In this document: piece after piece, positions 1-60,251 of the stretch
Layout: every line of letters begins with the position of its first letter
How positions within the stretch are numbered: position 1 is the first letter of the stretch
Virus record (IMG/VR): IMGVR_UViG_3300009160_000004
Coordinates: 1 to 60,251 of that record
Direction: 5' to 3' (one strand)
From: a virus
Taxonomy: Duplodnaviria; Caudoviricetes
Length of the DNA stretch: 60,251 nt
Notes under the pieces: generated by a model
Seen by the model: the letters and a program-made list of their open reading frames with translations, nothing else
Databases searched by the model: none
Told to the model about the DNA's origin: nothing
Translations under genes and position numbers: made by a program

Positions 1-123
1 ACGTCGCGTATAGTTTATGCCGGGTGCCGAAAAGCTCTGTGCTTCTGGAGCGCCTTGCGGGCGGGTCTGGTTCCACGCCTGTGCAAACGCCGTGTTGGAC
101 TGCGGAGCCGACAGGGCCTGCGC
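1..123. repeat. Terminal direct repeat copy 1 (identical to 60129-60251)
   Basis: Exact 123-bp match between the two window ends, probably a circular-assembly overlap. Confidence 0.97.
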
Positions 124-324
124 AGCCTTGGGGACAGAGAACGGCGTGTAGGCGTTCCCTGAGACATCCTTAAAACGAGACATATCGACTGGCTGTGAGA
201 TCGGCCGTGGAGCGGGCTGTTGGCTGATGGTCTGCGGCTTGGGGATTGAAGCGCTGTTCCACTGCCCGCCGTTGTGGGACCACCGTGGATCGTTGTATCC
301 ACCTCCCTGCGTCTGGATGTCCAC
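1..324 (-). CDS. Junction-spanning hypothetical protein, 5' part (211 aa total, continues 60128-59817)
   Basis: GTG at 324, MDIQTQGGGYNDPRW..., open in frame across the joined ends; missing from the ORF track. Confidence 0.75.
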   Translation of the reverse strand, partial: MDIQTQGGGYNDPRWSHNGGQWNSASIPKPQTISQQPAPRPISQPVDMSRFKDVSGNAYTPFSVPKAAQALSAPQSNTAFAQAWNQTRPQGAPEAQSFSAPGINYTRR

Positions 325-473
325 TATTCGTCACCCTTCTTCGTTGGGATGCTGTCCAAGCCCATGCCCGTGCCATGGAGCATGCGCAGTTTGATGATGT
401 CCACGGACTCAGGCTTCCGGGTCTCGGCAATGAGTTGCCGGAGGTAGTCCAGGTTCTGGATTGCTGGTTCCAT
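324..473 (-). CDS. Hypothetical protein, 49 aa
   Basis: MEPAIQNLDYLRQLIAETRKPE...KKGDE read manually; stop overlaps the next start (TAGTG). Confidence 0.65.
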   Translation of the reverse strand: MEPAIQNLDYLRQLIAETRKPESVDIIKLRMLHGTGMGLDSIPTKKGDE

Positions 474-511
474 AAAGAAAACGCCGCTGGCCAGTTGCCC
501 AGCCAGCGGCG
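474..511 (-). terminator. Rho-independent terminator after the capsid genes
   Basis: CGCCGCTGGC/GCCAGCGGCG stem followed by TTTTCTTT. Confidence 0.85.
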
Positions 512-539
512 CCCCCGATTGCCCTGTGACGGGCAGTTC

Positions 540-1130
540 TTAGTAGCGGGTCTTCACGATGGCCAGAACGTTCGCCCCAGTGGTCGCACCCGTGCTGCAC
601 GCACGGCCGAGAACACCAAGACCGTTGTCGCCGGCACCAGTCGTCGCAGCACCCACGCCGCTCTTCGTCACGCGGCCAGCCGTGGTGCCCGTCGAAGCCG
701 CAGCGGTGATCGCCGCGAGACGGTCGCCCACAACCAGATCCGAACCGCTGAGAGCAACAGCCACTTCAGTCGGACCTTCCACCGTGACCCAGAACACATC
801 GTTCACCGCAACGCCCGTCGCCGCGAGGTACTCGTCCACCACGCCAACGCGCTCTTCGTTGGTCGCCGTGCTGTAGCCCTTCGTCTGCGTGAACGACGCC
901 AGACCAGCCGTGCCCGTGTCGAACGACACCACCCGCTTGGGGGCCAGCGCGATGGTGGACGCATTCCGCACGGCAACACAGGTCTTCACCCGGTTGCTGC
1001 GGATCTGGCCCGTGACGGGATTCACATCCGGGAACTGCTTCACAGCCCCAACCCAATTAGCACCGTCATTGGCGCCGGTGACCCCAAGGGTCTGACCAAG
1101 CGAGAACGGCGGATCAACAAGAAGACTCAT
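540..1130 (-). CDS. Putative capsid decoration/cement protein
   Basis: 196 aa, T/A/G/V-rich, directly after the major capsid gene and before a terminator. Confidence 0.6.
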   Translation of the reverse strand: MSLLVDPPFSLGQTLGVTGANDGANWVGAVKQFPDVNPVTGQIRSNRVKTCVAVRNASTIALAPKRVVSFDTGTAGLASFTQTKGYSTATNEERVGVVDEYLAATGVAVNDVFWVTVEGPTEVAVALSGSDLVVGDRLAAITAAASTGTTAGRVTKSGVGAATTGAGDNGLGVLGRACSTGATTGANVLAIVKTRY

Positions 1131-1148
1131 TTCAGATCACCTCTTTCT

Positions 1149-2258
1149 TTAGGCAAGGGCTGCGAGTTTGAAGAAGTTGCGCGGGCTCTTAAATTTAAGG
1201 TTGCCCAACGTTGACACAACGTAGCGATACTGCTGGGTGATCTCGTCGTAGAACGGGCCCTCAGAGTTGAGAAGCTGTCCTTCCATGCAGAGCAACTCCA
1301 TGTTGCCGATGGCGAGACCGTAGCCAACGTCGGCCGGAATCGAATTTTCCGCCGACACCTCAACTCCGTCGAACTCAAACACATCCGTGAAGCCATAGCT
1401 CCGCAGACCGTTCTGACGGCTGACGATGACCCGCTCCTTGTCGTCCAGCTTGTTCAGGAAGTCGATGTACCAACGACGGTTCAGGAGAACCATGTCGATC
1501 TGGTCTTCCTTCGTATCGTTGCGACGAGCCTGATGCAACGCCTCGCGAAGAGCCTTGGTGCAGTTGGCTGCCCAGGTCGTACCGCCGAAGTAGCTGCTGG
1601 TCACGTTCGCAATGACCGGCGAGTAGAAGTCATACTCAGGATCGGCCTCACCGTTGGGCCAAACGCCAGTCTTCTGCGAGCCGCCGTACGCGCCCAGGAC
1701 GGTCGAAAGACCGGCATAGGTGTCGGTCGGATAGCCAAACGGATCCAGTGCGTTTGCCGTACGCTGGGCGCCAGTGGACACGTTGATCGTGCCGTTGGCC
1801 GCAAGGAACGACTCCAGGCCGTGGAAGCGAAGCTCGTTGCCGGCAGCGTAGCCGTCAACCACCCACTCCTTCGCAAGGTACTGCTCCATGCTGGTCAGAA
1901 GACGCGAAGCCATCTTGCCAGCAACGTTGACAAGAGCTTGTGCGCTACGATTTTCCAACATTTCCTTCTTGTAGATCGCGTCGGTCACCTGCGCACCGCG
2001 ATACTCCAACTCGGCAGACTTCCAGAGGTTCTGGCGAGCGAACGAGCGAGGAGTTTCGCCGTTGTTACCAGATGGGGTATGGTTGCGATACTGGATTTCC
2101 CAGTCGAAACCTCGTCCCGACATGTTGGTGCGAATGTTGCCGCTGCCTTCCAAAGCAGCGAACACCTTGTACTTCCGCAACGAGGCGACCTCTTCCTCCC
2201 GAAGGTGGTTGACAATCGTCGTTGCGATGGAACGTGCCCAGTCAGTCGAACTAGCCAT
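1149..2258 (-). CDS. Major capsid protein
   Basis: 369 aa, follows the scaffold-like gene; size and pattern fit an HK97-fold coat (GFTDVFEFDGVEV). Confidence 0.85.
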   Translation of the reverse strand: MASSTDWARSIATTIVNHLREEEVASLRKYKVFAALEGSGNIRTNMSGRGFDWEIQYRNHTPSGNNGETPRSFARQNLWKSAELEYRGAQVTDAIYKKEMLENRSAQALVNVAGKMASRLLTSMEQYLAKEWVVDGYAAGNELRFHGLESFLAANGTINVSTGAQRTANALDPFGYPTDTYAGLSTVLGAYGGSQKTGVWPNGEADPEYDFYSPVIANVTSSYFGGTTWAANCTKALREALHQARRNDTKEDQIDMVLLNRRWYIDFLNKLDDKERVIVSRQNGLRSYGFTDVFEFDGVEVSAENSIPADVGYGLAIGNMELLCMEGQLLNSEGPFYDEITQQYRYVVSTLGNLKFKSPRNFFKLAALA

Positions 2259-3286
2259 TAAAGGACTCCATCGTTAACGAGTTGGCCTTTCAGCCGCTCT
2301 TCAAAACTCATCCGAGAACGCGGTGCCCTCGGCTCTGTGGTGCCTGCACTTCGATTCGGAGCGCGGGTTGCACGCTCGCGAAGGAACTGCATGTTCTGTT
2401 GTGCAACGGGGTCAACGGGGGCTTGGGGCTGCATGGGGGGCTGCGGGGCGAGGCCCTGCGGCGGAGCCTGCGGCGCGGGCTGCTGCATCTGCTGGTAGCG
2501 CAGGTTCAGGAGATCCCGCTGGAGCATTCCAGTCGCGTACTGCCAACGGGCCTTGGGATCCTGGATGCCGATCTGCTGGGCTTGGCCGATGTACGCCTGG
2601 ATGGCCTGACCTTCACGGCTCACCGATCCGTCCTGGTTGTAGAGCCAGTCGGAGTTCTGACGTTCCAGGTCGGAGACGTAGTTCTGCGACTGATACTGGC
2701 CCAGTTGCTGTTGCACAAGCTCTTGGGCCTTCTGCATCGCAACCTGTTCAACGAACGGCTTCAGCGTGTTCTCGGGATCCGTGACCAGCTTGCGAGCGAA
2801 GTTCGCGGTGTAGTCCTGGTACTTCCGGAGAGCCTGCTGGGCCTCAAACGGAGCGTTGGGGTCGATGACCTCTTTGCCCGTCTGGGGGTCGCGGACGATG
2901 TACGACTTGTAGGTGTCTTCGATGGACGGGGGGTTCCACCACTTCGGCTGCTCGGGAGCCTTGGGGCGGCTGGCTTCCTGCTGGGCCGAGAGCCACTGCT
3001 GATACTTCTCGCGGTTCTGGACGTAGTCCGTGGTGTGCGGGATCAACGACTGGAACTGCTGAAGCTGACGCTGGGTCTCACCGTAGCCGTTGAATGCGCG
3101 GTACAGGTTTTGGGCGATGGCGAGATCGTCTTGGCCCTGGAACTCGGGGAGATGGCGGAACGCTTCGTAGGGGGAAGCGAAGCTCTCGCTCTGAGGAGCA
3201 GGCGCCGACTGCGGAGGAGCGGAATCAACAGGAGCCGAAACGGGGGCTTCGGAAACGGATTCGGTCTGGAGAAGTTCGTCGGACAT
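2258..3286 (-). CDS. Capsid scaffolding protein
   Basis: Q/P-rich and helical, acidic N-terminus, C-terminal SFEERLK helix, coupled to the capsid gene. Confidence 0.75.
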   Translation of the reverse strand: MSDELLQTESVSEAPVSAPVDSAPPQSAPAPQSESFASPYEAFRHLPEFQGQDDLAIAQNLYRAFNGYGETQRQLQQFQSLIPHTTDYVQNREKYQQWLSAQQEASRPKAPEQPKWWNPPSIEDTYKSYIVRDPQTGKEVIDPNAPFEAQQALRKYQDYTANFARKLVTDPENTLKPFVEQVAMQKAQELVQQQLGQYQSQNYVSDLERQNSDWLYNQDGSVSREGQAIQAYIGQAQQIGIQDPKARWQYATGMLQRDLLNLRYQQMQQPAPQAPPQGLAPQPPMQPQAPVDPVAQQNMQFLRERATRAPNRSAGTTEPRAPRSRMSFEERLKGQLVNDGVL

Positions 3287-3323
3287 TTATTTCACCTTCG
3301 GGGGGAGGAGGTTCCTCTGGTGA

Positions 3324-3334
3324 ACTAATGTCTA
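3324..3334 (-). promoter_or_regulatory. Candidate late promoter motif TAGACATTAGT
   Basis: Shares GACAKTRRT with three other sites upstream of structural operons. Confidence 0.5.
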
Positions 3335-3358
3335 TGTAACTCCATTTTTGTTACGGAT

Positions 3359-3577
3359 TTAGGTCGCTTCGACCTCCGCCTCCGTCTCAATCCACACCCG
3401 GGCGCCACATGAGAGAGGGCTGTCCGGTTCGTATCGCACCACACAGGGACCGTTGATCTTCACGGAGTGGGCGTACTGGTTGGACTTGTACGTCTTTACC
3501 GTGAGGACGGGGTCTCGCTCCCCGGTCTTCTGGTTCTTTTTGATTACGTGTTGGTTAACGTGGATGATGTGCTTCAT
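3359..3577 (-). CDS. Conserved phage hypothetical protein
   Basis: IHVNQHVIKKN...PLSCGARVWIET pattern recalled from other phages. Confidence 0.75.
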   Translation of the reverse strand: MKHIIHVNQHVIKKNQKTGERDPVLTVKTYKSNQYAHSVKINGPCVVRYEPDSPLSCGARVWIETEAEVEAT

Positions 3578-3592
3578 GTGTACCAGTGTACA

Positions 3593-4198
3593 TTATCTAG
3601 CCTGCGAGCCCAACTCTTGCAGCAATTCCTCTAGCGAGGGATGACGGCCATGCTTGCCAAAGAATTCTGCATCTGCCGGAGACACGTAGGGTTTCCCAGA
3701 GAGGACTGCCGCGGCTGGCCTTGCTAGGAGACTTCCGCCCTCGTCGGCACGCAGCCAGTTGAATGCGTCTGGTGGCGCCAGGTGCCTTGCCCGCGTTTCG
3801 CCTAGTGGGTGGATCGCCACCGGGAAATACGCATCGGGCGCCCGCTGTTGTAACGCCATCATTCTTCCGCGACCCTCATGCCCACGCACTTGCCAGTTGC
3901 CGTCCTTGGACTTATCGACGTACAGGACTGGCGTGCCTATCGGCTGGCCATCGTCCAGCGCCTGCAAGATGTGATCTATCGGGCGCGTCGAAAGGTCGCG
4001 CGGAGGATTGACTTGCAGGAACCTCTTGGGTTGCATGTAGGCCATGAACCCGCGATAGTCGATGTTGCTAGCATCGGGGATTCCGCCAAGTCCGCTCGCG
4101 TTATCGAACTGCACGCCGGCATGCACTCGCGGAGCGCCGGCTGTTATTTCGCCCACACGCTGGATCAGCTTATCTAGCCGCGTAATTGGGTTAGCCAT
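3593..4198 (-). CDS. ParB/Srx-like domain protein
   Basis: PVLYV...WQVRGHEGRGRMMAL resembles the ParB-N GxxR motif. Confidence 0.45.
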   Translation of the reverse strand: MANPITRLDKLIQRVGEITAGAPRVHAGVQFDNASGLGGIPDASNIDYRGFMAYMQPKRFLQVNPPRDLSTRPIDHILQALDDGQPIGTPVLYVDKSKDGNWQVRGHEGRGRMMALQQRAPDAYFPVAIHPLGETRARHLAPPDAFNWLRADEGGSLLARPAAAVLSGKPYVSPADAEFFGKHGRHPSLEELLQELGSQAR

Positions 4199-4842
4199 TA
4201 CTCGTCACTCAATAGCCCATAGGCTATGCCCCCGCCCATGACGCCACCTGCGCCCATCAGTCCTCCGACGATCTCGGGGTTCTCTTGGAGTGCCTTGCGG
4301 AGAACGACTTGCGGGGATTCTGCGGCGAGGCGGGAGAGAAGGTCGTCGTTCAGCGGGAGTTTGAATACGGCCGGGAGTTGGTCGTAGACCTCGGGGTTCT
4401 GTCGGCCGCTCTCCAGGATCGCTCGGGCATTAGCCAGTCGGCGTTCCTGGCGAGCGGCGGATGCGTCATGGGGATACGGACGCGGAGGATCATTTGGGAC
4501 GCGAACTCCGTATCGCTTCACTCCGCCGCGTGGAGGGACGGAAACGTAATCTGCAATCCCCTTGCCTGTCGCATCTGGGATGTCACCGTAGATGTTGGGG
4601 ACAGCCTGCTCATAGCCGCGTTGGCGGGTGACGTAGCGATAGCCCTTCCCGTAACGCTCGGCTTCTGAGCGGGCCCATTCACTGGGAAGTGGAGTGGTGT
4701 CTACTTCCGCACCACGGCGGGCCATCATCATGGCTTCCATGGCAGACTCAGGGGCTGCACGGGGCAGGCCGGCGAGGATGTCGTCTGCTACCCATGGAAC
4801 GAGACCGGAGACATCTGCGACGTAGCGGGTTGGGTTGGGCAT
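4198..4842 (-). CDS. Hypothetical protein, possibly internal virion
   Basis: 214 aa, coupled to neighbours, Gly-rich hydrophobic C-terminus ending GLLSDE. Confidence 0.7.
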   Translation of the reverse strand: MPNPTRYVADVSGLVPWVADDILAGLPRAAPESAMEAMMMARRGAEVDTTPLPSEWARSEAERYGKGYRYVTRQRGYEQAVPNIYGDIPDATGKGIADYVSVPPRGGVKRYGVRVPNDPPRPYPHDASAARQERRLANARAILESGRQNPEVYDQLPAVFKLPLNDDLLSRLAAESPQVVLRKALQENPEIVGGLMGAGGVMGGGIAYGLLSDE

Positions 4843-5546
4843 TAGCGCACCGGAAGGGCGAGGCGTGGAGCGGGAGGCGAATTGCGAAGACGACGGATGA
4901 CTTCGCCGGCCTGATCGACCAAGTAAGTGGGCGAGCCATCGCCATTGCGGAGTGCGCCCATCAATTTCTTCGTCGGCTGATAGGCGTTCTCTAGGCCGGG
5001 CGTCATCAGATCAACCGCCATCGCGCCGATTGGATTGGTCGCGTACATGCGGTCGTAGGCTTGGTTCACCGGGTAGCCCAAGTCCGGCATGGCCGCAGCG
5101 GGAGCAGCCATGAGCAATCTGGCGGCGCGATCCGCAAGCGACTTGTCTCCTGACAACGCTTCCGACGCATGCATGATCGCTTGCTCAGGAATGATCATTG
5201 CCTGATGGAAGACGTTCCGAGACTCAGGCTGGGATTCGCCGTAGGCTGACAGTTCCGAAAGGCTCTTCACGGCCATCGGCAGTGCGGATCGTCCGGTCGC
5301 TCCGTAGTGGTCTGCGATGTTTGCCCCAAAACGCATGGCGACCTCTTGGTCTACCGGGCCGGCACGCCGCATGCCTCGCTCTGCGTATCGCTTACCTTCC
5401 GCGATCAGCTTTAGCCGCCGCAAGTCTTGGGCCCGCATGAGTGACTCAGCGTCCAGGCCAGCCTGCACCGCGTCTTCGTAACGCTCCTTGTTGACGCGAG
5501 CGTCTTCTGTATTCAGCGGGACGCGAGATGAAAACCAGTCAGGCAT
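4842..5546 (-). CDS. Hypothetical protein, possibly internal virion
   Basis: Start refined to ATG 5546 (TAATG coupling); A/M-rich, helical. Confidence 0.7.
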   Translation of the reverse strand: MPDWFSSRVPLNTEDARVNKERYEDAVQAGLDAESLMRAQDLRRLKLIAEGKRYAERGMRRAGPVDQEVAMRFGANIADHYGATGRSALPMAVKSLSELSAYGESQPESRNVFHQAMIIPEQAIMHASEALSGDKSLADRAARLLMAAPAAAMPDLGYPVNQAYDRMYATNPIGAMAVDLMTPGLENAYQPTKKLMGALRNGDGSPTYLVDQAGEVIRRLRNSPPAPRLALPVR

Positions 5547-5812
5547 TAGCAGTTCCACGCCCGCAAGGACTTATTGATCCGAGAGTCGGGGTCGTTGGCC
5601 GTCTCTGAGCTGGTGAGTTTCTCCTTCATGCCCTTCATCCTGGCACAGAAGGAATCACGCCTGGATCCGCCTTCCGGCTGCGGGGCTTTCAAATTCGCGT
5701 TGTTGGCGCGGTTGTAGGCGGCACGGCCCTTGGCATTGAGCCCGCCGTCAGGGTCTTGGCCTTCCTTGCGAGTCCAGAGCAGGCTGCGGATCTTGTCACC
5801 CTCGCTGTCCAC
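5546..5812 (-). CDS. DUF6321-like small basic protein
   Basis: GGLNAKGR...RRDSFCARM...SRINKSLRAWNC signature (recalled). Confidence 0.8.
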   Translation of the reverse strand: MDSEGDKIRSLLWTRKEGQDPDGGLNAKGRAAYNRANNANLKAPQPEGGSRRDSFCARMKGMKEKLTSSETANDPDSRINKSLRAWNC

Positions 5813-5951
5813 TCAACTTCCTCCACTGCTTGGGATCTGGGTAGTCCTTGTCACCCGGCTTGGCGGGAGCTTCGCCGCGTTCACGCTTGGCGTGGACGTT
5901 GGCCCAGAGGCCCTTGCGGAGTTTGCGGATCTTGTCGCCTTCAGAGTCCAT
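5796..5951 (-). CDS. Small basic protein, 51 aa
   Basis: MDSEGDKIRKLRKGLWANVHAKRERGEAPAKPGDKDYP...; below the track cutoff; TAATG-coupled. Confidence 0.8.
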   Translation of the reverse strand: MDSEGDKIRKLRKGLWANVHAKRERGEAPAKPGDKDYPDPKQWRKLSGQRG

Positions 5952-6223
5952 TACAGTTTTTTCATGTACTGGTTGGGGCGTGCCGGGATCTTGTACGGCA
6001 TGTTCTGCATGTACGGCGAGGGCGGAGCAGCGGGCCTCGGCGCCGGGTTTTGGTAAGGCATATTCTTGCCAAGCGTCTCATAACCATCGTGCGGCCACTG
6101 GTTATCGCGGCGCGGTGGCGGGAGAGGCTCTAGCCCCATTTCGTCTGTCTGCTTGGCGCCGCGTTGCGACTCCAGGTATTCCAGTTCGCGCTTCAGTTCA
6201 CGGATGCGTGACTCAACGTCCAT
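5951..6223 (-). CDS. Hypothetical protein (coiled coil plus Pro-rich tail)
   Basis: GGAG SD; internal NMPY repeat. Confidence 0.7.
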   Translation of the reverse strand: MDVESRIRELKRELEYLESQRGAKQTDEMGLEPLPPPRRDNQWPHDGYETLGKNMPYQNPAPRPAAPPSPYMQNMPYKIPARPNQYMKKL

Positions 6224-6266
6224 CAGTCAATCTCCCAGTCGTCGTCAAAGAGGAAGTCGAACATGG

Positions 6267-6704
6267 TTAACGCTGTGCTTGTGCAAGTCGGGCCAGGATG
6301 GCATCCAACTCCATGCGCTTCAGTTCCTTCTCATGCTCCATGCGGCGCATCTCGCGCATCTGAGCGACACGGGAGTCGTTCTCGTCCTGATGAGCCGCCA
6401 TGGTCTGGGAGATCATGTTTCCCAAGACATTGCCCTGCTGGGCAGAGCCCATCGCAGCGTGGTAAGCGCCTGAAGCGCCGTGGTTCATCATGGAATTTCC
6501 TGTGGCGAAGGGTGAGTTGCGGCGGGCGGCTTGCTGATCCGTGACGCGGTCCTGGATCATGCCTTGGGCGTTGGGGTTCTTGGACGGGTTGCGAGGTGGA
6601 CGGCCCTGCATCGCGGCCAACTGAGCTTCCGAGAAAGCCTCCCGCTGAATGCGGTTCTCTTCCTCTTGCTCTTCTTCACTCAGCAGGAACGGCCCGTCTG
6701 GCAT
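6267..6704 (-). CDS. Hypothetical protein, first gene of the head operon
   Basis: AGGAG SD; Q/M/E-rich. Confidence 0.75.
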   Translation of the reverse strand: MPDGPFLLSEEEQEEENRIQREAFSEAQLAAMQGRPPRNPSKNPNAQGMIQDRVTDQQAARRNSPFATGNSMMNHGASGAYHAAMGSAQQGNVLGNMISQTMAAHQDENDSRVAQMREMRRMEHEKELKRMELDAILARLAQAQR

Positions 6705-6720
6705 AGTGGTCTCCTAAGAG

Positions 6721-6731
6721 ATCACTGTCCC
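6721..6731 (-). promoter_or_regulatory. Candidate late promoter motif GGGACAGTGAT
   Basis: 16 nt upstream of ATG 6704; shared motif. Confidence 0.5.
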
Positions 6732-7169
6732 TTTTGCCTAACTTCCCGCGAGCGATTGTGGGGCCATCAGACGGCCGATTGCGTGAACAGGTGTGCAGCG
6801 TCACCCGGGCGACAAATGGGGCTTTAGAACGCATGCCAGGAGCTTGTGGAGGAGCGACACGCGGGCGACATGGGGTAAAAAACGAGAAGCATCGGGTTTT
6901 GAAAAAAGTCGGGTGGGGAATTGACATGATTCCGACGACGATTTGGGGGGGGGCGGGGGGTAGGTGTCGCCATGTCTGCCCTGGCTGTAGAGTCGCCGGA
7001 AGTCTAGGCGTGCTATGGACTTAGGTTTCCACACTGCACCCTGTTCAATCCTTACGGTTTTGTAAGGTAGCCGAATTCGCGGGATTCTCGCCCCGGATCG
7101 GTGCGCGTGCATTGCCCGCTATTCGCCTGTTCACCGCTGTCATTCTGTACACTACCCGCCTCGCCCAAC

Positions 7170-7202
7170 AAAAAACCCCTCCCCCCGGTTAGAGGGGAGG
7201 GG
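7170..7202 (-). terminator. Rho-independent terminator
   Basis: CCCCTCCCC/GGGGAGGGG stem plus T6, downstream of 7237-7926. Confidence 0.85.
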
Positions 7203-7207
7203 TCGAT

Positions 7208-7248
7208 AGTGTACGCTGTGCCAGTGTACGCTAGTCCTACTGTACGCT
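7208..7248 (+). repeat. Three tandem A(G/C)TGTACGCT boxes
   Basis: Copies at 7208, 7223 and 7239; period 15-16 nt. Confidence 0.8.
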
Positions 7249-7926
7249 GATCCAGTGTCGAACGCGGCCGATCTTCTCTGCGTCCGTGCTGGCGTCCATC
7301 CATCCCGCGTCCGTCCCCCTGCTCTCCGTGCCATCCCCTGCCGTGGCCGGGATGCCAGCCGTGGGCGTGGGCGTGGGCGTGAACGCTCCCCGGCGGGAAT
7401 GCCCCTCCCCTGCCACGGCCGCGAGCATGGCATCCACGCTGCCATACCCTGCCTTCCCGGCGAGGATCAAGGCCTTCCTGTAGAGCGTGGGGGACGCTGT
7501 GAGCCTCTCCACGGCAATCGCCATAGCAGGGGGTGTCGTGGGCGTGCGATGGGCTGACCGCTCCCGCTCTGCCATCATCTCGCGGGTACGCTTGCGGTAG
7601 GACTGCCGCCGCAAGCCGGTCATGCCTTGCCAGCCAGTGAGCCGGAAGTAGCGGCGCGTGGCGTAGAGGGCGTGGGCATGATCCCCGGCTGCTACCTTGG
7701 GAAACCGTCCCTCCCGCCAGTGTAGGTACGCTGCGGCTGCTACCTCTTCGCACCGCTCTTTGCGCCCCGGCAATTCCGCCCGCGTGCGTGCCGTGGGGAG
7801 GATGTCCCGCTCCGCAGACCGCCGGAAGAAATCCAGCACTCCCCCATGGTATTCAGCCGGGAGGGTGGCGGGGTCGTAGGACTGACGCGGGAGGGGGCAA
7901 GATGCTCCGTCGTACATGGTGAACAT
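7237..7926 (-). CDS. Divergently transcribed protein, possibly a degenerate sigma-like factor
   Basis: Own consensus promoter, AGGAG SD and terminator; weak resemblance to sigma region 2. Confidence 0.7.
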   Translation of the reverse strand: MFTMYDGASCPLPRQSYDPATLPAEYHGGVLDFFRRSAERDILPTARTRAELPGRKERCEEVAAAAYLHWREGRFPKVAAGDHAHALYATRRYFRLTGWQGMTGLRRQSYRKRTREMMAERERSAHRTPTTPPAMAIAVERLTASPTLYRKALILAGKAGYGSVDAMLAAVAGEGHSRRGAFTPTPTPTAGIPATAGDGTESRGTDAGWMDASTDAEKIGRVRHWISVQ

Positions 7927-7973
7927 ATCTATACTCCTGAGGTTTTCCGGTTCCGTTGTGGGCCGGTTGTGGG

Positions 7974-8002
7974 ATTGTATCGGCTGTCCGTGGCAGTGTC
8001 AA
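7974..8002 (-). promoter_or_regulatory. Sigma70-type promoter
   Basis: TTGACA-N17-TACAAT. Confidence 0.88.
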
Positions 8003-8003
8003 C

Positions 8004-8067
8004 AAAAAAATTCCATCGGCGGCGAATTTTTTTCCGGCCATCTGTTATCTATATGGCGTGAACGTCA
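8004..8067 (+). promoter_or_regulatory. Duplicated early promoter/operator, copy 1
   Basis: A-tract/T-tract palindrome plus CATCTGTTATCTATATGGCGTGAACGTCA. Confidence 0.6.
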
Positions 8068-8195
8068 TACGATCCAATGTAAGACGTTCACGCACGCGAT
8101 TTTTCGTCGCGTGACGTTCGCACGGGCGGTCAGTGTATGACCGTCCAACCATGCGAGCAACACTGGCGGTCGCCCTGGATATGCGGTCAGGCGTG

Positions 8196-8251
8196 AAAAA
8201 ATCTTTCCGGATTTTTTCGTGTCATCTGTTATATCTATGGCGTGACCGTCA
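8196..8251 (+). promoter_or_regulatory. Duplicated early promoter/operator, copy 2
   Basis: A-tract/T-tract palindrome plus CATCTGTTATATCTATGGCGTGACCGTCA. Confidence 0.6.
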
Positions 8252-8314
8252 AACGTCCCATGCCGAGGGGTAACGTATTACTTCCTGCGCATGCGGGCAG
8301 CCAATGGAGGTACG

Positions 8315-8521
8315 ATGTACTGTGACATCAACTTCCCGACGAAGAAGGCTCTGAAGGCGGCTGTTGCCAGTGGGCAGGCTGTGACGATCTTCTCGCCGGG
8401 GCCGTTTCCCGTGGATTGTTCTACGGGCAAGCATTGTGTGGAGGGGCCGCACTATCCCAAGCCTCACTCCTGGTACGCCAGTGTGGTTGTGGATGATGGG
8501 CGGATCGTGTCGGTGAAGTGA
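8315..8521 (+). CDS. Conserved phage hypothetical protein (first early gene)
   Basis: GGAGG SD; NFPTKKALK...EGPHYPKPHSWYA. Confidence 0.8.
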   Translation: MYCDINFPTKKALKAAVASGQAVTIFSPGPFPVDCSTGKHCVEGPHYPKPHSWYASVVVDDGRIVSVK

Positions 8522-8928
8522 CGGGATTCGAACCCGGGCAGTGGCAGCCCTTACGGGTTATTCCGTGCCGCTGCCCGGGTTCGGTTGCCGTTGGTATACT
8601 TATGTATACGGCGTCCGAAAGCGTTCACGGAAAACTATAGCTCTGGCCGGTTTCCTTCGCTGGGCAAGAGTCCGGCGTGGAGTGATCACCCACAGCCCAG
8701 CGAACTGCCGCGTGGCATCCCGTCGAACAACGGGCAGCCGGTACGGCTAGAACGTATCCGTGAACGCCTTCGGTTGCCGTTTCTACGGTGTCCGAATAGC
8801 CCCCTCTGGGCAAAACGCATTCGACGGAGTGCGTAGTCAACGCGAGGAGAGCCGCCACCGCCCGTGCTAGCCGGCTTCTGTGGCCTGTAATCCAACCGTT
8901 CGCTCAGAGGGTGCTATTCGGCTGCCGT
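8521..8928 (+). ncRNA. Candidate array of three structured RNA domains
   Basis: Each is closed by ACGGnRTYCGAA...TTCGGYTGCCGT, with long internal stems whose G-U pairs favour the + strand. Confidence 0.65.
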
Positions 8929-8956
8929 TCGGTAGCCATTCATGGAGGTGCGAGCA

Positions 8957-9847
8957 ATGGGTTATTCCGTTGCCCGTATCGTCCAGCCGGGCAAGAGCAA
9001 TACGAAGATCGCTCACGGTGAGCGCTTCGATGTCCGCTCCTGCACGGTTTCTCTTGCGGCCAGCGATTCCGCAGGGTTCAACGTCTGCCCCCGGGCTATG
9101 CCCCGGTCGCAGATCGACACCCTGCGTGCTGCTGGCAAGACCTGGGAGCAAGTCGCAGCGGTGGCTCACTCGCGTGGGCTGTCGATGTGCACTGCCTCCT
9201 GTGTCACCAACGAAGCAGGCAAGGGTGCTGCGGATTTCGTCCGCAACCCCCGCAAAAACCTGACTCGCTGGTATCAGGAGAATCGTGCAGAGTTCACCGC
9301 CCGTCTGCTGGACGAATTGCGGGCTGAGATTCGCAAGGCCAAGCCGGGCCAGATCGTGGCCTGCCGGCCGAATGTGGACAGCGATGTCCCGTGGGAACGG
9401 ACAGTTCCCGAGTTGTTCGATCTGCCCGTCCAGTACTGGGACTACACCAAGGTCTCAACGCGGCTGGGCAAGACTCCGGCGAACTACCACCTGACCTATT
9501 CGGTCAATGATGGCACGCAGCCGGAAGACTGGCAGCGAGTGTACGACAGCGGCGCAAACATTGCCGTGGTGTTCGACACTCACTGGCAGCCAGGTGGCCA
9601 TGAGAACGGCCGGAAATTCGGGCAGCTACCGACATGGTACACCGATCCCAATGGGTATCGGTGGCGCGTAGTCGATGGCGACAAGTCAGACTTCCGGTTC
9701 CTGGACGATGGGCCGGTGTGTGTGGGCCTGCGGCTGAAAGGGTTCTCCTTCGGTCGGTGGATGGCCCGTATGTCTGGATTCGCACAGCGTGTGCCCCGTG
9801 CGTTGCGGGGTGTGTTTTCAACTGTGCATCCCTCCAGGGCAGCGTGA
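8957..9847 (+). CDS. GP88-family protein
   Basis: NVCP..., WDYTK, NYHLTYS, NIAVVF, DGDKSDFRFLD and VGLRLKG motifs. Confidence 0.8.
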   Translation: MGYSVARIVQPGKSNTKIAHGERFDVRSCTVSLAASDSAGFNVCPRAMPRSQIDTLRAAGKTWEQVAAVAHSRGLSMCTASCVTNEAGKGAADFVRNPRKNLTRWYQENRAEFTARLLDELRAEIRKAKPGQIVACRPNVDSDVPWERTVPELFDLPVQYWDYTKVSTRLGKTPANYHLTYSVNDGTQPEDWQRVYDSGANIAVVFDTHWQPGGHENGRKFGQLPTWYTDPNGYRWRVVDGDKSDFRFLDDGPVCVGLRLKGFSFGRWMARMSGFAQRVPRALRGVFSTVHPSRAA

Positions 9848-9855
9848 GGTGTGCG

Positions 9856-10074
9856 ATGAATGAGTTGATCTTTCAGAACGGATGCTATCGCGTGGAGCTA
9901 CTGGTGCGCACTAACGGCACCATCTCCATCGGAACCATGTGCGATGTCGCTCGCGGGCCGCTGGGGCACTACGTCGCGGTGACTCCGGAGCAGGCGGTCA
10001 GTCTGGTTCGGCATCTGTGCGATCACGTTCCGGGTGTGGCGGAAACGGTCCTTGGAAAACTTACGGAGTTGTGA
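9856..10074 (+). CDS. Hypothetical early protein
   Basis: GAGGTG SD, MNELIFQ... Confidence 0.65.
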   Translation: MNELIFQNGCYRVELLVRTNGTISIGTMCDVARGPLGHYVAVTPEQAVSLVRHLCDHVPGVAETVLGKLTEL

Positions 10075-10075
10075 C

Positions 10076-10249
10076 ATGCAGAAAGAAACGACGCTAGTTC
10101 TACGGATCACTTGGGAATCCAACGAGGTAGATCGACCCGGTCGGTGGGATTGGCACACGCTGATCGATGTCGAACGCGGGCATGTGGAGATCGTCGCGGA
10201 CAGCGACGACAAGTATCAGATCGACATCCTGACTGAAAACAAACTGTGA
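10076..10249 (+). CDS. Hypothetical early protein
   Basis: GGAG SD, MQKETTL... Confidence 0.65.
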   Translation: MQKETTLVLRITWESNEVDRPGRWDWHTLIDVERGHVEIVADSDDKYQIDILTENKL

Positions 10250-10257
10250 GGTGTGAC

Positions 10258-10536
10258 ATGGTGGCAATCACCAGCAAGTATCACGGGCCGACGAATACAC
10301 GCGGCTCATGTGTTCGGGCTACGGCCAACGGCCATATGGTCACAGTGCCATGGGCTAGCGAGCTAGACAGCGAAGCCAACCATCGGGAGGCGTGCAAGCG
10401 GCTCTGCGACAAGTTGGGCTGGGATGCGGATCGGTTCTTCGGTGGTGCGATGGACGATGGGAGATGGGCATGGGTGCCCGTCTTCCCGTACGAATGGGAG
10501 CAGCGACAAAAGGAGGAGACACATGCCAACAGTTGA
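10258..10536 (+). CDS. Conserved phage hypothetical protein
   Basis: AITSKYHGPTNTRGS motif; SD. Confidence 0.75.
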   Translation: MVAITSKYHGPTNTRGSCVRATANGHMVTVPWASELDSEANHREACKRLCDKLGWDADRFFGGAMDDGRWAWVPVFPYEWEQRQKEETHANS

Positions 10537-10945
10537 ACAGTCGGTACACATGACCACCGTATCCAAGGAGGTGGCGGAAGCGTACGCGGATTGCTGGGAC
10601 TATCACCCAAAAGTATCCGCACCATACATCGATGTCCCTGCCTGGGAGGCGATGGAACAGCGGCGAAATCTGGAGTTCTTCGCGTCCCGCTGGCTGCCCC
10701 GGGACGACGCCCAGTGGATCATGGAACAGTGGGTGAAGGGCTACAACAACTTTGCCCCGAGCGTGATCGGCATGTTTCCCGAGGCGGCGCTGCTTCGCAT
10801 AGCCCGAGAGGGCAGCCCCTGCCTGTATGTGAAGTTGCCATATGGGTGCAAGGCGAAACTTCCGACTGCCAAGCGGGTGCTGGCGGATGAGCGAGACGAG
10901 GTGTTCCTGCAATCGTCTCGGTGTGTTCGGTACTGGTGGGACTAA
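10523..10945 (+). CDS. Hypothetical early protein
   Basis: AGGAGG SD; AREGSPCLYV...RYWWD. Confidence 0.75.
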   Translation: MPTVEQSVHMTTVSKEVAEAYADCWDYHPKVSAPYIDVPAWEAMEQRRNLEFFASRWLPRDDAQWIMEQWVKGYNNFAPSVIGMFPEAALLRIAREGSPCLYVKLPYGCKAKLPTAKRVLADERDEVFLQSSRCVRYWWD

Positions 10946-10956
10946 GGAGGTGCGGA

Positions 10957-11103
10957 ATGCAATGCCCCGTCTGTGATTGTTGCGAGGTGTCGTTTGCCGG
11001 TGTTCTCGGTGACGTAGGTCATGCGAGATGCCGGGATTGTGGGATTGTTTACACGTTTACACCGGAGGAATGCGATGCAACCGTGGATTGCGAAACGACT
11101 TAG
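10957..11103 (+). CDS. Small zinc-ribbon protein
   Basis: CPVC...CRDCG; TAAGGAGG SD. Confidence 0.7.
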   Translation: MQCPVCDCCEVSFAGVLGDVGHARCRDCGIVYTFTPEECDATVDCETT

Positions 11104-11320
11104 CGAGGCCAGCCACCAACTGGAACTAGAGGATGACTACAGCGGGCGCGGGATGATGGGCTCCGGAACCAGCGCCGTCGTTGGTCCTCTCGGCTCGTTC
11201 GTTTTTGCTGTAGCCCAGGTTGCGCTTGGATTGGAGTACGAAAGCGAGCAGGGCGAATTCAATGTCGCCCTCTTGTCCCTCCGTACCGACAGCATGGGCA
11301 AGGAGACGGTTTTCTACTAG
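11075..11320 (+). CDS. Conserved phage hypothetical protein
   Basis: YSGRGM.G...DSMG..VFY motif. Confidence 0.75.
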   Translation: MQPWIAKRLSEASHQLELEDDYSGRGMMGSGTSAVVGPLGSFVFAVAQVALGLEYESEQGEFNVALLSLRTDSMGKETVFY

Positions 11321-11338
11321 GCCACAAGGAGGTGTGCT

Positions 11339-11467
11339 ATGTGGGCAGTACGGACACGGAAGAGGATTGTGGCGACGTTTGATGAGCGATGGGAGGCGGA
11401 GGAATGGATGCGGACTTGGCGTTCGCTCCATGGACATAAGTGTTTCCTAGTGAGAACGGAGAATTGA
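11339..11467 (+). CDS. Small hypothetical protein, 42 aa
   Basis: AAGGAGG SD; MWAVRTRKRIVATF... Confidence 0.6.
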   Translation: MWAVRTRKRIVATFDERWEAEEWMRTWRSLHGHKCFLVRTEN

Positions 11468-11468
11468 G

Positions 11469-11690
11469 ATGGCAAAAAAGCCTGTGACAAAGACTGATGC
11501 GGATCATGTGGTGATTGCTGTGCGGGTGCGTGGGCTGGATCGTACGGTGTCGCTGTTCGGGCCGTTGACTAAGGCCAAGGCGCATGTGTTTGCCACCCAC
11601 CACCAGCAATATGAGGGTGATGAGTGCTGCGTTGAGATGCTGATGACCCCGTGCGAACACAACCAGTGGATTTTTGAGGGTGTTTCCTGA
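11469..11690 (+). CDS. Hypothetical early protein
   Basis: GGAG SD; tiles with neighbours. Confidence 0.7.
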   Translation: MAKKPVTKTDADHVVIAVRVRGLDRTVSLFGPLTKAKAHVFATHHQQYEGDECCVEMLMTPCEHNQWIFEGVS

Positions 11691-11703
11691 AAGGAGAATT
11701 GAG

Positions 11704-11925
11704 ATGCCCAGACTGACTGACAGCAACAGCGGGCCGGTTGATTTCTGCCGCGATTGCTTCCCCTGCGAGGGCGATGCGGCGGAGCGGTATCAGTTTGCGG
11801 TGCAACCCAACGCGAACGATGGCCGTGGCGATTGCTTTGAGTACGAGTGTGATCACCCCGACTACGAGTGCGATGATTACACATGCCACATGTGTGGCTG
11901 TGAACTTACCCGGAGGGACAACTGA
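11704..11925 (+). CDS. Cys-rich acidic (zinc-binding) protein
   Basis: CRDC...CHMCG; AAGGAG SD. Confidence 0.7.
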   Translation: MPRLTDSNSGPVDFCRDCFPCEGDAAERYQFAVQPNANDGRGDCFEYECDHPDYECDDYTCHMCGCELTRRDN

Positions 11926-12146
11926 TGAGCTTTCGACCGATGGTGAAGGTGGGCAATGAGTGGGCTGGCAATGGCATTCGGTTTGCCACCCGTGAAGAGG
12001 CTGCGTCTTCCGCCCGTGATCTGTACGGACGGTGGACGCTGTGTGTGGATCACCGGGCAGATGAGTCCGATGATCCGGTAAACTATGCGTGGGATCCGTC
12101 CCGTGGCAATGTGCGATTGGAGGTGGTCAATGCCAAAGGCTCGTAG
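11925..12146 (+). CDS. Conserved phage hypothetical protein
   Basis: W.GN.IRFATREEA motif; TGATG coupling. Confidence 0.75.
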   Translation: MSFRPMVKVGNEWAGNGIRFATREEAASSARDLYGRWTLCVDHRADESDDPVNYAWDPSRGNVRLEVVNAKGS

Positions 12147-12324
12147 AAAGCGTGTGCGGATTGAACTGACAGGCGAGCAGGCCGATGAGCTTGTGGAAAC
12201 TCTGCAAGGGAGGATCGACGACTTGGATGATGTCATCCGGCAGGAAAGCCCAGACGATGCGGCGGACTGGAAGCACATTCAGTCCGTCCTGTCCGACATC
12301 CTTCACCTACTGGAGATTGCGTGA
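12130..12324 (+). CDS. Hypothetical early protein
   Basis: GGAGG SD; ends LEIA. Confidence 0.7.
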   Translation: MPKARRKRVRIELTGEQADELVETLQGRIDDLDDVIRQESPDDAADWKHIQSVLSDILHLLEIA

Positions 12325-12542
12325 TGCCAACCAATGCAGAGCGTGCGGCGTGGGCATTGGAAGCCTGCGAGACATTTGCAGATGCCACCGGACTGAGCGT
12401 AGAAGACGAGTTGCCGACAGTGATCGGTGACCTCATCGCCAACCTCCTACACTTGGCTGACCAGGGGGGGATGTGCGCCGAGTCGATGCTGGGCACAGCC
12501 CGCATGCACTTTGAGGCAGAACTAGAAGAGGAGATTGCGTGA
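12324..12542 (+). CDS. Conserved phage hypothetical protein
   Basis: NAERAAWA...DLIANLLHLAD; ends EEIA. Confidence 0.75.
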   Translation: MPTNAERAAWALEACETFADATGLSVEDELPTVIGDLIANLLHLADQGGMCAESMLGTARMHFEAELEEEIA

Positions 12543-12715
12543 TGAAAACGATGCGTGATCTGCGGGAATGGGTCAACGAGCGAGATGATCGCGGGTATCT
12601 CCTGCCCGATGAGTTCGTAGTGGGCGTGACCTATACTGCGATCTATGCTCGCAGGCGCGACTGCTTAGTGGGTTGGTCTGGTTTTGAAACAACTAGCGAC
12701 GAGGAGGATGAGTGA
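12542..12715 (+). CDS. Hypothetical protein, 57 aa
   Basis: Read manually; TGATG-coupled at both ends. Confidence 0.7.
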   Translation: MKTMRDLREWVNERDDRGYLLPDEFVVGVTYTAIYARRRDCLVGWSGFETTSDEEDE

Positions 12716-12954
12716 TGCCAAAGGTTGAGACAACTGAGACTCACAAGCCGGGCAAGGCCACGCTCTACCGCGTTTGCGTGTGCCGGTACGAGGACGGCGG
12801 GAGGCAGGTGACGATGCAGCGTGAGTTCAGCGGACTGCGCAACAAGAAGAAGGCCGACGAGTACGCCGCTTGGCTTGCGCATCTGGTGATGATTGAGTCT
12901 GCAACTAAAGCCCAACGCGGGCGAGTCTATGACGCCAGAACGGCGCGCAAGTAA
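12715..12954 (+). CDS. Hypothetical early protein
   Basis: Coupled ORF with SD. Confidence 0.7.
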   Translation: MPKVETTETHKPGKATLYRVCVCRYEDGGRQVTMQREFSGLRNKKKADEYAAWLAHLVMIESATKAQRGRVYDARTARK

Positions 12955-13097
12955 TGGGCATCAGTGCCGATTGCCATTGCCGAAAGTGCGGCGTTGAACT
13001 GAGTGTCGATGAGTACGGGAACGACGAGTGCGATGTCTGCGTTGCTGGCCGTGAGCCGTGGTGGTGCGAGGACTTTTACTGCGAGGAGGATGAGTGA
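12954..13097 (+). CDS. Small zinc-finger protein, 47 aa
   Basis: CRKCG...CDVC; coupled at both ends. Confidence 0.65.
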   Translation: MGISADCHCRKCGVELSVDEYGNDECDVCVAGREPWWCEDFYCEEDE

Positions 13098-13432
13098 TGT
13101 TCTATTGGGACGAGGATCGTTACCCCATTGGCGGAGGCGAGCAGCCTACCCGGTGGGGAGTTGTAATGCTGGATGACACGTATCATCTGGAGCCCGTGTA
13201 CAAGCTGGCTATCTATGAGATGCGTGAGATTCCTGGCGTTGGCAAGAAGCCGGTTGTCATGCTCGTTTGCCGTGGGTTCTGCGAGTCTGGCATCACGCCT
13301 GACGCTGCCGTTGAACGGGCGCGGCAGTACCGGCGGGAGGAGTTCTTCGCAGACGGCGGCGTGGAGTTTCGATGGGTTGGTGTGCTGCGTTGGTCGAATC
13401 CGAATCGGCCCGTGAAGAAAGGGGGGGAGTGA
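13097..13432 (+). CDS. Hypothetical early protein
   Basis: Coupled ORF with SD. Confidence 0.7.
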   Translation: MFYWDEDRYPIGGGEQPTRWGVVMLDDTYHLEPVYKLAIYEMREIPGVGKKPVVMLVCRGFCESGITPDAAVERARQYRREEFFADGGVEFRWVGVLRWSNPNRPVKKGGE

Positions 13433-13635
13433 TGCGGACTCAGAAGGTTGGAGCCTTGGAGGTGGGCGACAAGATTCGATTCAACGAAGAGGACTATGTG
13501 GTTTCGGGCGTGGACTGGCTGGCTCGCCATGACTGCGCCGTCTACGTTTGCAACGAACAGGCCACCGACTGGAGGCTTCCGCTGCAAGCCGGAGACAAGG
13601 TGGAAGTTATCAGTTATGGCAAGGAGCGTGCGTGA
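13432..13635 (+). CDS. Small beta-barrel-like hypothetical protein
   Basis: ALEVGDKI...GDKVEV; coupled. Confidence 0.7.
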   Translation: MRTQKVGALEVGDKIRFNEEDYVVSGVDWLARHDCAVYVCNEQATDWRLPLQAGDKVEVISYGKERA

Positions 13636-13862
13636 TGAAGACATACACCGTAACGCTCTCCGGTCTGGAGCGTGAGGACGGCGAGAAGCCATACGACTAC
13701 GTTGTCCTGGCCTATCACGCATCCCAAGCCGTGGAGCAAGCGATGGATGCCCACATGCAAGGCCGCTGCCTGCAAGACGAGGAACACATCTGGGTGGAGC
13801 GATGCCGCCCAGGGTTGCATGAGAATGGATTCTTCAATGACCTGAGAACGGAGATTGCGTGA
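13635..13862 (+). CDS. Hypothetical early protein
   Basis: MKTYTVTL...; ends TEIA. Confidence 0.7.
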   Translation: MKTYTVTLSGLEREDGEKPYDYVVLAYHASQAVEQAMDAHMQGRCLQDEEHIWVERCRPGLHENGFFNDLRTEIA

Positions 13863-14113
13863 TGACATTTGAAGACTGGCGAGCGACACGGCATCAGGCC
13901 ACGCAAGGTCTGGAGCATGACATTCTGGAAGACCACTTCGGCTATGTGCCAGACAACGTGCAGTCGGTGTGGGTCTATGAGGTGGGCGTGCTGGCCGGGC
14001 TGAATGACGGCCAGTACTACACGCACATCGGACGGTCGGAATACACGGGCACGCTAGACGATATTGAGCGTCGGCTGTGGGAAGATCACGCGAAACAGGG
14101 GGTGGGGGAATGA
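13862..14113 (+). CDS. Hypothetical early protein
   Basis: Coupled ORF. Confidence 0.7.
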   Translation: MTFEDWRATRHQATQGLEHDILEDHFGYVPDNVQSVWVYEVGVLAGLNDGQYYTHIGRSEYTGTLDDIERRLWEDHAKQGVGE

Positions 14114-14799
14114 GGGTGCTGGACCTGTACTGCGGGGCAGGGATGGCGGCGGATGGGTACTACGATGCGGGGTTCGATGTGGTCGGCTGGGATGTGCGGT
14201 TCCAGCCCAACTACCCTTTCCAATTCCACATGGATAGCGCGTTGGATGTCCTAGAAAACCGCGAGTATCTGCGGGAGTTTGATCTGATTCACGCATCCCC
14301 TCCCTGCCAAGCACACACGCGGGCCAAGCATCTGCGGGATGCGCAAGGCGGTAAGTGCAAGTACGGCGATCTGCTTACCCCCACCCTGGAACTGCTGCGA
14401 GATTGCGGTGTGCCGTGGGTAGTTGAGAATGTGGTTGGCGCACCAGGGATGGATGGTGCAGTGGTCGAATGCGGTTCTGCGTACGGCCTGAAGGTTCGCA
14501 GGCACCGTCTGTTCCTGGCGTCTTTCCCGTTAGTTGGCCCTGGTTGCAAGCACAAAGAGCAGGGCAAGCCCATCGGCGTGTACCACGTTATGGGCGACAC
14601 ATGCAAGGGTGTGTGCAAGAAGACTGGCAAGCTGGTGATCGGAGGATCAACAGCCAAGACCGTGGAGGAGGGGCGCGCCGCGATGGGCGTGACCCGCAAG
14701 ATCTCATGGAACGAACTGAAGGAGGGCTTCCCGCCTGCGTACACTCGCCACGTTGGCGAGCAGGCGATGGCCTATCTGTTGCAGAAGGAGGTAGCGTGA
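14110..14799 (+). CDS. DNA cytosine-5 methyltransferase (short phage type)
   Basis: Motif I LDLYCGAG, IV SPPCQ, VI ENV, VIII RRHRLF, X-like GFPPAY. Confidence 0.88.
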   Translation: MRVLDLYCGAGMAADGYYDAGFDVVGWDVRFQPNYPFQFHMDSALDVLENREYLREFDLIHASPPCQAHTRAKHLRDAQGGKCKYGDLLTPTLELLRDCGVPWVVENVVGAPGMDGAVVECGSAYGLKVRRHRLFLASFPLVGPGCKHKEQGKPIGVYHVMGDTCKGVCKKTGKLVIGGSTAKTVEEGRAAMGVTRKISWNELKEGFPPAYTRHVGEQAMAYLLQKEVA

Positions 14800-15104
14800 T
14801 GGCACATACACCTGGACCGTGGACGATTGAGTATGAGACAGAGGGAGGCGAGCCCTATGACGATGGGGTGCGGATCGACTCTCTGGAGGGGCCGGTTGCA
14901 TTCAACGTCATCGACTGTTCGGCACACCTCATCGCCGCTGCACCGGAGTTGCTGGATGCACTGAAGCGGTGCGTTCAGTGGCTTTCTGATTTGGATAACG
15001 ACATCTGCGAGAAGGCAGAGTTGCTGAACGCAATGGACGCAATCGCCAAGGCGGAGGGAGTAACCATGGAGGGAACGAATGGCAAGGAGCGATCATTGGA
15101 CTGA
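14799..15104 (+). CDS. Conserved phage hypothetical protein
   Basis: HTPGPW...LIAAAPELL family motif. Confidence 0.8.
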   Translation: MAHTPGPWTIEYETEGGEPYDDGVRIDSLEGPVAFNVIDCSAHLIAAAPELLDALKRCVQWLSDLDNDICEKAELLNAMDAIAKAEGVTMEGTNGKERSLD

Positions 15105-15216
15105 CGATCTGGTAGACAAGGCCATCCGCCTGCTTGTGCTGGCGGAGGCTGCTGTGAAGGACGCCGAGCCTGACCTGTACCAACAGATCAGGCTTTTTCT
15201 TTTGGAGGAAGCATGA
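15079..15216 (+). CDS. Small hypothetical protein, 45 aa
   Basis: GGAGG SD; MARSDHWTDD...; ATGA overlap. Confidence 0.6.
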   Translation: MARSDHWTDDLVDKAIRLLVLAEAAVKDAEPDLYQQIRLFLLEEA

Positions 15217-15422
15217 TCCAGGAGTTCGACGGGACCACCGAGCAGTTCGCCCGCATCGTACGGGAGATGTTTCCAAACTGTCGGATATGCGAGGACGATG
15301 AGGGGCAGCTTGTCATCTACACCGGAGCCGCTATGCAAATGGGCGGTGAGGTTGTATCATGGTTGCCTGATGATGAGGATGTGTACCAATCTTGGTACGA
15401 TAGAAACCCGGAGGTGATGTGA
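15213..15422 (+). CDS. Hypothetical early protein
   Basis: EDDEGQLVIYTG; SD. Confidence 0.7.
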   Translation: MIQEFDGTTEQFARIVREMFPNCRICEDDEGQLVIYTGAAMQMGGEVVSWLPDDEDVYQSWYDRNPEVM

Positions 15423-15772
15423 TGAGTGAACGAACAAGCCTTGGACTGTCGGCCGATGCTGTTGTCGCGGTGCGAAAGCGGCGGCTGGGTACGCTGCCCT
15501 TTGCCTTGGCTTTGCGATGCTGCGATATCGGAGAAGCCCAAAGCAATATGGGCACCGTGTACCTGACAACGTGGGGTCTGAATCTTTCCGCCACCGATCA
15601 GGAGTGGTTCGTACGCGAGACGCAGTTCCACCCTATCTGGATGGGCGCCGATGACGGTAGCTGTGAATTGATACTCGGCACCACTCGCGGCGGAGGTGCC
15701 ATGATTGATTGGGTTATGGATGGGTTGCGGCTTGGAGAAAACCCTGCATGGGAGGAGATAATCGATGGCTAA
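15422..15772 (+). CDS. Hypothetical early protein
   Basis: Coupled ORF with SD. Confidence 0.65.
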   Translation: MSERTSLGLSADAVVAVRKRRLGTLPFALALRCCDIGEAQSNMGTVYLTTWGLNLSATDQEWFVRETQFHPIWMGADDGSCELILGTTRGGGAMIDWVMDGLRLGENPAWEEIIDG

Positions 15773-16001
15773 GAAACGTGAAGGGAAAACCACCGCAGAG
15801 GCGTTCATTGCTGCCGTCATGCGGCATCGTGACGGGACGATCCAGAACATTGCCGATGAGCTGGGTGTCACCCAGCAGGCCGTGAGCAAGCGACTGCGGG
15901 AGTACAAGGAACGGGGGGTCACGGGGCTCCCCGTATTCAACGGCCGGGTGGTGGATGTGGATGACGTTCAGAAGATGGTCAATAAACACAGGGGGAAGTG
16001 A
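15765..16001 (+). CDS. Helix-turn-helix DNA-binding protein
   Basis: TIQNIADELGVTQQAVSKRL. Confidence 0.85.
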   Translation: MAKKREGKTTAEAFIAAVMRHRDGTIQNIADELGVTQQAVSKRLREYKERGVTGLPVFNGRVVDVDDVQKMVNKHRGK

Positions 16002-16204
16002 TGGCATTCGGAAAGCATCGTAAGATTTGCTTCGACTACGAGCCCGGGCATAAGTACCCGTACGTTTGTTCTGCGTGGTGCGAGGTGGGAGGAATGAATG
16101 TTGGGGATCGGTTCACGGAGGAGGTGGCCTTCATCCTGATTGAGTCATGCCGCGAGGACGGAATCACCGTGGAAGTGGAGGAGGTGAAGAGTGTCGCGCG
16201 ATAA
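16001..16204 (+). CDS. Hypothetical protein
   Basis: Coupled ORF. Confidence 0.65.
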   Translation: MAFGKHRKICFDYEPGHKYPYVCSAWCEVGGMNVGDRFTEEVAFILIESCREDGITVEVEEVKSVAR

Positions 16205-16421
16205 CCCAAAGACCTGGGAGTACCGTGGCCGGGTGATTGAGGAGTGGTTTGAAAGCTGGGCTGACCGGGCTCCGGAGATATTCCTGAAGCACCGGACGGG
16301 CTACGTCATACGTGCCCACAACTATACGGATGCCAACGAACTGATGGCACCAGGGAGGTGGCGCACGCTGCGTGAGGCGAAGCGCGGGGTCGATGAACTC
16401 TTAGAGGAGGGGGTGTGGTAG
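16191..16421 (+). CDS. Hypothetical protein
   Basis: GGAGG SD; WRTLREAKRGVD. Confidence 0.7.
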   Translation: MSRDNPKTWEYRGRVIEEWFESWADRAPEIFLKHRTGYVIRAHNYTDANELMAPGRWRTLREAKRGVDELLEEGVW

Positions 16422-16783
16422 TGACAGATATCGAAGTGATCCAGTGGTTCTTTGACTTGGAGAAGGTGTCGCAGGGTTTCAACTGGCCGGTCAATGCTGC
16501 CGGTCTTGCTCATACCAAGCGATGCCTGGATTCCTTGGTTGCTGGCAAGGCTCACGCTGCCGATGTGCTTGCGGCATACAGGGAGTTCGCCGGCACCATC
16601 GGGCCGTCAGGCATGAACCTTCTCCTGCAATCCGATGATGCGTTTCCAGAGGTCAATCATTCCGGCAAGCCCACGCCACCCGCTCCCGGTGCGGTGGTGT
16701 TGTACGTTGCGCCGGACGGCAAGTGTGTGGTGGCCACGCCGACCAACGTGTGGGGGGCGGCACCTGAGTTGTCTGTTCGATAA
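16415..16783 (+). CDS. Hypothetical protein
   Basis: SD and tiling. Confidence 0.65.
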   Translation: MVVTDIEVIQWFFDLEKVSQGFNWPVNAAGLAHTKRCLDSLVAGKAHAADVLAAYREFAGTIGPSGMNLLLQSDDAFPEVNHSGKPTPPAPGAVVLYVAPDGKCVVATPTNVWGAAPELSVR

Positions 16784-16792
16784 GGAGTCTAC

Positions 16793-16903
16793 ATGTACAA
16801 GGATGTACTGATTCTCATGCATGTCATGGCGACCTGCATCCTCTTGCTGCTTGCGGTGCAGCTAAAGGAGATCCTGATCCGTATACTATTGGAGGTCCGA
16901 TGA
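16793..16903 (+). CDS. Small membrane peptide, 36 aa
   Basis: TAAGGAG SD; MYKDVLILMHVMATCILLLLAVQL. Confidence 0.6.
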   Translation: MYKDVLILMHVMATCILLLLAVQLKEILIRILLEVR

Positions 16904-16974
16904 GCGAGATGGCTGACTTCTGTGTTGGTTCCCTGGTTGTCCTTGCCTTCCTCTGGTGGAGTTCCCTTGCATGA
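16900..16974 (+). CDS. Small membrane peptide, 24 aa
   Basis: GGAGG SD; ATGA overlaps at both ends; hydrophobic. Confidence 0.55.
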   Translation: MSEMADFCVGSLVVLAFLWWSSLA

Positions 16975-17729
16975 AACTGTATCTCTATGGCCGTGTCTCA
17001 ACGGATGATCAGCAGACATCGGCCGATGCTCAGTCGGTCAGGCTGCGTGAGTTCGCTGAGAAGTCTGGCCTGGAGATGGGCGGGGTGTTCGTGGATGAGG
17101 ATGTCTCCGGCAAGATCCCCCTCCAAGAGCGACCCAAGGGGAAGGAACTGTGGAATCTCATCCAGCCTGGGGATGCCATCGCATTCACCAAGGTAGATCG
17201 TTGCTTCAGATCCTTGGTAGATGCTGCCTCAACCTTGGAGAAGTGGAAGCTCATGGGCATCCGGGTCCATATCCTGGACTTAGGGATCGATGTGAACACG
17301 CCGGCCGGAGAGTTGTTCTTCTCCCAACTGGCAGCGTTCGCACAGTTTGAGCGGGCCATGATCGGACTGCGTGTGCGTGAGGCCCAGGCCCACAAACGCC
17401 GCACCGGCAAGCCATACAACAAGACCCGCCCTATCGGATGGCGCAGGCAGGGCGACTGCTATGTGCCCCTGCATTCCGAGCGGAAGCTGGCAGAGAGAGT
17501 CATCGCTTACCGCGACCGTGGCGAGTCGCTGCCCCGGATTGCTTTGCGTCTGTGCAAGGAGAACATCCGGAGCGCTGACGGCTCTTGGCTTCGCCCCTCC
17601 GAAGTACGGCGGCTGGAGATCGCGGGGCGAGCCGGATATCCAAGGATTGCGAGACGGTCCTTGCAAGCCTCTGTGCGGACATGCTCGCCACCCGGATCGG
17701 GATCTGATGCTCTTCCGACAGAGACCTGA
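16971..17729 (+). CDS. Serine recombinase (resolvase catalytic domain plus short DNA-binding extension)
   Basis: YGRVST..Q, SG...ERP, KVDRCFRS and FAQFER motifs. Confidence 0.92.
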   Translation: MKLYLYGRVSTDDQQTSADAQSVRLREFAEKSGLEMGGVFVDEDVSGKIPLQERPKGKELWNLIQPGDAIAFTKVDRCFRSLVDAASTLEKWKLMGIRVHILDLGIDVNTPAGELFFSQLAAFAQFERAMIGLRVREAQAHKRRTGKPYNKTRPIGWRRQGDCYVPLHSERKLAERVIAYRDRGESLPRIALRLCKENIRSADGSWLRPSEVRRLEIAGRAGYPRIARRSLQASVRTCSPPGSGSDALPTET

Positions 17730-18144
17730 GTGTCATGCCGTGCATAAAGCGGTTGAACGCCATCTCCTGATCGTCCTCTGGCAACTCTTCAATCGCCAGC
17801 CGCAGATGATCTAGCTCGTCGTATTCCGGCATGCGATCAGCAGCGTCAGCCAAGGAGATGCGGTTCTCTCTTGGCGTGCGGGTCGCCTTCTTAATGAACT
17901 TCAGCATCCCATTGAGGATGGCCCGAGCGAAGTAGGCTTTCGGATACGGGAGTCTCTTGGGATCGTACGTCCGTGCGGCCTTCGACAAGGCGAGGAACCC
18001 CTCCCCCTCCAGGTCGTCAACGTACAGAGAACGCTGCCATTGCGGGCGGTTCTGGACGAAGTACCTCGCCAACATGTGGACGAGGTCCAGGTAATCAGTG
18101 ACTAGGCGCTGCTTTGTCTTTGAGAGTTTTGATCTCTTGCTCAT
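17500..18144 (-). CDS. Sigma-70 family sigma factor (FliA/WhiG-like)
   Basis: Region 2 DDLEGEGFLALSKAARTYDP; region 4 LPEDDQ...GMTLRSLS. Confidence 0.85.
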   Translation of the reverse strand: MSKRSKLSKTKQRLVTDYLDLVHMLARYFVQNRPQWQRSLYVDDLEGEGFLALSKAARTYDPKRLPYPKAYFARAILNGMLKFIKKATRTPRENRISLADAADRMPEYDELDHLRLAIEELPEDDQEMAFNRFMHGMTLRSLSEEHQIPIRVASMSAQRLARTVSQSLDIRLAPRSPAAVLRRGEAKSRQRSGCSPCTDAKQSGAATRHGRGKR

Positions 18145-18322
18145 GTACTTCCAGCCGAGCCTCATGGTCGGCTAGTGTTTCTTTCAGTTCTTCAAACATC
18201 TCAGGCATGCGTTGCACCGTGTCGGCAATCACCGCAACTTTTGCGTGGATTGAAAACGCCCACGGAATCACGGCCGCACAAGCCGAGATCACAAGCATCC
18301 AGAATTCTGCGTCAACGCTCAT
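18095..18322 (-). CDS. Membrane protein with coiled coil (holin-like)
   Basis: N-terminal TM segment, then HEARLEVHEQEIKTL. Confidence 0.6.
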   Translation of the reverse strand: MSVDAEFWMLVISACAAVIPWAFSIHAKVAVIADTVQRMPEMFEELKETLADHEARLEVHEQEIKTLKDKAAPSH

Positions 18323-18528
18323 GTCATCCCCATTAAAACCATGCCCGCGTACGGATGAAGCTGGCCTTCCAGCACATGCAGTCTGATGATCTCCATCGCA
18401 TCGGGGAATTCGTCATCGGGGAACTGATAAATGTGTGTCTCGCCGTTGTATTTCACGATGAGCCGAGTGAACTGGACGCCTCGCTCTTCAGCCTGCGAAT
18501 CTCGCCAGCGTTTCTTTTGGATATCCAT
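18319..18528 (-). CDS. Hypothetical protein
   Basis: MDIQKKRW...; ATGA overlap. Confidence 0.65.
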   Translation of the reverse strand: MDIQKKRWRDSQAEERGVQFTRLIVKYNGETHIYQFPDDEFPDAMEIIRLHVLEGQLHPYAGMVLMGMT

Positions 18529-18767
18529 TTGATAATCCAGTGAGAGATCAGGTTCGCGAGCAGGGGGAGAACGAGGAGCAGGAACACCGACCCGCACTCT
18601 GGGTTGCGCTTGCGGTATTCTGTGCGGATGCGAGAGCGATACTCCGTAAGCGATGCCGTCTCATCCCAGACGACGATAGCCACCAGAGCCACATCCGTGG
18701 CGCGGCTACTGAGTCTTCCCGTCTTGGTGTATCGGACTGCTTCATCTGCTACTTCTTGGGCGCGCAC
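18453..18767 (-). CDS. Membrane protein
   Basis: TM FLLLVLPLLANLISHWII. Confidence 0.65.
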   Translation of the reverse strand: MRAQEVADEAVRYTKTGRLSSRATDVALVAIVVWDETASLTEYRSRIRTEYRKRNPECGSVFLLLVLPLLANLISHWIIKWISKRNAGEIRRLKSEASSSLGSS

Positions 18768-18997
18768 TTGCCGTCCTCACATCCTGCCTGCTTGCACTTG
18801 CATGTGTCTGGACATGGACACTTCGTCTTGTGTCCATCGCCATGCGTGATGACGCCGTTCTTGCACTGGCCGCAACATTCCTTCACCACCACCGGCGCCT
18901 TCTGTGTGGCGATCACGTACGCTGCCTCCGCCGCGACCGGCCCGGTGTAGTCGGGTGTGCCCCAGAACGACGCGAGGATAAGGAATAACTTACTCAT
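18749..18997 (-). CDS. Exported or membrane-anchored Cys-rich protein
   Basis: Hydrophobic N-terminus; CCGQC...CPCPDTCKC. Confidence 0.7.
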   Translation of the reverse strand: MSKLFLILASFWGTPDYTGPVAAEAAYVIATQKAPVVVKECCGQCKNGVITHGDGHKTKCPCPDTCKCKQAGCEDGKCAPKK

Positions 18998-19940
18998 TGC
19001 GGAGGAGTCCTATGGCACCGAAGTCGGGCAGCTTCTGGGGTGGGTAGCCCTGCACATCCGAATACAGCCAGCAATCCTCTGAGTCGATGCACACCTGGAA
19101 GTCTTCGTCCTTCACCACGATCATGCCTGGAACCCAAGGCGGATAGTCTGCCGGCCATTCCTTGGGGCGCTGGTTCCACTGCCCCCACTCCTGCATGAGG
19201 AACCAGACGCGGAAGGGCCAGAACGATTTCGTATCGTCATAGCCACCGATTGCCATGTCGTGGTTCCAGCCTGGGGAGATGCGGTTGTAGTAGTGCTGGC
19301 TGTTCGGTTCGGCTGCCCACGCTGCGTACTGACCCGAGTGTGCGGCGTACCCGTTGATCATCGCGTCCATGAGGTCTGCCTGCGACCGGACTACGGTGAT
19401 GGTGCCGACGTTGTGTTTTTTGCATTCCTCTTTGATCTCACTTGGAATTTGGGACGAGCCCCAGCGAATTCCGAGTTCGCAATACTTCGACAGGTCGTAG
19501 GCTCCTACCTTCTCCCTTGGCAGGAACCCGTAATCGCGTTCGTACCTGGACGCCACGGCCGGGCTCATGCCCTGACCACCATGGCCACGCGCCCCGTACG
19601 TTGGCTCCAATGCGCCCTTCTTGTAGAAGTCCAGCGGATGTCCGTTCGCAAGAATCGCTGCTGCCCTCGTCATGTCCCTCGCATTGCGAGAACCATGGGC
19701 TACGCAATCTCCCGTGATTTGCCGCTCGCTGAATGCAGTCGGGTCTAGGGTTGTGAGGTAACCGAAGAGCAACGCACGCTTCCCCTCACCCATGCCACGG
19801 ATGTTGGGCTCATTGAAGTACTGGTACTTCTGCGTCTCCAGGAACTCAATGCGGCCACGCGGGTCAGCGAAGTACCCGGGCAGCCCGCCATTCTGGTAGG
19901 CGTTGAGGATTTCGTACGGCGTCTCAAAGTCTTCAGCCAC
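18990..19940 (-). CDS. Papain-like (C1) cysteine peptidase
   Basis: Q-ITGD-C-VAHG, H-DMAIGGYDD and MQEWG (NSWG equivalent). Confidence 0.8.
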   Translation of the reverse strand: MAEDFETPYEILNAYQNGGLPGYFADPRGRIEFLETQKYQYFNEPNIRGMGEGKRALLFGYLTTLDPTAFSERQITGDCVAHGSRNARDMTRAAAILANGHPLDFYKKGALEPTYGARGHGGQGMSPAVASRYERDYGFLPREKVGAYDLSKYCELGIRWGSSQIPSEIKEECKKHNVGTITVVRSQADLMDAMINGYAAHSGQYAAWAAEPNSQHYYNRISPGWNHDMAIGGYDDTKSFWPFRVWFLMQEWGQWNQRPKEWPADYPPWVPGMIVVKDEDFQVCIDSEDCWLYSDVQGYPPQKLPDFGAIGLLRNE

Positions 19941-20352
19941 CAGCTTGCCTCGCGATCTCTAGGCAAGCCTTCTCTAAGTTCTTCCACACTGGCTGGCCCT
20001 GCGACTCTGCCGTGAGGGAGAGGTTGTCCAGCGAGTTCGACTCGGCAAGGACTTCCTCCACTGCCTTGTCCAATCCCTGGTACTTACCAACGAGAGAGGA
20101 TCCGCCCACGGCCAGTCGGAGGGTGTTGCTGTGGACAACACGCCAGATCGAAGTGGACGCGATCTGTTTGCCCTGGTCCCTAGCGGTCACATCGGCAAGC
20201 GCGCGGTAGATGCCGGCGACCTTGGCCCGGTCTGAGGAGGAGGCAGACGCAAGGGCCGTTGTGACGGGACCAGTCTCTACGACCGGCCGTGGGGGTAAGA
20301 ACGTATACGCGACGAACAACGCAGCAAAAACAAGCGGGAGGTGTTTCATCAT
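19933..20352 (-). CDS. Membrane-anchored helical protein
   Basis: N-terminal TM/signal LPLVFAALFVAYTFL. Confidence 0.7.
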   Translation of the reverse strand: MMKHLPLVFAALFVAYTFLPPRPVVETGPVTTALASASSSDRAKVAGIYRALADVTARDQGKQIASTSIWRVVHSNTLRLAVGGSSLVGKYQGLDKAVEEVLAESNSLDNLSLTAESQGQPVWKNLEKACLEIARQAGG

Positions 20353-20555
20353 TCCACCCCCAGCAGAACACGCAGGAGAGCATTGCACGCCTGCGTAACC
20401 TTCGGATCGGCGTACGACTCCCGGATCCGGACTACCTGTTCAATGGGGTCCAGGAGTTGCGGCTTTGCGGGGATGATTGCTTTGAATGATGGGAGGTAAT
20501 ACCACGCCGTCACCCCAAGGAATGCGACGATGGCAAGGATCTGATAGGTGGTCAC
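20349..20555 (-). CDS. Small membrane protein (holin candidate)
   Basis: TM ILAIVAFLGVTAWYYL; coupled. Confidence 0.65.
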   Translation of the reverse strand: MTTYQILAIVAFLGVTAWYYLPSFKAIIPAKPQLLDPIEQVVRIRESYADPKVTQACNALLRVLLGVE

Positions 20556-21481
20556 AGGATTTTGGCTCCGGGGATCCAGATGGTCACGCCATCCTTCGAT
20601 GAACGGACTTCGTAGTTCAGTAGTTTGTGGGGATCCAAGAGACCCCAGCCGTAGATGTCGTCGCGCCCCTGCTCACCAACATCGCGGCAGGAGTAGGACA
20701 AGGCGGAGGTGGCAGAGTGGCAGTCCACCTTCATGCCTTCTCTCTTACAGGAAGAGACATACAAGGCGAGGACGCCAGCGACGAACGGCGCGGCCATGCT
20801 CGTCCCCGAGATCGTGGCGTATCCGTCAGCCAGCCAAGTGGATGTGATGTCCTGGCCCGGCGCAGCGACTGCGACTTCCTTCCCACGGGAGGAGAACTCA
20901 CAGGCGTTGCCATTCCTGTCCACCGCACCCACCGCAATGGTCTCTTGGAAAGCGGCAGGGTAATCCACTGCGCCACCGTCGTTGCCAGCAGCGCAGACGA
21001 CCACGATCCCATTGGAGTGCGCCGCTTTGATCGCGGCGTGCAACTGGGCATCCGGCCGGGACGAGCCAAGGGACATGCAGATTATGTCCACCTTGGCTTC
21101 CGTGGCGTACGTCACCGCCTGGGCCACGGACTCATTCGATCCCATGCCAGAGTGGCCAAGGACTTTCAGTGAGAGAAGCGCACAGCCTGGAGCGATCCCC
21201 TTTGCTGGGCCTTTCCTTGCACCAATGATCCCGGCGACATGCGTTCCATGTCCCACGGTATCGTGCTGGTCCGAATCACTGGAGAAGTTGCGGTGGTCCT
21301 TCACCTCCAGCGCGTAGTGCGGGGCTATTCCAGTGTCTACGACTGCGACCGTGACGCCGTCTCCTTGGGTGCCCTTCCATAGGGAAGGAATGCCGTAGGC
21401 GTGAAGGCCCCAGTCTACCCCTTCGGAGAGCGGCGTCGGATTGAATGTAACTCTGTACGGAGGGAGGTGGACGTAGCTCAC
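20552..21481 (-). CDS. Subtilisin (S8) serine protease, intracellular type
   Basis: VDTG, HGTHVAG, AAGN, GTSMAAP; N-terminal LPPY; no signal peptide. Confidence 0.95.
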   Translation of the reverse strand: MSYVHLPPYRVTFNPTPLSEGVDWGLHAYGIPSLWKGTQGDGVTVAVVDTGIAPHYALEVKDHRNFSSDSDQHDTVGHGTHVAGIIGARKGPAKGIAPGCALLSLKVLGHSGMGSNESVAQAVTYATEAKVDIICMSLGSSRPDAQLHAAIKAAHSNGIVVVCAAGNDGGAVDYPAAFQETIAVGAVDRNGNACEFSSRGKEVAVAAPGQDITSTWLADGYATISGTSMAAPFVAGVLALYVSSCKREGMKVDCHSATSALSYSCRDVGEQGRDDIYGWGLLDPHKLLNYEVRSSKDGVTIWIPGAKIL

Positions 21482-21816
21482 TTCCGCACAAGGGCTTCCA
21501 AGATGGCGATGATGATCGGCAGGATCGTGTCGATCAACAACTTGTAGTCAATGCCCATGGCCTGGACTTCCGCACCACAAGCAAGAACTGAAACGTCATG
21601 GTTTTCGTAGGTGTCCAGGGCGTCAACGTCCCAGGTCAGGAGCTTGGGCACCACGGCCTCCGCTTCCAGGATGGGGATCAACAGCCGTGCGATCTTGTCC
21701 ACGATCTCCCACTGGTCGGAGTACTTGGCGTCCTTACGGAAACCCTTGGAGACATCCACAATCTGGAGCAACACGTTCTTATGCTTCAGCAACCACTGCA
21801 ACACTTTGAGATTCAT
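21478..21816 (-). CDS. Tail-anchored membrane protein
   Basis: C-terminal ILPIIIAILEALV. Confidence 0.7.
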   Translation of the reverse strand: MNLKVLQWLLKHKNVLLQIVDVSKGFRKDAKYSDQWEIVDKIARLLIPILEAEAVVPKLLTWDVDALDTYENHDVSVLACGAEVQAMGIDYKLLIDTILPIIIAILEALVRK

Positions 21817-22172
21817 TTCCGCTCCTGGTGGTTAAGGCACGCCAATGCCACCACGGCATGGCCGGCGATATCAATCAACGTCTCTTTAAGTAAGTGTCCG
21901 TCGTGCTGGGCTTCTCCCCGCAGACGCCGGCACTTTTCCCCGATCCTGGCAAGCTGATAACGCCAGGGTTCGATGCCGTCCCGAGCCACCCCAAGGGCGT
22001 TGGAAAGTGGGCCATCGTCGGGGTTTCCGTAGTACCCGCTCTTCCGGAGCATGAGCCGGTGGATCGTGTCGGTGACTTCCTTGTAGGGATCGTCACCACT
22101 CCATTCCCCGGCTGGCTTTGACAATCCTCCCGTACTCTGCCCAGAAGGTTTGGTGGTGGTCCGTGTCTTCAT
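21813..22172 (-). CDS. DUF1599 / nucleotide-modification-associated domain protein
   Basis: K..YYG...RIGEK..RL...ETLIDIA pattern. Confidence 0.65.
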   Translation of the reverse strand: MKTRTTTKPSGQSTGGLSKPAGEWSGDDPYKEVTDTIHRLMLRKSGYYGNPDDGPLSNALGVARDGIEPWRYQLARIGEKCRRLRGEAQHDGHLLKETLIDIAGHAVVALACLNHQERK

Positions 22173-22449
22173 CGTTGTCCTCCGTGTCTAGGAGATGGGC
22201 ACACCGCGCGTGGGCCCACTCCTCACAAAACGTATCGATCATTTCTCCGTGGTTCAGGGTGTCCACAACCCCGATGCAACCACGTTCGCAGTCATCATCC
22301 ATGGTGAAATACCCGAGCATTCCGCCATCATCCGTCACCATCTGGTCCCGTTTCCGCATGTACACCCTCACCGGAAACAGGACTGGAAAGCGATCCTCCG
22401 CCCAGCGTTTGAGCTTTCGCAGCAATTTCCTTCGCCAATCCTGGGACAT
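22093..22449 (-). CDS. SprT-like zinc metallopeptidase variant
   Basis: EEWAH in place of HExxH, plus downstream HHQTFW. Confidence 0.5.
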   Translation of the reverse strand: MSQDWRRKLLRKLKRWAEDRFPVLFPVRVYMRKRDQMVTDDGGMLGYFTMDDDCERGCIGVVDTLNHGEMIDTFCEEWAHARCAHLLDTEDNDEDTDHHQTFWAEYGRIVKASRGMEW

Positions 22450-22735
22450 CGTCCAACCTCACTATGGCCAGCCATGGCTTGCCGTTGCGGCGGGTCAGGA
22501 CGAGTGGGATTTTCCCACCACAGTCCCGCACCGCCTGATCCATCCACACGTAGGGGTTGCCGCGTTCCACACGCTTCACCTCTAAATGGATGTCCCCGCA
22601 ATCGTGAACGATGTCCGGAGAATCCGTTCCGCCCGCAAATTGCTGGCCCCTGCGAGCCTGACAGCCGGTGACCCGAGCCCATTCCTGGGCCCCTTCCCTC
22701 TCACCGCGACAGCCCTTGGCCCGTCCGTTGGTCAT
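22328..22735 (-). CDS. Holliday junction resolvase (Hjc-like PD-(D/E)xK)
   Basis: KG.RGERE, PDI and EVKR motifs. Confidence 0.85.
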   Translation of the reverse strand: MTNGRAKGCRGEREGAQEWARVTGCQARRGQQFAGGTDSPDIVHDCGDIHLEVKRVERGNPYVWMDQAVRDCGGKIPLVLTRRNGKPWLAIVRLDDVPGLAKEIAAKAQTLGGGSLSSPVSGEGVHAETGPDGDG

Positions 22736-22977
22736 GCTTGGATCCTCGCGAGCCGGCCATGGTCATCCCGGGAGGTGACCAGCCTTAGGGCGGGGAACTG
22801 TTCATGGATTAGCTGGACAACCTCAGTCTCGCGGCGCTTGTCCAGAACCTTCTCGTTCTTAGCGACCCACAGGCCGACCTCGCCCGAGAACTTAAAGTCC
22901 CGGGCGTCACCCAAGGTGTCCCAGTAACAGTCGATGCGGTGGACCATGGTCCGGACGTTGCAGCCAGCTTCCATCAC
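22732..22977 (-). CDS. Hypothetical protein
   Basis: ATGA-type overlaps on both sides. Confidence 0.6.
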   Translation of the reverse strand: MMEAGCNVRTMVHRIDCYWDTLGDARDFKFSGEVGLWVAKNEKVLDKRRETEVVQLIHEQFPALRLVTSRDDHGRLARIQA

Positions 22978-23339
22978 TCAGGCTCCACGGAACGAAGGAG
23001 ACTCTCTAGCAATTCGGCGTAGTGGTTCGGGCGTTCGGAGGCGAAGCCGTTCTCCAGGAGGAACCCGGTCAATGTTTCCCCGGAGGAAATATCTTGGAGA
23101 TCGCCAAGCAGCCGGCCGTACGGATCCCGGAACCAGTCGGAGGTGAGGAGCCGGAACCGACCGCCCTCTTGGTGGACCTCGCACCAGTCAACGATTGCCT
23201 GCTTGGCCTCGTCATTGCAGTACACACCCTCCAGCACCATGTACTGGGTGATCATGGACTGCACCTGTGGTACTGCGGAGCGAATCATCACTGTGTCTGG
23301 CCTAGTAACTCTGACCACTATGGCTTCCGTGCCGACCAT
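22974..23339 (-). CDS. Thermonuclease (SNase)-like protein, degenerate
   Basis: VVRVTRPDT, DPYGRLLG, LLENGFA. Confidence 0.7.
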   Translation of the reverse strand: MVGTEAIVVRVTRPDTVMIRSAVPQVQSMITQYMVLEGVYCNDEAKQAIVDWCEVHQEGGRFRLLTSDWFRDPYGRLLGDLQDISSGETLTGFLLENGFASERPNHYAELLESLLRSVEPE

Positions 23340-23716
23340 CCCTGGACGTTCCTTAGTCTTTCTTCTTTGTAAGCATCTGGCAGTTCTTTCGGTTCGTACC
23401 CGAGATGCTGCTTGTGTTTAAGTGACGCGAGGAATGCCGGATCGTAATTGTCGGGATCGCATTCCTGCTTCACGCCCAGCAGTATACCTTTGTCTAGGTC
23501 GTGAAGTCCAGTCAAAAAAGATCCCGAATGTAAAACCGTGTGGCAGTTCTGACAGAGTCTGACATATTGCCGGATGTCGTGCTTGCGTCCTGCTCCGCCG
23601 ACTAGGTGGTGAACCTCCAGTCGCCTGCGGCCGTCACTTTCTGGCCACCAGCAGACTCCGCAGCACCTGTGTTCCTGAACCCACTCTATGAGTTCAGCTT
23701 GCTCTTGCTTGTTCAC
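23318..23716 (-). CDS. HNH endonuclease-like protein
   Basis: CGVC...EVHHL...LCQNCH..LH. Confidence 0.75.
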   Translation of the reverse strand: MNKQEQAELIEWVQEHRCCGVCWWPESDGRRRLEVHHLVGGAGRKHDIRQYVRLCQNCHTVLHSGSFLTGLHDLDKGILLGVKQECDPDNYDPAFLASLKHKQHLGYEPKELPDAYKEERLRNVQGWSARKP

Positions 23717-24149
23717 GTTCTATGTCCCGGCGCAGGTATTCGACGCAAAGCTGGAGGCGTGCCAGCGCAGCCTCAGAGTTGCCAGCGCAGGCCAAGTTGC
23801 ACGCATGGCAAATCACGCCACGGACATGGCCGAGTTCGTGGCAATGGTCAAATTTTTGGGAGTGGGCAGATTCAAACGGCGCACCACATGATTGACACAC
23901 GGGCACTGCTGCAAACAAACCGACTTCTTCTGTTGTCAATCCGTACCTGCGCCGTCGCGTTGAAATCGACTTGTGCAAACTGTAGTGTGGGTTACGCGCA
24001 CGGTACTCGCGATCTTTCCGAAGTTTGCATTCCTTGCAATAGTGTTCTAAACCATCTTTTTTACTGGCGTTCTTGTGAAACGCACTGAGCGGCAATTCCC
24101 GGCCGCACCCAATCTTTCCGCCGCAGACCTTTGTAGCTTCAGCGTACAT
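23694..24149 (-). CDS. Endonuclease VII-type nuclease with N-terminal zinc finger
   Basis: YGLT, CQSC, DHCH..GHVRGVICHACN. Confidence 0.85.
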   Translation of the reverse strand: MYAEATKVCGGKIGCGRELPLSAFHKNASKKDGLEHYCKECKLRKDREYRARNPHYSLHKSISTRRRRYGLTTEEVGLFAAVPVCQSCGAPFESAHSQKFDHCHELGHVRGVICHACNLACAGNSEAALARLQLCVEYLRRDIEREQARAS

Positions 24150-24180
24150 CCTCCATGCCTTACTACCCGTCGTGCGGCAC

Positions 24181-24209
24181 AGTGTACGGCGGTACACACC
24201 GCAAGTAAA
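24181..24209 (-). promoter_or_regulatory. Sigma70-type promoter
   Basis: TTTACT-N17-TACACT upstream of the EndoVII gene. Confidence 0.55.
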
Positions 24210-24214
24210 TCACA

Positions 24215-24537
24215 CAGTTAAACGGTGGTGGGAGGTAGGCAGGCGACTCCGGCCGAAGCCGGAGACGGCTGCGTTAAACGGCGGAGCCGAGTAAGGCAGA
24301 CGGGTAGTGCATAGTTGTTGACGGGGTCCGCTACCTTTCATCCTCTGCCCCGTGCGGCGGGTCCGAGACCTTGCATCCAGGGCTGGAGTCGTCAGCGTGC
24401 CCTGCTGTCCGCAAAACCAATGGTTGACCTGTATCCCAGGCCGGGCCATTGGTGGTGCCAATCACTCGCCTACCCCATGGGGCGGCTTCGGCTGATGGCG
24501 TTTGGCCGGAACTCCGGCGCCGTTCGACAATCGGGGT
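24215..24537 (-). ncRNA. Candidate structured non-coding RNA
   Basis: Long-range closing stem, C(UUCG)G hairpin and three more stems in a ~330-nt gap. Confidence 0.45.
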
Positions 24538-25158
24538 CTACTTAAACTCGCGGGTGAACATCGTTCTCCAGCCTGGAATGCGGAGTTTGCATCGCTCCTC
24601 GTTCCACCGGCAGAACTCTGTCAGATCCCGTGAGTTGTATTGGGGGAGCGCCTTCGCCATAGTCCAGAGATGCCACGCATAGGTGGCCATCTCGGCGCAG
24701 TAGCGGTCGCTTTCCTGGCGTGTTGCCAGCTTCAGTTCGCCCCGGGTAATTGACCCGGAGGTGTACGCTGCCCACTCATCCAGAAGCATGAGCGGCTGGA
24801 CAGCCCAGTACTCCGTCGCGCCCTGCTTGCGGTAGGTTTCGTAGATCGATCCCCGTTCTTCCTTCGGGATCGCGGCAAAGACATCGGCCGTCAGGAGCGG
24901 AGGCGTGGGAATAAAGACCCGTATACCATTTCCGATATACACCCCGTGGAACCCGGGCTTCCCACGGCACAGGAAATGATTGCCCTCATGGGCGTAGGTG
25001 ACGAGGTCGGCGTCCTTGGCGTCCGTGTTTACCGGAAGCCGTGCCGCGATGTCGGTCAGCGTCCATGTGAATGCGGCCGGCGGAGCAGACACAACCGGGG
25101 CGTACTCCACCTCGGCCGCACCAGCCGCAAGCTCAAAGATCAGCATCCATGCCAACAT
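24538..25158 (-). CDS. Exported gluzincin-like metallopeptidase
   Basis: Signal-like N-terminus; HEGNH plus downstream DEWAAY. Confidence 0.55.
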   Translation of the reverse strand: MLAWMLIFELAAGAAEVEYAPVVSAPPAAFTWTLTDIAARLPVNTDAKDADLVTYAHEGNHFLCRGKPGFHGVYIGNGIRVFIPTPPLLTADVFAAIPKEERGSIYETYRKQGATEYWAVQPLMLLDEWAAYTSGSITRGELKLATRQESDRYCAEMATYAWHLWTMAKALPQYNSRDLTEFCRWNEERCKLRIPGWRTMFTREFK

Positions 25159-25200
25159 CGTCGCATCCTAGCAAGTCAGGGTGGCGTTTGTCCCACCATC

Positions 25201-25422
25201 TCACATGTCCCTACCAGTAAATGGCTTCGGATGAGGAATGTCGTACATCTCGTTGCCCATCACCCGTATTTCGGCTGAATCTACGTGTATCACGTTCCCG
25301 GTATCGAACAGGTGAATCACCCATACCGAGTTCACGCTGGGACCGTAGTCAATCAGGAACAGGGCATGGCCCTCCCCGAGTGGCGTCGTGACCCAGATAT
25401 GGGGATTCAACTGGAGGATCAT
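25201..25422 (-). CDS. Conserved phage hypothetical protein
   Basis: QLNP.IWVTTPLGEGHA..LIDYG motif. Confidence 0.8.
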   Translation of the reverse strand: MILQLNPHIWVTTPLGEGHALFLIDYGPSVNSVWVIHLFDTGNVIHVDSAEIRVMGNEMYDIPHPKPFTGRDM

Positions 25423-25562
25423 TTGGCAAGTATCCAGAGCCCAACGTTGCTGAAGGAATAGCCCGCATATACGACCCCCATAGCGTTATTCCCGTGAGCA
25501 AACTGCTCAATGGACACGCACAGGTAAATGACTCCGGTCACAATGATCAGCGTTCCGCTCAT
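25419..25562 (-). CDS. Small two-TM membrane protein, 47 aa
   Basis: MSGTLIIVTGVIYL...GYSFSNVGLWIL. Confidence 0.7.
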   Translation of the reverse strand: MSGTLIIVTGVIYLCVSIEQFAHGNNAMGVVYAGYSFSNVGLWILAK

Positions 25563-25638
25563 GGTTCCCCCATGGTTAGGTTGTAAAGCAACATGGCACA
25601 GGCAAATACCATGGCAATGAACCACTGCATCGGGTCTA

Positions 25639-25926
25639 TCACGGCCACCTCGGATAGATGAGAACACCGCCAGTCATGGATCCGGTGTGGATCTCAATAG
25701 CCGATGCACGCGGGAATTCCTTGGCAAGCTGATCGGCCGTATCGATCAGGCTCTGGCTGTCGATCTGCGCCTTGTGGGCGTGGACCCAGTTGTTGATATC
25801 GGCGTAGTCCGACTCCTCGGACGGGCCCTGCTTATCGCGGTCCATCCACACCCGGATGTTCCGGCCAAGCGTCCGGAACTTCAGAATGTTTTCGTAGACC
25901 TTAGTCTTTCCCGTGAACCACATCAT
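25639..25926 (-). CDS. Hypothetical protein
   Basis: AGGAGG SD. Confidence 0.7.
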   Translation of the reverse strand: MMWFTGKTKVYENILKFRTLGRNIRVWMDRDKQGPSEESDYADINNWVHAHKAQIDSQSLIDTADQLAKEFPRASAIEIHTGSMTGGVLIYPRWP

Positions 25927-26065
25927 CGTCGCCTCCTTGCAGTTGAGCCTCCAGTTCCTTCACACGCTCACGCAGCGTGAGAATCTCGTTCCCGGCGGCT
26001 TCCGCCACCGTGTCAATACCCTTGCCGCTGTAGGCAAGGTCCAACAGTTTCTGTGCGATGTCCAT
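25901..26065 (-). CDS. Small coiled-coil protein, 54 aa
   Basis: MDIAQKL...EAAGNEILTLRERVKELE, read manually. Confidence 0.65.
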   Translation of the reverse strand: MDIAQKLLDLAYSGKGIDTVAEAAGNEILTLRERVKELEAQLQGGDDDVVHGKD

Positions 26066-26071
26066 CACGCT

Positions 26072-26689
26072 TCACCCCATGTGCTTTCTAGTTTTCGCCT
26101 TAGTCTTTCCATCGCGGCCTCCAGCATCCGGATGCGTTTTCGCAATGTATCGTTCTCTCTCCTCAACCTCTCCTCCTCCTCGGACGAAGAGACTTGTGTC
26201 TCCATCTACGAACTCCAGGAACTCTTGTGGGTACAGGTACTTTTCCAATTCATCTGCGTGGCGAAGATGTTCCTTGGGGGCGACGAGCATCCCCATGTCA
26301 TGGCCACGGGTATTGTCTTTGACAGTCTTCTCTTCCCATGAATCATCCCGGTCTAGCGGCGTGATCCACACCCACTTGCCTGTCACTGAAGACAGGAACA
26401 CATAGGCAAAGGGATGGATGAACTCCCTGCCCAGGCCGCGCGTGTCATCAACAAACACGGTCGGGTACGGGAAATCTTCCGGAGACGTAAACTTCAGACT
26501 CCGTTCTTTAATCTCCACGGACAGGAGGACTGCTGCATCAGGAGTGCCACAGTGGTCAGCGACCTTGCTGTGGTTCGTGAGCAGGAGCTTCTTGCCGTGA
26601 GCCGCCGACCGGCCGGAGACGCGCTGGGCATCCACCCAGGCGCGCTCCGCACGGTGACCGGAATTAAGAGCCGCTCGGAATTGCCGCAT
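26072..26689 (-). CDS. PD-(D/E)xK nuclease-like protein
   Basis: GHRAE, TPD, VEIK, FPYPTVFVD. Confidence 0.65.
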   Translation of the reverse strand: MRQFRAALNSGHRAERAWVDAQRVSGRSAAHGKKLLLTNHSKVADHCGTPDAAVLLSVEIKERSLKFTSPEDFPYPTVFVDDTRGLGREFIHPFAYVFLSSVTGKWVWITPLDRDDSWEEKTVKDNTRGHDMGMLVAPKEHLRHADELEKYLYPQEFLEFVDGDTSLFVRGGGEVEERERYIAKTHPDAGGRDGKTKAKTRKHMG

Positions 26690-27191
26690 AGTTCCAACCA
26701 GTCCATTGGTATGATCGAATGTCAACCCGCTCTGGCGAGACGTTCGCTAGGCGGTCCTCACGCTGCCTGATCTCCTTGGCCATCGCGAGAATCTCTTCGG
26801 GACTTGGGTCACCGGGCTGGTAACCGTCGTCCACAAACTCCATCCAGTCGGGGATAAACTCTTCCTTGCGAAGAGCGTCGGCTGTTCGCCGGACGGAGCG
26901 GGCCCAGTTGAGGGGCTCGCCAAACCAATCCGCGATGTCCTCGTCGGTAACGTCAGGCACCCGCATGGCGACCAGAGCCAGACGCTCCCGAGACGGCACC
27001 TTCCCGCAGTGCCGCAGGATTCGGAGGACGCCAACAGTTGCGCTCTTTCCCAAGCCCAGGCTCTTGCCCACCATCATCGGCGGCTCGCGGTTTACTATCA
27101 CCCGGTGATACAACTGCCCGGCGAAAAGGAGCGGACAGTAAACTGCAAAGTCTTCGCCAAAAATTGGGGCGTACATGTCCCTCTTTCTCAT
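26664..27191 (-). CDS. Putative HTH DNA-binding protein
   Basis: AGGAGG SD; VGKSLGL and EDIADWFG helices; DPSPEEI motif. Confidence 0.6.
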   Translation of the reverse strand: MRKRDMYAPIFGEDFAVYCPLLFAGQLYHRVIVNREPPMMVGKSLGLGKSATVGVLRILRHCGKVPSRERLALVAMRVPDVTDEDIADWFGEPLNWARSVRRTADALRKEEFIPDWMEFVDDGYQPGDPSPEEILAMAKEIRQREDRLANVSPERVDIRSYQWTGWNYAAIPSGS

Positions 27192-27282
27192 TCTTCTCCT
27201 CCTTGGTAAACGTCTCTGGGAAAACATGCGGGATGTCAAACACCTCCCGCACCACAGAATCAACTAAGTCTTGCTCGCTCAC
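26953..27282 (-). CDS. Possible overlapping hypothetical protein
   Basis: GGAGAG SD and protein-like N-terminus MSEQDLVDSVVREVF, but heavy overlap with the next gene. Confidence 0.3.
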   Translation of the reverse strand: MSEQDLVDSVVREVFDIPHVFPETFTKEEKNEKEGHVRPNFWRRLCSLLSAPFRRAVVSPGDSKPRAADDGGQEPGLGKERNCWRPPNPAALREGAVSGASGSGRHAGA

Positions 27283-28291
27283 GGCGTTCTCTCTCCTTAC
27301 GAAACAGGTTCTTTACCCAGCCTTCCCGCAGGTCACGGCAGGCCCAGTGGATGTAGCCATTCGTTAGCTCCGACATCTTCATGCCGGCGTACTTGCCCTT
27401 CAGAGGGTTGAAGTAAGTGCCGACGCACCGCGAACCGGCGCCAATGTCAAACTCTCGGCGGCGAATACTTCCAGACGCCTGCCCCCTAGTGGCGGCGCGG
27501 CGGGCTTCGATCTCCATCGCCAACTTCCGCTTGGCCTCTTCCTCCGCCCGCAGGGCAGCAAGCTCCGCCTCCGTCAACGGGGACTTGGCCTCGGCGGCAC
27601 GGCGCTTCACTTCCTTCACAACCTCTGGCCCTGCCTGGACGAACATGTCCACGGCCGTGACGAGGCGGTGATCCAGGCTGGCATCGGTGCAGTCAACAAT
27701 TTTGAAGTGCGGCTTGGAACTCTCGGCTATGCGTTGCCGGCGGAGGTCGGCGGTTGAGCCTTGGAAATCGACTACTCCCGGCAAGGGACGAGTAGCGCGG
27801 CCAACGCATTGGAGCCAGAACGACCGTGACCGCGTCGGCCTGCCCAGGATCAACGTGGCTGTGGGTGGATAGTCAAAGCCCACGGCGACCACCTGACAGT
27901 TGACGAGTACTGGCACCTCGCGTGACTTAAACCGGCGGAGCGCCTCCCTGCGTTCATCCTCGTCCTGCTTGCCATGCACATAAACTGACGGAATTCCGTA
28001 GTTATTGTTGAGGTAATGACACACCCCAGCAGCCGCAGCCACGCCAGCGGTGAACACCACAGTCTGGCCTTCCATCTCTTCCTTGGTGATCAGGCAGATT
28101 CGCTGAAGGTTTGCTTCTTTGACCATCTCATCAGCCAGTGCAGATTGTTTGAAGTCGTCGCCTACGATTGCTATTCCGCTGAGATCCAGGGAGGCAACCT
28201 TGGAGATGCGACAGACGGGAGGGACGGACCATCCGTTGTCAATTGCCCATCGGAGGTCGTAGTTACACAAGGACTCGTCGTAGAACTGCAC
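27260..28291 (-). CDS. SF2 helicase, C-terminal half (motifs IV-VI)
   Basis: TVVF, VHG, LVNCQVVAVGFDYP, QCVGRATR. Confidence 0.88.
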   Translation of the reverse strand: MQFYDESLCNYDLRWAIDNGWSVPPVCRISKVASLDLSGIAIVGDDFKQSALADEMVKEANLQRICLITKEEMEGQTVVFTAGVAAAAGVCHYLNNNYGIPSVYVHGKQDEDERREALRRFKSREVPVLVNCQVVAVGFDYPPTATLILGRPTRSRSFWLQCVGRATRPLPGVVDFQGSTADLRRQRIAESSKPHFKIVDCTDASLDHRLVTAVDMFVQAGPEVVKEVKRRAAEAKSPLTEAELAALRAEEEAKRKLAMEIEARRAATRGQASGSIRRREFDIGAGSRCVGTYFNPLKGKYAGMKMSELTNGYIHWACRDLREGWVKNLFRKERERRERARLS

Positions 28292-28776
28292 AGTAAACCC
28301 CTCCCATCCATGCGAAATGGAGTCGCCGTAAACCCAGCCACCATCGCCCCGTCGTGTTGAAAGTAACGCAACATCTCAACCACCGGCTCACTGCACATCA
28401 GGTGAGCCTCGTCCACAATCACCAACTGAAAATCACGGAACCGTTTGTATCGCGGCTCCCCGCCCCGCCGGCTGAGTAACGTCTGCTTCGATGCGACAAT
28501 CACCTTGCTGGGGTAATCCTCTTCAGCGTGGAAGTTAGCCATCTCCACATCAGGATCAGACTCTGTGATGTCCCGCACCTTCTCAATCGCCTGCCAGACA
28601 AGCTCACGCATCGGGCAGATGATCAACGTCCGACCCAGAATCCGTGCAGCCAATGTGACAAAGATCACTGTCTTGCCGGCACCCGTGAACAGGCCGTTGA
28701 GCGTGGAGGTAACACCACGATCCATGGCCTGTAGGTTGGCGGTCACGATCTCTTCTTGGTAGTCGCGTAGTTCCAT
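28171..28776 (-). CDS. SF2 helicase, N-terminal half (Q motif, I-III)
   Basis: LRDYQ, TGAGKT, DEAH, TATP; coding frame changes near 28295. Confidence 0.9.
   Translation of the reverse strand: MELRDYQEEIVTANLQAMDRGVTSTLNGLFTGAGKTVIFVTLAARILGRTLIICPMRELVWQAIEKVRDITESDPDVEMANFHAEEDYPSKVIVASKQTLLSRRGGEPRYKRFRDFQLVIVDEAHLMCSEPVVEMLRYFQHDGAMVAGFTATPFRMDGRGLLCSSTTSPCVTTTSDGQLTTDGPSLPSVASPRLPPWISAE
28294..28300 (-). other. Candidate -1 frameshift slippery heptamer G GGT TTA
   Basis: In-phase X XXY YYZ; a -1 slip joins the two helicase halves. Confidence 0.5.
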
Positions 28777-28825
28777 AAGAAAAAACCCGGGGGCGAGGAG
28801 GGACGGGGGTTGCCTCGCCCCCGGG
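28777..28825 (-). terminator. Rho-independent terminator after ssb
   Basis: 13-bp CCCGGGGGCGAGG stem plus TTTTTTCTT. Confidence 0.88.
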
Positions 28826-28831
28826 GAGCCA

Positions 28832-29161
28832 TCAGAAGGAGGCGAATTCCTCCTGGGGCTCTGAGCGCTTCCCTGCGCCCAGTAGCGTGAGCGAGCGAAC
28901 GGCCAAAACCATCTTTGACTTCTTCTGTCCGTCCTTCTCCCAGGACTGCTGATCCAGTTCGCCAGTCACGCAGACCTGACAGCCCTTAATCAGGTACTCC
29001 AGAACGCCACCGATGCGCCAGTGATCGCAGTCCAAGAACATGACCTTGTCCTTGCGGCCATTGACCGCGATGGAGTAACGACCCACCTCGGCCTCACCGA
29101 CCATCTTGGACTCAGCATCCTTAGTGATCCGCCCAGTAAACGTGCAGACATTCGTATCCAT
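28832..29161 (-). CDS. ssb: Single-stranded DNA-binding protein
   Basis: GRITKDAE, KG.QV.V.G.L...WEKDGQK, acidic tail ending in Phe. Confidence 0.92.
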   Translation of the reverse strand: MDTNVCTFTGRITKDAESKMVGEAEVGRYSIAVNGRKDKVMFLDCDHWRIGGVLEYLIKGCQVCVTGELDQQSWEKDGQKKSKMVLAVRSLTLLGAGKRSEPQEEFASF

Positions 29162-29163
29162 GG

Positions 29164-29799
29164 TTACGCCTCAACTTTCTGAAAGGTGTCATCAAACTTC
29201 TTCTGGATCCGTTCCAGAACCGCCTTCGGGCATGCCTTCTCCAGAACCCTCTGCTTCACCAACGAGACGACCTTCTTGGCCTCGTCCACGCTCTTGGCTT
29301 CCGCAAGTGCCTTGGTCGCCTTGCTCTCAATCTCCATCCCCTTGGTGACAACATCCGCCTCCGACGAGCGGGCCGTGTGCTGCACGGAGTTGCCGTCGTC
29401 GTCAGCCTCGCCGGAGAAACCTCCAGTGAGCGCCATGAGGAGCGTCCGCTTGCCATATGTCATCGCCGCACCGAAGCCCTGCATGTCGCCCTTCGGATTG
29501 ACAAGCGGAGCTACTCCAGAGATGTACTGCCCGCTGCTATGTCGGAGCGTGCCGACCAGCACCCACTGCGAGCCTGCGAGACCAGGACGAAAATCGGGAA
29601 GCGCAATCCCGTTCTTCGTCAGCGGGCCACGCAGGGACTCGCAGCATTGAGCAAACGAACTGAACTTGCTCCTGAAGTGCGGGTTCGCACTATCCAGAGC
29701 AACGGCCTGATACTCCGATTGAGCCTTGGCCAAAGCCTTCGTCAGTTCAGCCGTCTCCGGCGAACTACTTGGCCCAAGAATGAACTGGTTATCAATCAT
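29164..29799 (-). CDS. erf: ERF-family single-strand annealing protein
   Basis: NPHFRSK, QGFGAAMTYGKR, DDDGN. Confidence 0.9.
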   Translation of the reverse strand: MIDNQFILGPSSSPETAELTKALAKAQSEYQAVALDSANPHFRSKFSSFAQCCESLRGPLTKNGIALPDFRPGLAGSQWVLVGTLRHSSGQYISGVAPLVNPKGDMQGFGAAMTYGKRTLLMALTGGFSGEADDDGNSVQHTARSSEADVVTKGMEIESKATKALAEAKSVDEAKKVVSLVKQRVLEKACPKAVLERIQKKFDDTFQKVEA

Positions 29800-30644
29800 A
29801 GAAGCACCTCCTCCTTCTTCTGTGCCCACGGCGGAATCACTAACTCCGTGATCTCGCCAAACGTCGCGGGCGTGTAGATACCCGTCTCCCGTCGCAACCG
29901 AACTTCCTCCATGACTCGTTCCATCCGCCGGCCGGCTTCCTCAACCACTTCCTGTGGGAGGTAGAAGACTTGGCAGTCGAACGGCGGGACGCTGTGGACA
30001 AATACGAACGGCATCCGGAAGTGATCCATGCCCATCGCCATCGCGGCACGGACATACAACCACTCCTGTTCCGCATAGCCGTAGTCAAAGACGCTGCGGT
30101 ACAGCGCGTCCCACGGTGCGGAGGTGGACTTCAAATCCCACCAGTAGTCCTCTGCACAACCGTCCGGCCGCACCTTCACGCGGTGGCCGTTGAGGTCAAA
30201 GAAGACAGAGACCTGAGTCTCAACCGTCTCCTTCACGCACTTGCGTGCTGCGGGGTTCGCAAGCAGGGACTCCGCCATCGTCCGGAGTTTGAATGCGTAC
30301 TCCTCGTTGCACGGGATGCGACCGCTCGCGATGCACTCCGCCTCAAACTCCTTGTAAGCCTTGGTGCCACGCCGGCCGTCAACGCCCAGCACATCAACCG
30401 GGGCAATGGCCAGGAGCTTGTCCATCTCCCTGCCGTCGCAAATCTCCATGACGAGCGTGTCGAAGTCGGAGCCCAGGCTGGTGGCGCTGTTCCCCTCAAA
30501 GATTCTGTGGCCAAGGTCCAGCCACCTTTGAGCGAATCCACCACCCTTCAGTACCGCGACAAAAAAAGACCGCGAATCGAAATCGTTCTGTGCGAAGTAG
30601 TCGGCGTTCGCCATGCCGACAACCTTCCTTGGCAACGTGTCCAT
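29796..30644 (-). CDS. RecE-like exonuclease (PD-(D/E)xK, DUF3799-like)
   Basis: ETQVSVF, KVRPD, DLKST, YGYAEQ; adjacent to erf. Confidence 0.85.
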   Translation of the reverse strand: MDTLPRKVVGMANADYFAQNDFDSRSFFVAVLKGGGFAQRWLDLGHRIFEGNSATSLGSDFDTLVMEICDGREMDKLLAIAPVDVLGVDGRRGTKAYKEFEAECIASGRIPCNEEYAFKLRTMAESLLANPAARKCVKETVETQVSVFFDLNGHRVKVRPDGCAEDYWWDLKSTSAPWDALYRSVFDYGYAEQEWLYVRAAMAMGMDHFRMPFVFVHSVPPFDCQVFYLPQEVVEEAGRRMERVMEEVRLRRETGIYTPATFGEITELVIPPWAQKKEEVLL

Positions 30645-30654
30645 ACGTTCACTC

Positions 30655-30960
30655 CTATTTCTTAGACCGAATCCTTTGCAAACGGCGGTAGGCGGCGATG
30701 AAATCGCCAAGCTGTCCCAAGGCCAGCAGGGTCAGTGCGAAGCCGGACCAGCGAAGAAAAATGAAGGTGGTCAGCGCGGCCAGATAGGCGGCGCTAAGAA
30801 TGGGGTAGTCACGGGAGAAAACCCCTGCCAGCCATGCGTAGACAACTGAGCTACGCGCGCGATTGGGGGGGGTTGAATCCACTTTGTTGATGGGTATCTT
30901 CCCCGCCGTTAGGGCTACACCATGAGCCTCCTGCAACTTGTCGAACTGTACTGCTGTCAT
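30655..30960 (-). CDS. Possible membrane protein spanning the candidate attP
   Basis: Hydrophobic C-terminal half; stop overlaps the AGGAG SD of the exonuclease gene; start uncertain. Confidence 0.3.
   Translation of the reverse strand: MTAVQFDKLQEAHGVALTAGKIPINKVDSTPPNRARSSVVYAWLAGVFSRDYPILSAAYLAALTTFIFLRWSGFALTLLALGQLGDFIAAYRRLQRIRSKK
30836..30860 (-). other. Candidate attP core carrying tRNA nucleotides 1-18
   Basis: GCGCGCGTAGCTCAGTTG; inverted arms around a 7-bp spacer; 61 nt from the integrase start. Confidence 0.7.
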
Positions 30961-31743
30961 GTTGGGGCCTCGCTGGGCTACCGCTGGCAGTTGATCGTTC
31001 TCGTCCGACGCCTTCCGTGGACGGTCACCGATTTGACCGTGCCCCAGATCGACGCCTACCTCACCAAAGCGCTGGAAAAACTTTCTCCAGCAACTGTCCA
31101 AAACCACCGCAGGATGCTTGGGACTCTCCGGAGATTCGCTCTCCGGGAGAATCTTGTGGTGGATCAATGTACACGCACGCTCCGCCGCGTCAAGACGATC
31201 TGCCCCAACCCGATTGCGTGGACCCAAGCGGAAATTTCGCACTTGGTGGAGGTCGCCCGCGAGATGCCGGGACGCACGGCCTACTGCAACCTGTGCGAGG
31301 TGCTGCCGGCCTACGTGATCGTGGCGTACACCACGGGGCTGCGAGCCGGGGATATGCTTGCGATCCGCCATGATCAGATTCGGGGTGACCGACTCTCCTT
31401 AGTCATTCGCAAGACAAACACGCCGCATGTGGCTGTGCTGACCGAGCAGTGCCTCGCCGCCATCCATGAGCTTCCCAGGCGAGGCGGGCGTATCTTTGGC
31501 GATCTGATCCCCTGCCGTCAACTCTCACGGCATTTTCGCCGCCTAGTCCTGCGGGCCGGGATGGCCGGAAGTAGCAAGTTTCTGCGGAGATCCAGCGCGA
31601 CTTTCGCTGAATTAAACGGGATAGACGCCACTGGACACCTGGGACACAGGACGGCCCAGATGAAAAGGCACTACGTCGATATGGCGATCATGTCGCAAAA
31701 TCGACGGGCCGTTCCCCCGCTAGAACTGGTTCACCACTCCTAG
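30922..31743 (+). CDS. int: Tyrosine recombinase / integrase
   Basis: TGLR, K, KFLRR (HxxR variant), LGH, HY. Confidence 0.9.
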   Translation: MSLLQLVELYCCHVGASLGYRWQLIVLVRRLPWTVTDLTVPQIDAYLTKALEKLSPATVQNHRRMLGTLRRFALRENLVVDQCTRTLRRVKTICPNPIAWTQAEISHLVEVAREMPGRTAYCNLCEVLPAYVIVAYTTGLRAGDMLAIRHDQIRGDRLSLVIRKTNTPHVAVLTEQCLAAIHELPRRGGRIFGDLIPCRQLSRHFRRLVLRAGMAGSSKFLRRSSATFAELNGIDATGHLGHRTAQMKRHYVDMAIMSQNRRAVPPLELVHHS

Positions 31744-34700
31744 CATCTGGAGCGGATCCAGGTTGGCCTTCTTCTTCTCGCGAGCCCGCTTGGCGGCTTC
31801 GCTCTGGATGATGCGGTACAGCAAAATTTGTTGCTGTTGCTCACGCGGCATGGCCCGCAGGACATCTTCCGGAACGGTCAGGTTTTCGTACGTCCGCACC
31901 CCGGGGGTCGTGGAGAGCAAGTCGTTCAACGTCGCCCGCGCAGCCTTCTGCTTGCTCTGTTCGCGGTCGTAGTCGGTGACCTTTGCCCCAAGCGTATTGT
32001 TGATGAGCAACTTCAGCGCACGTTCTGTCGGGGAGAGTCGGTTGTCTCGCAGTGTGCGGTAGATCGAATTCAACTTTGACCCACCGGGAACGAAGTTGAC
32101 CGCAAGCTGTTCAATCGGCCGACCAATCGGCCCCAAGTCTTGCTCCAGCACAGAATACAGATCGGACAGTTCTCGGCCGGTATACAACTGGCGATTGAGG
32201 ATCATCTCTAGCGGCGCTTTGATGACCGGGTTGAGCTGCCCAAGAAGGTTCATGCCCGTGCGGCGAGCAGTGTCGTACGCCCGCTGGGGGAAAGTGTTCC
32301 CAACGCCGGGTGACACAAGGTTGACGAGCGACTCATAGGGGAGATCGATGTTCGTCAGGACTCGCTGGAGGTTTTCTGTCGGAGCGCCTGGGATCTGGAT
32401 CGAAGCACTTTGCCGCAGATACTCTGGCAGAAAGGAATCTTCCGTTTGCTCTGACCCCCGGTTGATGGCCCGCATCGTTTGGCCCTGCAAGCCGCCAGGG
32501 CGGTACAGAAGGTTCTCTGCAACCAGAGGCGCGATGCCGCGCGGGTAGGAGTAGAACGGGATAACCGTCTTTAGCTTTCTCTCAAAGTTGGTGTACGCCT
32601 GCGGAGAGTAATCCACCTGCGTGCGCAACACATTCTCTGCCGCAGCGTCTGGGTTGGCGCCTTGCCGCACCATTTCAATCCAATTGCCGATACGGTTGGC
32701 GTCTTCCACTCGCTTGCCAGCACGCTCATGCAGACGCAGTAATGGGTTGAGGGTTTCGGATGGGGCCTGCCGGCCGGAGGCAGCGCCAGCAAAATCGACC
32801 CCTCGCACCGCCCCGAGACTGGAGAGCCAGTTCCTCCAGGTTCGCTTTGGGTCATAGACTGCCCCCTTTCCAAACAGAACCGGCTCTTGCGTCTCCATGC
32901 CGGGAACGATGTTGCGGGTCTCGGCAGCGCCCTCTTCGATAAGGCCACCCCCCAATTTGCCGCGTGCCATGTCAGCAAGCGCAGTCTGGATCAGTTCTTC
33001 CGGATCAGTAATGTGCTGGTAGCGAGGTGCGTTACGAAGCCTTTGGTACAGCCGTTCGTAGTTGCCAGCGCCAACATCGACGCCGGCACGCATGGAGAAA
33101 GCAAGCTCTAGGGGGCTTGCCCCACCACGCATGAGCGAGGCAAGGTAGCCCGAATACAAGTTGCGGGTGTGGTAGGCCGGGTTCGCCAGTGCGCCGATCT
33201 TAAAAGCATTGGTAAACGAGCGGTACACATTCCCCAAGAGCGAGGACGGGTCTGCCTTAGGAAGCGGCGAGATCGCCTGGAGGTCTTTGATGACTGTCTC
33301 TGGGATAGACAGTTCGTCAATGCTCCGGCCAGACAGCCGCGACTCCAGCACCTCCCGCAGGCGCGTCTTGTCGAACCCCAAGCCTTCCGCTGCCTTCAAA
33401 AGATTGACCGCTCCGCCGCCCGTCATTTGGTCTGCCGGGATGTCAGAGGCTGCGCGAGTAAACGTATCTAGGATGACGTTGGCGTTGGCCTCGCTGCGGC
33501 CACCCCCTACGCCGTACCGCATTAAATCGTTGAGCGTGGAGTTGTCGAACAACCCGAGATTATTGGAAGCGAACTGCCTGTCGGCCGTGCGGAGAAGGTC
33601 GCCTAGCTGGACCTTCATGCGGCTAGAGTTTTGCAGCAGACGGTCCAGTTTGCCTTGCCCAGCCTTACGGTCGGCCGCGACCAGCGTGGGGTCCGACAGA
33701 TAGGCACGGATGGATTCGATGGTATTGCCTTCGCGGTCGGCCACCCGTTCATAGGGAAGTTCGACCGGCGAGCGGCGAAGGTTGTAGACATCATCGCGGC
33801 GCAGCGTGTTGAACGCTTCGTCAATGATGCTTGGGATCTGGTCATCGCTTGCACCGTACAGCCTGTCGCGCAACGCGGCTCCGGCATCGCCGGCCATCAA
33901 TCGCCGCAGTGTTTCGGAGCGGCGATCCAAATCCAAATATGGATTGCGGGAACGGCCCACAAGATCGCTGACCGAATACACGCGCTGGCCTCGGTCGTAC
34001 GCCGACTCCGCACGCCCCAACTTCCCTGGAGGCAAGGGAGCAGATTGGTCAGTGGCGAACCGCACGGCCTGACTGGGGAAATAGCCAGTGTCGTATACGC
34101 TGGCGGCGTTTGGGGTTTGCAGCCCAAGGCTGCTGCGTCTGGTTTGAGCGTCGGCTAACTGATCTCGCAGCCATGAGCGATAGTCGCTCCACGCAGGAAC
34201 AGAATCGATTAGCCGCACAGCTTCTTGGTCCACTAGATTGGCCATGCGGCCTGGGTCTAGTTGCGCTTCGATTGTGTCTCGGAGGGCATTCTGCACACGC
34301 GGGTTGGCAAAGGGCAGTGCCCCATCCGGTTGCGCTGCCGTGGCCTGCTGCCACTGCCACGCCGCACTCTCGCGCAAATTCCGCTCATTGGCCTTGGCGT
34401 CGGCAACCGCTTGCCGTGCCCGCCATTGGTCATCGGGATCCAGTCGCTCTAGCACCGTTGGGTCGAATGCCCGCGTCATGCGGTTAACTACTGGCGCCGT
34501 GTATGGGTTGCGCTTTAGATCGTCTCCAAAGCGGTCTAGCGTCCTGCCAACAACCTTGGCGGCGTCAACTCCCAAGAGAGTGCCACTCTCAAATCCAGGG
34601 ATCCTGGCCTCGGCCAATCCAGCGAGCGGCTGATCCAGCAGGGCATCCATATCCAAGCCCTTGCCACGCGCAGCCTGCGAGAAGCGTTGGGCGGCGTCGG

Positions 34701-35280
34701 GCAAGTCTGAGTCGGCAATGAGTTGCCGCGCAGTCGTTGACGCCCCAAACTCGCGGATGCCTTTGCCCTGCTTGTTCGCAAGTAGGGATGCATTCTCTAG
34801 CAGGCCGGCACGCTGTGCAGTTCTGCCGGCCGTACCGTACGCTCCACGGCCCAGAATCGAAAAAGGATTCAGGTACGTGAGCGGGTCAGTGATCATTTCG
34901 ACACCCAAGCCGCCCGCAAAGTTCAGCCAGTTGTCTTCATCACCAGCCAAACCATACTGGCGTGCCAAGTCTCTGCCTGACACTCGCTCTTCGCTGGAGC
35001 CTAAGACGGATAATGGCTTGCCGGCCAGGATGCCCCGCGCTAACGCGCCTGGGGTATCCAGCAAGTATCCCAGCCCAGACAGCCCGCTGGCGCCGTAGTC
35101 CGCAAGCGAGCGGAGCATGCCACGCTTCTCTTCCTCTGGCATGAGGTCGGAGATGGTGGGCTTACGCCTGATGGGCATCAGGCCAATCGGATCGATCTCT
35201 TCGTCGGGCTCCGGCAGCATTCCTGCTTGGAGCGTTTGGTAGGGATCGAAGATGTCGAAGAGCGGGGATCGGATAGCCAT
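31720..35280 (-). CDS. Large internal virion / DNA ejection protein
   Basis: 1186 aa, helical, last gene of the virion operon; DPLTYL and VDYS...IPFYSY. Confidence 0.7.
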   Translation of the reverse strand: MAIRSPLFDIFDPYQTLQAGMLPEPDEEIDPIGLMPIRRKPTISDLMPEEEKRGMLRSLADYGASGLSGLGYLLDTPGALARGILAGKPLSVLGSSEERVSGRDLARQYGLAGDEDNWLNFAGGLGVEMITDPLTYLNPFSILGRGAYGTAGRTAQRAGLLENASLLANKQGKGIREFGASTTARQLIADSDLPDAAQRFSQAARGKGLDMDALLDQPLAGLAEARIPGFESGTLLGVDAAKVVGRTLDRFGDDLKRNPYTAPVVNRMTRAFDPTVLERLDPDDQWRARQAVADAKANERNLRESAAWQWQQATAAQPDGALPFANPRVQNALRDTIEAQLDPGRMANLVDQEAVRLIDSVPAWSDYRSWLRDQLADAQTRRSSLGLQTPNAASVYDTGYFPSQAVRFATDQSAPLPPGKLGRAESAYDRGQRVYSVSDLVGRSRNPYLDLDRRSETLRRLMAGDAGAALRDRLYGASDDQIPSIIDEAFNTLRRDDVYNLRRSPVELPYERVADREGNTIESIRAYLSDPTLVAADRKAGQGKLDRLLQNSSRMKVQLGDLLRTADRQFASNNLGLFDNSTLNDLMRYGVGGGRSEANANVILDTFTRAASDIPADQMTGGGAVNLLKAAEGLGFDKTRLREVLESRLSGRSIDELSIPETVIKDLQAISPLPKADPSSLLGNVYRSFTNAFKIGALANPAYHTRNLYSGYLASLMRGGASPLELAFSMRAGVDVGAGNYERLYQRLRNAPRYQHITDPEELIQTALADMARGKLGGGLIEEGAAETRNIVPGMETQEPVLFGKGAVYDPKRTWRNWLSSLGAVRGVDFAGAASGRQAPSETLNPLLRLHERAGKRVEDANRIGNWIEMVRQGANPDAAAENVLRTQVDYSPQAYTNFERKLKTVIPFYSYPRGIAPLVAENLLYRPGGLQGQTMRAINRGSEQTEDSFLPEYLRQSASIQIPGAPTENLQRVLTNIDLPYESLVNLVSPGVGNTFPQRAYDTARRTGMNLLGQLNPVIKAPLEMILNRQLYTGRELSDLYSVLEQDLGPIGRPIEQLAVNFVPGGSKLNSIYRTLRDNRLSPTERALKLLINNTLGAKVTDYDREQSKQKAARATLNDLLSTTPGVRTYENLTVPEDVLRAMPREQQQQILLYRIIQSEAAKRAREKKKANLDPLQMLGVVNQF

Positions 35281-36752
35281 TAGACGCCCGGCGGGCGACT
35301 TGGCGCCGCAAGCGGGACTCGCGGGTTAATGGGGTTGGGAGTCGGGCCGACGCCAGTTGGGGGCGTTGATCCATCCGCCCCAGGCCGACCAATGCCGAAC
35401 CAAGAACGGCGGTTCATGTACCGATACGCCAACTCCTCTGCTTCGGGTCGGCGCAGGTTGTAGGGCGGCTTCATCAGGGCGTCAGCCATGGAACTGGAAT
35501 CGCCAGTGTTAACGCCAAAAGTTCCGGTGTCCATGCTTTCCGCAAGGCGACCCAACTCAGCCTGACCCTCCGGCGTCTCTGGCTTGCCGGCGGCAATGTC
35601 CTGCGCACCGGCTGCGGCGGGATTGGCCTCTCTGGCTCGTTGCTCAAACATGGCCCGCTGTTCTGGCGTGGCCATGGGGTTGTTGGTGAGGAAAGCCGTC
35701 ATTGCGGACTGGGCCATCCTGCCGGCGGTGGCGGCGTTTGTGGCATCGACAGCAGCCGCACGATCCCCACCCGGCAGCATGTAACGCAGCGATGAGTTGC
35801 GCTGATCTAGCGGCATGTGCATCAGCGCATTGGTGACTGCCTTGCTGCCGATTGTCGGCTGACCGCCAGCCAACATGGCCTGCGCCTTCCATGATGCACG
35901 CCGAGCAATTGCGTCGTCGTCCGCAGCACCCTGCGCCGCGAGCCGCAATTGGTCGATGTCCATTCCCTGTGCTTGCGCAGACGGGATCCCGGCGCGTCTG
36001 GCTAAACGGCGCTTGTCAACGCCTTCGATTTGCTTGGCCTGTCGATCACCGGGGCGATAAACGGTCTGCATGCCAAGCGGCGATGGCACCGTTTTAGTCT
36101 TCCAGCCGGCGTCAGTCAGGTCTTGGCGTTCGCCGGATCGCCCCGCCGCCCCAGGAAAGCGGTTGGGGTTTTCGCCGGTAATCGAACCCGGGGGATACCC
36201 AACTGAGTATCCGACAGAGCCATCGGGATTCAGGACGGGGACCATTCCGCGTGCAGCCATGGCCCTGTCTTTGGGCGATGGCTTGTATTCTTTGCGACCG
36301 CCGTCCCACTCGCGAGTCGTGTAGTCCTCAATGGCTTCGGGGTCGTTAATCATTCCCGGCTCTGGGACGGGGCCACCAAACGGCATGCGGGGCGCCGGGA
36401 CGCGCTGGTATCCCGGGCCCGCCTCCTGCTCAGAGCGACTGGCCAGAACTTCGGCGTTCGTCAACGTCCGGTCGTATCCAGGCCGTCCGGCGCCTGGGTA
36501 TGGACCGGCGAGACCAGCATCGTCGCCAACCGCAGACTGCGGCGCACCGGCCATGCCGTCCGAGAGATCGGCGGGGGATGATGGAGACTGTTGTGCGCGG
36601 GCAATATCGCGAGCCGATACGGACTCCGCTGTCTCGCGGCTAGCTCCACCCCGCAGGAGGCTATCACGCAGAATGACATGCGCGCCCTCAGTGCCGTGTT
36701 CCTCAATAACGCGGCGAACTTTAGCGAGCGTAGCTGGGTCGGTGGAAACCAT
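35280..36752 (-). CDS. Putative internal virion protein
   Basis: 490 aa, A/P/G-rich, TAATG-coupled. Confidence 0.7.
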   Translation of the reverse strand: MVSTDPATLAKVRRVIEEHGTEGAHVILRDSLLRGGASRETAESVSARDIARAQQSPSSPADLSDGMAGAPQSAVGDDAGLAGPYPGAGRPGYDRTLTNAEVLASRSEQEAGPGYQRVPAPRMPFGGPVPEPGMINDPEAIEDYTTREWDGGRKEYKPSPKDRAMAARGMVPVLNPDGSVGYSVGYPPGSITGENPNRFPGAAGRSGERQDLTDAGWKTKTVPSPLGMQTVYRPGDRQAKQIEGVDKRRLARRAGIPSAQAQGMDIDQLRLAAQGAADDDAIARRASWKAQAMLAGGQPTIGSKAVTNALMHMPLDQRNSSLRYMLPGGDRAAAVDATNAATAGRMAQSAMTAFLTNNPMATPEQRAMFEQRAREANPAAAGAQDIAAGKPETPEGQAELGRLAESMDTGTFGVNTGDSSSMADALMKPPYNLRRPEAEELAYRYMNRRSWFGIGRPGADGSTPPTGVGPTPNPINPRVPLAAPSRPPGV

Positions 36753-37687
36753 TAGCGCCTCATCTGGGGGTATCGCAGCTTCATCCGCTGCTCGCGTTTG
36801 TATTCCTCTGACTCCGGTGGGTAGAAGGAGTCCATCGCCTGTCCGGTCTTGGCGTCACGGATGGACACCACCTGACCGCGCAGGGCTGCGATCTCTTCGG
36901 GCGTCAGCGTCTCCGGCATGACGCTGGGCGTCGAAGCCGGGATCGGACGTTGTTCAGCCACCAGATCGGCCGTATCCATGGGCGAGAAGTCCGTCAGGCC
37001 CAGGTCCGCATTGGATAGAGTGACAGGAGCGAACCGCTCTTGGGGGATCGGCATGTCATCGACCGGCAGCATGTCTACGTTAGGAGCGACGAAGTCCATC
37101 AGAGGATCACTGGCCGGCGGCATGTCAGGAGCGGGGGCATTTGCCACGCTCGCATCGTCGCCTTGGAAACGACCAACGGTGTCCGACATCATTCCGCCCA
37201 TGCCCGCAGCACCGGCAATCGCAGCGGCAGTCGCCATACGCTCTGCCTGCTGTGCAGCAGCAGCACTGTCGATGCCTTCTTGTGCGGCAGACAGAATGTC
37301 ATCGCGGCGGATGCGGTTGAGGTCGGTGTTCTGGTTGCGGAGGTTCAGCGTCCGGCCGGAGGCCAGTTGGTTGAACGACGAATTCGACTTGTCGTAGTCC
37401 AGGCCACGGTTGTAGCTGGGGAACGATGTCGGCTCCATGGCCGGGATGTCTTGGTTGGCAAGGCCGCGCAACGACATGCCGATATTAGGATTCCGCGAGA
37501 CAGGCGGATCGAAACCCCGCAACGCCTGAACGACGCCCATGCTCTCAGGGTCAAAGGACACAGAGCGAAGAGCGGATTCGACGGCATCGGCGGAATCCAT
37601 CCGGCCGGCGGCACGCAGGGCAGCGGCGGCGTCCTGCATCTGGAGCATTTCCACAACAGTGCGCGGAGCGCGAAACGGCATAGCCAT
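36752..37687 (-). CDS. Putative internal virion protein
   Basis: 311 aa with an AAAIAGAAGMGG segment; coupled. Confidence 0.7.
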   Translation of the reverse strand: MAMPFRAPRTVVEMLQMQDAAAALRAAGRMDSADAVESALRSVSFDPESMGVVQALRGFDPPVSRNPNIGMSLRGLANQDIPAMEPTSFPSYNRGLDYDKSNSSFNQLASGRTLNLRNQNTDLNRIRRDDILSAAQEGIDSAAAAQQAERMATAAAIAGAAGMGGMMSDTVGRFQGDDASVANAPAPDMPPASDPLMDFVAPNVDMLPVDDMPIPQERFAPVTLSNADLGLTDFSPMDTADLVAEQRPIPASTPSVMPETLTPEEIAALRGQVVSIRDAKTGQAMDSFYPPESEEYKREQRMKLRYPQMRR

Positions 37688-37947
37688 TATTTCTTCCCCT
37701 TCTTGGGCATGTCAGCCAACTTGCCGTCCAACGGAAGGTCTTCGTCCTCCACCATGGGCGTATTCGGCTTGCCGTGCATCTCTTCGTCCAGGTCGGCAAG
37801 ATCGTTCTTGGGAGGTTTCTTGGATTTGTTTTCCAAGCCATCCATGATCTCTTCCGCTTCCGCGTCGGAGGCGGTCAGTAGTTTCTTCACCATGCGCCGC
37901 AGGGCAGCGTTAGTGAGGTCTTCCAGGTCTAGGTCGATCTTGGCCAT
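37687..37947 (-). CDS. Small highly charged protein
   Basis: D/E/K-rich; coupled. Confidence 0.75.
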   Translation of the reverse strand: MAKIDLDLEDLTNAALRRMVKKLLTASDAEAEEIMDGLENKSKKPPKNDLADLDEEMHGKPNTPMVEDEDLPLDGKLADMPKKGKK

Positions 37948-38351
37948 TAGCGGAGGAGCCCTCCCAAAAGAGTGTTGATTACTGAGCTACGCGATTGCAG
38001 CGCCGCCATTTGGTTTGCGTAGGCATTCTGCTGCTGAAGCGCCCCAAGGGACTGTGCCTGGGACTCCTGGGCCTGATTGGCCTGGAGTCCAGATAGCGCG
38101 TTATAGTTCTGGTTCTGGAGGTTCTGTGAGTACGCCTTGGCGACTCCCTCCGCTACGTTGTTTGCAGCGTCGATGCCTGCTTGGTTCCATTGCGTTCGAC
38201 CGCGAGAAATGCCGCCACGGTCGTATTGCTTCACGGCGAATCGCGGGTCGCCGGAGGCATACGCTTTGGCAAGCTGGTTGTTCATCTGCGCCTGCATCGT
38301 CTGCGCGGGCAGACCAGACGGCAGCGGCGTATTTGTTTTAACCTTGTTCAT
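37947..38351 (-). CDS. Q/N/A-rich putative ejection protein
   Basis: Ends LLGGLLR. Confidence 0.7.
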   Translation of the reverse strand: MNKVKTNTPLPSGLPAQTMQAQMNNQLAKAYASGDPRFAVKQYDRGGISRGRTQWNQAGIDAANNVAEGVAKAYSQNLQNQNYNALSGLQANQAQESQAQSLGALQQQNAYANQMAALQSRSSVINTLLGGLLR

Positions 38352-38662
38352 CCGAACAGCCCCGAAAGGACGCTGCTGACCATTCCCACGCCAGTGTTAC
38401 GCAGCGAATTCTGCTGCTGTTGCGCGTCGTTCATCTGTTGAAGGCCAGCCAGCACAAGCCGGTTTCGTGCCTCCATCTGCTTCAGGTCGTAATCGTTGAT
38501 GGCCTTGGCGGCTTCGACTTCGTAGTCGGCGTTGTTGCTCCCCATTTGCGCACGCAAGACATCGTCATGCGCAGAGCCGTACTTCGTGAACGGGCTCTTG
38601 GCCGGCGGAGACGGCGGGGCCTTGGGCGGGGCGTACGGAAGTGAGGTGTTGTATTTGAGCAT
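38348..38662 (-). CDS. Putative ejection protein
   Basis: Start refined to MLKYN; ends VLSGLFG. Confidence 0.7.
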   Translation of the reverse strand: MLKYNTSLPYAPPKAPPSPPAKSPFTKYGSAHDDVLRAQMGSNNADYEVEAAKAINDYDLKQMEARNRLVLAGLQQMNDAQQQQNSLRNTGVGMVSSVLSGLFG

Positions 38663-40128
38663 CAGTATTGCGGCAGGTACTTCATGGCCGCGTCGTAGTA
38701 CGGCGCTCCACGGAACTCTTCCCAAGTGGATGGATCAGTACGTGTTCCATCGCGCTTACGAACTTCTGCATCGCGGGCTGCAATTAGCTGCGAGCGGCGC
38801 CAGTCGAACTCCCTGGCGTTGGGGTCTAGTTGCGCCAACTGAGCGTTGAGTCGCTCTTCCAAATCGCGATCACGCTCAACATTGCCCTGCTGAACGCGGG
38901 CCATGGCATCGCGATAGTTCGCGCCACGCTGGTACAGATCGGCGGCACGTTGCGACTGCAACTTCTCGGTTGGAGTCTGGAACACATCGCTCTTGCCAAT
39001 CGTGTTGTTCCACAATCCGGACAACGCTGAGTTGGATCGATTCAATTCGCCGCCGACATCACCCCATCCGGAGCCCATCTGGCCAGCCAGCCCAGTCAGC
39101 CGATTGGCAGAATCGCTGTAGCCGCCCGTCAGGCCGGAGAGGATGTCGCGGACGGCGATCTCGCGTGGCGGGCCATTGGGATTGATGGTGGTGACGTTGC
39201 CGTAGTACTGGTCCATGCCCCGGGACGAGGCATCGACGTTGTACTTGTTCATCGCCATCAGGCCGCTGAGAGTCTGGCCAAGCATCTGGCTGGGCATCTC
39301 GCGCGAGGACATGTGCTGCATGTTGGCCATGCCCAGCGTGTTGGCGTAGTTGCTGTCCAAGCGGTCAGCGATGTCGGTGCTGTTGAGATCACCCCGCGTG
39401 GCGTCCAGGCCAGCGAACATCTGCGAGCCGTCAAACTGCGGAGCCGCTGAACGCTGGGGCGAAGAGTAGCTGCCGGAAGCGATCTCCCCGTCCGGACCAG
39501 TCGCCCGGAAGCCGCCGCCCATGCCTCCGAAGTCCATCGACGGCAAAGCGTTGGCAACGGCCATGCCGATCCCAGCCTTAGCGTAGGATCCCCCAAGATT
39601 CCCAAGGGCGTTATTCCTGGACTGGCCAAGCTGGCTCAGTCCGGTCTGGTTGGCAGCACCGAGATCCGACAGCATCTTGTTGTATGCCATCTGGTTCTGC
39701 GCCCACGCCCCCATGGCGGAGCCCGATGCAGAGCCATAAGCCCCAAGGGCTGCGGATCCCAAATTGGACAGAGCGCCCTGGCGGGCTGCTTCTGACATGG
39801 AGTTGTATCCGGTGTTCAGAAGCTGGTTGTTGTTCTGGGCGTTGGCCTGGGCCTGGGCGAGGCTGCCAAGACCGCCAGCGTAAAAGCCGTAGTTGTTCGC
39901 GGTGGCATTCCCCAGGCCGGCGAGGCCCTGCGAGTAGTCGCCAAACGCCTTGGCGTAGTTGCCGTAGTTGGCGCTGTTGAGTGCGCCAAACGCAGCCGGC
40001 TGCTGCATCATGGTGACGAGGGCCTGCCCTTCGGCCTGGGCGCCCTCCGGCTTGGACATATCAAACCCAAACCGTCCCCTGTCAGGGACCATGGTAAAGG
40101 GGCCGGCGCGTTCAGCGGAAAAAGCCAT
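38662..40128 (-). CDS. G/A/S/N/Q-rich putative ejection (pilot) protein
   Basis: 488 aa, low-complexity helical; AGGAG SD. Confidence 0.7.
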   Translation of the reverse strand: MAFSAERAGPFTMVPDRGRFGFDMSKPEGAQAEGQALVTMMQQPAAFGALNSANYGNYAKAFGDYSQGLAGLGNATANNYGFYAGGLGSLAQAQANAQNNNQLLNTGYNSMSEAARQGALSNLGSAALGAYGSASGSAMGAWAQNQMAYNKMLSDLGAANQTGLSQLGQSRNNALGNLGGSYAKAGIGMAVANALPSMDFGGMGGGFRATGPDGEIASGSYSSPQRSAAPQFDGSQMFAGLDATRGDLNSTDIADRLDSNYANTLGMANMQHMSSREMPSQMLGQTLSGLMAMNKYNVDASSRGMDQYYGNVTTINPNGPPREIAVRDILSGLTGGYSDSANRLTGLAGQMGSGWGDVGGELNRSNSALSGLWNNTIGKSDVFQTPTEKLQSQRAADLYQRGANYRDAMARVQQGNVERDRDLEERLNAQLAQLDPNAREFDWRRSQLIAARDAEVRKRDGTRTDPSTWEEFRGAPYYDAAMKYLPQY

Positions 40129-40143
40129 GGAAGTCTCCTACGA

Positions 40144-40154
40144 ATTAATGTCCT
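40144..40154 (-). promoter_or_regulatory. Candidate late promoter motif AGGACATTAAT
   Basis: 15 nt upstream of ATG 40128. Confidence 0.5.
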
Positions 40155-40591
40155 TTTCGGCGGGCGTTGTATATGGCCCGTTTCACCAGCACTTTTGCCC
40201 CGAACTCCACGAACGGAAGCCCCCGCTTTTCCGACTCCTCCCGAAGCCACCCCAGGATGGTTTTCATTCCATCCTCGCTCTCGCACCACTCAATGCCCAT
40301 CTCGTCCATTTTCCGGGCCCTGGCATTACAAGAGCATGTGGGGGAAGAGACGATCCCAACCTTCTTCATGAGGGATTTGAGTTCTGTGCCTGGGCCGTGA
40401 GATTCGACCTTGGGCGGGCTGGGCTTGGCGGCTTTCGGGCCGCGATACTTAGAACAGAGCGCGGCGTAAGCCTCGTCCGAAAGTGTGACCTTATCGCCTT
40501 CGACAGTTCCGTGAGAGAGAACGTCTTCCAGATACCCGGGCGGGCGCTTAGTGGAGGCATGGCGGATTGCTTGGAGAGTGAAGGTCTTCAT
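40145..40591 (-). CDS. Conserved hypothetical protein with CxC motif
   Basis: GPGTELK...CSCNARA..MD..G.EWC...WLREE...RGLPF. Confidence 0.75.
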   Translation of the reverse strand: MKTFTLQAIRHASTKRPPGYLEDVLSHGTVEGDKVTLSDEAYAALCSKYRGPKAAKPSPPKVESHGPGTELKSLMKKVGIVSSPTCSCNARARKMDEMGIEWCESEDGMKTILGWLREESEKRGLPFVEFGAKVLVKRAIYNARRKGH

Positions 40592-41436
40592 GGGGGGCAC
40601 TCTTCCTCCTGACACACACCGTCACAGCAGTAGGCGCTCGGCCCGGTTACGAGTCCGCACGTACAACAAGGGACACCTGTCCCGCAGTGGTTTGGATCAG
40701 ACACGGGGTTGGCCTTTTTGGCCGCTAGGTCTGCCTGCGCCTCCCCCAAGCCCCAAAACGGCCCCCCGCGAGCGTGTCCGTCATCCGTATCTCCGCCGCC
40801 CTCCGCTTCCACGTACCAGAGATCGCAATCTGCGTCCGACTCGCACCCCGAACCGCACGACTCCTCCTGACACACACCGTCACAGCAGTAGCCGGCGCAG
40901 CATGTGGTGCCGCAGCAGGTCATACCTGATGGGCAGCAATTCCCATCGCAGCACACGCCACTGGCGCAGTCGGCTCGGTCATCGCATCCGTCCTCGGGCG
41001 GGGGCGGCGGAAAAACGCTCTTCTTGCAGCGTTTGCACGAATTAGACCCATACCCAATGGGCGTGTACCCAGGCGGGCAAAAATACTCCGCCGAAGTGCA
41101 AGATTCGCTAGGAAGGTCGCAGCAATAGACAATGACAGGGCCGGGGTCAGGCGGTGGTTCCGGCGGCTCCGGCGGTGGCGGCGGCGGATCGGACCCCGGG
41201 CAAACGCTGCCTGGGCCACCAAACTCCCCTCCGAGATATTCGCAGTCGCACGGATTCCTTTGCTCGCAAATGGCGTCTTCGCCACTGGCGTACGTCCAGC
41301 ACGCCCCAGGCGTACAATCGTTATCGCCGCGAAACGTGCCTCCACCGCAGTTCTCGCAGGTGCATTTCCTCTTGCCCGTGGAGCAGTCCGCCCCGTTGCA
41401 GCAGCGGCCTCGCTGGTTGCAATTCGACTCAGTCAC
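40588..41436 (-). CDS. Cys/Pro-rich putative tail fibre or adhesin
   Basis: About 43 Cys in 282 aa by manual count; poly-Pro linkers. Confidence 0.7.
   Translation of the reverse strand: MTESNCNQRGRCCNGADCSTGKRKCTCENCGGGTFRGDNDCTPGACWTYASGEDAICEQRNPCDCEYLGGEFGGPGSVCPGSDPPPPPPEPPEPPPDPGPVIVYCCDLPSESCTSAEYFCPPGYTPIGYGSNSCKRCKKSVFPPPPPEDGCDDRADCASGVCCDGNCCPSGMTCCGTTCCAGYCCDGVCQEESCGSGCESDADCDLWYVEAEGGGDTDDGHARGGPFWGLGEAQADLAAKKANPVSDPNHCGTGVPCCTCGLVTGPSAYCCDGVCQEEECPP
40604..40891. repeat. 30-bp exact direct repeat (40604-40633 and 40862-40891)
   Basis: TCCTCCTGACACACACCGTCACAGCAGTAG, encoding YCCDGVCQEE. Confidence 0.92.
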
Positions 41437-42208
41437 TTGGCTTTAAATACGTCAATGTTGTCAATTGCGGAATGACTCTTAGTCTTACTGGAAGCTCAAC
41501 TGTGCTTTCTTCGTAGTCAATCGTGCAATCGCTTTTCCAAGTAAAGTTCTGGAAGTACGGCACTTTCACAGTCGCTTCGATATCGACGTTGGCTAGGAGA
41601 GCGCGTGTTGCGCGCCGGCCCTGCGCTCCGCCAGCAACGCCACCAAAAAACTGATCGCCTTCATTGATAACAATCTGGCCAACGGCCGCTGGGGGCGGAA
41701 TGCGACCTCCGACAGAATCCCCCGAAGGAGACACGGGGACAGGAAACCCATTCATGTATTCAATGGTCATGTTTTGCGTGCTGACGGTGTTGTATTGGGC
41801 GTTGTCTGCAAATGTGTTGTCAAAAAATGAATTGCCTCCGACGTTAAAAGTCGGGCCACCGTAGTACTCGTTCGCAAAAAACTCTTGGTTCGTTGGAAAG
41901 GAAAACTCCGCGCCGCCGTAATTTGTGTTGTACCAACTGCCGTTGGAGTACGACCCTATCCCAGGAGCCTCAAAATAGTACTGGTTATAGTTCTGAGGGA
42001 AAAGCTCTTGGTATTGCTGCGGGTTCCACGCTGGCCCGCCAACCACCCCCTTGGTATTTGGCGGCTCGCGAGGGGCAAGGTTCACATCCCCGCGATGCGC
42101 AAGCGGCTGCTGGCAATTGCCGAGCGCCTGCATGAGAGAGCGGACGGCGCTGTCCGGAAGTGCGCCGGAGAGGGCGTTGACGAGTGCTGGAACTTGCTGC
42201 GTAAACAT
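41429..42208 (-). CDS. Tail-associated structural protein
   Basis: Follows the nozzle gene; N/Y/F/G-rich. Confidence 0.65.
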   Translation of the reverse strand: MFTQQVPALVNALSGALPDSAVRSLMQALGNCQQPLAHRGDVNLAPREPPNTKGVVGGPAWNPQQYQELFPQNYNQYYFEAPGIGSYSNGSWYNTNYGGAEFSFPTNQEFFANEYYGGPTFNVGGNSFFDNTFADNAQYNTVSTQNMTIEYMNGFPVPVSPSGDSVGGRIPPPAAVGQIVINEGDQFFGGVAGGAQGRRATRALLANVDIEATVKVPYFQNFTWKSDCTIDYEESTVELPVRLRVIPQLTTLTYLKPSD

Positions 42209-44811
42209 CAGGACACACCATCCACAGTGAGGCCGTACAATTTCACCGCATTGGCTGGCTGCGAGGATGCCTGCGTCCCAGCCATCGCAATAGCGACATG
42301 CCTGTCGCCACCGACATTATGCTCGTCGCGGTGACCGGACAGATACGCACGCGCAAATCCGTTTGCGTCACCAAGGGGAGAGCGACCGCGACCCATGTTA
42401 AGCGTGGACTGCGTTCCTGCCGACAGGAATCCTCCACGGTCGCTGACGATTGCGTTCGCGCGCGGAGTTGGAGAATTGTTGTAGTGCAACCGCAATTGCA
42501 GATTGGCGTCGTTTTGCGTCGGCTCGTACAGCAATCCAACGGATCGGCTGCCCTTGTCGCCGTCCGTAATGGTGAAATTGCCGGTACGGAATTCGTACGG
42601 GATCGGAGAGCCTGGAGCATCCACATGGCCGGATGAATTTGTGAAGGTTCCGTCGCCCATGCCGTACAAAGAGACCTGTTTCCCAGACACCTGACCGACC
42701 GTTCCAGCAGTGACCGCGACGGGATATGTCTCCTCCCACCACGCCTTAGTCGCCGCGCAGTAGCACAGCGCGCGTGTTGAAAGCGACTCTCCCTGTCGGC
42801 AGTAGAAGAAGCGGATGACCTTGGAGTTCTGGTCGGCCGACACAAAGAAGACGCTGGACGCAGGGAAGTAGATCAGGCCGTCGCGCCAATAGTTGTCGAT
42901 GGGAAGGGAGACAGCCGCTTCGGTCTGCCCGTCGAAGGCGTACATGCCGTAGCTGTCTGCGATGTACGCTACTCCGCCCAGCACGGCAAAGCACCTGCTG
43001 TTTAGCATGCCGCGATACGCTGCGAGCGTAATGGATGCATCGATAACCGGCTGCGAGACGTACTGCAACTTGTACAGATGACGAGATTGGCAAATCAGCA
43101 GTGCGGCACCCAGTGGAACAAGACCGACAATGGCGTCCGGATCACCTGCGTTTTCTTGCAGAACAAGTTCGTTTTCTTCCGGCACGCTCTCTGGCTCATC
43201 GATCTCCGAGAACAAGAGTGCATTGGGGCGCTCTCCGGTCGTGTCCACGGCATACCACGCGCGGTCCTGGAAGACGCATCCGACTGCGAAGCTCCCTGGG
43301 AGGACGCCGAAGCGCCTGGCGTTTAGCTGGCCGGAAGGCAGTACGACTGGCATCAGTCCGTAGTCGGCGCGCGTTGTGTCTTTAAGATCATCGTCCGAAA
43401 GCGTGTCGGAATACGCCCCGAAGAATCCTCCGTCCGTGCGTTGGATGGTGGCAACCCTGAACAACACCACGGACTGATCGGCTGTCGTGCGCCACAGTTC
43501 CATGGCGGTTACGCGATCTTCAATGCCCGGATGCGTGAACGACCACGTAATGCTTGGCGCACCCGATGAAGTTTCGACCTCCACAAGGTCTGAGATGGAG
43601 GACGGAATGGGTCCGTTGCGGGATTCCGGCGTGGAGTCAAGATAGCGAATACAGCAAAGATACTTGCCGCTGATTGCGCTGGACATGGTGGCCGTGAGCT
43701 TGGCCTGCGTGTCCCTAATGACGGCAGTCGGCACTTGGAAGTACTGCCCGCCAGCAGTCACGGAGACTGTCGATACCGAACCGTTTAGCAACGACGCTCC
43801 GGCGGCAGCGCCAGCGCCATCGGGATCGTCTGCGGCTGGGGTAAACGTAATGACGGGCGGCGATACAAACCCGGCTCCTCCAGTGACAGCCGTGACACTG
43901 GCCACTCGGTATGACATAGACACGCGCACCTGCGCGCCAGTGCCTCCTCCCCCCAGGACACTTGCTGTCACGCCGCTCGTCGTAGCGCCGGTTCCGCCGG
44001 AGATGAGGCGGATCGTGTCCACTTTACCATCTGCAACTGCCGCAACGGCCACGGCAGATGTCAGCCCTTGCGCAGTGGAGAAGAGGACTGTCGGGGCCCC
44101 AGTGTAACCAGTGCCTTGGTTGGTGATCGTGGCCGCGTAGACAGTTCCCAGAACGCCAACGGACAGTTGCGCCCCGCCAGCGATTCCGCCGTCCACAGAA
44201 ACCGTGGGTGTGGTGGAGTACCCTTCCCCGCCGTCAGTGACAACGACGCTTGTCACTCGCCCATTTGTGATCGTGGCTTTCGCCTTGGCGTTTGCGCTGG
44301 GGCTGCCGCCCGTAAAACTCACGGTTGGGACGTTGTTGTACCCTACGCCAGGAGAAACGATCTGGATGTCTTTGACGTACCTTGCTCCGCCGCCAGTAGA
44401 CGCGACGATAGTCGGCCCAACAGCCGGCTTCTGGATTCCGATTCGGTCAACTACGGCCTTGTCGCCGTCCCAGCGGATTCCCCGCCCCATGCCGTCCACG
44501 CCGTACATGTCATTGAAACGGCCCTTCAGGAACGCCATCGGGCGAATAGGGCCGGTGTACGCAAACGCCGTTGCGGCAGCGCCGGTGCCGCCGTTACCAG
44601 AGAACTGCACTTCCGGCGACCCTGTGTAGCCAGTGCCAGATGCAGTGATGACCACAGACTCCACGGCCGTTCCGGCCATGTGTGCAACGGCCGCAGCGCC
44701 CGTCCCACCGCCGCCGACAATCGCGACGTTAGGCGGAGCGGTGTAGCCAGTTCCGCCAGCGACGAGCGACACGGAGACAACGCGATTAGGGGAACGAGTG
44801 GAGATAATCAT
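42208..44811 (-). CDS. Tail nozzle/hub-like protein with G.GYT..P.V repeats
   Basis: Propeller-like C-terminal part (LLFSEIDEPESVP, IVGLVPLG); repeated GTGYT motifs. Confidence 0.7.
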   Translation of the reverse strand: MIISTRSPNRVVSVSLVAGGTGYTAPPNVAIVGGGGTGAAAVAHMAGTAVESVVITASGTGYTGSPEVQFSGNGGTGAAATAFAYTGPIRPMAFLKGRFNDMYGVDGMGRGIRWDGDKAVVDRIGIQKPAVGPTIVASTGGGARYVKDIQIVSPGVGYNNVPTVSFTGGSPSANAKAKATITNGRVTSVVVTDGGEGYSTTPTVSVDGGIAGGAQLSVGVLGTVYAATITNQGTGYTGAPTVLFSTAQGLTSAVAVAAVADGKVDTIRLISGGTGATTSGVTASVLGGGGTGAQVRVSMSYRVASVTAVTGGAGFVSPPVITFTPAADDPDGAGAAAGASLLNGSVSTVSVTAGGQYFQVPTAVIRDTQAKLTATMSSAISGKYLCCIRYLDSTPESRNGPIPSSISDLVEVETSSGAPSITWSFTHPGIEDRVTAMELWRTTADQSVVLFRVATIQRTDGGFFGAYSDTLSDDDLKDTTRADYGLMPVVLPSGQLNARRFGVLPGSFAVGCVFQDRAWYAVDTTGERPNALLFSEIDEPESVPEENELVLQENAGDPDAIVGLVPLGAALLICQSRHLYKLQYVSQPVIDASITLAAYRGMLNSRCFAVLGGVAYIADSYGMYAFDGQTEAAVSLPIDNYWRDGLIYFPASSVFFVSADQNSKVIRFFYCRQGESLSTRALCYCAATKAWWEETYPVAVTAGTVGQVSGKQVSLYGMGDGTFTNSSGHVDAPGSPIPYEFRTGNFTITDGDKGSRSVGLLYEPTQNDANLQLRLHYNNSPTPRANAIVSDRGGFLSAGTQSTLNMGRGRSPLGDANGFARAYLSGHRDEHNVGGDRHVAIAMAGTQASSQPANAVKLYGLTVDGVS

Positions 44812-47800
44812 GTCGGTTCCGCGAACGCCCTTTCTGGCGGCGTAAACTCGCCAAAATATCTCCCGCCAGCCGTGACACGCAGCGTCTCCAAGTACGCGAG
44901 GTTGGTGGGCGCCATGAAATATTGCAGCCCGGATGTCGCGGCAATCCCACGGAAAGTACCTGTAAAATACAGATTGTCGTAGAATGGGCAGTTGACTCCA
45001 TTAGTGCATCCGTGCGTGGCGCACGGATATGTGTTGCTACTATTCCGAACAACGCGATCCGCGGCTGGCATGTTAGCATTCCACGACGAATACGAGGAAA
45101 CGGCCGTAAGGGCGCGACCGTTCAGATAAACGCGAAGCGTATTATTTGCTGTATAGAAGAGCTTTTTCTGGGAAAACTCCACGGCAAGGTGAACCCATTG
45201 GTCAATGGCGTCATCTGAAATTGTAAAGTCGCTGCGGATGTAGTCGCTTTGATTTGTGACGCAGCCAGCGCCAGCAAATTCATTTGTATACGCGCGAACG
45301 ATTAGCCTATATGGCGTTGTTGTCCCGGACGTTGGCAGCAACTGCGCGTCAACGTAAACGTGCCCATGCTCTGGGTTGGACGTTCCTCGCTGGTTCTCGT
45401 AAACGACGGGAATGTATTTGAAAGACGTAGTGTTGATGCTAACGCCTTGCAGGTTGTTCCCAGTTCTCTGCACGCCGAAGAGGTAGCGGGCTGATGAACC
45501 CAAGCCTAACGCGGCTTGCACCCACGCCTCGCAGGTCAAAACATCGTCGGATCCGTAGTCGTATCTCCCACTCGCCGTACTTGCCGCCCCGGCAGTGGAA
45601 AATGCGCGATAGATAAACGGAGTATTTAGCGTCACGTACGCATCTCCGAATCTCCCAGTTCCCGTTGGCTGCGGGGACGAGGAGGAAATCAGCGACGTTG
45701 TCAGCTGACCGCTACGCTCGCGAACGATAGACTTTCGCGACTGCGTGTCGTACAGAAACGTCACGCGGTCCCACGCGGAGTCGGCGTACGTTCCCGGAGC
45801 AGTCAGTGATGCGGTCACGCCGGTTGGCGTTCCGCTGACCGCCGTCCCACCGGCCGTTGATGCCGACGCACGCAACAGGAACGACACTGACGGAGGCTTG
45901 GAGATGTAGAAGCGAGCAAGCCCCCACTTGTGGTCTGGGTGGTATAACGTGGAATACGAACTTGGCGTCGGGAGCAGCAGACTGCTCCGCTTGTATTTCA
46001 TTGTTGTTGGATGCAAAACGCCAGTATGCTCGCCAATAGTAGACCACGTACTGCCGCTATTGGTGCTAACCTCCAATAGAAGCGAGTCGGAATGATCAAC
46101 ACCAACGGATGGCATGATGATGTCTTGGATGATCCGCCCGTCATCAAACTTGGGCGTGAGGAATGTTGGCGCTGTGGTGACAGTTCCGGCCTGCGCAGTG
46201 ACCGTCGTGTCGGCCGTCACGGAGCCCGCAAAATTGCCAACTCGCACCGTGAGCGTGCGGGATCCTGCCGCGCCTGTCGGGAACGTGATTGTTTTGGCAG
46301 AAAGGTCCGTGGCGACATTTGCAAACTCTATTCCGCCCTCCAGCCCCGCCGCCGCCAGCACGCCCGTTCCTGCGTTGGATACGGCCCACGTTACGGTCAC
46401 GTATCCCGCCGAAACAGCCGAAGTCAGCGTCAGCCCTGTCGGGGCGACGGAGACCGCCTGATCGACAAGCGCGAGAGAATATGGGCTAGGCCCAACAGTA
46501 GTGATTGTTGAGACACGGAAGTTGTATCTCTTGGCCGACGAAAGCTGGTCGGTGATCGTGTAAGTGTTCGCGGCCGTTGTGCCGGTGGCGTTGATCCATG
46601 CCGTCGCGTTGGCTTCTTGGTACTGGACGCTATGCCCGGTGACAGTCGATCCATACGTCGCGCCAATCGTCCACCGCAAGGAGATTGAATTAGAAAACTC
46701 TGCGGTAGCCGTGCGAGACGTAATCGAAAGAGACGTTGGCGCAACGGCAACGCGGCCGGGGTACACGGCGTTGGATTGCGTGCTGTACGGGCCAGTGAAG
46801 TTGCGGTTGTTGACGGCTGCTACGCGGACAACGTACTCGTTGCCATTAACCAGCCCTGCAATCGTCGCCGGGGAGGCCGGGACCGTCCCGTAAGTACTCC
46901 ACGTAGATGCGGACGTTTGCTTGTACTGAATGACGTATCCGGTAATCTCAGCACCGCCGTTATTCGATGGCGTCGTCCACGACGCGGTGATTTGCATGTT
47001 CCCGCCAGTCGCGTTGGCGCCAGTCGGCGCAGTCGGCGCGCCAACTGGCGTGACGGCCGCGCCTGCTGTGCTGTAATTGCCAGTACCGACTGACGAAACC
47101 GCAGCTACGCGAAACAAGTACGCGGTGCCGTTGGTGAGCCCATTGACAGTAGTTTGCGTGTTAGTGCTGGAGCCATCGCTGAACGTCGCCCAAGTGCTTC
47201 CTGAGTTGGAGCTGTACTGGATGACATAGTCAATGATGGCAGAGCCGCCAGTGTCCGCAGGGGCGGCCCAGCGGACGAGCGACAGTCCGTCACCGGATGT
47301 CCCCGTGACGCTGGTTGGCGCCAGCGGAACTGTCTGCGGAACCAGTGCGCTGCTAGTGACTGTCGCGCTAGCGCCCTCTGAATTTACTGCCGCCACGCGG
47401 TAGCGATATGAGCTTCCGTTGGTGAGCCCCGTCGCCGTGTAGTTGGTCGCAGTGCTGGCGCTGCGCGTGATGACGGAGTAGGAGCCGCTGTTGACAGACA
47501 CCTCAATTTGATAATCAGTGATTGCGGCACCGCCCGTCACCGCAGGCGCAGCCCAAGAGAGTGCGACCTGCGCATTTCCGGCAGTTCCTGCCAGACTGGT
47601 CGGGGCGTTAGGGGTGGTGCGAGGAATGACCGCGGATGTCGCAGAGGAGTACGGGCCAGTGCCCACGGCGTTGACGGCCGCCACGCGATACCGATAGGAG
47701 CTTCCGTTGGTCAGGCCAGTGACCGCAAGCGATGTATCTGCGCTCGTGCCGTCACTTATTGTTGTCCAAGTTGACCCCCCATCGGTGGACTGCTGAATAA

Positions 47801-48776
47801 CATAATCTGTGATTCCACCAGCGTGATTCGCTGGTGGCGCCGACCATAGCAGCGAGGCTTGCTGGTTTCCGTGCGAGGCCGATAGCGAAGACACCTGACC
47901 AGGAACGCCTAGCGGAAGAATTGGGGTCATCCACGCTATAAACTCGCTGCCTGCAATTGCGTTGCTGGCGGCCACGCGAAACACGTACGGCGACCCGTTG
48001 GTCAGCCCAGTGACTGTTGCAGTAGTTGCTGTCGATGTGCCGTCGCTGAACGTCGCCCATGTCGCGCCGCCGTTGCCGCTGTATTGCACGACGTAATCGG
48101 TGATCGCGGAACCGCCGTTATTCGATGGCGCAGTCCACGACAGCACGGCCTGCGCGTTGCCGGGTGAGGCAGTCAGGCTTGTTGGAGAACCTGGCGCGCC
48201 GACCGGAGTCACGGAGCTTGAGGCAACAGTGTAGTTGCCAATTCCGTACGCATTGGTGGACGCAACGCGGAACACGTACGTCGTGCCGTTAGCGAGGCCA
48301 GTGAGGGCGGCGCTGGTTTCTGATGACGATGCCGCAAACGTCCACGTTGCGCCGCCATCCGAAGATCGCTGCACTGAGTACGCGGTCACGCCGCCACCGC
48401 CGGAGAATTCCGGCTCATCCCAATCCAGCGTGGCCGAGCCGCTTCCGGCAGACGCCGTGAGATTCCTGGGGATTCCAGGAACTCCTGAAAAAGACGGTGG
48501 TATGCCACCAGCTGGCACTTGTGTGGAATATACGGCGCCAACGGCGTCTTGGTAAACAATCCCACCACCAGCAGATCGCTGATAATTAAACGCAGAGATC
48601 ACGGGCTGCGTTGCGACGGCAGTCGAAGCAAACGTCACGGCCTGAAGCCCAGGACGAACGGTCAACTGGCCTGGGGCTACGGACTGGAGGTTTACCTGCG
48701 TGACTGCCGCGCCAGGGGGAATGGAATACGGACTGGCATTCGTGACCAGACCGGCCCACTTTTCGACTGTGATCAT
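44808..48776 (-). CDS. Tail fibre/adhesin with tandem FN3 domains and C-terminal LamG-like domain
   Basis: At least 7 repeats of W..P...GG..ITDY...GLTNG..Y.FRV.A.N; TCEAWV, QWVHLA, RVYLNG. Confidence 0.85.
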   Translation of the reverse strand: MITVEKWAGLVTNASPYSIPPGAAVTQVNLQSVAPGQLTVRPGLQAVTFASTAVATQPVISAFNYQRSAGGGIVYQDAVGAVYSTQVPAGGIPPSFSGVPGIPRNLTASAGSGSATLDWDEPEFSGGGGVTAYSVQRSSDGGATWTFAASSSETSAALTGLANGTTYVFRVASTNAYGIGNYTVASSSVTPVGAPGSPTSLTASPGNAQAVLSWTAPSNNGGSAITDYVVQYSGNGGATWATFSDGTSTATTATVTGLTNGSPYVFRVAASNAIAGSEFIAWMTPILPLGVPGQVSSLSASHGNQQASLLWSAPPANHAGGITDYVIQQSTDGGSTWTTISDGTSADTSLAVTGLTNGSSYRYRVAAVNAVGTGPYSSATSAVIPRTTPNAPTSLAGTAGNAQVALSWAAPAVTGGAAITDYQIEVSVNSGSYSVITRSASTATNYTATGLTNGSSYRYRVAAVNSEGASATVTSSALVPQTVPLAPTSVTGTSGDGLSLVRWAAPADTGGSAIIDYVIQYSSNSGSTWATFSDGSSTNTQTTVNGLTNGTAYLFRVAAVSSVGTGNYSTAGAAVTPVGAPTAPTGANATGGNMQITASWTTPSNNGGAEITGYVIQYKQTSASTWSTYGTVPASPATIAGLVNGNEYVVRVAAVNNRNFTGPYSTQSNAVYPGRVAVAPTSLSITSRTATAEFSNSISLRWTIGATYGSTVTGHSVQYQEANATAWINATGTTAANTYTITDQLSSAKRYNFRVSTITTVGPSPYSLALVDQAVSVAPTGLTLTSAVSAGYVTVTWAVSNAGTGVLAAAGLEGGIEFANVATDLSAKTITFPTGAAGSRTLTVRVGNFAGSVTADTTVTAQAGTVTTAPTFLTPKFDDGRIIQDIIMPSVGVDHSDSLLLEVSTNSGSTWSTIGEHTGVLHPTTMKYKRSSLLLPTPSSYSTLYHPDHKWGLARFYISKPPSVSFLLRASASTAGGTAVSGTPTGVTASLTAPGTYADSAWDRVTFLYDTQSRKSIVRERSGQLTTSLISSSSPQPTGTGRFGDAYVTLNTPFIYRAFSTAGAASTASGRYDYGSDDVLTCEAWVQAALGLGSSARYLFGVQRTGNNLQGVSINTTSFKYIPVVYENQRGTSNPEHGHVYVDAQLLPTSGTTTPYRLIVRAYTNEFAGAGCVTNQSDYIRSDFTISDDAIDQWVHLAVEFSQKKLFYTANNTLRVYLNGRALTAVSSYSSWNANMPAADRVVRNSSNTYPCATHGCTNGVNCPFYDNLYFTGTFRGIAATSGLQYFMAPTNLAYLETLRVTAGGRYFGEFTPPERAFAEPT

Positions 48777-49888
48777 GTGCCCTCGTCGGGTTTGAGTGGG
48801 CTTCTCCAGCCGCCATCGTGCCACACTTCCCTGGACCGGCCGGAGAGAGGAGCAAGCTGATCCATCTCCATGGCCAATCTGAGATCCCGCTGGTACATGG
48901 AGAAGGCGTTGTCCGGCTTTTGATTTCGGACCCGTGCCAGCCAGTACTCCGCCGCAGAGTAGATGACGTTGTGCATGTGCGGCGGAACGTCAATGGGATC
49001 AGTGATCAGATACTTGGTAGTTCCTGCAATTGTCCCGGAGGTTTCGGTGGTCATGGATGTGGTCGAAGCGACATCGGTGATCTTCGACTCCGAGAACCAC
49101 GGGGTGATCGATGTGATCGGGCCGGGAATGTTGGTGGTGTCCCCAACACGGAGGACGGAGCCAATCATGCCGGGAGAGAACTGCGTGCTTGTGCCCGTGA
49201 CTGCGGTAGTGGAGCGGGCAATCGTTCCGGCCCGCACGGACGCTTCGTGACCAGAGAACCGCAAGCCACGGGCAGTCCTCCGGTAAATGAAGTCAATCGT
49301 CTCGGCCTGGGTCGGATAGCCCAGGAGTTTGATTGCCCAGCCATCGGACGCCGGGTCTTTGATGACAGTCCAGTGGTACGGACGGCCGGAGGAGTTGGCC
49401 ACCCGCTCCAACTTCATCGCAATGTCCGGGGTCACATACAGGCCGGACCACCAGTTGAATTCGTCGGACGGCTCATCCAGATTCCGGAAATCTGCCGGGA
49501 GCGGGTAGGTCACCCGATACAGGGTGTACGCCGTGCCGGCCGAGATGTTCCCAGTGAAACCGATATCCAGGGTGGCGACAGTACTGGACGAGGTGGACAA
49601 AATCCGCCCGATTGTGTCCCCGATGCGGATATGGGCTCCAGAGGCCCAGGAAGGCCACGTAGCGCCCGCCAGCGTGACGGTGGACCCGGACACCTGTACA
49701 GTACCAGTGCCCTGCGGAAGGCTTGTAATGAGCCGTCCGTGGACATGGTAGTACGCCCAGTCGCGAATCTGGGTAACTTCCGCATAGGACCGCTGCACGG
49801 CCGTCCGGATGTCCCGCTGTTCCGCGTCCTGGGGCCCGCCGAAGGACGACGTAATCAGGTGTTCTACTACGTCAAAATAGGTAAGCAT
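48773..49888 (-). CDS. Head-tail adaptor (podoviral gp11/gp4-like) with inserts
   Basis: TYPLPADF, IDVPPHMHNVI..AAEY; position before the nozzle. Confidence 0.7.
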   Translation of the reverse strand: MLTYFDVVEHLITSSFGGPQDAEQRDIRTAVQRSYAEVTQIRDWAYYHVHGRLITSLPQGTGTVQVSGSTVTLAGATWPSWASGAHIRIGDTIGRILSTSSSTVATLDIGFTGNISAGTAYTLYRVTYPLPADFRNLDEPSDEFNWWSGLYVTPDIAMKLERVANSSGRPYHWTVIKDPASDGWAIKLLGYPTQAETIDFIYRRTARGLRFSGHEASVRAGTIARSTTAVTGTSTQFSPGMIGSVLRVGDTTNIPGPITSITPWFSESKITDVASTTSMTTETSGTIAGTTKYLITDPIDVPPHMHNVIYSAAEYWLARVRNQKPDNAFSMYQRDLRLAMEMDQLAPLSGRSREVWHDGGWRSPLKPDEGT

Positions 49889-49908
49889 GACCTCTCCGGT
49901 GCCTACCT

Positions 49909-49919
49909 ACTACTGTCCC
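49909..49919 (-). promoter_or_regulatory. Candidate late promoter motif GGGACAGTAGT
   Basis: 20 nt upstream of ATG 49888. Confidence 0.5.
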
Positions 49920-49947
49920 TCCACGGCCGTTCCTTCGCTCAAGAGCG

Positions 49948-50217
49948 TCACTGCGCCCGCGACGGCGGGTAAACGGCACGACCGACAGAGAAGTTTGCTT
50001 CCAGCACAGTGCAGTCCTTGCTCCCAAGTTTCACGCACCTACTGATGGCGTCGTTCTTCTTTACGAAAACGGTTGCCTGCCGCAAAGTCCTCATCCACCC
50101 GTGACCGTTGCGCCAAAACAGCGGATCGCCGTTCCAGCCCTTTGACTCCACCACCCAGCCGCAGCCGTAGGCAAGCGACGGCGAGCCTTGATCCGATTCC
50201 TTCGTGATGGCGTCCAT
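49948..50217 (-). CDS. Hypothetical protein
   Basis: GAGG SD; MDAITKE... Confidence 0.55.
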   Translation of the reverse strand: MDAITKESDQGSPSLAYGCGWVVESKGWNGDPLFWRNGHGWMRTLRQATVFVKKNDAISRCVKLGSKDCTVLEANFSVGRAVYPPSRAQ

Positions 50218-50243
50218 CGCGTCCCTCTTTGATTTCAGTAGCG

Positions 50244-50447
50244 TCAAATGTCCAGCATCTCGGCCGGGATCATCTCGCGTATCTGCTCGGCCAGCCGTCG
50301 CTCCTCTGCGGTCGGCTCGCCATGCTTGCACAGGCTGCGGCAGGTCTGGTCGATCTGCCACAAGACCTGCATCGCCTCGCTGCCCAGCCTCGCGGCGTCG
50401 TACTCGGCCTGCTCGTCGGGCAACGAGAACTTCAATGTGGCGATCAC
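50244..50447 (-). CDS. Conserved phage hypothetical protein
   Basis: ATLKFSLPDEQ...LWQIDQ..R...KH pattern. Confidence 0.75.
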   Translation of the reverse strand: MIATLKFSLPDEQAEYDAARLGSEAMQVLWQIDQTCRSLCKHGEPTAEERRLAEQIREMIPAEMLDI

Positions 50448-50489
50448 GGATATACCGTAAGTGGATTCCTGGCGATCAAACCGAAGAAC

Positions 50490-50517
50490 ATTCTACCGGG
50501 TGAGTCACGCCGCGCAA
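50490..50517 (-). promoter_or_regulatory. Possible sigma70-type promoter
   Basis: TTGCGC-N16-TAGAAT. Confidence 0.45.
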
Positions 50518-50552
50518 TGCCATCCCCGACGCCACACTGGTGCTGTAGCGAA

Positions 50553-50813
50553 CTAAACCGGCTGGTAGAGTTCGCTGCCGATTTCCTCTACCGCACCGCT
50601 TGCTAGCAACCCTGGCAGCATGGCCGCTACCGCATCATACGCCACAAACTCAGGGCGAACGGCTAGAAGAATCCGGCCCTCTGAGTCACGCGGTGCAACG
50701 TCGGCCGGGTCGATGCACGTTGTCGGCGGCACATGCCCCCACGCGGCGTCCAAGGCGAGCCTTACCTGCTCGTAAAGCGCAGCGTCAGAGGTTCGGAAAT
50801 AGCGTTGCGTCAT
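50553..50813 (-). CDS. Hypothetical protein, possible fibre partner or chaperone
   Basis: Directly follows the LamG protein; RYFR...LDAAWGH. Confidence 0.7.
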   Translation of the reverse strand: MTQRYFRTSDAALYEQVRLALDAAWGHVPPTTCIDPADVAPRDSEGRILLAVRPEFVAYDAVAAMLPGLLASGAVEEIGSELYQPV

Positions 50814-50821
50814 GTCTGAAC

Positions 50822-52546
50822 TCACGAAACCCAAAGCCTTGTTCCGGCAAACCACCTAGCCCCGCCACCACTCACCGCCAGCGTGATTGTTTGCCCAGAT
50901 GTCGCGGCGACGGTGAACGTCGTGCCGTTGGCGGCGTTGCCGTCAGCGTTGTACACGGCAGTTCCGTTGCGCCGGATTATGACCTCCCAGGCGTCGTTGT
51001 AATTGTCATCTGAGACGATGCTGACGTTCAGCGTGCCGCTTACGTTGACTGTGATTGAAGGCGAACTTGTAAACGTCGCAGGGCTGGCAGGCGGTGCGAG
51101 TTTGCTGGCGCTGGTTCCCGCGCCGCTCCAGCCGCTCGCGGTCAGGCTGTTGCCCGCTGTCGGAGTGGCTGTCCAGACAAGCGAGTACGGCCCTGTGCCG
51201 ATAGCGTTGACAGCGGCCCCACGGAACTGATACGCGGTGCCGTTTGTCAGGCCAGTGACAGTCGCGCCGATAGAGGCCGACGTGCCATCGGCAAACGTAG
51301 TCCACGTTGACCCACTGTCGGAACTGTATTGCACAACGTAGTCGGTGATGGCAGAGCCGCCGTCGCTGGACGGCGCAGACCAGTTAAGGGTAACGCTCCC
51401 ATTTCCTTGAGACGGCGAAGCGAACGCTAAAGGAGCGGTCGGCACGGTCGGCGGAATGATCCACGCTTGCAGGGCGTTGAAAGAACCGTCGGCGTATTCA
51501 GATGAAAATGTGATCGTCTGGCCGGCGGTGACAGTTTTCGTGATGTCAACACTCCACGATCCGCCAGTACCGCCGGAGTTTCCTGTGTAGGTCTGGCCCG
51601 CCGCCACAATCGCCATATCACCACCGGTGCCGTCGCCAACGCCGCTAGTCGTCGCGGTAATGCGGAGAATTCCGGCGTTGTTGATCGTGATGGTGTTCGG
51701 CCCGGTGATATTCGTGAGCGTGGCGCGTGCGAGTTTGGTCGCCTCGCTGCCGTTGCCAGTCCATCCGGACGTGGATGGGGAGAGAGGCACTCCGATTGCC
51801 CACTTGGTCGTGAGGTAGCGTTCGACCGCCTGGATTTCAGCGAGGCTCAAATCTCGGCTGTAAACCAGAACCTCGCCAATTGGCCCATTCCACCACCTGT
51901 TTTGCGTTGGGTCTTGGCCGACGTTGAGGAAATTGCCAGCCGCAGAGTTAGTGCCCGCCGTTGCCGCAACGCTAAGGTTTGCAGCAACACCGCTCACGCG
52001 GCGAACGTGCTGGGTCGGCGTTACTCCGCCAACCATTATCGCGTCAATCCCCAACGTTACCGTTGGCCCACCAACCGCATTGTATTGTACGCCTCGCCAC
52101 TGCGTATTAAGCGTGAGCGTTCCGCTAGAGTTAAAAAGATTGATGCCATATGAGTTGCTGGTCGTTGAATCTCGCCCGTACATCGGCGTTCTGACGTTTG
52201 CCGCCGTTACGTCGGCAAAATTTGGCCTACACACACAGAAAAACGTGGCGTATCCCGTCAAAGACGCGGACCCCAGCCCTGTCGCCATCGCGTCGTTTGC
52301 GCCATCGAAAGTCAGCGCCGCTTTCCCGCCGATTACGCCGTCGTAGGCTGGTCGATTGTTGGCCGTTGTCTGGGTCGCGTGCCGCCCGTTGCCGCTCTTG
52401 TCGTTCCACTGGCTCGCCGCGCCGCTAACAGTCGTCACAGACGAAGCGTCGGCAGCGTCCAGCCAGAGTTGCAGGCCCGCTATCGTCTTCGGGCTAAAGC
52501 CGCCTGATGCTCTCGGCCTCAACAGTCTCGGGCTCATTGGGCACAT
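50822..52546 (-). CDS. LamG/ConA-like plus FN3 virion surface protein
   Basis: LQLWLDAAD, WNDKSGNG, GPIGEVLVY, ERYL..KW; one FN3 domain. Confidence 0.85.
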   Translation of the reverse strand: MCPMSPRLLRPRASGGFSPKTIAGLQLWLDAADASSVTTVSGAASQWNDKSGNGRHATQTTANNRPAYDGVIGGKAALTFDGANDAMATGLGSASLTGYATFFCVCRPNFADVTAANVRTPMYGRDSTTSNSYGINLFNSSGTLTLNTQWRGVQYNAVGGPTVTLGIDAIMVGGVTPTQHVRRVSGVAANLSVAATAGTNSAAGNFLNVGQDPTQNRWWNGPIGEVLVYSRDLSLAEIQAVERYLTTKWAIGVPLSPSTSGWTGNGSEATKLARATLTNITGPNTITINNAGILRITATTSGVGDGTGGDMAIVAAGQTYTGNSGGTGGSWSVDITKTVTAGQTITFSSEYADGSFNALQAWIIPPTVPTAPLAFASPSQGNGSVTLNWSAPSSDGGSAITDYVVQYSSDSGSTWTTFADGTSASIGATVTGLTNGTAYQFRGAAVNAIGTGPYSLVWTATPTAGNSLTASGWSGAGTSASKLAPPASPATFTSSPSITVNVSGTLNVSIVSDDNYNDAWEVIIRRNGTAVYNADGNAANGTTFTVAATSGQTITLAVSGGGARWFAGTRLWVS

Positions 52547-52571
52547 GGAATGACGCTCTGGTGATGTAGGG

Positions 52572-52640
52572 TCAGCGGCTACGGATCGCCAGTATGAACA
52601 CGGCGATCACGAGCATTGACAGGATGATGTGTTCAAACAT
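52572..52640 (-). CDS. Small membrane peptide, 22 aa
   Basis: MFEHIILSMLVIAVFILAIRSR fills the gap between genes. Confidence 0.5.
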   Translation of the reverse strand: MFEHIILSMLVIAVFILAIRSR

Positions 52641-52642
52641 GG

Positions 52643-52969
52643 CTAACCCTTCACCGACACCGTCATGGCGCAGGTGGTGGCACCGACGACGACTGGGGCG
52701 ACGTAGGCAAATCCGAAACAGGCATCTGGGATTGGGTGGGCGCCCACGGTCACGGCAGTTGTCAGGGCAGAACCATCAGCATAGATCCTGACAGGAGTGT
52801 CTTCGGCACCAGCGGAAACGTGCCAGTTGATCTGGGTGGCACCGTTGGTGTTCCCGATAAGGACGCCGCCGCCGGCATACCGACCAAACGGAAATCGCGG
52901 AGTGGTGGTAGCCGCAGAAGACCCGGCCGTGATGGTGGCCCCAGTGGAGAAACGCTCAATACCGCTCAT
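52643..52969 (-). CDS. Small beta-rich virion protein
   Basis: T/A/G-rich; ends SVKG. Confidence 0.7.
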   Translation of the reverse strand: MSGIERFSTGATITAGSSAATTTPRFPFGRYAGGGVLIGNTNGATQINWHVSAGAEDTPVRIYADGSALTTAVTVGAHPIPDACFGFAYVAPVVVGATTCAMTVSVKG

Positions 52970-53496
52970 GTTCGCCCTTTCGCTTTGTAGGCATGTTTGT
53001 CGATGAATCGCTCCCGCACTTCCCCAGCCTTGGCGCCAGGGTTCTTGCGGAGTTCCTTCCTGACCTCTTCGGCCACGATCTTTTCGTTGATCAGCTTCCG
53101 CTTCGGGGCGGCGGGGCCGGGGTCATAATTCACTGTCCCCGATACCGCGAGCCGGCGCTTCTTGGCCACTCGCAGGACATCGTCGTTGGACGAGACCCAC
53201 GCCTCCGGGTCTTGCCAACGTCGCTTGTCAGCCAGACCGCCGCAGTAGTATTTACCGGAGATGTTGATCCCGGCTGCCTTGGCTTCTTTGACCATCCACT
53301 TGGCGGATTCGGCGGGCATGTCGTTCAACTGCTGGTTGTTCATGCGGCCCTGCATAAACGCCCGGTCGGAGCCTTTGGTCCCGGGAGCGATCTGAAGAGC
53401 GCACATTTCCGCGAACCGCTCCCCATACTGAAGGGCGTTCTTGTAGACCTCCACAGCCTCTCGGCCGCGATCACTGATTTGCTGGGGGATTTGCAT
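52966..53496 (-). CDS. Conserved hypothetical protein after the portal
   Basis: 176 aa, basic; DPEAWVSS. Confidence 0.75.
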   Translation of the reverse strand: MQIPQQISDRGREAVEVYKNALQYGERFAEMCALQIAPGTKGSDRAFMQGRMNNQQLNDMPAESAKWMVKEAKAAGINISGKYYCGGLADKRRWQDPEAWVSSNDDVLRVAKKRRLAVSGTVNYDPGPAAPKRKLINEKIVAEEVRKELRKNPGAKAGEVRERFIDKHAYKAKGRT

Positions 53497-55459
53497 TGGG
53501 TTGTGGCGGTCCTGGTGGGGATTGCGGGGGCTGTCCTGGGGGCGGAGGCGGAATCATGTAGCGAGCGACATCGACTTGCATGGCCTTGCCCCAGTCTTCC
53601 AAGAGAGCGTTGAAGAGTTCCGGCCTGCCGGCCTGGAGCAATCCCTGGGAGATGGGTGCGAGGATCTGCATGGCGTTGGTGATGTTTTCGATGCGGGTCG
53701 CGATGTTGGGCTTTCGCGCGCTGCCCGCCTCAACACGGTATGAGTATTCGCGGACGATGCTGTCCGGGTTCTCTCCCTGAACGTGCATGCCCCATGCCTG
53801 TGCGGCCATCGGTCCCAGGAGCGGTTCGACATCCTGGGGATAGATCAACCATCGCGCACACAGGGCTTCCTTGCGGGCGACCTCCGAGAGAGCGTCTTCC
53901 AGGATCGAAGCGTAGTCGTCCGGCCGTACCGAAATCTGTTCCGCCTTCACCTGTGCTTCTGCGGCTGACCGGAACTGATTCCTGGTCATTCCGTAAACTA
54001 GCTCAGTCAGACCCACTCTGCGATCAAAGAGCGCCGTGACCTCTGCGATAATTTGGTACATGTCCTGGGTCACCCCGGGCATGTTGAAGACCGAGATCAC
54101 ATCGTTGACCGACCGGCCAACGGCTTCGGAGATTTCGACAATGTTGAAGCCCTTCTCAGACTTCTCCAGGATCTTCGACTTCAGGTCTTGGTCCGCAGCC
54201 TTTGATACGCCGATCAGCGTCTGCGATGAGGTCGCCACGCGGGTCGCAAGGAAGCTCATCGCCCAATTAATAAATCGCAATTCCCCGATAGCGGGACGGA
54301 TCAAAGAGACCGGCCATGAGTATCCAGGTTTGCCGTGCCATGCGAGCAAGGTGAACGGCCAGCCGCCCGGTTCTGCCCAGAATGGAATCGGCCATTGGCA
54401 GGCCATGAACATTTGCTGAGACACGCCTGTTTCGTCTACCGGCTCCTGGAGCATGGGGAGCGGCATGTTCAGTGGAAACTCAACGCCTTCTGCCACAGCG
54501 AGGTAGCAGTTGGGGCCCATGGCGTCGAACTTGCCACGGAGGTCTTTGTCGGCGTCCTTCAGCCGGTCACCGAAGCCGGTCTTAGAATAAATCTCCCAGT
54601 AGCAGACGATGTCGTTCGTCTGGCCGTTGCGGCGCTTGTTCTCATAGCCGCGTTCCTTCTCGTCCGACCTGGAGGCATACGATTCCAGGTGGCCCTTCAG
54701 ATCGTCACGGGACAAGCCAAACTTCGCCGCCACTTCATCGATGGGCTGAATACGCTTGCGGGCACACCAGCGGATGTCCTCAAACTCATCGGCATCCGGA
54801 TCCCAGACGAGGTTGTCCACTGAGTCGTAGAACGAACCGGCGAACTTCACTGCACTTCCAGGAGGGGAGTACAGTTCGTGCCACCACACGCCAGCGCCTT
54901 TGATGAACGCCTCTTCCACAACCTTCCTGGAATGCTGCTTCAAATTCAGTTCGTTGGGCGTGTAGTTCAGATACTGTTCCAGGAGCGCAGCGATGATCTT
55001 GCGACGTTCGTAGTTGAACTGCTGCTGCTGCATTCCCTGCTGATAGGCCATCATCCCTTGGTCAGGCATCATCACCGGCTGGCCATCCGGACCCATGACA
55101 GGACCGTTGGGCCCCATCTGCGGAACCGGAGGCTGCGGGAAGATCCCCAGGAGTGGCGCCGGGACGATGGGGTAGTCCTTCGGCGTCACTGCCCGGGTGG
55201 GATTCCGGTGATGGATGACCGACGTAAAGAGGCGAACGGCCTCCCAGACGCGGTTCACGCAGATTCGCACGGCGGGAAGATCAATCCCCTTGGCATAGGC
55301 ACGGGCCTGTTCAGGGCCCCACATGGCCTCCGGATCGGAGGCGTAGAACCCCAACGCTTCCTTCGCATCGTCACTGAAAGGTCGCTTATGGGTCTGCGCC
55401 AACTTTATCAGCTTTAACCAGCCGGCAGTGATTGGCGCAAGTGGATTATCAGTACTCAT
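53471..55459 (-). CDS. Portal protein
   Basis: ~662 aa after the terminase; RSAAEAQVK, RVEAGSARKP, Q/P-rich tail. Confidence 0.85.
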   Translation of the reverse strand: MSTDNPLAPITAGWLKLIKLAQTHKRPFSDDAKEALGFYASDPEAMWGPEQARAYAKGIDLPAVRICVNRVWEAVRLFTSVIHHRNPTRAVTPKDYPIVPAPLLGIFPQPPVPQMGPNGPVMGPDGQPVMMPDQGMMAYQQGMQQQQFNYERRKIIAALLEQYLNYTPNELNLKQHSRKVVEEAFIKGAGVWWHELYSPPGSAVKFAGSFYDSVDNLVWDPDADEFEDIRWCARKRIQPIDEVAAKFGLSRDDLKGHLESYASRSDEKERGYENKRRNGQTNDIVCYWEIYSKTGFGDRLKDADKDLRGKFDAMGPNCYLAVAEGVEFPLNMPLPMLQEPVDETGVSQQMFMACQWPIPFWAEPGGWPFTLLAWHGKPGYSWPVSLIRPAIGELRFINWAMSFLATRVATSSQTLIGVSKAADQDLKSKILEKSEKGFNIVEISEAVGRSVNDVISVFNMPGVTQDMYQIIAEVTALFDRRVGLTELVYGMTRNQFRSAAEAQVKAEQISVRPDDYASILEDALSEVARKEALCARWLIYPQDVEPLLGPMAAQAWGMHVQGENPDSIVREYSYRVEAGSARKPNIATRIENITNAMQILAPISQGLLQAGRPELFNALLEDWGKAMQVDVARYMIPPPPPGQPPQSPPGPPQPNANPPANQ

Positions 55460-56127
55460 CCGACCACCTTCCAGGACTCGCCGCGATGCAGCATCGCCTC
55501 TAGTAGCTCTACGCGCTTTTGCAAGGCCCACACCTTGCGGTTGTGGTCAGCGTGCAGTTTCTGGTGTTTGCCACTTTGGACAACAACAAGGTTTTCCCAT
55601 CGATTGTCGTCCTTAATGCCGTTCAAATGATGCACTTCTTCCTTGCGGCCAAGCATGCGGCGAAGATGCTCTGAGGCCACAAGGCGATGCTCCAATACGT
55701 AGCCGGCCTTGCTTGCCATTGGATGACTTGGGGCATGCACCATCACGTACCCCTGGACGGTGCGAGGACGGCCACCGCTCCACCTGGGGGCACATTCCCC
55801 CTTCCGATTCTTTGTAGAAGAGCCGCGAGATCGCAGCCCAACCCGTGCCGCCAGCCTGCGGCGGACTGTTGTTTGGCTGCACCTAAACTGCGAGGCTACT
55901 TCTGCGGTGGACTTTTCGTCGCGCCAATATGCCAAAGCCATCTCGTCTGCCGGCAGGCGGATTCGCTCGCCGCCAATCCGGAGAGCGAATCCCGCCTTGC
56001 GCAAATGCTGCCCAACCGTCTTTCCTGTGCCGAGCCCCAGGCTTTTTGCGATGCCTTCACACGTACGACCTTCGTCAAAATACATGCGGCGCAGGTCTTC
56101 GGTGCAGTAATTCAGTCGGCTGGGCAT
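55456..56127 (-). CDS. Free-standing HNH homing endonuclease with N-terminal HTHs
   Basis: YVLEHRLV, EEVHHLNGIKDDNRWENL. Confidence 0.9.
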   Translation of the reverse strand: MPSRLNYCTEDLRRMYFDEGRTCEGIAKSLGLGTGKTVGQHLRKAGFALRIGGERIRLPADEMALAYWRDEKSTAEVASQFRCSQTTVRRRLAARVGLRSRGSSTKNRKGECAPRWSGGRPRTVQGYVMVHAPSHPMASKAGYVLEHRLVASEHLRRMLGRKEEVHHLNGIKDDNRWENLVVVQSGKHQKLHADHNRKVWALQKRVELLEAMLHRGESWKVVG

Positions 56128-56136
56128 TGAACGCTC

Positions 56137-56448
56137 CTACTTCTTAGTGTCCTTTTCCGCCCGCTTCTCCAGCATGGCGACACGTTCCGAGAGGATGGCA
56201 AGCTGCCCGGCCGGCTTGTGCTGCCAAAAACCGTAGGACTTCCACGCCGGGAACTCATTCACGCCCGGGTCATCGACATGGTGGACGGACGACTTCTCCG
56301 TCCCGCCGTAGCCTGGGGAGATAGCCCACAACGTGAGAGTGCGGGCAGAGACATCCGTAACCAGGGCCGGAACTGGCTTGGCCCCCTCATGGGCATGGAA
56401 GAAGACAAACTCGCCCAATTCGGCCTTGGGCATGACGAAATCGCTCAT
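56137..56448 (-). CDS. Hypothetical protein
   Basis: ATGA overlap with terL; PVPALVT...VHHVDDP. Confidence 0.75.
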   Translation of the reverse strand: MSDFVMPKAELGEFVFFHAHEGAKPVPALVTDVSARTLTLWAISPGYGGTEKSSVHHVDDPGVNEFPAWKSYGFWQHKPAGQLAILSERVAMLEKRAEKDTKK

Positions 56449-58124
56449 TGGTATTTCCCTTTCGGAGAGAGGTACAAGACACCGTCGTCGTCTTTCTGTT
56501 GGCGGCGGCGCTTGTCGGCCAGATACTTCACCCACCATGGCTCTGGCCCGGTAACCCTGGGGGGCTTGTGATACTTGGGTTCGTAGGCACACATGTACTC
56601 TGCGGCCTGACAGGCGTGGACTTCGCCTCGCGTCTGCGGTTCGTCGGTCACGTAGACCTGACCGTTCACCGTAGTGGTCTTCTTGCGGTAGCGCTTAATC
56701 TCTCGCAGGAAGTTGGGGCAGCCCCCATCCAGGACTTTGAACCGCGTCGTCCCGTCTCCTTGGATGTGGAGGAGCTTCCGCATCAGAGCCGTGCGGGCCG
56801 GGATGTCGTCTGAGCCTGGAGTAAATCCGAAGCCAGATATCTGCGAGCGGATGTTCCGCTTCTTCAGTTCCTCGCTGTATAGCTCATGCGGGAGTCTTCC
56901 TGACCCAAGGTCGCGGAGCATGCCGCCGTGCATGTCCATGATCCAGTTGTAGAAGTGCTGGTTCTGCGCCTTGGCTGCGAACTGCTCACCGAATATCAGG
57001 GCGTTGCACTGCCGGATGTACAGTTCGTCATAGAACAGGATGAATCGCTCATCGGGCGGGATGGCTGCGAAGAGGCACGCCATGACCGTATGCCCAGGAT
57101 CGATGGCAACGTATCTGGTCCAGTCGCTGGGGACTTGCCCGTCCGGGAGATGAGATCGTGGCATGACATGGACCGCCGTGTTGAACGTCGGATACATGAG
57201 CGTGGATTCGGTGGTGAACTCGCCTTCCGCACGCATGCGGAGTTCATCTACACCGAGAGCCGACCAGCGTTCGATGTTCTTCTTTTTCTCTTCGTCATCA
57301 ATCGCGGAGTTATCCAAGAAGCGCAGCGTGAACTTGCGGATGATTGCGTTGGGGTCGTTCTCCGCCTTCTCGGCACGTTCACACAGTCCAAGGAGCGCAT
57401 CATTCTTGGAATGTGGCATGGCCGACCAAATAAAGCGGCCTTTGCGATCCGCGAGGCGAGCCTGCATTTCCCCCACCCAAGATTCATTGGACAAATCTTC
57501 GTCACACCAAACCAAATCGGCCGCGAAACCTTGCGGGGGTTCACCTTCCGATGAGAAGCAGTAGATCGTCCATCCGGTGATCAACTCAGCCTTCTGGAGA
57601 TAGCCGGCGTTCTTCTGCACCCAAGCGATTTCTTTGATCATTCTTGGAGGGATCAGAGGAGGCGCTGGTTTGGCCTCTCCCCTTCTCGCATCGTCCTTGC
57701 CGGGAATGAATGCCCGCCACTTGTTCGTCTCCTCGTCCCGGATCATTCGGAACGCACCGGGGCGAAACAGGATCCTGTGGATGACCATTCCGATGTGGGT
57801 CCACCCCTTTCCCACGATCACAAGGTTGCCGCCCTCTTTGGGGTATTTGTTGTGCGGGTCTTGGCCTGTCGCAGCCCTAGCGATTTCTGCCGCAACACAC
57901 AGCGTTTTCCCTGCACGGTTTCCGCCGATCACGATCCGCTCGCTCGCCATGCACTGGTGGATTTCGTCCTGCTTGGGCATGGGCGTGTACAGCCGCAACG
58001 CCTCAATACGACGTTCCGCGATCTCCTGCTGCAACTCCTTCATGGAGTCCAGCGCGTGCTTCGTCATGCCCGCAATCGGGGCACTAGCGGTCGGAGGTGG
58101 GGGGATCTTGGGGTGCTTGCGCAT
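56445..58124 (-). CDS. terL: Terminase large subunit
   Basis: Walker A GGNRAGKT, Walker B VWCDE, RNase H AIDPG, YDELY. Confidence 0.93.
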   Translation of the reverse strand: MRKHPKIPPPPTASAPIAGMTKHALDSMKELQQEIAERRIEALRLYTPMPKQDEIHQCMASERIVIGGNRAGKTLCVAAEIARAATGQDPHNKYPKEGGNLVIVGKGWTHIGMVIHRILFRPGAFRMIRDEETNKWRAFIPGKDDARRGEAKPAPPLIPPRMIKEIAWVQKNAGYLQKAELITGWTIYCFSSEGEPPQGFAADLVWCDEDLSNESWVGEMQARLADRKGRFIWSAMPHSKNDALLGLCERAEKAENDPNAIIRKFTLRFLDNSAIDDEEKKKNIERWSALGVDELRMRAEGEFTTESTLMYPTFNTAVHVMPRSHLPDGQVPSDWTRYVAIDPGHTVMACLFAAIPPDERFILFYDELYIRQCNALIFGEQFAAKAQNQHFYNWIMDMHGGMLRDLGSGRLPHELYSEELKKRNIRSQISGFGFTPGSDDIPARTALMRKLLHIQGDGTTRFKVLDGGCPNFLREIKRYRKKTTTVNGQVYVTDEPQTRGEVHACQAAEYMCAYEPKYHKPPRVTGPEPWWVKYLADKRRRQQKDDDGVLYLSPKGKYQ

Positions 58125-58272
58125 TGAGTTCAGAGAGGACGATGTCTATGGCTTCCACTATCGACTTGTCGGACGGTCTGGTCCCGGTGAGGAACTCTGA
58201 GCAATACCGTCTCAGGTTCTTCAGGACGACGACCGCATCACCCAGCCGCTGGAGTTCTGTTTGCGTTTTCAT
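58084..58272 (-). CDS. Hypothetical protein
   Basis: Tiles between neighbours. Confidence 0.6.
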   Translation of the reverse strand: MKTQTELQRLGDAVVVLKNLRRYCSEFLTGTRPSDKSIVEAIDIVLSELNAQAPQDPPTSDR

Positions 58273-58417
58273 GTTCACCGCACATCGTTTCCGGAGTTGT
58301 CATGGGGAAGCGGCTGTCCCCGCTCTCCATCGGTGTCGGGGGATACCGGAGGCACAACCCAATTCGTGGCTCCTTGTTGACTTCGATCCACCACTTGCAA
58401 GTTTCGCACTGCGTCAT
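58238..58417 (-). CDS. Small four-Cys protein, 59 aa
   Basis: CETCKWW...GLCLRYPP...FP...CGEH. Confidence 0.75.
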   Translation of the reverse strand: MTQCETCKWWIEVNKEPRIGLCLRYPPTPMESGDSRFPMTTPETMCGEHENANRTPAAG

Positions 58418-58919
58418 TGAGGTCTTTCTGTGGTAAGGCGTTGATAACCGTCGCCGCTTCCAGAACACGCTTCTGTAGCTCCGTTTCCAATTCGTCTTCG
58501 GACCAGAGGGTGAGCGGTTTCTTCGCACCACCATCGGCGGAATTTTGTGCAGTGAGCCGGACCATCGTCTCCAGCATCTTGGTCCTAAATGCACCGCCGG
58601 CAGGGGCGTCGTAGAACTGCTTCATCCAGGCATTGCCGAATCCAGCCACGCCACCGAAGTAGGTGTAGAGAATCTCCACCAGCTCAGAGGAATGGGGGAT
58701 GTTCGATCCACCCAGGCGGGCGGCGGCGATGAAGAGATCGACCGCACCCTTCTCAATCTCTTCCAGCTTCTTGTCGGTCTTACGCTTGCGCTTCTTCTTC
58801 GCAATCGTATTGCGGCAGTGACGGCACTTGGAGTGATAGCCGTCCTTCGACTTGTGGAAGTGTTTGGGGTCTAGCGGGTAGGTCTTGCCGCACTCGGCGC
58901 AGGTCCGTTCGCTAGACAC
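58275..58919 (-). CDS. Zinc-finger protein, terminase small subunit candidate
   Basis: CAEC...CRHC, basic helix, SEDELETEL; upstream of terL. Confidence 0.55.
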   Translation of the reverse strand: MSSERTCAECGKTYPLDPKHFHKSKDGYHSKCRHCRNTIAKKKRKRKTDKKLEEIEKGAVDLFIAAARLGGSNIPHSSELVEILYTYFGGVAGFGNAWMKQFYDAPAGGAFRTKMLETMVRLTAQNSADGGAKKPLTLWSEDELETELQKRVLEAATVINALPQKDLNDAVRNLQVVDRSQQGATNWVVPPVSPDTDGERGQPLPHDNSGNDVR

Positions 58920-59769
58920 TCACTTTGAACTTGGGCTTTAGGTCCACGATCTTCACGGCCGAATCGAAGTTGGCTTCCCAGGACTGCTTCAGCTTCTCGG
59001 AGATGTGCTTGGCTTCGATGAACTGCGGCTTGCCGACGCACTTCGGCTTCCAGTGGCCCGCCCAAGCATCCCAGTTACAGAACACGGGGTTGTAGCCCAG
59101 CTTCTGCGTGCCAACCAACGACAGATCGCGTGTCATGGTTACGTCTTCCGTCGATGCCTTTTCGGCCTGATAGCGATCACTCCACTCGTAAAAAAACCAG
59201 GGCTTGTCTGCTTCGGTCTTGGGTTCCGTGAGTTCAAAGGCCCGCATGTCGTACATGATCAGACCCGTGGGGAGCGCAGCACATTCCTGGATGCCGGACA
59301 GCTTCACGGCCTGAGAGCGTTCGTACATCTTCAACTGGAAGTCCGGATTCGGATTGTCGGTCTGCATGTTCCGCCACTCAAAGACGTACACGCACTCCAT
59401 CGGAGGCGGGCCGCAGTACGGGGCACCGATGACACACGGGCCCTTTTCGTAGTGGTCGTACAGGAACGAAAAGGACGAGGTGAAGAACGGCTTGCCGCCC
59501 TGTTCGCAGTCAGGCTTCATGTCCGAATCGATCATCACCAACACATCCACCCCGTACTCGCGGGCCTGGAGAACGGCCCGGTTGCGGGTCATGGTGATCG
59601 GCGTGTCGGCAAGGTTCCAGATGCGGATGTTCTCAATCCGTGGATCCCGGGAAGCCTCGGCAACGAGGGGTGTCATCCACTCCCTGATGTCTGGGACTTC
59701 AGAGGAAATCCCGCCGTTGCCGCCGTAGGAGAACGTAACCAGACCGACGTTCAGCTTGCGTTGTTGCAT
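58912..59769 (-). CDS. GT-A fold (GT2-like) glycosyltransferase
   Basis: RNRAV, MIDSD (DxD), PTGLIM, TED and GH motifs. Confidence 0.8.
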   Translation of the reverse strand: MQQRKLNVGLVTFSYGGNGGISSEVPDIREWMTPLVAEASRDPRIENIRIWNLADTPITMTRNRAVLQAREYGVDVLVMIDSDMKPDCEQGGKPFFTSSFSFLYDHYEKGPCVIGAPYCGPPPMECVYVFEWRNMQTDNPNPDFQLKMYERSQAVKLSGIQECAALPTGLIMYDMRAFELTEPKTEADKPWFFYEWSDRYQAEKASTEDVTMTRDLSLVGTQKLGYNPVFCNWDAWAGHWKPKCVGKPQFIEAKHISEKLKQSWEANFDSAVKIVDLKPKFKVSV

Positions 59770-59791
59770 GTTATCACCTCGGGGGAGAGTG

Positions 59792-59820
59792 ATGGTATCA
59801 AATTAGTGTACGGATGTCAA
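59792..59820 (-). promoter_or_regulatory. Sigma70-type promoter
   Basis: TTGACA-N17-TACCAT upstream of the glycosyltransferase. Confidence 0.7.
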
Positions 59821-60128
59821 CGTAACGAGAACGGGTTTTGCCAGCCGCTCTGCACCATGTCGCCGGCCTGTGACCAGAGCGAGTTCACATCGAAAGACGG
59901 GCGACCCATGCTGCCGTCAGGCGTTCGCTGGTAGGCCGACAGCCTCCGGTTGAGGAGGTCGATAAACGCATCGCGTCGTCCGTAGTCAGGAGTCTCTGCG
60001 CTCTGGCCGGTAAAGTCCTTTGAGCGTTGTTCAAAGAACTTGGGGCGTTCGTAGGCGTACGCCAGATTGCCCTGGTTCCCTTCGCCGGCTACGGAACGCT
60101 CAGATCGCGTACGCCCAGTGGGGTCAAT
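59817..60128 (-). CDS. Junction-spanning hypothetical protein, 3' part
   Basis: IDPTGR...RDAFID...GWQNPFSLR then stop; in frame with 324-1. Confidence 0.75.
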   Translation of the reverse strand: MDPTGRTRSERSVAGEGNQGNLAYAYERPKFFEQRSKDFTGQSAETPDYGRRDAFIDLLNRRLSAYQRTPDGSMGRPSFDVNSLWSQAGDMVQSGWQNPFSLR

Positions 60129-60251
60129 ACGTCGCGTATAGTTTATGCCGGGTGCCGAAAAGCTCTGTGCTTCTGGAGCGCCTTGCGGGCGGGTCTGGTT
60201 CCACGCCTGTGCAAACGCCGTGTTGGACTGCGGAGCCGACAGGGCCTGCGC
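60129..60251. repeat. Terminal direct repeat copy 2
   Basis: Identical to 1-123. Confidence 0.97.

Follow-up and report, generated by a model that had tools for sequence, protein, structure and literature searches.

The stretch between a short early gene and the GP88 gene of a freshwater phage holds a tandem array of three RNA domains closed by the same short helix. It is the rare three-domain form of an RNA element that a clade of ~60-kb freshwater phages has conserved on the mRNA strand. Its structures are conserved and supported by covariation, two of its helices are mutually exclusive, its start is anchored on a stop codon, and its cassettes are polymorphic. By analogy with the RNase III sites of T7, we tentatively favour, at a little under an even chance, the reading that the array is a cis-acting intercistronic processing and refolding module for the GP88-like gene.

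Architecture of the array

The window, that is the whole stretch of DNA analysed, corresponds to a complete virus record of 60,251 bp bounded by direct terminal repeats. Freshwater and lake metagenomes contain near-identical DNA, and no nucleotide relatives were found among deposited phages. The array belongs to a rightward early operon, in which it separates a 68-aa open reading frame from the GP88 gene. An inverted-repeat search recovered the three domains, D1 to D3, at the places where the first-pass annotation of this DNA had put them (Table 1).

Table 1. Features of the array and its flanks in the window
Feature	Position	Strand	Description
Upstream early ORF	8315..8521	+	68 aa from ATG 8315; TGA stop 8519-8521; no family
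D1	8521..8591	+	5' half 8521-8532; inner stem 8533-8546 with 8566-8579; apex 8547-8565; 3' half 8580-8591
Linker hairpin D1/D2	8594..8609	+	Small, palindromic
D2	8608..8780	+	Closing stem 8608-8631 with 8757-8780; branched payload; optional cassette
D3	8785..8928	+	Closing stem ~26 bp; 'type A' payload, kept in 13 aligned variants
Alternative terminal hairpin	8920..8937	+	D3 3' half 8920-8926 with anti-handle 8931-8937
SD-sequestering hairpin	8943..8985	+	Holds Shine-Dalgarno 8944-8950 and GP88 start codon 8957-8959; -24.3 kcal/mol folded alone
GP88 gene	8957..9847	+	Pfam GP88 (PF17338), 296 aa, E 1.7e-24; family without assigned function

The common closing helix of 12 bp, here called the handle, is made of the halves ACGGNRTYCGAA (5') and TTCGGYTGCCGT (3') and contains two G-U pairs and a pyrimidine mismatch at fixed positions. 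Complementarity continues inwards to arms of 26 nt in D1 (8521-8546/8566-8591, 85% complementary), 24 nt in D2 (8608-8631/8757-8780, 88%) and 30 nt in D3 (8785-8814/8899-8928, 80%), and the segments enclosed by the 12-nt inverted halves measure 47-149 nt. The 3' half occurs in exactly three copies in the region; allowing one mismatch raises the count to 4 across the 60-kb window, where 0.98 would be expected and 1 of 100 shuffles reaches 4. All three exact + strand matches of the 5' half lie in the array. A degenerate copy resembling the 3' half (85%) follows at 8928-8940. This segment had been described as a fourth 3' half (8928-39) that permits an alternative hairpin; the hairpin is indeed predicted there, but in it the segment provides, at 8931-8937, a shortened strand that resembles a 5' half and has the 3' half of D3 (8920-8926) as its partner.

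The region was also compared with known classes of elements. Scanning window positions 7000-10500 against Rfam at E values up to 10 gave 6 matches, the best with E 0.6 and none near its gathering threshold, in agreement with the first-pass annotation, which recognised no Rfam family. Among 53 related loci searched against Rfam 15 at gathering, the only match was a hammerhead in L006, outside the array. A CRISPR array, already dismissed in the first-pass annotation, was rejected because the repeat units are 12-nt inverted halves around 47-149 nt, as against direct repeats of 25-40 nt with spacers of similar length. A tRNA or tmRNA was rejected as well, ARAGORN reporting 0 genes in the whole window. 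Protein coding, which the annotation had raised as an objection to its own proposal, does not hold either: the array offers only frames of 40-83 aa, with a third-position G+C of 0.60-0.61 versus 0.70-0.72 in the flanking genes, and relatives delete segments or put unrelated sequence of other lengths there.

An element shared by freshwater phages

The family was assembled by handle-pattern and protein searches. The handle is present in relatives, a point on which the original proposal had been made to depend, and the searches yielded 47 distinct arrays, of which 15 have one domain, 29 have two and 3 have three. Pattern matches belonged to the family in 13 of 17 cases in viral sequences, where the other 4 were chance matches, and in 20 of 52 cases in metagenomes. 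None of the 26 matches in bacterial genomes did, so that no host or prophage copies were found there. For the handle variant TTCAG...TCTGAA, one of 10 matches in viral contigs was real (L030, on the same contig as L003).

The protein searches delimit the clade. The element is present at each of the 34 loci (L109-L142) where the downstream protein shares 70-100% identity with that of L006, and at 18 of the 28 loci found via the L011 protein. More distant phages (45 loci at 40-49% identity; L204-L215) have an ordinary short spacer in place of the array. The element occupies a single locus per genome, and in every family locus read it lies between a stop codon and a Shine-Dalgarno sequence.

Folding, strand preference and covariation

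The + strand of positions 8500-8960 has a predicted folding energy of -234.2 kcal/mol (z -8.1), which 0 of 100 shuffles equalled, and the - strand one of -202.9 kcal/mol (z -4.7). The sense strand is the more stable one in 47 of 47 arrays, with a median margin of 15.9 kcal/mol, in line with the early claim of an RNA-level feature of that strand. The stems are 24-27 bp long with one mismatch. Across 27 related domains, handle position 6 is a G-U pair in all 27, position 5 a U-G pair in 23 and position 7 unpaired in 24, so that the mismatch noted at the same position in the window recurs in the relatives. Covariation, another feature on which the proposal had been staked, is present: 9 stem pairs have changed on both sides in these domains (8 of them in the inner stem), and the covariation score of 0.118 exceeds both the shuffled value of 0.062, with 0 of 500 shuffles reaching it, and the 0.02-0.05 of slid partners. 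The handle is nearly invariant, wobble pairs included, though RNase III needs no fixed sequence, which hints at a sequence-specific partner.

The same evidence bears on a function at the level of DNA, where the array would be an operator palindrome at the domain junctions, a replication origin or a set of attC-like hairpin recombination sites. Each junction of 3' half, short spacer and 5' half does form an imperfect DNA palindrome, cassettes come and go at the repeats, and a serine recombinase gene lies 8 kb away. However, only one strand conserves the G-U pairs, every array favours the sense strand, and compensatory changes lie deep in stems that differ between domains. The junction spacers also vary (the linkers of relatives are U-rich and 3-5 nt long, the D1/D2 spacer of the window 16 nt), there is a single locus per genome, and no strand-changing (inversion) joints were seen in the lake DNA runs. 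We therefore consider a DNA-level element highly improbable.

An alternative terminal hairpin and a locked start site

Downstream of the array, an anti-handle competes for the 3' strand of the last handle, and the D3 handle and the terminal hairpin are thus mutually exclusive. A terminal hairpin of 7-10 bp (-9.7 to -13.9 kcal/mol) is predicted in 45 of 45 distinct tails, which represent 18 sequence types. A change in the 3' half goes with a matching one in the anti-handle, as in GGCTGCC/GGTAGCC, GGTTGCC/GGTAACC, CAGGTGCC/GGTGCCTG and CCGGTGCC/GGTTCCGG. The closing helix is also compensated in some lineages, where the 5' halves of L202 and L131 match a TTCCGG variant. Since both the terminal hairpin and the closing helix are compensated, both of the exclusive helices look selected. 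The two states are predicted to be nearly iso-energetic, with a median difference of +1.0 kcal/mol in one-domain and +0.9 kcal/mol in multi-domain elements.

The Shine-Dalgarno sequence lies 6-12 nt from the terminal hairpin and, together with the AUG, is paired with the first codons of the downstream gene in all three groups of downstream proteins. Opening this ribosome-binding site has a predicted median cost of 14-15 kcal/mol (15.1 versus 14.1 kcal/mol across the two conformations). In silico, switching between handle and terminal hairpin had no consistent effect on access to the site, with a median difference of -0.2 kcal/mol and a range of -3.4 to +3.8 kcal/mol.

A pair of exclusive helices whose first strand bears a ribosome site would also be expected of a transcription attenuator, in which the terminal hairpin and a U-rich run form an intrinsic terminator, the closed handle is the anti-terminator, and the position of the ribosome decides. 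The 8 nt after the hairpin do hold 5-6 T in 24 of 45 tails; in the other 21, though, they hold at most 4, and in the window 3. A terminator scan of 8500-9000 found none, and the hairpin is only 6-12 nt away from the Shine-Dalgarno sequence. Attenuation is accordingly improbable in our view.

Anchoring on the upstream stop codon

The first base of the first handle, at 8521, is also the A of the TGA that ends the upstream gene, and the array thus begins on that stop codon. An in-frame stop overlaps or abuts the first handle base in 62 of 73 locus rows, either as a TGA or TAA that shares its A or as an abutting TAG. The upstream frames of these anchored loci have 40-259 codons and fall into 12 unrelated C-terminal groups. 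Ten more rows carry a small extra hairpin, 'D0' (CCGGGCAGGGG...CCCCTGTCCCGG), inside the first 5' half, and the remaining row is cut by a contig end. Among the eight D0-type loci that were read, the stop stands directly before the split handle in six, is separated from it by a 1-nt spacer in one, and is not adjacent in one. In L003:2471-2518, L016:9188-9235 and six other loci, D0 is inserted at the handle mismatch; the weak spot of the handle thus tolerates insertions, and the first domain becomes a three-way junction. Such exact anchoring is not accounted for by processing alone.

Anchoring speaks for a ribosome-gated switch that works without cleavage. Here the terminating ribosome would melt the first handle, and the freed 3' strand would re-pair with the anti-handle in one-domain elements or from neighbour to neighbour in multi-domain ones. 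A terminating ribosome covers ~12 nt of mRNA downstream of the stop, about the length of the handle, and the anchored genes are of 12 unrelated kinds, both of which count for such a switch. When the first 13 nt are blocked, the terminal hairpin is predicted to be favoured by 5-11 kcal/mol in 15 of 15 one-domain elements, and in the window the predicted fold shifts 400 nt downstream. In L003 and L126, a handle change is matched throughout the neighbour-to-neighbour pairs and by the anti-handle, while the first 5' half shows no compensation. The review PMC12548453 describes a locked ribosome-binding site as typical of coupled genes.

The relay that the switch requires is not predicted for most multi-domain arrays, however: with the first 13 nt blocked, 8 of 32 favour the terminal hairpin and 15 of 32 shift in that direction. 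Access to the ribosome-binding site is alike in both states. The distance from stop to start is 86-627 nt, while coupling, according to PMC12548453, falls steeply with distance and decays within tens of nucleotides, and structure directly after the stop correlates negatively with it. The loci thus have neither the short stop-to-start distance nor, as far as the predictions go, the opening of the site by upstream translation that would mark translational coupling. A switch of this type is in our estimate unlikely. Stop anchoring, the co-varying alternative hairpin and the locked ribosome-binding site all point to a role in cis.

Variable payloads and exchange of cassettes

The combination of a constant handle with variable payloads, first described in the window, holds in relatives and in lake populations as well. 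At the small end, the apex of D1 is a 4-nt loop that tops an extended stem (L020, L081), and at the large end it measures 96 nt (L075); some domains are plain hairpins whose apex comprises little beyond the loop, and D3 domains are 95-212 nt long across the family. The type A payload, found in D3 of the window, is nearly invariant in 13 aligned variants, in which 5 pairs have changed on both sides. Type B payloads share a recurring hairpin that, judging from its sequence, may form a pseudoknot. Many D1 apices of relatives (e.g. L007:11751-11800) consist of a GGGC-tetraloop-GCCC hairpin followed by an unpaired AAGTAAGTCCGAATGC, which repeats the 5'-half core TCCGAAT; no compensating partner for it was found.

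The D2 copies of the window and L016 are identical except for 1 nt, even though their D1 apices, flanks and downstream genes differ. D2 is missing from most relatives and from some population alleles. In lake DNA contigs, alleles skip D2 exactly between the repeated 3' halves (joint 8579>8769, with 13 shared letters), and further D2-skipping joints occur at 8588>8786 and 8591>8785. Other lake alleles have joints across the D3 payload (8802>8913, 8810>8908, 8811>8905 and 8811>8909), and some carry other D3 payloads. In nature, therefore, cassettes come and go at the handles.

The first-pass annotation had proposed that the handles are processing signals and that the released payloads are early small RNAs acting in trans, as decoys, anti-defence RNAs or guides. 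Payloads that differ between close relatives and between alleles of the same lakes would suit this proposal, as would the near-invariance and paired changes of the type A payload, the recurring type B hairpin with its putative pseudoknot, and the near-identity of D2 between genomes with different flanks. One RNA-library contig may also be counted for it: 163 nt long, flanked by adapter letters and derived from an rRNA-depleted library, it covers 8629-8767, the D2 payload only. Yet this sole contig has low depth, shows neither molecule ends nor strand, comes from a library that may hold DNA, and does not amount to a discrete RNA. The remainder of 7900-9900 has no contig from this library (X20), a gap in coverage that carries no weight as evidence. 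Moreover, 15 of 47 arrays consist of one domain, some domains carry nothing more than a loop as payload, and the array matches no known RNA family. The complementarity of payloads to the phage's own genome (best 30.2 bits) does not rise above that of shuffles (mean 26.2, maximum 32.2). We regard the release of guides or decoys as quite unlikely. The strong conservation of the type A payload nevertheless suggests that payloads matter more than a processing reading allows.

A bolder reading, which we rate as rather unlikely, goes further. The handle would be a scaffold on which structured small RNAs (e.g. anti-defence decoys) are inserted, swapped and released by recombination between handles, and a signal that the upstream gene has been translated or cut would be relayed to the leader of the next gene. 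Such a signal could pass down the chain as the pairing register shifts, since each handle is able to pair with the one beside it. To our knowledge, neither a cassette rack of non-coding RNAs nor a register-shift relay has been described before.

A proposed processing and refolding leader

We now return to the favoured reading, a processing and refolding module in cis. RNase III needs about two helical turns of stem, and a processing site of the T7 type calls for at least ~20 bp of duplex in an intercistronic stretch of mRNA. Stems of 24-27 bp are a classic RNase III substrate and their intercistronic position is T7-like, which together led us to this reading. The comparison with T7 early RNA made in the first-pass annotation is thus reasonable as far as stems and location go, while the cleavage itself, its trigger and the output of the module are what we infer. 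One-domain elements with hardly any apex exist, which places the core function in the stems and the tail, in cis.

In the proposed sequence of events, host RNase III would cut the long stems. The handle, which appears to be kept deliberately imperfect with its two G-U pairs and one mismatch, would be weak enough for its halves to part after cutting. The freed 3' strand of the last handle would then pair with the anti-handle, so that the GP88 message would now begin with a small hairpin. This hairpin would precede the ribosome-binding site, which is also hairpin-locked, by 6-12 nt. Termination of translation at the upstream stop codon could trigger or time this refolding, as the ribosome there would melt the first handle. 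The hairpin tops would be exchangeable inserts, gained or lost by recombination between repeated handles, and may have functions of their own after release. Double cuts by RNase III leave a 2-nt 3' overhang; the ends of the RNA-library contig, from a library that may hold DNA, imply an 8-nt overhang, unlike one staggered RNase III cut.

Flanking genes and genome setting

The proteins encoded at the locus give few clues to function. The 68-aa upstream frame has no NCBIfam match. The downstream slot is occupied by one of three protein groups, a GP88 protein of 296 aa, one of 249 aa, or a 270-aa protein of phrog_2554, the last of which has no Pfam match. PHROGs assigned the proteins of the locus only to families without assigned function, and a search of the PDB by sequence with the GP88 protein found nothing. 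Modelled by AlphaFold from 21 sequences, the 249-aa form gave a confident structure (pLDDT 91); a model from a single sequence was unusable (pLDDT 36.6). The confident model had 0 matches among solved structures at E <= 0.001, and its best TM-score was at most 0.35, with weak matches resembling alpha/beta barrels. Invariant residues of the family include C34, P35 and C64 (numbering of the 249-aa form). Among titles and abstract openings in the literature on 'gp88', none is about its function. Pfam searches with 20 further early or leftward ORFs identified a single HTH protein and no RNA-binding or RNase domain.

Several other features of the early region were noted. A 49-nt direct repeat (8028-8076 and 8212-8260, 82% identical), each copy of which is preceded by a T-run, is found in the divergent intergenic stretch ahead of the early operon, and a leftward sigma-70-like promoter (11/12) stands at 8002-7974 (-). 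These are probably early promoters or operators. Immediately before the first early gene, the leader GTAACGTATTACTTCCTGCGCATGCGGGCAG (8270-8300) is kept in L006 and L012 despite their different first genes; the early transcript may begin here, with a small hairpin. In L006, a ~360-nt noncoding insert between this conserved leader and the first early gene holds a type II hammerhead ribozyme (RF02276, L006:3417-3477 (+), 39 bits against a gathering threshold of 37, E 4.4e-4) with a recognisable core, CUGAUGA/GAAA. The window is without this insert. The L006 hammerhead suggests that the early messages of these phages are also shaped by self-cleavage.

The early block closes with the small serine recombinase (Pfam Resolvase, E 3e-33; 16956-17729 (+)), 8 kb from the array, and with an ORF weakly similar to C-5 cytosine methylases (14077-14799 (+)). 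Elsewhere, a protein of 1338 aa is encoded at 44808-48824 (-); it has seven fibronectin type III repeats and presumably serves as a tail fibre or in decoration.

Comparison with known systems

The early genes of T7 and T3 reportedly carry RNase III hairpins (R0.3-R1.3), and similar, mutually homologous sites are said to occur in the early RNA of Bacillus phage SP82. By analogy, these hairpins are the closest known kind, with the same place, strand and two-segment stems. As in T7 and T3, the hairpins lie on an early polycistronic message between a stop codon and the next ribosome-binding site, have two helical segments split by a small distortion, and are alike within one phage. Here, however, the copies follow one another head to tail without intervening genes and have only the lowest 12 bp in common, they bear exchangeable tops of up to ~170 nt and are joined by a co-varying alternative hairpin, and their cleavage is the one we propose above.

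With trp-type attenuators and translational coupling, the array shares exclusive helices, a fixed codon at which a ribosome would cover one strand, and a locked downstream site. Unlike in those systems, the upstream frames are full genes, of 40 to over 250 codons and in 12 unrelated groups, the strand that locks the ribosome-binding site is inside the downstream gene, the stop-to-start distance is 86-627 nt, and the U-tract is inconsistent. Ribosome-dependent unfolding of RNA is exemplified by MS2 coat-lysis and rpmI-rplT in the review PMC12548453.

Further likenesses are to arrays of hairpins in other settings. REP, BIME and REPIN elements and integron attC sites also have arrayed hairpins with a conserved base and a variable top that are gained and lost by recombination. 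The present element differs in having a single locus per phage genome, in selection on the mRNA strand, and in abutting a stop codon and a ribosome-binding site, and no RAYT or IntI gene was present among the proteins scanned. The put RNAs of phage HK022, reportedly ~70 nt in all, are said to form two tandem stem-loops that mediate antitermination. They are similar in that two tandem stem-loops on an early transcript, just after the first small gene, act in cis, but they lack variable tops and have no sequence likeness to the array.

Implications

The 47 distinct arrays define an uncatalogued but well-defined RNA element of uncultured freshwater phages. Its architecture is unusual in combining a constant, weak closing helix and exchangeable tops with a competing second helix, both helices being compensated. 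Designers of synthetic operons could take a compact rule from the handle. Should the payloads act in trans, the array would be a natural small-RNA cassette system. If the stems are processing sites, the array shows how a phage can keep large structured insertions between two genes while its downstream message is still delivered capped and regulated.

Follow-up and report, generated by a model that had tools for sequence, protein, structure and literature searches.

A putative phage lysis module centred on a papain-type peptidase in a complete freshwater phage genome with no recognisable endolysin

We read the region at 18095-21816 of a freshwater phage genome, with rather more confidence than doubt, as a lysis module that has the c4-PAP-c6 gene triad as its core and the papain-type peptidase PAP as its lytic enzyme. 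The genome, which is the window analysed here (the whole stretch of 60,251 nucleotides), is complete at 60.2 kb, with a 123-bp terminal repeat and a CheckV value of 100%. A first-pass annotation had proposed a protease-based lysis cassette; of this, a lysis-like region with a papain-type peptidase as the best lytic candidate stands, whereas the role of the subtilase, the protein nature of the target and the nine-gene unit do not. All nine ORFs are present on the minus strand, each overlapping or abutting the next in the ORF list; they are given below with a neighbouring gene outside the nine.

c1, 21478-21816, minus strand: 112 aa, helical, with a C-terminal hydrophobic helix (hydropathy and ORF)
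S8, 20552-21481, minus strand: subtilase of 309 aa (Pfam Peptidase_S8)
c3, 20349-20555, minus strand: 68 aa, one N-terminal transmembrane (TM) segment (hydropathy)
c4, 19933-20352, minus strand: N-terminal TM segment plus helices; start at Met13, ORF running to 20388
PAP, 18990-19940, minus strand: 316 aa, papain-family (C1-like) by fold and motifs
c6, 18749-18997, minus strand: 82 aa, eight Cys in the C-terminal half
c7, 18453-18767, minus strand: 104 aa, TM segment at residues 61-79, charged C-terminus
c8, 18319-18528, minus strand: about 69 aa from Met24, soluble; ORF extending up to 18597
c9, 18095-18322, minus strand: 75 aa, N-terminal TM segment, charged coiled-coil tail
sigma-70-family factor gene (neighbour), 17500-18165, minus strand: Pfam Sigma70_r2, E = 2.6e-8

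The start of c4 was moved to Met13 (20352) by alignment of relatives. That of c8, which has no TM segment by hydropathy and overlaps the 3' end of c7 in a different frame, is probably Met24 (18528), with the overlap retained. The nine genes do not form a discrete unit: they are a stretch of one tightly packed gene string that runs from an HNH gene (23716) to the sigma-factor gene, whose start is overlapped by c9, and only c4-PAP-c6 constitute a core across lineages. The cassette sits 3' of recombination and replication genes and 5' of the sigma-factor gene, apart from the structural genes; lysis genes usually lie with structural genes, and the location here is atypical. Among the 91 ORFs of the genome, seven small ones have a predicted TM segment; five of these fall in the cassette, which is the sole membrane-protein cluster.

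Pfam searches of 59 window ORFs, PHROG searches of 39 and six-frame searches revealed no endolysin family, and the earlier statement that lysozyme, amidase, M15, M23 and CHAP genes are missing thus holds at the HMM level. As a check, that annotation had suggested looking for endolysins across relatives. SLT, Phage_lysozyme, Amidase_2, Amidase_3, M23, M15_4, CHAP, GH25 and NlpC/P60, nine Pfam families judged at cut-off, were each detected in none of 37 PAP-bearing phage records, namely the window and 36 others; 27 of the 37 are at least 90% complete, and they cover several lineages and sizes up to 185 kb. A like search found S8 in 26 of the 37 (each of the 25 in the 60-kb group, to which the window belongs, and one of the 12 others), which shows that searches of this type can pick up families in this set. 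Since about two thirds of the ORFs in the window genome have no family match, a very divergent endolysin is possible.

PAP has no Pfam, PHROG or PDB-sequence match, and Pfam PF00112 does not match it even at E<=1. Its homologues fall into 534 clusters, 93-96% viral; among the best 120 of the 534, none carries an informative source name and identity is mostly 55-60%. Structure prediction, which covered PAP and c4 as single proteins, gave a PAP model with an AF2 pLDDT of 75 and a pTM of 0.81. The best Foldseek matches in the PDB are xylellain (E = 9.8e-6), procathepsins B/L and papain, with E from 9.8e-6 to 4.4e-3, TM-scores of 0.4-0.56 and identities of 9-16% among the matches listed (11-15% for the top five). 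The fold is like that of the C1 peptidases xylellain (3ois), cathepsins B/L and Cwp84 of Clostridioides difficile (4ci7), with which PAP shares the Gln-Cys-His set and the NSWG motif: Q74, C79, H227 and W252 are invariant in both PAP clades, and N250, S251 and G253 are conserved at 90% or more across both. The papain-like identity first proposed from the letters is therefore upheld by C1 fold and motifs, not by a family HMM. Unlike these peptidases, PAP is restricted to viruses, always paired with c6 and equipped with a C-terminal extension, which is conserved and ends G-x-I-G-L-L; in the window copy the NSWG motif reads Q-E-W-G, with Gln for the third-residue Asn. The catalytic helix is preceded by about 75 N-terminal residues; pro-forms account for several of the best structural matches. 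All 17 longer PAP forms found carry intein domains. High conservation and inteins are traits commoner in replication and packaging genes, and the conservation of PAP is unusually high for a lysis enzyme, which counts against the lysis reading.

No signal peptide was found in window PAP by hydropathy. In a divergent sister clade, an N-terminal TM segment or signal-anchor occurs in 32 of 33 distinct sequences, compared with none of the 82 from the other clade, which indicates that the PAP catalytic domain acts beyond the inner membrane. This split into leaderless forms (82 of 82) and forms with an Ala/Gly/Leu-rich N-terminal TM segment is reminiscent of SAR (signal-anchor-release) endolysins, for example P1 Lyz and phage 21 R; unlike those, PAP has a papain-type catalytic domain and is leaderless in the window.

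Either a wall protein or a peptidoglycan stem peptide may be the substrate of PAP. Its top BFVD matches are phage and giant-virus Peptidase_C1 proteins, and its structural neighbours there include phage proteins of C1-like fold that bear the names 'Peptidoglycan binding-like' and 'N acetylmuramidase'; matches to Mycobacteriophage Lysin A are no better than E = 0.06-0.3. With such muralytic-named neighbours, the original preference for envelope proteins over stem peptides as the target is not supported, and PAP may itself be the 'cryptic endolysin' of which the first-pass annotation spoke. The account of D29 LysA in 10.1101/2025.01.22.634383 indicates that a papain-like core, as in its NlpC/P60 C40 domain and in CHAP C51, can cut peptidoglycan stem peptides. 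Unlike these clan-CA endolysin domains, PAP has C1 rather than C40 or C51 neighbours, and the NlpC/P60 and CHAP HMMs match in 0 of the 37 records.

For synteny, tblastn was run against 82 loci from related viruses, most of them bounded by contig ends or at +/-10 kb. S8 was seen in the same order in 53 of them, c4 in 53, c9 in 52, c1 in 51, c3 in 46, c6 in 46, c8 in 37 and c7 in 36, and the sigma-factor gene was syntenic with the cassette in 52. The arrangement exceeds chance, its order being kept in about 50 relatives. HMM matches near PAP identify the c4-PAP-c6 triad as the core common to widely differing phage backbones; c1, by comparison, was found only in the 60-kb phage group. With the c6 motif as the sole query, 78 new loci were recovered; 76 have PAP directly upstream, and the other two are truncated at the locus edge. 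In planctomycete prophages, which also encode a fused prohead protease-capsid protein, the triad directly follows the capsid gene, the same place at which P2-type phages keep their lysis genes.

The c4 protein is not an enzyme, and its alignment of 28 sequences has no invariant column. It is predicted to be anchored in the inner membrane by an N-terminal TM segment, followed by a short linker and then a helical bundle spanning about 100 aa; the model shows a bundle and not a coiled coil (AF2 pLDDT 92.4, pTM 0.78), with no fold match in the PDB at E<=0.001 (best E = 2.1). Relatives in other lineages have an N-terminal TM segment, Pro-rich linkers and extra Ig-like inserts. By analogy, the topology of c4 resembles that of an i-spanin. 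In c6, a Cys knot of the pattern CxxC..HGDGH.T.CP..C is found, with C42, C45, G48, D54, G55, T58 and C60 invariant in 25 sequences. Lipoboxes (LVGGC, LLAGC, LIAGC, LSGC, LTGC) mark it as a clear lipoprotein in other lineages. The window copy has no lipobox, just a hydrophobic N-terminus of about ten residues; it is thus Cys-rich, as had been claimed, but its export is borne out for the relatives only. Neither c4 nor c6 matched a spanin family in PHROG and family profile scans. Complex prediction for c4 with c6 gave a score of 0.36, compared with 0.01 for the best of three controls. Among 80 solved complexes 58 reach the score mark, as do 2 of 110 mismatched pairs; passes at 0.60 or lower comprise just 7 of the 80 solved complexes and both of those mismatched pairs. 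Contact agreement between the runs was at least 82% and partner pLDDT at least 52; the prediction weakly favours a lysis module.

Among the small membrane proteins, we infer c9 to be the best holin candidate from its match to phrog_1296 'holin' (E = 1.8e-4), a call that depends on this one PHROG family and its annotated label. The same family was matched by 14 of 95 small proteins scanned, a set with 15 c9-family members (best E = 3.1e-6). Matches of c9 to Pfam DUF7365 and XhlA both lie below the cut-off, and none of its 54 homologue clusters is named holin. The hydropathy of c1 peaks at 2.14 at residues 92-110, a possible tail anchor; c1 has no Pfam or PHROG family, and its profile of 14 sequences found nothing among PDB sequences. 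For c3, without a Pfam or PHROG match, we consider a holin partner or lysis regulator as a candidate role, and for c7, without a family at E<=0.001, a holin or antiholin component.

A lambda-type lysis cassette consists of holin, endolysin, i-spanin and o-spanin. The present region is similar in that small membrane proteins, including the holin-like c9 (PHROG 1296), cluster around one leaderless enzyme, c4 has an N-terminal TM anchor with a predicted periplasmic side, and c6 relatives are lipoproteins. It differs in that a C1-type cysteine peptidase takes the place of a glycosidase, amidase, M15/M23 or CHAP/NlpC-P60 protein; the gene for this enzyme sits between the two spanin-like genes c4 and c6; c4 is a helical bundle, window c6 has no lipobox and no spanin family is matched; and the window cassette comes after replication genes.

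Another reading is one that we regard as unlikely, though worth weighing: the cassette might remodel the envelope or serve host takeover during infection or lysogeny, for instance by receptor destruction, superinfection exclusion or freeing the cell from a holdfast or stalk, with lysis left to another, unrecognised factor. The gene string shared with recombination and replication genes and the sigma factor, away from structural genes, would fit this. A serine recombinase and a tyrosine-integrase-like gene, both encoded by the phage, make lysogenic-conversion functions plausible, and with most ORFs unannotated an unrecognised endolysin is possible. However, many unrelated phage backbones retain the triad, which adjoins the capsid gene in prophages, the genome has no other membrane-protein cluster, endolysin families are found in 0 of 37 PAP-bearing records, and c9 matches a holin PHROG.

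The subtilisin gene is confirmed by Pfam PF00082 Peptidase_S8 (E = 6.2e-51) and phrog_3677 'protease' (E = 3.5e-77). The best PDB sequence match of S8 is 7y6m, 'Intracellular serine protease' (E = 3.8e-46), in an alignment that starts at query residue 4 and pairs HLPPY of S8 with LIPY. HLPPY is invariant at the N-terminus of 50 homologues, and the Asp/His/Ser/Asn catalytic motifs are conserved; neither a signal peptide nor a classical prodomain was found. Judging by sequence, S8 looks like an intracellular-subtilisin-type zymogen. Like the Bacillus ISPs (7y6m, 7xr8, 2x8j, 2wv7), it is leaderless with a short N-terminal extension; unlike them, it is phage-encoded and lies within a membrane-protein cassette. 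A role of the subtilase in lysis is not supported, given this resemblance and its presence in just one of the 12 PAP-bearing records outside the 60-kb group, and the apparent likeness to cytoplasmic proteases counts against the lysis reading.

The intracellular type of S8 and its conserved N-terminal plug would suit a further reading, which we hold to be improbable, in which S8, PAP or both process virion proteins or else cleave a membrane-bound regulator of the sigma factor, c9 in this second case being anti-sigma-like and not a holin. No prohead protease was recognised in the window genome, and c9 overlaps the sigma-factor gene, with 52 of the 82 loci keeping the two in synteny. Against this, the signal-anchored PAP clade and the lipoprotein relatives of c6 place PAP outside the cytoplasm, where capsids assemble; the triad-bearing planctomycete prophages already have their fused prohead protease-capsid protein; S8 is absent from 11 of the 12 other PAP-bearing records; and Pfam finds no recognisable anti-sigma domain in c9. 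More improbable still is that S8 and PAP degrade host defence or bulk protein for counter-defence or nutrient release beside membrane proteins that are unrelated morons: two proteases without signal peptides and the virus-specific function suggested by the 93-96% viral PAP clusters would agree with this, but the strict PAP-c6 linkage (76 of 78) and the signal-anchored clade point to an envelope site, and a conserved nine-gene order is unexpected for unrelated morons.

For the lysis module, we infer the function of the cassette, c9 as the holin and the roles of c4 and c6 as follows. In place of an endolysin, PAP would break a load-bearing envelope layer. Because it has no export signal in the window phage, it would accumulate in the cytoplasm and reach the periplasm once a holin, presumably c9, opens the inner membrane, with c3, c7 and c1 as possible further membrane components or regulators. 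PAP of the sister clade would cross by its own N-terminal signal-anchor, in the manner of a SAR endolysin. As envelope partners, c4 and c6 might connect to the outer membrane as a spanin-like bridge, or they might position PAP or regulate it. S8 would be an addition of this lineage only, which may activate PAP, act as a second lytic protease or have a role outside lysis.

A planctomycete host, as earlier assumed, is plausible: eight of 13 genome matches lie in planctomycete assemblies, chromosome-sized contigs among them, and PAP occurs in 5 of 400 other genomes of the planctomycete phylum, compared with 0 of 400 in the phylum of a MAG titled Rubrivivax. For Planctopirus limnophila, PMC10632474 describes most peptidoglycan-synthesis genes as non-essential, and a Cys-rich YTV-domain protein, restricted almost only to Planctomycetes, as essential, with a suggested role in regulating cell-wall rigidity. 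If our reading is true, the phage would leave its host without a recognisable wall-cutting enzyme, by means of a papain-like protease, which would be an unusual route of exit.

The window is the entire IMG/VR virus record of 60,251 bases, with a CheckV completeness of 100% and an exact 123-bp direct terminal repeat at 1–123 and 60129–60251. The record is complete, representing a circularly closed or terminally redundant genome, and no tRNA genes were found in it. The ORF list contains 91 entries, and no family match was obtained for roughly two thirds of those scanned. Family annotation identified a P22-like portal, a large terminase and a major head protein, fibronectin type III (fn3)-rich and tail-like giant proteins, a recombination/replication block (exonuclease-like protein, ERF, SSB, helicase halves, Endo VII, HNH and a PD-(D/E)xK protein), as well as a serine recombinase, a tyrosine-integrase-like gene and a sigma-70-family factor.

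Features of the genome referred to in the text
16956–17729, plus strand: serine recombinase (Resolvase domain, E=3e-33)
17500–18165, minus strand: sigma-factor gene
18095–21816, minus strand: cassette of nine genes, c1–S8–c3–c4–PAP–c6–c7–c8–c9 (S8, subtilase; PAP, papain-like protein; the others, small proteins)
18990–19940, minus strand: PAP, 316 aa
22093–22449: u118, an unnamed ORF of 118 aa
27260–28291: Helicase_C half of a helicase
28171–28776: ResIII/DEAD half of the helicase, in a different frame
30922–31743: second recombinase, weakly tyrosine-integrase-like (E=4.3e-5, below the Pfam cut-off)
44808–48824: 1338-aa protein with seven fn3 repeats (Pfam fn3, E=8.7e-77)
50822–52546: second fn3 protein, also lectin-like
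55456–56127: HNH endonuclease with HTH/sigma-70 region-4-like motifs, between the terminase and portal genes

The two helicase ORFs (27260–28776) overlap by 121 bases and may reflect a split gene, a frameshift or an overcalled start. The two fn3 proteins are probably surface-binding virion proteins. The sigma-factor gene and the serine recombinase gene converge, their 3' ends overlapping by 230 bases at 17500–17729; both C-terminal tails there look low-complexity, and either stop, or both, may thus be located past the functional end.

All nine ORFs of the cassette were recovered on the minus strand, overlapping or abutting, and hydropathy bore out the membrane features that the first-pass annotation had described. 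Two of its start sites were corrected: c4 begins at Met13, and c8 probably at Met24, overlapping c7. The longest c7 and c8 ORFs share 145 bases in different frames (18453–18597), or about 76 bases counted from the likely c8 start, and both proteins are conserved in relatives. The cassette forms the lower part of a packed gene string that runs from an HNH gene (23716) to the sigma-factor gene, which overlaps c9. In the 60-kb group, comprising the window and its close relatives, tblastn recovers the order HNH–u121–u81–PDDEXK–u118–u119–c1–S8–c3–c4–PAP–c6–c7–c8–c9–sigma (u, unnamed ORFs), followed by the convergent recombinase. Among the 82 related viral loci compared, tblastn matched S8 in 53, c4 in 53, c9 in 52, c1 in 51, c3 in 46, c6 in 46, c8 in 37 and c7 in 36, many of these loci ending at contig edges. 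Neither blastn with the cassette nor tblastn with PAP gave a match in the cultured-phage collection, and a promoter and terminator scan of 16500–32000 returned counts equal to the shuffled expectation. Two RNA-library runs from one sample contain contigs of a relative 85–95% alike to the window, one record of 6035 nt spanning 17511–19044 and 19891–23434 and another of 6520 nt spanning 17650–19044 and 19891–23858; these matches are contigs, possibly DNA-derived, whose depth cannot rank genes and from which neither a single transcript nor timing follows.

PAP has no Pfam family at E≤1, no PHROG match and no PDB sequence match, and it stays below the gathering score of the papain-family HMM (MEROPS C1/PF00112), a family carried by 12% of the members of one ESM-Atlas neighbour cluster. 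Its homologs form 534 clusters, the best 120 of which are mostly 55–60% identical, about 316 aa long and devoid of informative names. The ESM-Atlas neighbors are 93–96% viral, and we found 336 viral loci with PAP and 246 with c6. In 26 sequences from both clades of the family, Q74, C79, H227 and W252 are invariant and N250, S251 and G253 are at least 90% conserved, the window PAP itself having Q250-E251 within the N-S-W-G motif. PAP shows the catalytic features of C1 peptidases, namely a Cys at the start of a helix, a His, an oxyanion Gln and the Asn of NSWG; in its AlphaFold2 model, which is of moderate quality (pLDDT 75, pTM 0.81), the helix begins at residue 76. A Foldseek search of the PDB with this model returned seven matches at E≤0.001 with TM scores of 0.41–0.57, all of them C1 proteins: xylellain (E=9.8e-6), cathepsins B and L, and silicatein. 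Papain and procathepsins B and L were among the structures matched, and 14 BFVD models matched at E≤0.001, Peptidase_C1 proteins at the top. By fold and residues, PAP is predicted to be a papain-family (C1-like) peptidase.

In the divergent sister clade of PAP, 32 of the 33 distinct sequences carry an N-terminal transmembrane (TM) segment or signal-anchor, the exception being truncated; in the clade that holds the window PAP, the signal-anchor typical of SAR endolysins occurs in 0 of 82. The family is thus split into leaderless and anchored forms, much as endolysins are divided into soluble and SAR types. Since the sister clade is signal-anchored and both clades retain the catalytic residues, we infer that PAP acts beyond the inner membrane.

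The PAP gene is a frequent target of homing elements. All 17 longer forms (687–802 aa; homologs P0121–P0137) carry Intein_splicing, most together with LAGLIDADG or Hom_end_hint, and P0104, among the 120 listed homologs, also bears an intein. A search for fusions of PAP to wall-binding domains among proteins of 682–2000 aa (8000 candidates scored) yielded none, all 17 matches being intein-bearing. In loci L051, L054 and L058 the tblastn match to PAP restarts at residue 78, adjoining the catalytic Cys79, and in 9 of 82 loci (L031, L032, L035, L043–L046, L048 and L050) an Endo VII homolog lies between c4 and PAP.

The second protease, S8, is a subtilase with the Asp/His/Ser triad (PF00082, E=6.2e-51), whose D-x-G, GHGTH, AAGNDG and SGTSMAAP motifs are at least 95% conserved in 50 homologs. 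An LIPY/F-type motif in a short N-terminal extension defines intracellular subtilisins. In S8, an HLPPY motif that is invariant in the 50 homologs aligns over the LIPY region of the best solved relatives, which align from residue 4. Its best PDB sequence matches are intracellular proteases aligned from query residues 2–8, and secreted subtilisins align only from residue 20 onward; like the intracellular enzymes, S8 has a short extension of this type and neither signal peptide nor I9 prodomain. Every one of the 25 records of the 60-kb group encodes S8, whereas only 1 of the 12 other PAP-bearing records does, which makes it a lineage-specific extra.

Near distant relatives of PAP (36–44% identity), HMMs built from the cassette proteins find only c4 and c6, and the genes surrounding PAP in all these lineages encode small TM proteins, signal-peptide proteins or lipoproteins. 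The triad c4–PAP–c6 of planctomycete prophages directly follows a gene in which prohead protease and capsid are fused; another lineage has it placed between a glycosyltransferase, a sigma-like gene and a giant fibre-like protein with RCC1 repeats, with a ribonucleotide reductase gene nearby. An invariant Cys knot, C-x2-C...HGDGH-x-T-x-C-P, marks the c6 family. When the viral collection was searched with this motif only, 78 new loci were obtained, of which 76 have PAP directly upstream and the remaining two are cut at the locus edge. Lipoboxes are unmistakable in c6 of planctomycete prophages and other lineages. In the window c6 and 13 others of the close group, the N-terminal hydrophobic stretch has no Cys and so does not form the lipobox of an o-spanin; the window copy had been described as exported, which its short hydrophobic stretch does not bear out.

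The c4 protein has an N-terminal TM segment, with Pro-rich linkers in relatives, and is confidently modeled as a TM helix followed by a compact helical bundle with no neighbor in the PDB; an i-spanin would carry a periplasmic coiled-coil domain behind its TM segment. We also considered c4 as a cryptic SAR-type lysozyme; a 28-sequence alignment contains no invariant residue, and the model has neither a lysozyme-like nor any other PDB neighbor. With no invariant column and a confident fold that has no PDB neighbor, c4 appears to be a partner protein rather than a hidden lysozyme. Its relatives at loci L067, L070, L071 and L073 are enlarged by a further domain of some 100 aa that is probably Ig-like, and Pro-rich linkers of considerable length (e.g., P-V-P repeats) join their signal/TM segment to the helical domain. 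Neither a spanin family nor any other family in Pfam or PHROGs matched c4, c6 or their relatives among 95 small proteins scanned. Complex prediction for c4 with c6 gave weak support (score 0.36; best of three controls, 0.01), with runs agreeing in at least 82% of contacts and a partner pLDDT of at least 52. In calibration, 58 of the 80 solved complexes reached the mark, as did 2 of the 110 mismatched pairs; those passing at 0.60 or under comprise only 7 of the 80 solved complexes plus both mismatches.

Of the window's seven small ORFs for which a TM helix is predicted, five lie inside the cassette. The c9 protein has a TM segment at about residues 7–25 and a charged helical tail, as expected of a small TM holin. 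The window copy matches PHROG 1296, 'holin', at E=1.8e-4, and 14 of the 95 small proteins, a set that includes 15 c9-family members, match it at E≤0.001 (best E=3.1e-6), bearing in mind that PHROGs have no curated cut-off and that the label is an annotation. Its homologs have no informative names. From these sequence features, c9 is the best holin candidate of the cassette. Profile searches against PDB sequences for hidden enzymes in c1 and u118 gave nothing at E<1. The latter recurs in 49 of 82 loci and keeps 20 residues invariant, among them E76, E77, H80, H98 and H99 (EEW-x-H...HH). It looks like a metal-binding enzyme, but neither Pfam nor PHROGs has a match for it, and the best one among PDB sequences has E=1.1.

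That the genome has no recognizable endolysin, as originally proposed, stands at the HMM level. None was found by Pfam on 59 ORFs and PHROGs on 39 ORFs of the window, and window-only searches with PF00959 and PF01510 gave no match. We extended this to 37 PAP-bearing viral records (the window and 36 others, G000–G036), of which 27 are at least 90% complete and which span the 60-kb group and unrelated backbones of up to 185 kb. In six-frame searches with Pfam HMMs for lysozyme, SLT, GH25, Amidase_2, Amidase_3, M15, M23, CHAP and NlpC/P60, 0 of 37 records exceeded the cut-off for each of these nine families; GH108 and GH19, whose control searches gave no signal, lie outside this claim. The six-frame search works on these records, since it finds S8 in 26 of 37. 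At the HMM level, PAP-bearing phages are therefore also devoid of the wall hydrolases that virions usually carry: SLT, lysozyme, M23 and other common wall-hydrolase domains were not found in G000–G036, and with them the usual enzymes for crossing peptidoglycan on entry are missing.

The host implied by the first-pass annotation is a planctomycete. At the level of the phylum this agrees with our data: PAP was matched 13 times in species-representative genomes, and 8 of these matches fall in assemblies whose titles name Pirellulaceae, Pirellulales, Planctomycetaceae or Thermoguttaceae, two of the 8 being located within contigs of 0.92 and 5.5 Mb. PAP was further found in 5 of 400 other genomes sampled from the phylum of the Thermoguttaceae genome, several deep in large contigs, and in 0 of 400 genomes from the phylum of a MAG titled Rubrivivax. 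The window's own lineage is represented by whole-phage contigs in five MAGs, each of a different lineage and just one belonging to Pirellulaceae; a planctomycete host for this phage is therefore probable. Phages predicted to infect Planctomycetes are mentioned in PMC6802176.

To our knowledge, all tailed phages that have been studied well exit the host cell by cleaving its peptidoglycan. The observation underlying the first-pass annotation stands, and its interpretation as protease-based lysis is supported in part: we lean slightly toward the cassette being a lysis module. So read, it is the holin–endolysin–spanin scheme in a new variant form. PAP would be the lytic enzyme, released by a holin for which c9 would be the best candidate, c3, c7 and c1 would be further membrane parts, and c4 and c6 would be envelope partners, acting either as a spanin-like bridge or as regulators of PAP. 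Arguing against a role in lysis are the location of the cassette after the replication genes and before the sigma-factor gene, the unusual conservation of PAP and its inteins, the missing spanin family match for c4 and c6, and the thin basis of the holin call for c9. No account of planctomycete-phage lysis genes or of C1 peptidases as endolysins was found in the openly accessible literature searched.

If the cassette does serve lysis, two substrates come into consideration for PAP. Its structural neighbors include phage proteins with C1-like domains named 'Peptidoglycan binding-like' and 'N acetylmuramidase', and clan-CA peptidase domains cut stem peptides in known lysins, as described in 10.1101/2025.01.22.634383; by analogy with these, PAP may be a new peptidoglycan endopeptidase. 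A protein target is also reasonable, because in Planctopirus limnophila most peptidoglycan-synthesis genes are stated in PMC10632474 not to be essential, and the same source counts a Cys-rich YTV-domain protein among those essential genes that hardly occur outside Planctomycetes and suggests that it helps to regulate cell-wall rigidity. A far-reaching and rather doubtful proposal built on this is that phages of Planctomycetota gave up muralytic endolysins and that the papain-family protease, together with c6, dismantles a disulfide-rich (YTV-type) protein layer, with the subtilase of the 60-kb lineage serving as activator or second lytic protease. The YTV-type layer would then bear the strength of the wall, and cleavage of peptidoglycan would be as dispensable for phage release as its synthesis is for the host. 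The question of lysis is directly testable, since Planctopirus limnophila is genetically tractable (PMC10632474; PMC5394234).

The PAP family covers hundreds of environmental phage genomes. The finding also cautions that 'no endolysin found' should not be taken as the mark of an incomplete genome. If they use a papain-type protease instead, the lytic enzyme would be chosen by the load-bearing component of the host wall, and the lysis toolbox would gain an enzyme class along with an obligate partner protein. These phages would then also offer an independent probe of the long-disputed planctomycete envelope, in which the respective roles of protein and peptidoglycan are unsettled.

Follow-up and report, generated by a model that had tools for sequence, protein, structure and literature searches.

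Two overlapping genes of an uncultured freshwater phage encode the halves of a RadD-like DNA helicase

Introduction

In SF2 helicases two RecA-like domains jointly build both the ATP site and the path of the nucleic acid, and such motors normally consist of a single chain. The DNA analysed here comes from an uncultured freshwater phage, in which a RadD-like DNA helicase is encoded by two overlapping genes. The whole stretch of 60,251 nucleotides (IMG/VR record IMGVR_UViG_3300009160_000004) is referred to as the window. The locus raises the question of how a phage obtains a helicase from two reading frames, and the first-pass annotation offered two answers, programmed recoding or a translationally coupled two-subunit helicase. 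Our analysis suggests that the phage makes a RadD-like SF2 DNA helicase of the phrog_16 family as two polypeptides, the second of which (ORF2) is initiated internally; we put the probability of this reading at about 0.85. Because a large phage clade has this layout in common, a programmed frameshift and a sequencing error are both improbable as its cause.

Results and Discussion

Two genes cover one helicase profile

The first gene, ORF1 (28776..28171, minus strand), encodes an N-terminal helicase polypeptide of 201 aa that matches ResIII/DEAD (Pfam, E 1.8e-21). Motif I (Walker A, GAGKT), motif II (DExH, here DEAH) and motif III (TAT) all lie within its residues 1-160. Homology stops at residue 160, with ...TATPFRMDGRG, and residues 161-201 are an out-of-frame read-on tail of 41 codons over the start of ORF2. 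The first-pass annotation, which had placed the two sets of motifs in different frames with the break right after TATPFRMDGRG, was accurate on this point, and all the other sequence features that it listed were likewise confirmed at the coordinates given. The second gene, ORF2 (28291..27260, minus strand), is in the -1 frame relative to ORF1 and encodes a C-terminal helicase polypeptide of 343 aa. It matches Helicase_C (PF00271; Pfam, E 1.3e-15), and its C-terminal 176 aa gave no Pfam match. ORF1 aligns with positions 271-424 and ORF2 with positions 428-654 of phrog_16, so that the two genes cover consecutive stretches of a single profile. The overlap between them (28171..28291, minus strand) is 121 nt long and is under purifying selection in the ORF2 frame only.

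ORF2 starts at a GTG codon (28289..28291, minus strand), the first possible start in the open -1 frame. The Shine-Dalgarno-like (SD) sequence GGGAGGGG (28298..28305, minus strand) lies inside ORF1, 6 nt before this codon, and is conserved in the window's clade; its GGAGG (28304-28300) stands 8 nt ahead of GTG 28291, as had been noted on first inspection. The downstream gene has, within the upstream ORF, both a conserved SD and a start codon of its own. As a start codon GTG is weaker than ATG, which is found at this place in L001/L047/L080 and in the X7 contig (28291 C>T, + strand). In the window's clade no SD is visible for ORF1, in contrast to the strong SD of ORF2. A stem-loop lies upstream of ORF1 and is absent from the listing of the promoter/terminator scan, which listed nothing at the junction either. 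The window gave no tRNA genes, and the downstream neighbours (27263..26664 and 26725..26072) are without a Pfam or PHROG match.

Split and fused relatives

A total of 120 sequences were examined. Nine were dropped on account of a missing or cut half, which left 111 sequences, 82 of them distinct. Comparison of the 82 distinct relatives revealed 21 fused and 61 split forms, and the split was at the same point in all 61, a recurrence that goes beyond chance; a search for the same break in homologues, proposed with the first-pass annotation, was in this way answered positively. Motifs I, II, III and VI (Q..GR..R) and a full-length ORF2 are retained in all 61 split forms. The aligned ORF2 start is ATG in 58 and GTG in three. 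An SD core, defined as GGAG, GAGG or AGGA within -20..-3 of the ORF2 start, occurs in 53 of the 61 split forms as against five of the 21 fused forms at the equivalent place, and the mean anti-SD duplex energy is -8.5 kcal/mol in split and -5.9 kcal/mol in fused forms. Close relatives that are fused and lack these signals had been named in advance as the case against the reading; what we observed is a start codon in every split form and an SD core in most.

Six geometries were found at the split junctions: 42 long -1 overlaps, eight ATGA junctions, one TGATG junction, five short +1 overlaps, one in-frame stop and four junctions with an intervening ORF of 155 aa. The ORF1 stop lies between -466 and +148 nt from the ORF2 start among the relatives, and the tail varies in length. 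In the window the ORF1 stop is 118 nt past the ORF2 start, and there is no stop/start overlap of the ATGA or TGATG type. Only for the nine relatives with ATGA or TGATG is it plausible that termination followed by reinitiation couples the two genes strictly, and the four weakest SDs are found at junctions of these types. The earlier suggestion of a coupled two-subunit helicase accordingly stands as to the two genes, given the start codons in 61 of 61 split forms and the selection described below, and is narrowed to these nine relatives as to strict coupling.

Tree analysis grouped 59 split forms and one fused form in a clade of 60 rows (SH-aLRT 99), and 20 fused and two split forms in the other clade of 22 rows; at least three changes between the fused and the split state are required. 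Members of the split clade reach down to about 52-55% identity to the window, and ORF1 and ORF2 are 55-79% identical to fused relatives (e.g. P0032 / L053). The 155-aa ORF between the halves (L016) matched neither a Pfam or PHROG family nor a homing endonuclease, and in the ESM Atlas it led to unnamed clusters, with coiled-coil-like leads below 0.9 only. Among cultured phages, blastn of the locus gave no match and tblastn gave distant helicases only, with identity of at most 37% among the matches listed. The best-ranked cultured phages were Salinibacter, Mycobacterium and Gordonia phages. About two thirds of this group (75 of the best 120 matches) are returned by gene callers as proteins with 'Helicase_C only'.

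Integrity of the sequence and selection

A frame break within a gene can result from an indel introduced at a homopolymer run during sequencing or assembly, in which case the true gene would be fused. The 17 nt around the break do contain a GGGG run and a TTT run, and the window was compared with contigs of four runs, that is, at the level of assembled contigs and not of raw reads. Nevertheless, the layout is identical and gap-free in contigs from other studies: the X3 contig (a different study, 990 nt; 27971-28700) is identical to the window with no gaps, and the X7 contig (28170-28355) is gap-free. The same layout is seen in L001/L047/L080 and in L048/L087, and proper start signals are present in the 61 distinct split relatives. 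On the evidence of these contigs and relatives an indel is extremely unlikely. Transcriptional slippage was rejected by reasoning, as the runs amount to just 4 G and 3 T.

Analysis of substitution rates revealed that both halves are under strong purifying selection. With dS of about 1, dN/dS is 0.05-0.07 in the ORF1 body and 0.03-0.09 in ORF2, and it rises to 1.0-1.7 in the frame of the ORF1 tail. These values bear on another explanation, that of a pseudogene in decay after a frameshift had inactivated the helicase. A frame break within a motor domain would normally be inactivating, yet dN/dS is 0.03-0.09 across the two halves, neither a motif nor full length has been lost in any of the 61 split forms, and a clade as divergent as the one described above has inherited the split state. 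We regard decay as highly improbable.

The slippery heptamer

The heptamer G GGU UUA (28300-28294, minus strand), reported by the first-pass annotation and present as described, is in phase with ORF1 and overlaps the SD. G GGU UUA is the -1 frameshift site of the L-A virus. A -1 frameshift at this site would yield a helicase of about 500 aa, either alone or beside separate initiation of ORF2. The -1 frame is open from 28375, i.e. 84 nt upstream of the ORF2 start, the predicted fusion has the linker length of fused relatives to within one residue, and the four distinct members of the window's clade all keep the heptamer despite dS of about 1. An in-phase X XXY YYZ heptamer at a -1 ORF overlap is also the arrangement of known -1 sites (L-A virus; dnaX and IS3/IS911, PMC4066793), but these differ from the present locus, in which the heptamer is not conserved among the relatives, a stimulatory structure is lacking, the SD overlaps the site and an independent start codon is conserved instead.

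The distribution of the heptamer argues against this explanation. Among the 51 split relatives of the -1 type it occurs in only four, all within the window's clade, and is lacking in 47, so the slippery site is not conserved among homologues sharing the frame break and does not stand out from chance. In 17 of the 51 the ORF2 frame has a stop one codon ahead of the ATG, so that frameshifting into this frame is ruled out in them; in 28 of the 51 such a stop is found within 33 nt. Other relatives are split by a +1 frame, an in-frame stop or an inserted gene, and no single recoding event therefore fits all six junction geometries.

The surroundings of the heptamer in the window are no more favourable. 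The only hairpin at the correct spacing, 6 nt downstream within the usual range of 5-9 nt, has a folding energy of -3.9 kcal/mol (z +1.08) and is lost in L048. A 12-bp duplex considered in the following section contains the slippery site itself and therefore cannot serve as a downstream stimulator. In dnaX an SD stimulates frameshifting from upstream at a set spacing; by this rule the SD of the window, which overlaps the heptamer instead of preceding it, would be misplaced. According to PMC4066793, the slippery classes efficient in E. coli are V_VVA_AAR, H_HHU_UUY and few others, and the present motif falls outside those given there. In the same study the U_UUA tetramer gave just 1.8-3.6 times background in E. 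coli even with a pseudoknot, and G-rich motifs gave a signal as SD for initiation in the -1 frame. Our literature search for frameshifting in E. coli at this heptamer found no paper.

Conservation of the heptamer is explained equally well by constraint on the SD and spacer, and the heptamer is probably a by-product of these two elements. The programmed recoding put forward at first is thus undermined by the clade-limited heptamer, the upstream stops, the weak hairpin and the overlap with the SD; we consider programmed -1 recoding very unlikely. Some frameshifting alongside internal initiation is possible in the window's clade, because there the heptamer is conserved (four distinct sequences) and 84 nt of open -1 frame precede the ORF2 start.

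A predicted helix over the Shine-Dalgarno sequence

The two-polypeptide reading leaves room for a further layer of control. In the window the predicted 5' arm of a helix (28298..28309, minus strand) contains the SD, and its predicted 3' arm (28213..28224, minus strand) lies over Val-Pro-Pro-Val codons of ORF2. As claimed in the first-pass annotation, 28309-28298 can pair 12/12 with 28224-28213, by nine Watson-Crick and three G-U pairs. Such a helix might gate the ORF2 start, with ribosomes on the ORF1 tail melting it and thereby coupling the synthesis of the two subunits; this would be a sub-mechanism compatible with two polypeptides. The helix is found in both MFE and centroid folds in two contexts, both arms are inside ORF1 (stop at 28171), a 12-bp contiguous match arose in just 39 of 2000 shuffles, and L001, L048 and L087 share a predicted partner at +68..+73. 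With a predicted paired probability of 0.94, pairing of the SD could limit free initiation of ORF2 in the window.

Other results weigh more heavily on the opposite side. Shuffled flanks hide the G-rich SD nearly equally (mean 0.86, with 38% of 300 shuffles at 0.9 or more), and the region folds with unremarkable energy (z -0.19 and +0.44). In L001, L048 and L087 the helix falls to 10/12 pairs, with internal mismatches and no compensatory change; over the 61 split relatives the predicted partner of the SD is not conserved and the mean paired probability is 0.62. Furthermore, the 3' arm is dictated by the Val-Pro-Pro-Val codons. It is doubtful that the helix goes beyond chance. The SD-hiding duplex of the first-pass annotation is thus reproduced in folds and is neither conserved nor supported by covariation, and we regard gating by it as rather unlikely.

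Structure models and likeness to RadD

In the structure models the break follows closely on motif III, with one strand and one helix of RecA-like domain 1 still to come. The first-pass annotation, which had the helicase split between its two RecA domains, was right about the frame break and misplaced it by these two elements. As modelled, ORF2 opens with the closing strand and helix of RecA-like domain 1; RecA-like domain 2, which carries motif VI, comes next and is followed by about 170 aa of C-terminal region. Complex prediction with ORF1 and ORF2 gave a score of 0.70 against 0.00 for the best of three controls; the two parts of a split gene may score well simply because they resemble solved single-chain helicases, and this score therefore shows likeness and not binding. 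Of 80 solved complexes 58 attained this mark, as did two of 110 mismatched pairs, figures that are approximate because the alignments were our own. Agreement between runs covers at least 68% of contacts, with partner pLDDT of at least 81, and the predicted contacts link ORF2 residues 2-22 and 156-168 with ORF1 residues 22-33, 124-125 and 148-154.

RadD, an E. coli SF2 DNA repair helicase (PDB 6jde, 7r7j, 8h5y, 8h5z), is the best solved relative by sequence and fold. The sequence match (E 1.1e-23) covers residues 3-333 of the fused relative P0022. The RadD-like fold was judged on the model of the fused relative P0032 (mean pLDDT 77), for which RadD chains are the top Foldseek matches (E 1.4e-19, 26% identity); the window's two chains were modelled as a complex only. 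The likeness consists of two RecA-like domains and the helicase motifs, compared by sequence and fold. RadD is a single polypeptide, whereas the window's chain is cut just after motif III and has a C-terminal region without a Pfam match. By its domain 1 motifs, its Helicase_C match with the motif VI arginines and the modelled fold, the protein is a putative SF2 helicase of the RadD-like type (phrog_16).

A probable helicase in two polypeptides

The reading in which two polypeptides form the helicase accommodates these results as follows. ORF1 would supply most of RecA-like domain 1 with motifs I-III, followed by the 41 unselected codons. Ribosomes would bind GGGAGGGG within ORF1 and initiate at GTG 28291, and we infer that ORF2 is translated independently in vivo. 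What is left of domain 1, one strand and one helix, would come from ORF2, as would RecA-like domain 2, including motif VI, and the C-terminal region. The two chains would assemble into a heterodimer, in which the N-terminal strand of ORF2 would complete the domain-1 sheet beside the strand preceding motif I, with motif VI facing the ATP site. ORF1 and ORF2 together would then form an active motor.

Phage enzymes encoded in pieces are known. In Aeromonas phage Aeh1 the NrdA gene is reportedly split by a homing endonuclease gene. Fractured phage genes with split inteins are reported in PMC2677866, and such 'genes in pieces' likewise present an essential enzyme as two adjacent ORFs needing reassembly. 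The four distinct relatives with another gene between the halves resemble these cases; unlike Aeh1 and the fractured genes, the window has overlapping ORFs with nothing intervening. A split-intein or fractured-gene explanation was rejected, as the broken ends abut the helicase linker and the inserted ORF is without a family match; with the end of ORF1 and the beginning of ORF2 both inside that linker, intein halves would have no space. The phage DNA helicases of phrog_16 and the fused members of the group (P0032 / L053) belong to the same family but are single genes, and for cultured phages one 'DNA helicase' feature lies under the match, among the matches listed and at the level of annotation. 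A literature search of openly accessible papers, judged by title and abstract, found no description of such a helicase split.

Conclusions

The helicase appears to have undergone a natural fission just after motif III that is stably inherited under strong purifying selection. We lean slightly towards a stronger version, in which the protein is a long-lived obligate heterodimer whose core is cut inside domain 1, with the last sheet strand provided in trans, and in which the junction is a fission hot spot that has been re-fused, has changed frame and has taken up the 155-aa gene. If the junction is such a site, subunit supply could be set separately by two ribosome-binding sites. For annotation, the locus indicates that a G-rich SD can incidentally give rise to a slippery heptamer where two ORFs overlap. 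Fused sister forms differ at the junction only and therefore constitute a ready-made test system for asking whether the motor needs covalent linkage, how the fragments find each other and whether separate translation tunes the amounts of the subunits.

Organization of the helicase locus

Analysis of the window revealed that the helicase is encoded on the minus strand by two overlapping ORFs. ORF1 (28776..28171; 201 aa) matches ResIII (E 1.8e-21) and DEAD, and ORF2 (GTG 28291..27260; 343 aa) matches Helicase_C (E 1.3e-15); on the phrog_16 'DNA helicase' profile the two are consecutive, with ORF1 occupying positions 271-424 and ORF2 positions 428-654. Compared with ORF1, ORF2 is read in the -1 frame, which is open upstream no further than 28375 and has GTG 28291 as its earliest possible start codon. 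Alignment with fused relatives narrowed the frame change to about 17 nt flanked by ...FRMDG and FYDE.... The heptamer G GGU UUA (28300-28294, minus strand) is in phase with ORF1, GGAGG is located 8 nt ahead of the GTG, and the arms 28309-28298 and 28224-28213 pair at 12/12 positions, three of them G-U. All of these features, including the ORFs and their frames, were present as the first-pass annotation had described them.

Contigs of two runs, possibly the source of the record, are identical to the window. Among assembled contigs (not raw reads) of other runs, one of 990 nt from another study (X3) spans 27971-28700 without gaps or differences, and one from a fourth run (X7) spans 28170-28355, likewise ungapped. 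An indel at the frame break was thus absent from both assemblies, and sequencing or assembly error was rejected on these gap-free contigs from other studies.

At 60,251 bp, the window is a complete virus record of IMG/VR; it comes from fresh water and has direct terminal repeats, and no tRNA genes were found in it. Upstream of the helicase, on the minus strand, lie genes for an exonuclease VIII-like PDDEXK protein (30710..29796), an Erf-like annealing protein (29829..29164) and an SSB (29161..28832), which together with the helicase genes look like a recombination and replication module. Directly downstream, a minus-strand ORF of 199 aa (27263..26664) overlaps the ORF2 stop by 4 nt and is followed by a second of 217 aa (26725..26072, minus); Pfam and PHROG searches gave no match for either. 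Comparison of the helicase locus with cultured phages by blastn found nothing, and tblastn gave identities of 37% or lower among the matches listed. RadD is the nearest solved structure both by sequence (E 1.1e-23) and by fold (E 1.4e-19).

Between the SSB gene and the ORF1 ATG, directly upstream of the latter (28780-28829, minus strand), is a long stem-loop that is GC-rich and ends in a U-run; it was not among the elements listed by a consensus promoter/terminator scan. Most relatives, fused or split alike, carry the element ahead of the helicase gene, with differing stem sequences and usually CCUCC near the top. In the window's clade the ORF1 ATG lies 3 nt after the U-run and no SD is visible for ORF1.

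Fused and split forms among relatives

A search with the ORF2 protein gave 264 matches; among the best 120, 45 were proteins of about 500 aa with both DEAD/ResIII and Helicase_C, and 75 had Helicase_C only. A total of 119 fetched loci plus the window (120) were compared. Nine were removed, either because one half was absent (L112, L113, L115 and L119) or because the N-terminal half was truncated at a contig end (L014, L074, L076, L102 and L111), leaving 111 sequences, 82 of them distinct. The distinct set comprises 21 fused and 61 split forms with an identical break point. At the junction, 42 distinct split forms, the window included, show a long -1 overlap in which the ORF1 stop lies 49-148 nt beyond the ORF2 start; eight show ATGA, one TGATG, five a short +1 arrangement, one an in-frame stop followed by an SD and ATG, and four a 155-aa ORF between the halves with ATGA and TGATG overlaps.

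This intervening ORF (2534-3001 in locus L016) also occurs in L017, L060 and L081 and in the cut loci L014, L045 and L111. Its overlap with the ORF1 stop is ATGA and that with the ORF2 start is TGATG, and the L016 and L017 versions are conserved; no Pfam or PHROG family was matched, and an ESM Atlas search returned unnamed clusters only. Relatives were also found on contigs of 53 kb, 55 kb and 7 kb (L116, L117 and L118) in Rubrivivax, Pirellulaceae and Phycisphaerales MAGs. Since these contigs may be phage DNA swept into the bins, the bins give no reliable host.

A tree of the 82 sequences was built from both halves with junction residues omitted (LG+G4, quick search, SH-aLRT). A 60-row clade (support 99) contains 59 split forms and one fused form, L053, whose sister is the ATGA form L051; L053 is a gene re-fused within the split clade. 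The other clade of 22 rows (support 99) contains 20 fused forms and two ATGA splits (L073 and L099), and conversion from fused to ATGA involves single-base differences at the linker. The minimum number of changes on the tree is three between fused and split and 11 among seven junction states. This distribution and these counts indicate that the split is old and stably inherited and that only its junction is labile.

All 61 split forms retain motifs I, II, III and VI together with an ORF2 of full length. Within the window's clade, dN/dS was 0.05-0.07 for the ORF1 body and 0.03-0.09 for ORF2, including the overlap in the ORF2 frame. In the ORF1 frame the overlap gave 1.0-1.7, so the 41-codon ORF1 tail is read-on without selection. 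A pseudogene reading was rejected.

Translation of ORF2

The first-pass annotation proposed either programmed recoding or a translationally coupled two-subunit helicase, and the comparison with relatives settles the choice. A programmed -1 frameshift at G GGU UUA, joining ORF1 to ORF2, is unlikely. The heptamer is in phase, is conserved within the window's clade and would yield a fusion matching the linker length of fused relatives to within one residue, but a slippery heptamer that is in phase, with the ORF2 frame open, occurs in only 4 of the 51 -1-type relatives (window, L001, L048 and L087). An ORF2-frame stop lies one codon upstream of the ATG in 17/51 and within 33 nt in 28/51, so that upstream slipping could not enter the ORF2 frame in those genomes. 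The sole hairpin at the right distance (-3.9 kcal/mol) is weaker than shuffles (z +1.08) and is lost in L048, and the 12-nt duplex cannot serve as a downstream stimulator because the slippery site lies within it. The SD and the heptamer also overlap. An E. coli survey (PMC4066793) found V_VVA_AAR, H_HHU_UUY and a few other heptamer classes to be efficient and heterogeneous motifs of the window's type to be poorer; the U_UUA tetramer reached only 1.8-3.6 times background even with a pseudoknot, and the signal of G-rich motifs came from SD action for -1-frame initiation.

ORF2 is instead probably initiated independently at its own SD and GTG, and ribosomes translating ORF1 may assist by holding the region open. 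The aligned start is ATG in 58/61 and GTG in 3/61 split forms; GTG 28291 is replaced by ATG in L001, L047 and L080, and the X7 contig, from lake water in a different study, carries C>T at 28291 (+ strand), giving ATG as in L001. An SD core (GGAG, GAGG or AGGA within -20..-3) precedes this start in 53/61 split forms compared with 5/21 fused forms at the corresponding position. The four weakest SDs are all at ATGA or TGATG junctions, where reinitiation does not need a strong SD.

The duplex proposed to hide the SD pairs 12/12 and is present in both MFE and centroid folds, and a contiguous 12-bp match arose in 39/2000 shuffles. However, the folding energy of the region is ordinary (z -0.19 and +0.44), and shuffled flanks sequester the G-rich SD nearly as well (mean pairing 0.86, observed 0.94). 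Within the clade no compensatory changes were found, the changes reducing pairing to 10/12, and predicted folds of relatives revealed no conserved SD partner across the family. The helix is thus an unproven, lineage-specific possibility.

A two-gene helicase

A predicted ORF1-ORF2 complex scored 0.70, and the best of three controls 0.00, with at least 68% contact agreement between runs and partner pLDDT of at least 81. This mark was reached by 58/80 solved complexes and 2/110 mismatched pairs, counts that apply only approximately because the prediction used its own alignments. The score shows likeness, not binding, because the two parts of a split gene may pass by resembling solved single-chain helicases. 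Predicted contacts place ORF1 residues 22-33 (the strand preceding motif I) against ORF2 residues 2-22, and ORF2 residues 156-168 (motif VI) facing ORF1 124-125 and 148-154 (motifs II and III). In a model of the fused relative P0032 (also L053; mean pLDDT 77), motif III lies on strand 146-151, followed by a lower-confidence linker and then strand 173-178 and helix 180-185, equivalent to ORF2 residues 6-18. The usual strand order of such P-loop domains is 5-1-4-3-2. Taken together, these predictions suggest that ORF2 supplies the last strand of domain 1, and such sheet completion would hold the two chains together.

No description of such a split helicase was found in the searched literature; it falls under two known kinds of arrangement, the phage gene in pieces and the overlapping gene pair. 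The two-subunit proposal is supported by a start codon in 61/61 split forms, the frequent SD core, the varied junctions and purifying selection on both halves. This SF2 helicase is genuinely encoded by two genes, a conserved arrangement with predicted internal initiation.

Follow-up and report, generated by a model that had tools for sequence, protein, structure and literature searches.

A segment of 25–32 bp at 30829–30860, lying beside the gene of a 273-aa tyrosine recombinase (Int), is proposed here as the attP core of that enzyme, with a probability of about 0.7. Its sequence suggests an attachment site of the 5′-restoring kind, in which the phage would carry the beginning of its target tRNA gene. 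The proposal builds on four observations, namely sequence identity with tRNA starts, conservation of the site, the pattern of tRNA fragments across the Int family and the fold of the recombinase. The window, i.e., the whole stretch of 60,251 bp that was analysed, is the record of a complete virus with direct terminal repeats, and the metagenome runs containing this phage sequence are of freshwater or lake origin. The genome encodes terminase, portal and structural/tail proteins as well as a leftward recombination/replication operon (exo VIII-like nuclease, Erf and helicase), and int is placed between this operon and the last tail gene. The features around the site are as follows.

29164–29829, minus strand: Erf-like single-strand annealing protein, encoded together with the exonuclease in one operon (profile match)
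29796–30650, minus strand: exonuclease (PDDEXK, exo VIII-like) of the leftward operon (phrog_412, 4.2e-34)
30655–30960, minus strand: small membrane-protein ORF running through the site, probably two-helix, start uncertain
30829–30860, minus strand: 32-nt block invariant in the window, L157, L159 and L160, in a region otherwise about 78% identical
30836–30842, minus strand: right core arm TCTACGC, the inverted left arm (6/7), not tRNA-like, invariant in close relatives
30843–30849, minus strand: predicted overlap (strand-exchange) region TCAGTTG, tRNA positions 12–18, at the dyad centre
30843–30860, minus strand: tRNA identity block, exact tRNA positions 1–18 (acceptor 5′ strand, U8-A9, D-stem 5′ strand and start of the D-loop)
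30850–30856, minus strand: left core arm GCGTAGC, tRNA positions 5–11
30861–30921: 61 nt separating tRNA position 1 from the int ATG, more diverged than any other part of the region, with no sigma-70-like promoter
30922–31743, plus strand: int, 273-aa tyrosine recombinase, ATG at 30922

On the minus strand, where tRNA position n corresponds to 30861 − n, positions 30860–30836 read GCGCGCG-TA-GCTC-AGTTG and then TCTACGC. A preliminary description had taken the first part for the 5′ end of a tRNA, and the 18-mer at 30860–30843 is indeed an exact copy of tRNA positions 1–18. The resemblance stops there, as had been claimed; ARAGORN found no complete tRNA in the window (0 tRNA genes in 60,251 bp). 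The coordinates and complementarity of the 7-bp spacer TCAGTTG and of its arms GCGTAGC/TCTACGC (6 of 7 inverted) were also confirmed, as was the distance of 61 nt to int, with the int ATG at 30922 and tRNA position 1 at 30860. The arms can alternatively be read as GCGTAG/CTACGC, a perfect 6-bp repeat around 9 nt. Taken alone, these elements are not significant. The simple-site layout of 6/7 complementary arms around a 7-bp centre is present, and by simple arithmetic a 6/7 inverted repeat with a spacer of 6–8 nt is expected about once per 270 nt. The D-arm 11-mer matched once against 0.26 matches expected, with at least one match in 24 of 100 shuffles, and the hairpin of the site was no more stable than those of shuffled sequences (z = −0.41). 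The site stands above chance because of the exact 18-mer at tRNA +1, the conservation in relatives and the family-wide pattern.

The conservation was evaluated in a viral contig and four metagenome contigs, the five close relatives, all of which follow the window colinearly through the site and none of which is integrated. The 32-nt block is the longest invariant stretch in the 360 nt aligned with L159 and L160, and its int-side edge falls exactly at tRNA +1, positions 30861–30862 already being different. In addition, a more distant variant from metagenome run X7 changes 30835, 30827–30828 and 30862–30866 and leaves 30836–30860 untouched. The small ORF through the site is taken as a real gene because its protein is kept despite many third-position changes, which were seen downstream of the block. 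The block itself contains an 11-codon stretch without one silent change, which implies a constraint on the DNA itself. The candidate attP probably lies inside a small gene, for which profile searches returned no family match. One candidate start of this gene, GTG at 30882, is not conserved; the ATG/GTG at 30960 is conserved and overlaps, on the opposite strand, codon 13 of int. Moreover, the frame antisense to int (30922–31371, minus strand) is open for 247–295 codons in the window and three relatives, which may be a by-product of G+C-rich coding or may mark where the small membrane protein really begins.

The 18-mer was then sought in one genome per species, where at least 120 stretches were found. 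In 117 of the 120 matches listed, the 18-mer ran straight into a tRNA D-arm as read by eye, and nearly all of these 117 continued as a tRNA-like remainder after the D-arm, also by eye. Genes that begin with this 18-mer thus exist, as the preliminary description had asked to be checked. Its label of a tRNA-Arg-like start held in part: among the matches listed, Arg(CCG) anticodon loops were found in Gemmatimonadaceae and Arg(ACG) loops in Acidobacteriaceae and Thermoleophilia, and the same 18-mer is also the start of tRNA-Ile(GAT) in records under the labels Pirellulales, Planctomycetaceae or Kuenenia and of various tRNAs in candidate-phyla bacteria. The three non-tRNA genome matches (L044, L076 and L085) have no phage genes nearby and were taken as chance occurrences. 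One further match, L121, has a normal D-arm and leaves tRNA sequence at the anticodon loop, where an intron or insertion is possible.

The same arrangement was found throughout the Int family. Homologues of Int formed 174 clusters at E ≤ 1e-10, many of them on contigs of 55–63 kb, and in none of the 120 clusters listed does the longest contig exceed about 63 kb. A profile built from 20 Int members yielded 71 IMG/VR loci. The motif T[AG]GCTCA[AG][CT]TG was present in all 57 loci whose Int is 44–95% identical, on the strand opposite to int and 45–121 nt upstream of its ATG; no other match occurred in 478,141 bp on both strands. The motif is preceded by the heptamer GCACCCC, GGGCAGC, GGGCAAC or, as in the window, GCGCGCG. 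A tRNA 5′ segment from +1 is carried by the window and by 57 of 57 relatives. Across these 57 loci, positions 1–18 occur in 5 variants and positions 19–32 in 31, and the identity to tRNA ends at position 18 in 14 loci, never earlier, and at 20–26 in the others. The few variants of the left half, which is held to tRNA sequence, and the many of the free right half are as expected of an attP whose left side has to equal its target gene, and they put the predicted crossover within the D-loop, no further than position 18. The right halves, read by eye, have TA at positions 21–22 in nearly all sites, and in many sites they mirror the acceptor bases, giving a dyad centred on position 15.

Two of the alternative starts could be assigned to tRNAs. 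The GCACCCC start opens complete tRNA-Arg(ACG) genes, and the GGGCAAC start opens a tRNA-Val(CAC) in a Pirellulales MAG (G008) that also carries the 18-mer of the window as a tRNA-Ile. No complete tRNA starting with GGGCAGC was found, and a scan of viral contigs yielded 0 cases of the Val-type start running on into a full D-arm. Judging from these fragments, the family appears to have switched among at least three tRNA targets. A 118-kb viral contig (G444) holds two different family members about 57 kb apart (L185 and L233, near 3980–4045), each with its site in attP form. The second site of this contig shows a fourth acceptor type, with TG at positions 8–9, and a perfect 7-bp inverted repeat around TCAATTG.

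More distant relatives carry another part of the tRNA. Where Int is 27–34% identical, the 5′ motif was found in 0 of 13 loci. Instead, L229 and L230 hold, at the same place and on the same strand, the part of tRNA-Gly(CCC) from the anticodon loop to the 3′ end, as a 52-nt block common to these otherwise different phages (L229 3770–3845). Similarly, L218 and L221 hold a 3′ part of tRNA-Met at the same place and strand, and L222 and L223 have the same upstream flank. Since distant kin carry 3′ fragments at the same spot, the region upstream of int is taken as the att region of the wider group. By sequence, the subfamily of the window differs from these kin in holding the other end of the tRNA, and the att polarity may have flipped in the history of the family.

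The recombinase itself was characterised by alignment and structure prediction. The catalytic residues of tyrosine recombinases are R, K, H-x-x-R, H/W and Y, and R141, K164, R222, H242 and Y251 are invariant in the 20 aligned members. K219 occupies the place of the first His in all 20, within an invariant K219-F-L-R222-R223, which bears out the earlier remark that KxLRR stands in place of HxLR. The PF00589 score of 23.8 bits lies below the curated cut-off of 27.1, although many homologues carry a PF00589 match and phrog_1 integrase is matched at 1.8e-18. The Xer models gave 18–26 bits, the NCBIfam models 20–26 bits against cut-offs of 220–335, a profile search of PDB sequences with Int gave 0 matches, tblastn of Int against GenBank phages gave none, and a protein atlas placed Int relatives in viral clusters only. 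The AlphaFold model (pLDDT 88.7) was matched by Foldseek to XerA, Tn1549 Int and residues 75–356 of lambda Int (probability 1.00, E about 1e-9, query-normalised TM-score of up to 0.66), and further to XerH, IntI and Cre. The model indicates a short two-domain recombinase with core-binding and catalytic domains, in line with the compact 273-aa integrase first described. Lambda-type integrases combine an N-terminal arm-binding domain with arm sites in an attP of roughly 250 bp. With 273 aa and a fold match limited to lambda Int residues 75–356, this domain is lacking in the model, as would fit a compact site.

In the phage genome, neither a repressor nor an excisionase was recognised, the search having yielded a small HTH protein at 15765–16001 and nothing else of this kind. 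The genome also encodes a second recombinase at 16956–17729 (plus strand), a 257-aa small serine recombinase with a Resolvase domain (3e-33) and weak XisF/invertase-like matches; its ORF overlaps by about 230 nt with an opposite-strand ORF at 17500–18165 (minus strand) that matches sigma-70 region 2. The serine recombinase may act in inversion, resolution or integration. The helicase of the leftward operon is present as two overlapping ORFs, 27260–28291 and 28171–28776 (both minus strand), which match consecutive parts of a PHROG helicase profile, 271–424 and 428–654. A frameshift or a mistake in the assembly may account for this, or the gene may truly be split.

Taken together, these data suggest the following course of integration, in which the exchange itself, the cut positions, and the tRNA and host used are inferred. 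The partner site would be the 5′ part of a host tRNA gene with the first 18 bases GCGCGCGTAGCTCAGTTG; the likeliest target is tRNA-Ile(GAT) in Pirellulales (Planctomycetota) of fresh water, with a tRNA-Arg as the alternative. The imperfect inverted arms, one formed by tRNA positions 5–11 and the other by their phage-made mirror image, would be occupied by a pair of recombinase molecules, and strands would be exchanged within the 7-bp TCAGTTG, i.e., tRNA positions 12–18 in the D-loop. The DNA on the int side would then provide tRNA positions 1–18, so that the gene would be rebuilt next to int and read away from it. The host promoter and the original first 18 bases would be moved to the far end of the prophage, in front of the small-ORF/exo/erf operon.

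An element that restores a tRNA from the 5′ side must bring a promoter for the rebuilt gene. Among 43 distinct flanks of the relatives, 25 have a hexamer with at least 5 of 6 matches to TATAAT ending 9–16 nt before +1, compared with 0 of 43 in a control window, and by eye the flanks resemble the upstream regions of planctomycete tRNAs. No such promoter is supplied in the window: in its clade the best −10 hexamer matches 3 of 6 bases, and 0 promoter-like sites were found in 30600–31100. The missing promoter is the main internal weakness of the proposal for this phage, since expression of the rebuilt tRNA from the 61-nt spacer is unexplained.

Integrated copies were sought at several levels. No integrated copy, attB, attL or attR was found in the sampled genome collections or in the contigs of the metagenome runs. 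Across 30311–31768, no loose end or joint was found in the contigs of four metagenome runs, a form of data that drops rare variants. A complete tRNA of the junction type was found in 0 of the 71 family loci, and int, exo, erf or the small ORF lay near the 18-mer in 0 of 120 tRNA loci among the matches listed. Family-level Int was absent from 401 Pirellulales-order genomes (best identity 38%), from 401 Alphaproteobacteria genomes, from 50 genomes with the 18-mer and from 26 planctomycete genomes with matching tRNAs. Prophages with a homologous int flanked by 5′ tRNA duplications, which the preliminary description had named as a check, were thus not encountered in the genomes and loci searched. 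Either lysogens are rare or unsampled, or the recombinase module does something else. The proposed D-arm crossover with 5′-restoring integration accordingly keeps the backing of the 5′ fragments in 57 of 57 loci and of identities ending at position 18 or beyond, and lacks junctions and a promoter in the clade of the window. Also weighing against the attP reading are the apparent position of the site within a coding sequence, the inverted repeat and hairpin that are unremarkable when taken alone, and the failure to recognise a repressor or excisionase.

Several candidates for junctions were considered. The ARAGORN tRNA call in L229 was rejected as a junction, being a 3′ fragment in a complete phage, and G444 (118 kb) and G445 (82 kb) were rejected as host-flanked prophages, their sites being in attP form. 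On an 18-kb viral contig (G856), L253 (9521–10524) encodes an Int 27–33% identical that reads away from a complete tRNA-Arg(ACG) 104 nt off. This case is ambiguous between a rebuilt junction and a phage-borne tRNA. Its flank has a motif like that of the family's int-side flank, and a Cro/CI-type HTH gene lies beyond the tRNA, on which side 1.3 kb of sequence is present. The Pirellulales Int homologues (at most 38% identical) lie next to tRNAs in 4 of 32 loci, mostly in classical arrangements. At L274 (8150–9328, G008:C173), a 372-aa homologue 34% identical to Int lies 245 nt upstream of a tRNA-Ser(GGA) with an atypical 5′ half (83 nt with the anticodon at position 32, vs. 87 nt and position 35 in other planctomycetes); a different element may have its hybrid att junction in this tRNA-Ser. 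A triple 19-mer in G1154 was set aside as ordinary tRNA genes plus a pseudo-copy. In the same genome, at L276 (2825–3126, G1154:C51), an intact tRNA-Arg(TCG) gene is preceded at a distance of 225 nt by a truncated copy, which has a duplicated upstream region of its own.

Other explanations of the site were weighed against these results. Int might act on phage DNA only, resolving dimers or concatemers in the manner of lox or dif, so that the tRNA likeness would be an ancestral relic. The short Int with a fold closest to Xer-type/core-type recombinases, the compact invariant site of 25–32 bp and the failure to find an integrated copy, together with the location of all homologue clusters listed on phage-sized contigs, would fit such a role. 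However, a relic would decay, and positions 1–18 match tRNA starts exactly in every clade, the fragments switch among three tRNAs while the right half drifts, the edge of conservation lies exactly at +1, and in distant kin the place is taken by tRNA fragments of the classical 3′ type. We therefore regard resolution of phage DNA as an unlikely sole function. It is still somewhat less likely that the phage has captured a host tRNA promoter to drive its leftward early operon, with the fragment as the first transcribed part and with no role for it in recombination. The −10-like hexamer 9–16 nt upstream of +1 in 25 of 43 flanks, the resemblance by eye of these flanks to planctomycete tRNA upstream regions and the position of the fragment ahead of the small-ORF/exo/erf operon agree with a captured promoter, but the clade of the window has the fragment and no such promoter. 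Furthermore, a leader would have no need of a tRNA identity that runs to position 18 and stops there, many sites have a right arm that mirrors the acceptor bases (by eye), and the fragment adjoins int in 57 of 57 loci.

The missing promoter in the window also raises the question of whether a working attP exists that restores no working tRNA in this clade, the loss being tolerated, covered by another gene copy or offset by read-through from inside int. The lack of a promoter-like site between int and +1 and the tRNA-like stretch of only 18 nt, the minimum of the family, would be explained in this way, and the available part of a study of mycobacteriophages describes tRNA integration without rebuilding (PMC10865867). 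Those phages, however, compensate with a tRNA gene of their own, and no tRNA gene is present here; moreover, exact identity from +1 would be pointless without a rebuilt gene. Such a non-restoring site is accordingly judged improbable, and the 5′-restoring attP is the reading kept in what follows.

The host was approached through the tRNA starts and through Int. By itself, the 18-mer, which had been put forward as a handle for host prediction, is ambiguous, as it occurs in records whose labels span many phyla; joined with the fragments of the relatives, it points to Planctomycetota. A degenerate pattern for these fragments matched 26 of 301 Planctomycetota genomes and 0 of 201 Alphaproteobacteria genomes, the two groups sampled. 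Distant Int homologues (at most 38% identical) were found in 63 of 401 Pirellulales-order genomes, and an Int homologue was present in 3 of 50 genomes with the 18-mer, all three labelled as planctomycetes. From these sequence comparisons, Planctomycetota would be the likely host phylum, a placement in which we have modest confidence. The sole label among the NCBI-sourced homologues, a Caulobacteraceae MAG, probably does not name the host; it is doubted because the Int family was found in 0 of 401 and the tRNA starts in 0 of 201 Alphaproteobacteria genomes.

In its general layout, the site resembles well-known attachment sites. The integrases of P22, P4, HP1 and Ms6 reportedly (Williams is said to have treated them in 2002) use a 3′ identity block and exchange strands in the anticodon loop, in the T-loop or at the 3′ end. 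As in those systems, a tyrosine recombinase gene lies here beside an attP that copies part of a tRNA and ends at the gene boundary, and the predicted exchange falls in a loop between partly symmetric sequences. In contrast to them, the opposite end of the tRNA is copied here and Int has no arm-binding domain. The P22-type use of the 3′ end is also seen in the distant Int kin with their tRNA-Gly and tRNA-Met fragments. The Xer/dif and Cre/lox systems (XerA 5hxy, XerH 5jjv and Cre 1nzb) share with the present one a two-domain protein of about 270–300 aa and a compact site with inverted arms around a 7-bp centre. Unlike in these systems, one arm is dictated here by the tRNA, and the sequence similarity of Int is far below the family cut-offs.

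Integration at the 5′ side of tRNA genes has precedents. In the part of the text available, PMC6563490 describes 5′-distal integration as known but infrequent and cites for it Zhao and Williams 2002 and several archaeal proviruses and plasmids. As far as they are described there, these integrators share with the present family an attP with the 5′ part of a tRNA from +1, a 5′ fragment as the displaced piece and, in most relatives here, a promoter-like element before +1. The present case differs from that description in the predicted D-loop exchange (positions 12–18), in the identity of 18–26 nt, in belonging to tailed phages of about 60 kb and in having no integrated example. For mycobacteriophages, the portion seen of Guerrero-Bustamante and Hatfull 2024 (PMC10865867) reports a phage replacement tRNA gene where integration does not rebuild the host gene. 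This tRNA-dependent lysogeny, to the extent set out there, resembles the present system in tRNA-gene integration and a short common core, and differs from it in that the present phage lacks a tRNA gene and carries a copy beginning precisely at +1. The filters of the Islander paper, in the section available, allow for 5′ fragments. In the main texts covered by our literature search, no D-loop, 5′-restoring phage family and no such phages of Planctomycetes were described.

At the level of the family, the results suggest a large group of uncultivated freshwater phages of about 60 kb, probably of Planctomycetota, whose short, divergent recombinase with Lys in place of His would target the D-loop of a tRNA gene and rebuild its 5′ end. 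Most members would bring a tRNA-type promoter with them, at least three tRNAs would serve as targets, and the group would form a class outside those that use the anticodon loop, the T-loop or the 3′ end. For this wider picture we see a little better than even odds.

The usual argument for the 3′ side is that 5′ restoration needs a promoter of its own. If integration occurs as proposed, this would be the first well-populated bacterial phage family to restore a tRNA from the 5′ side by exchange in the D-loop, and it would make it possible to test directly why the 3′ side of tRNA genes is the one used by nearly all elements. The family would also provide a compact integrase with a pair of sites of about 30 bp and natural variation in specificity of the Ile, Val and Arg types. 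To our knowledge, very few phages of Planctomycetota are known, and at least about 60 orphan lake phage genomes would thereby be linked to this phylum.
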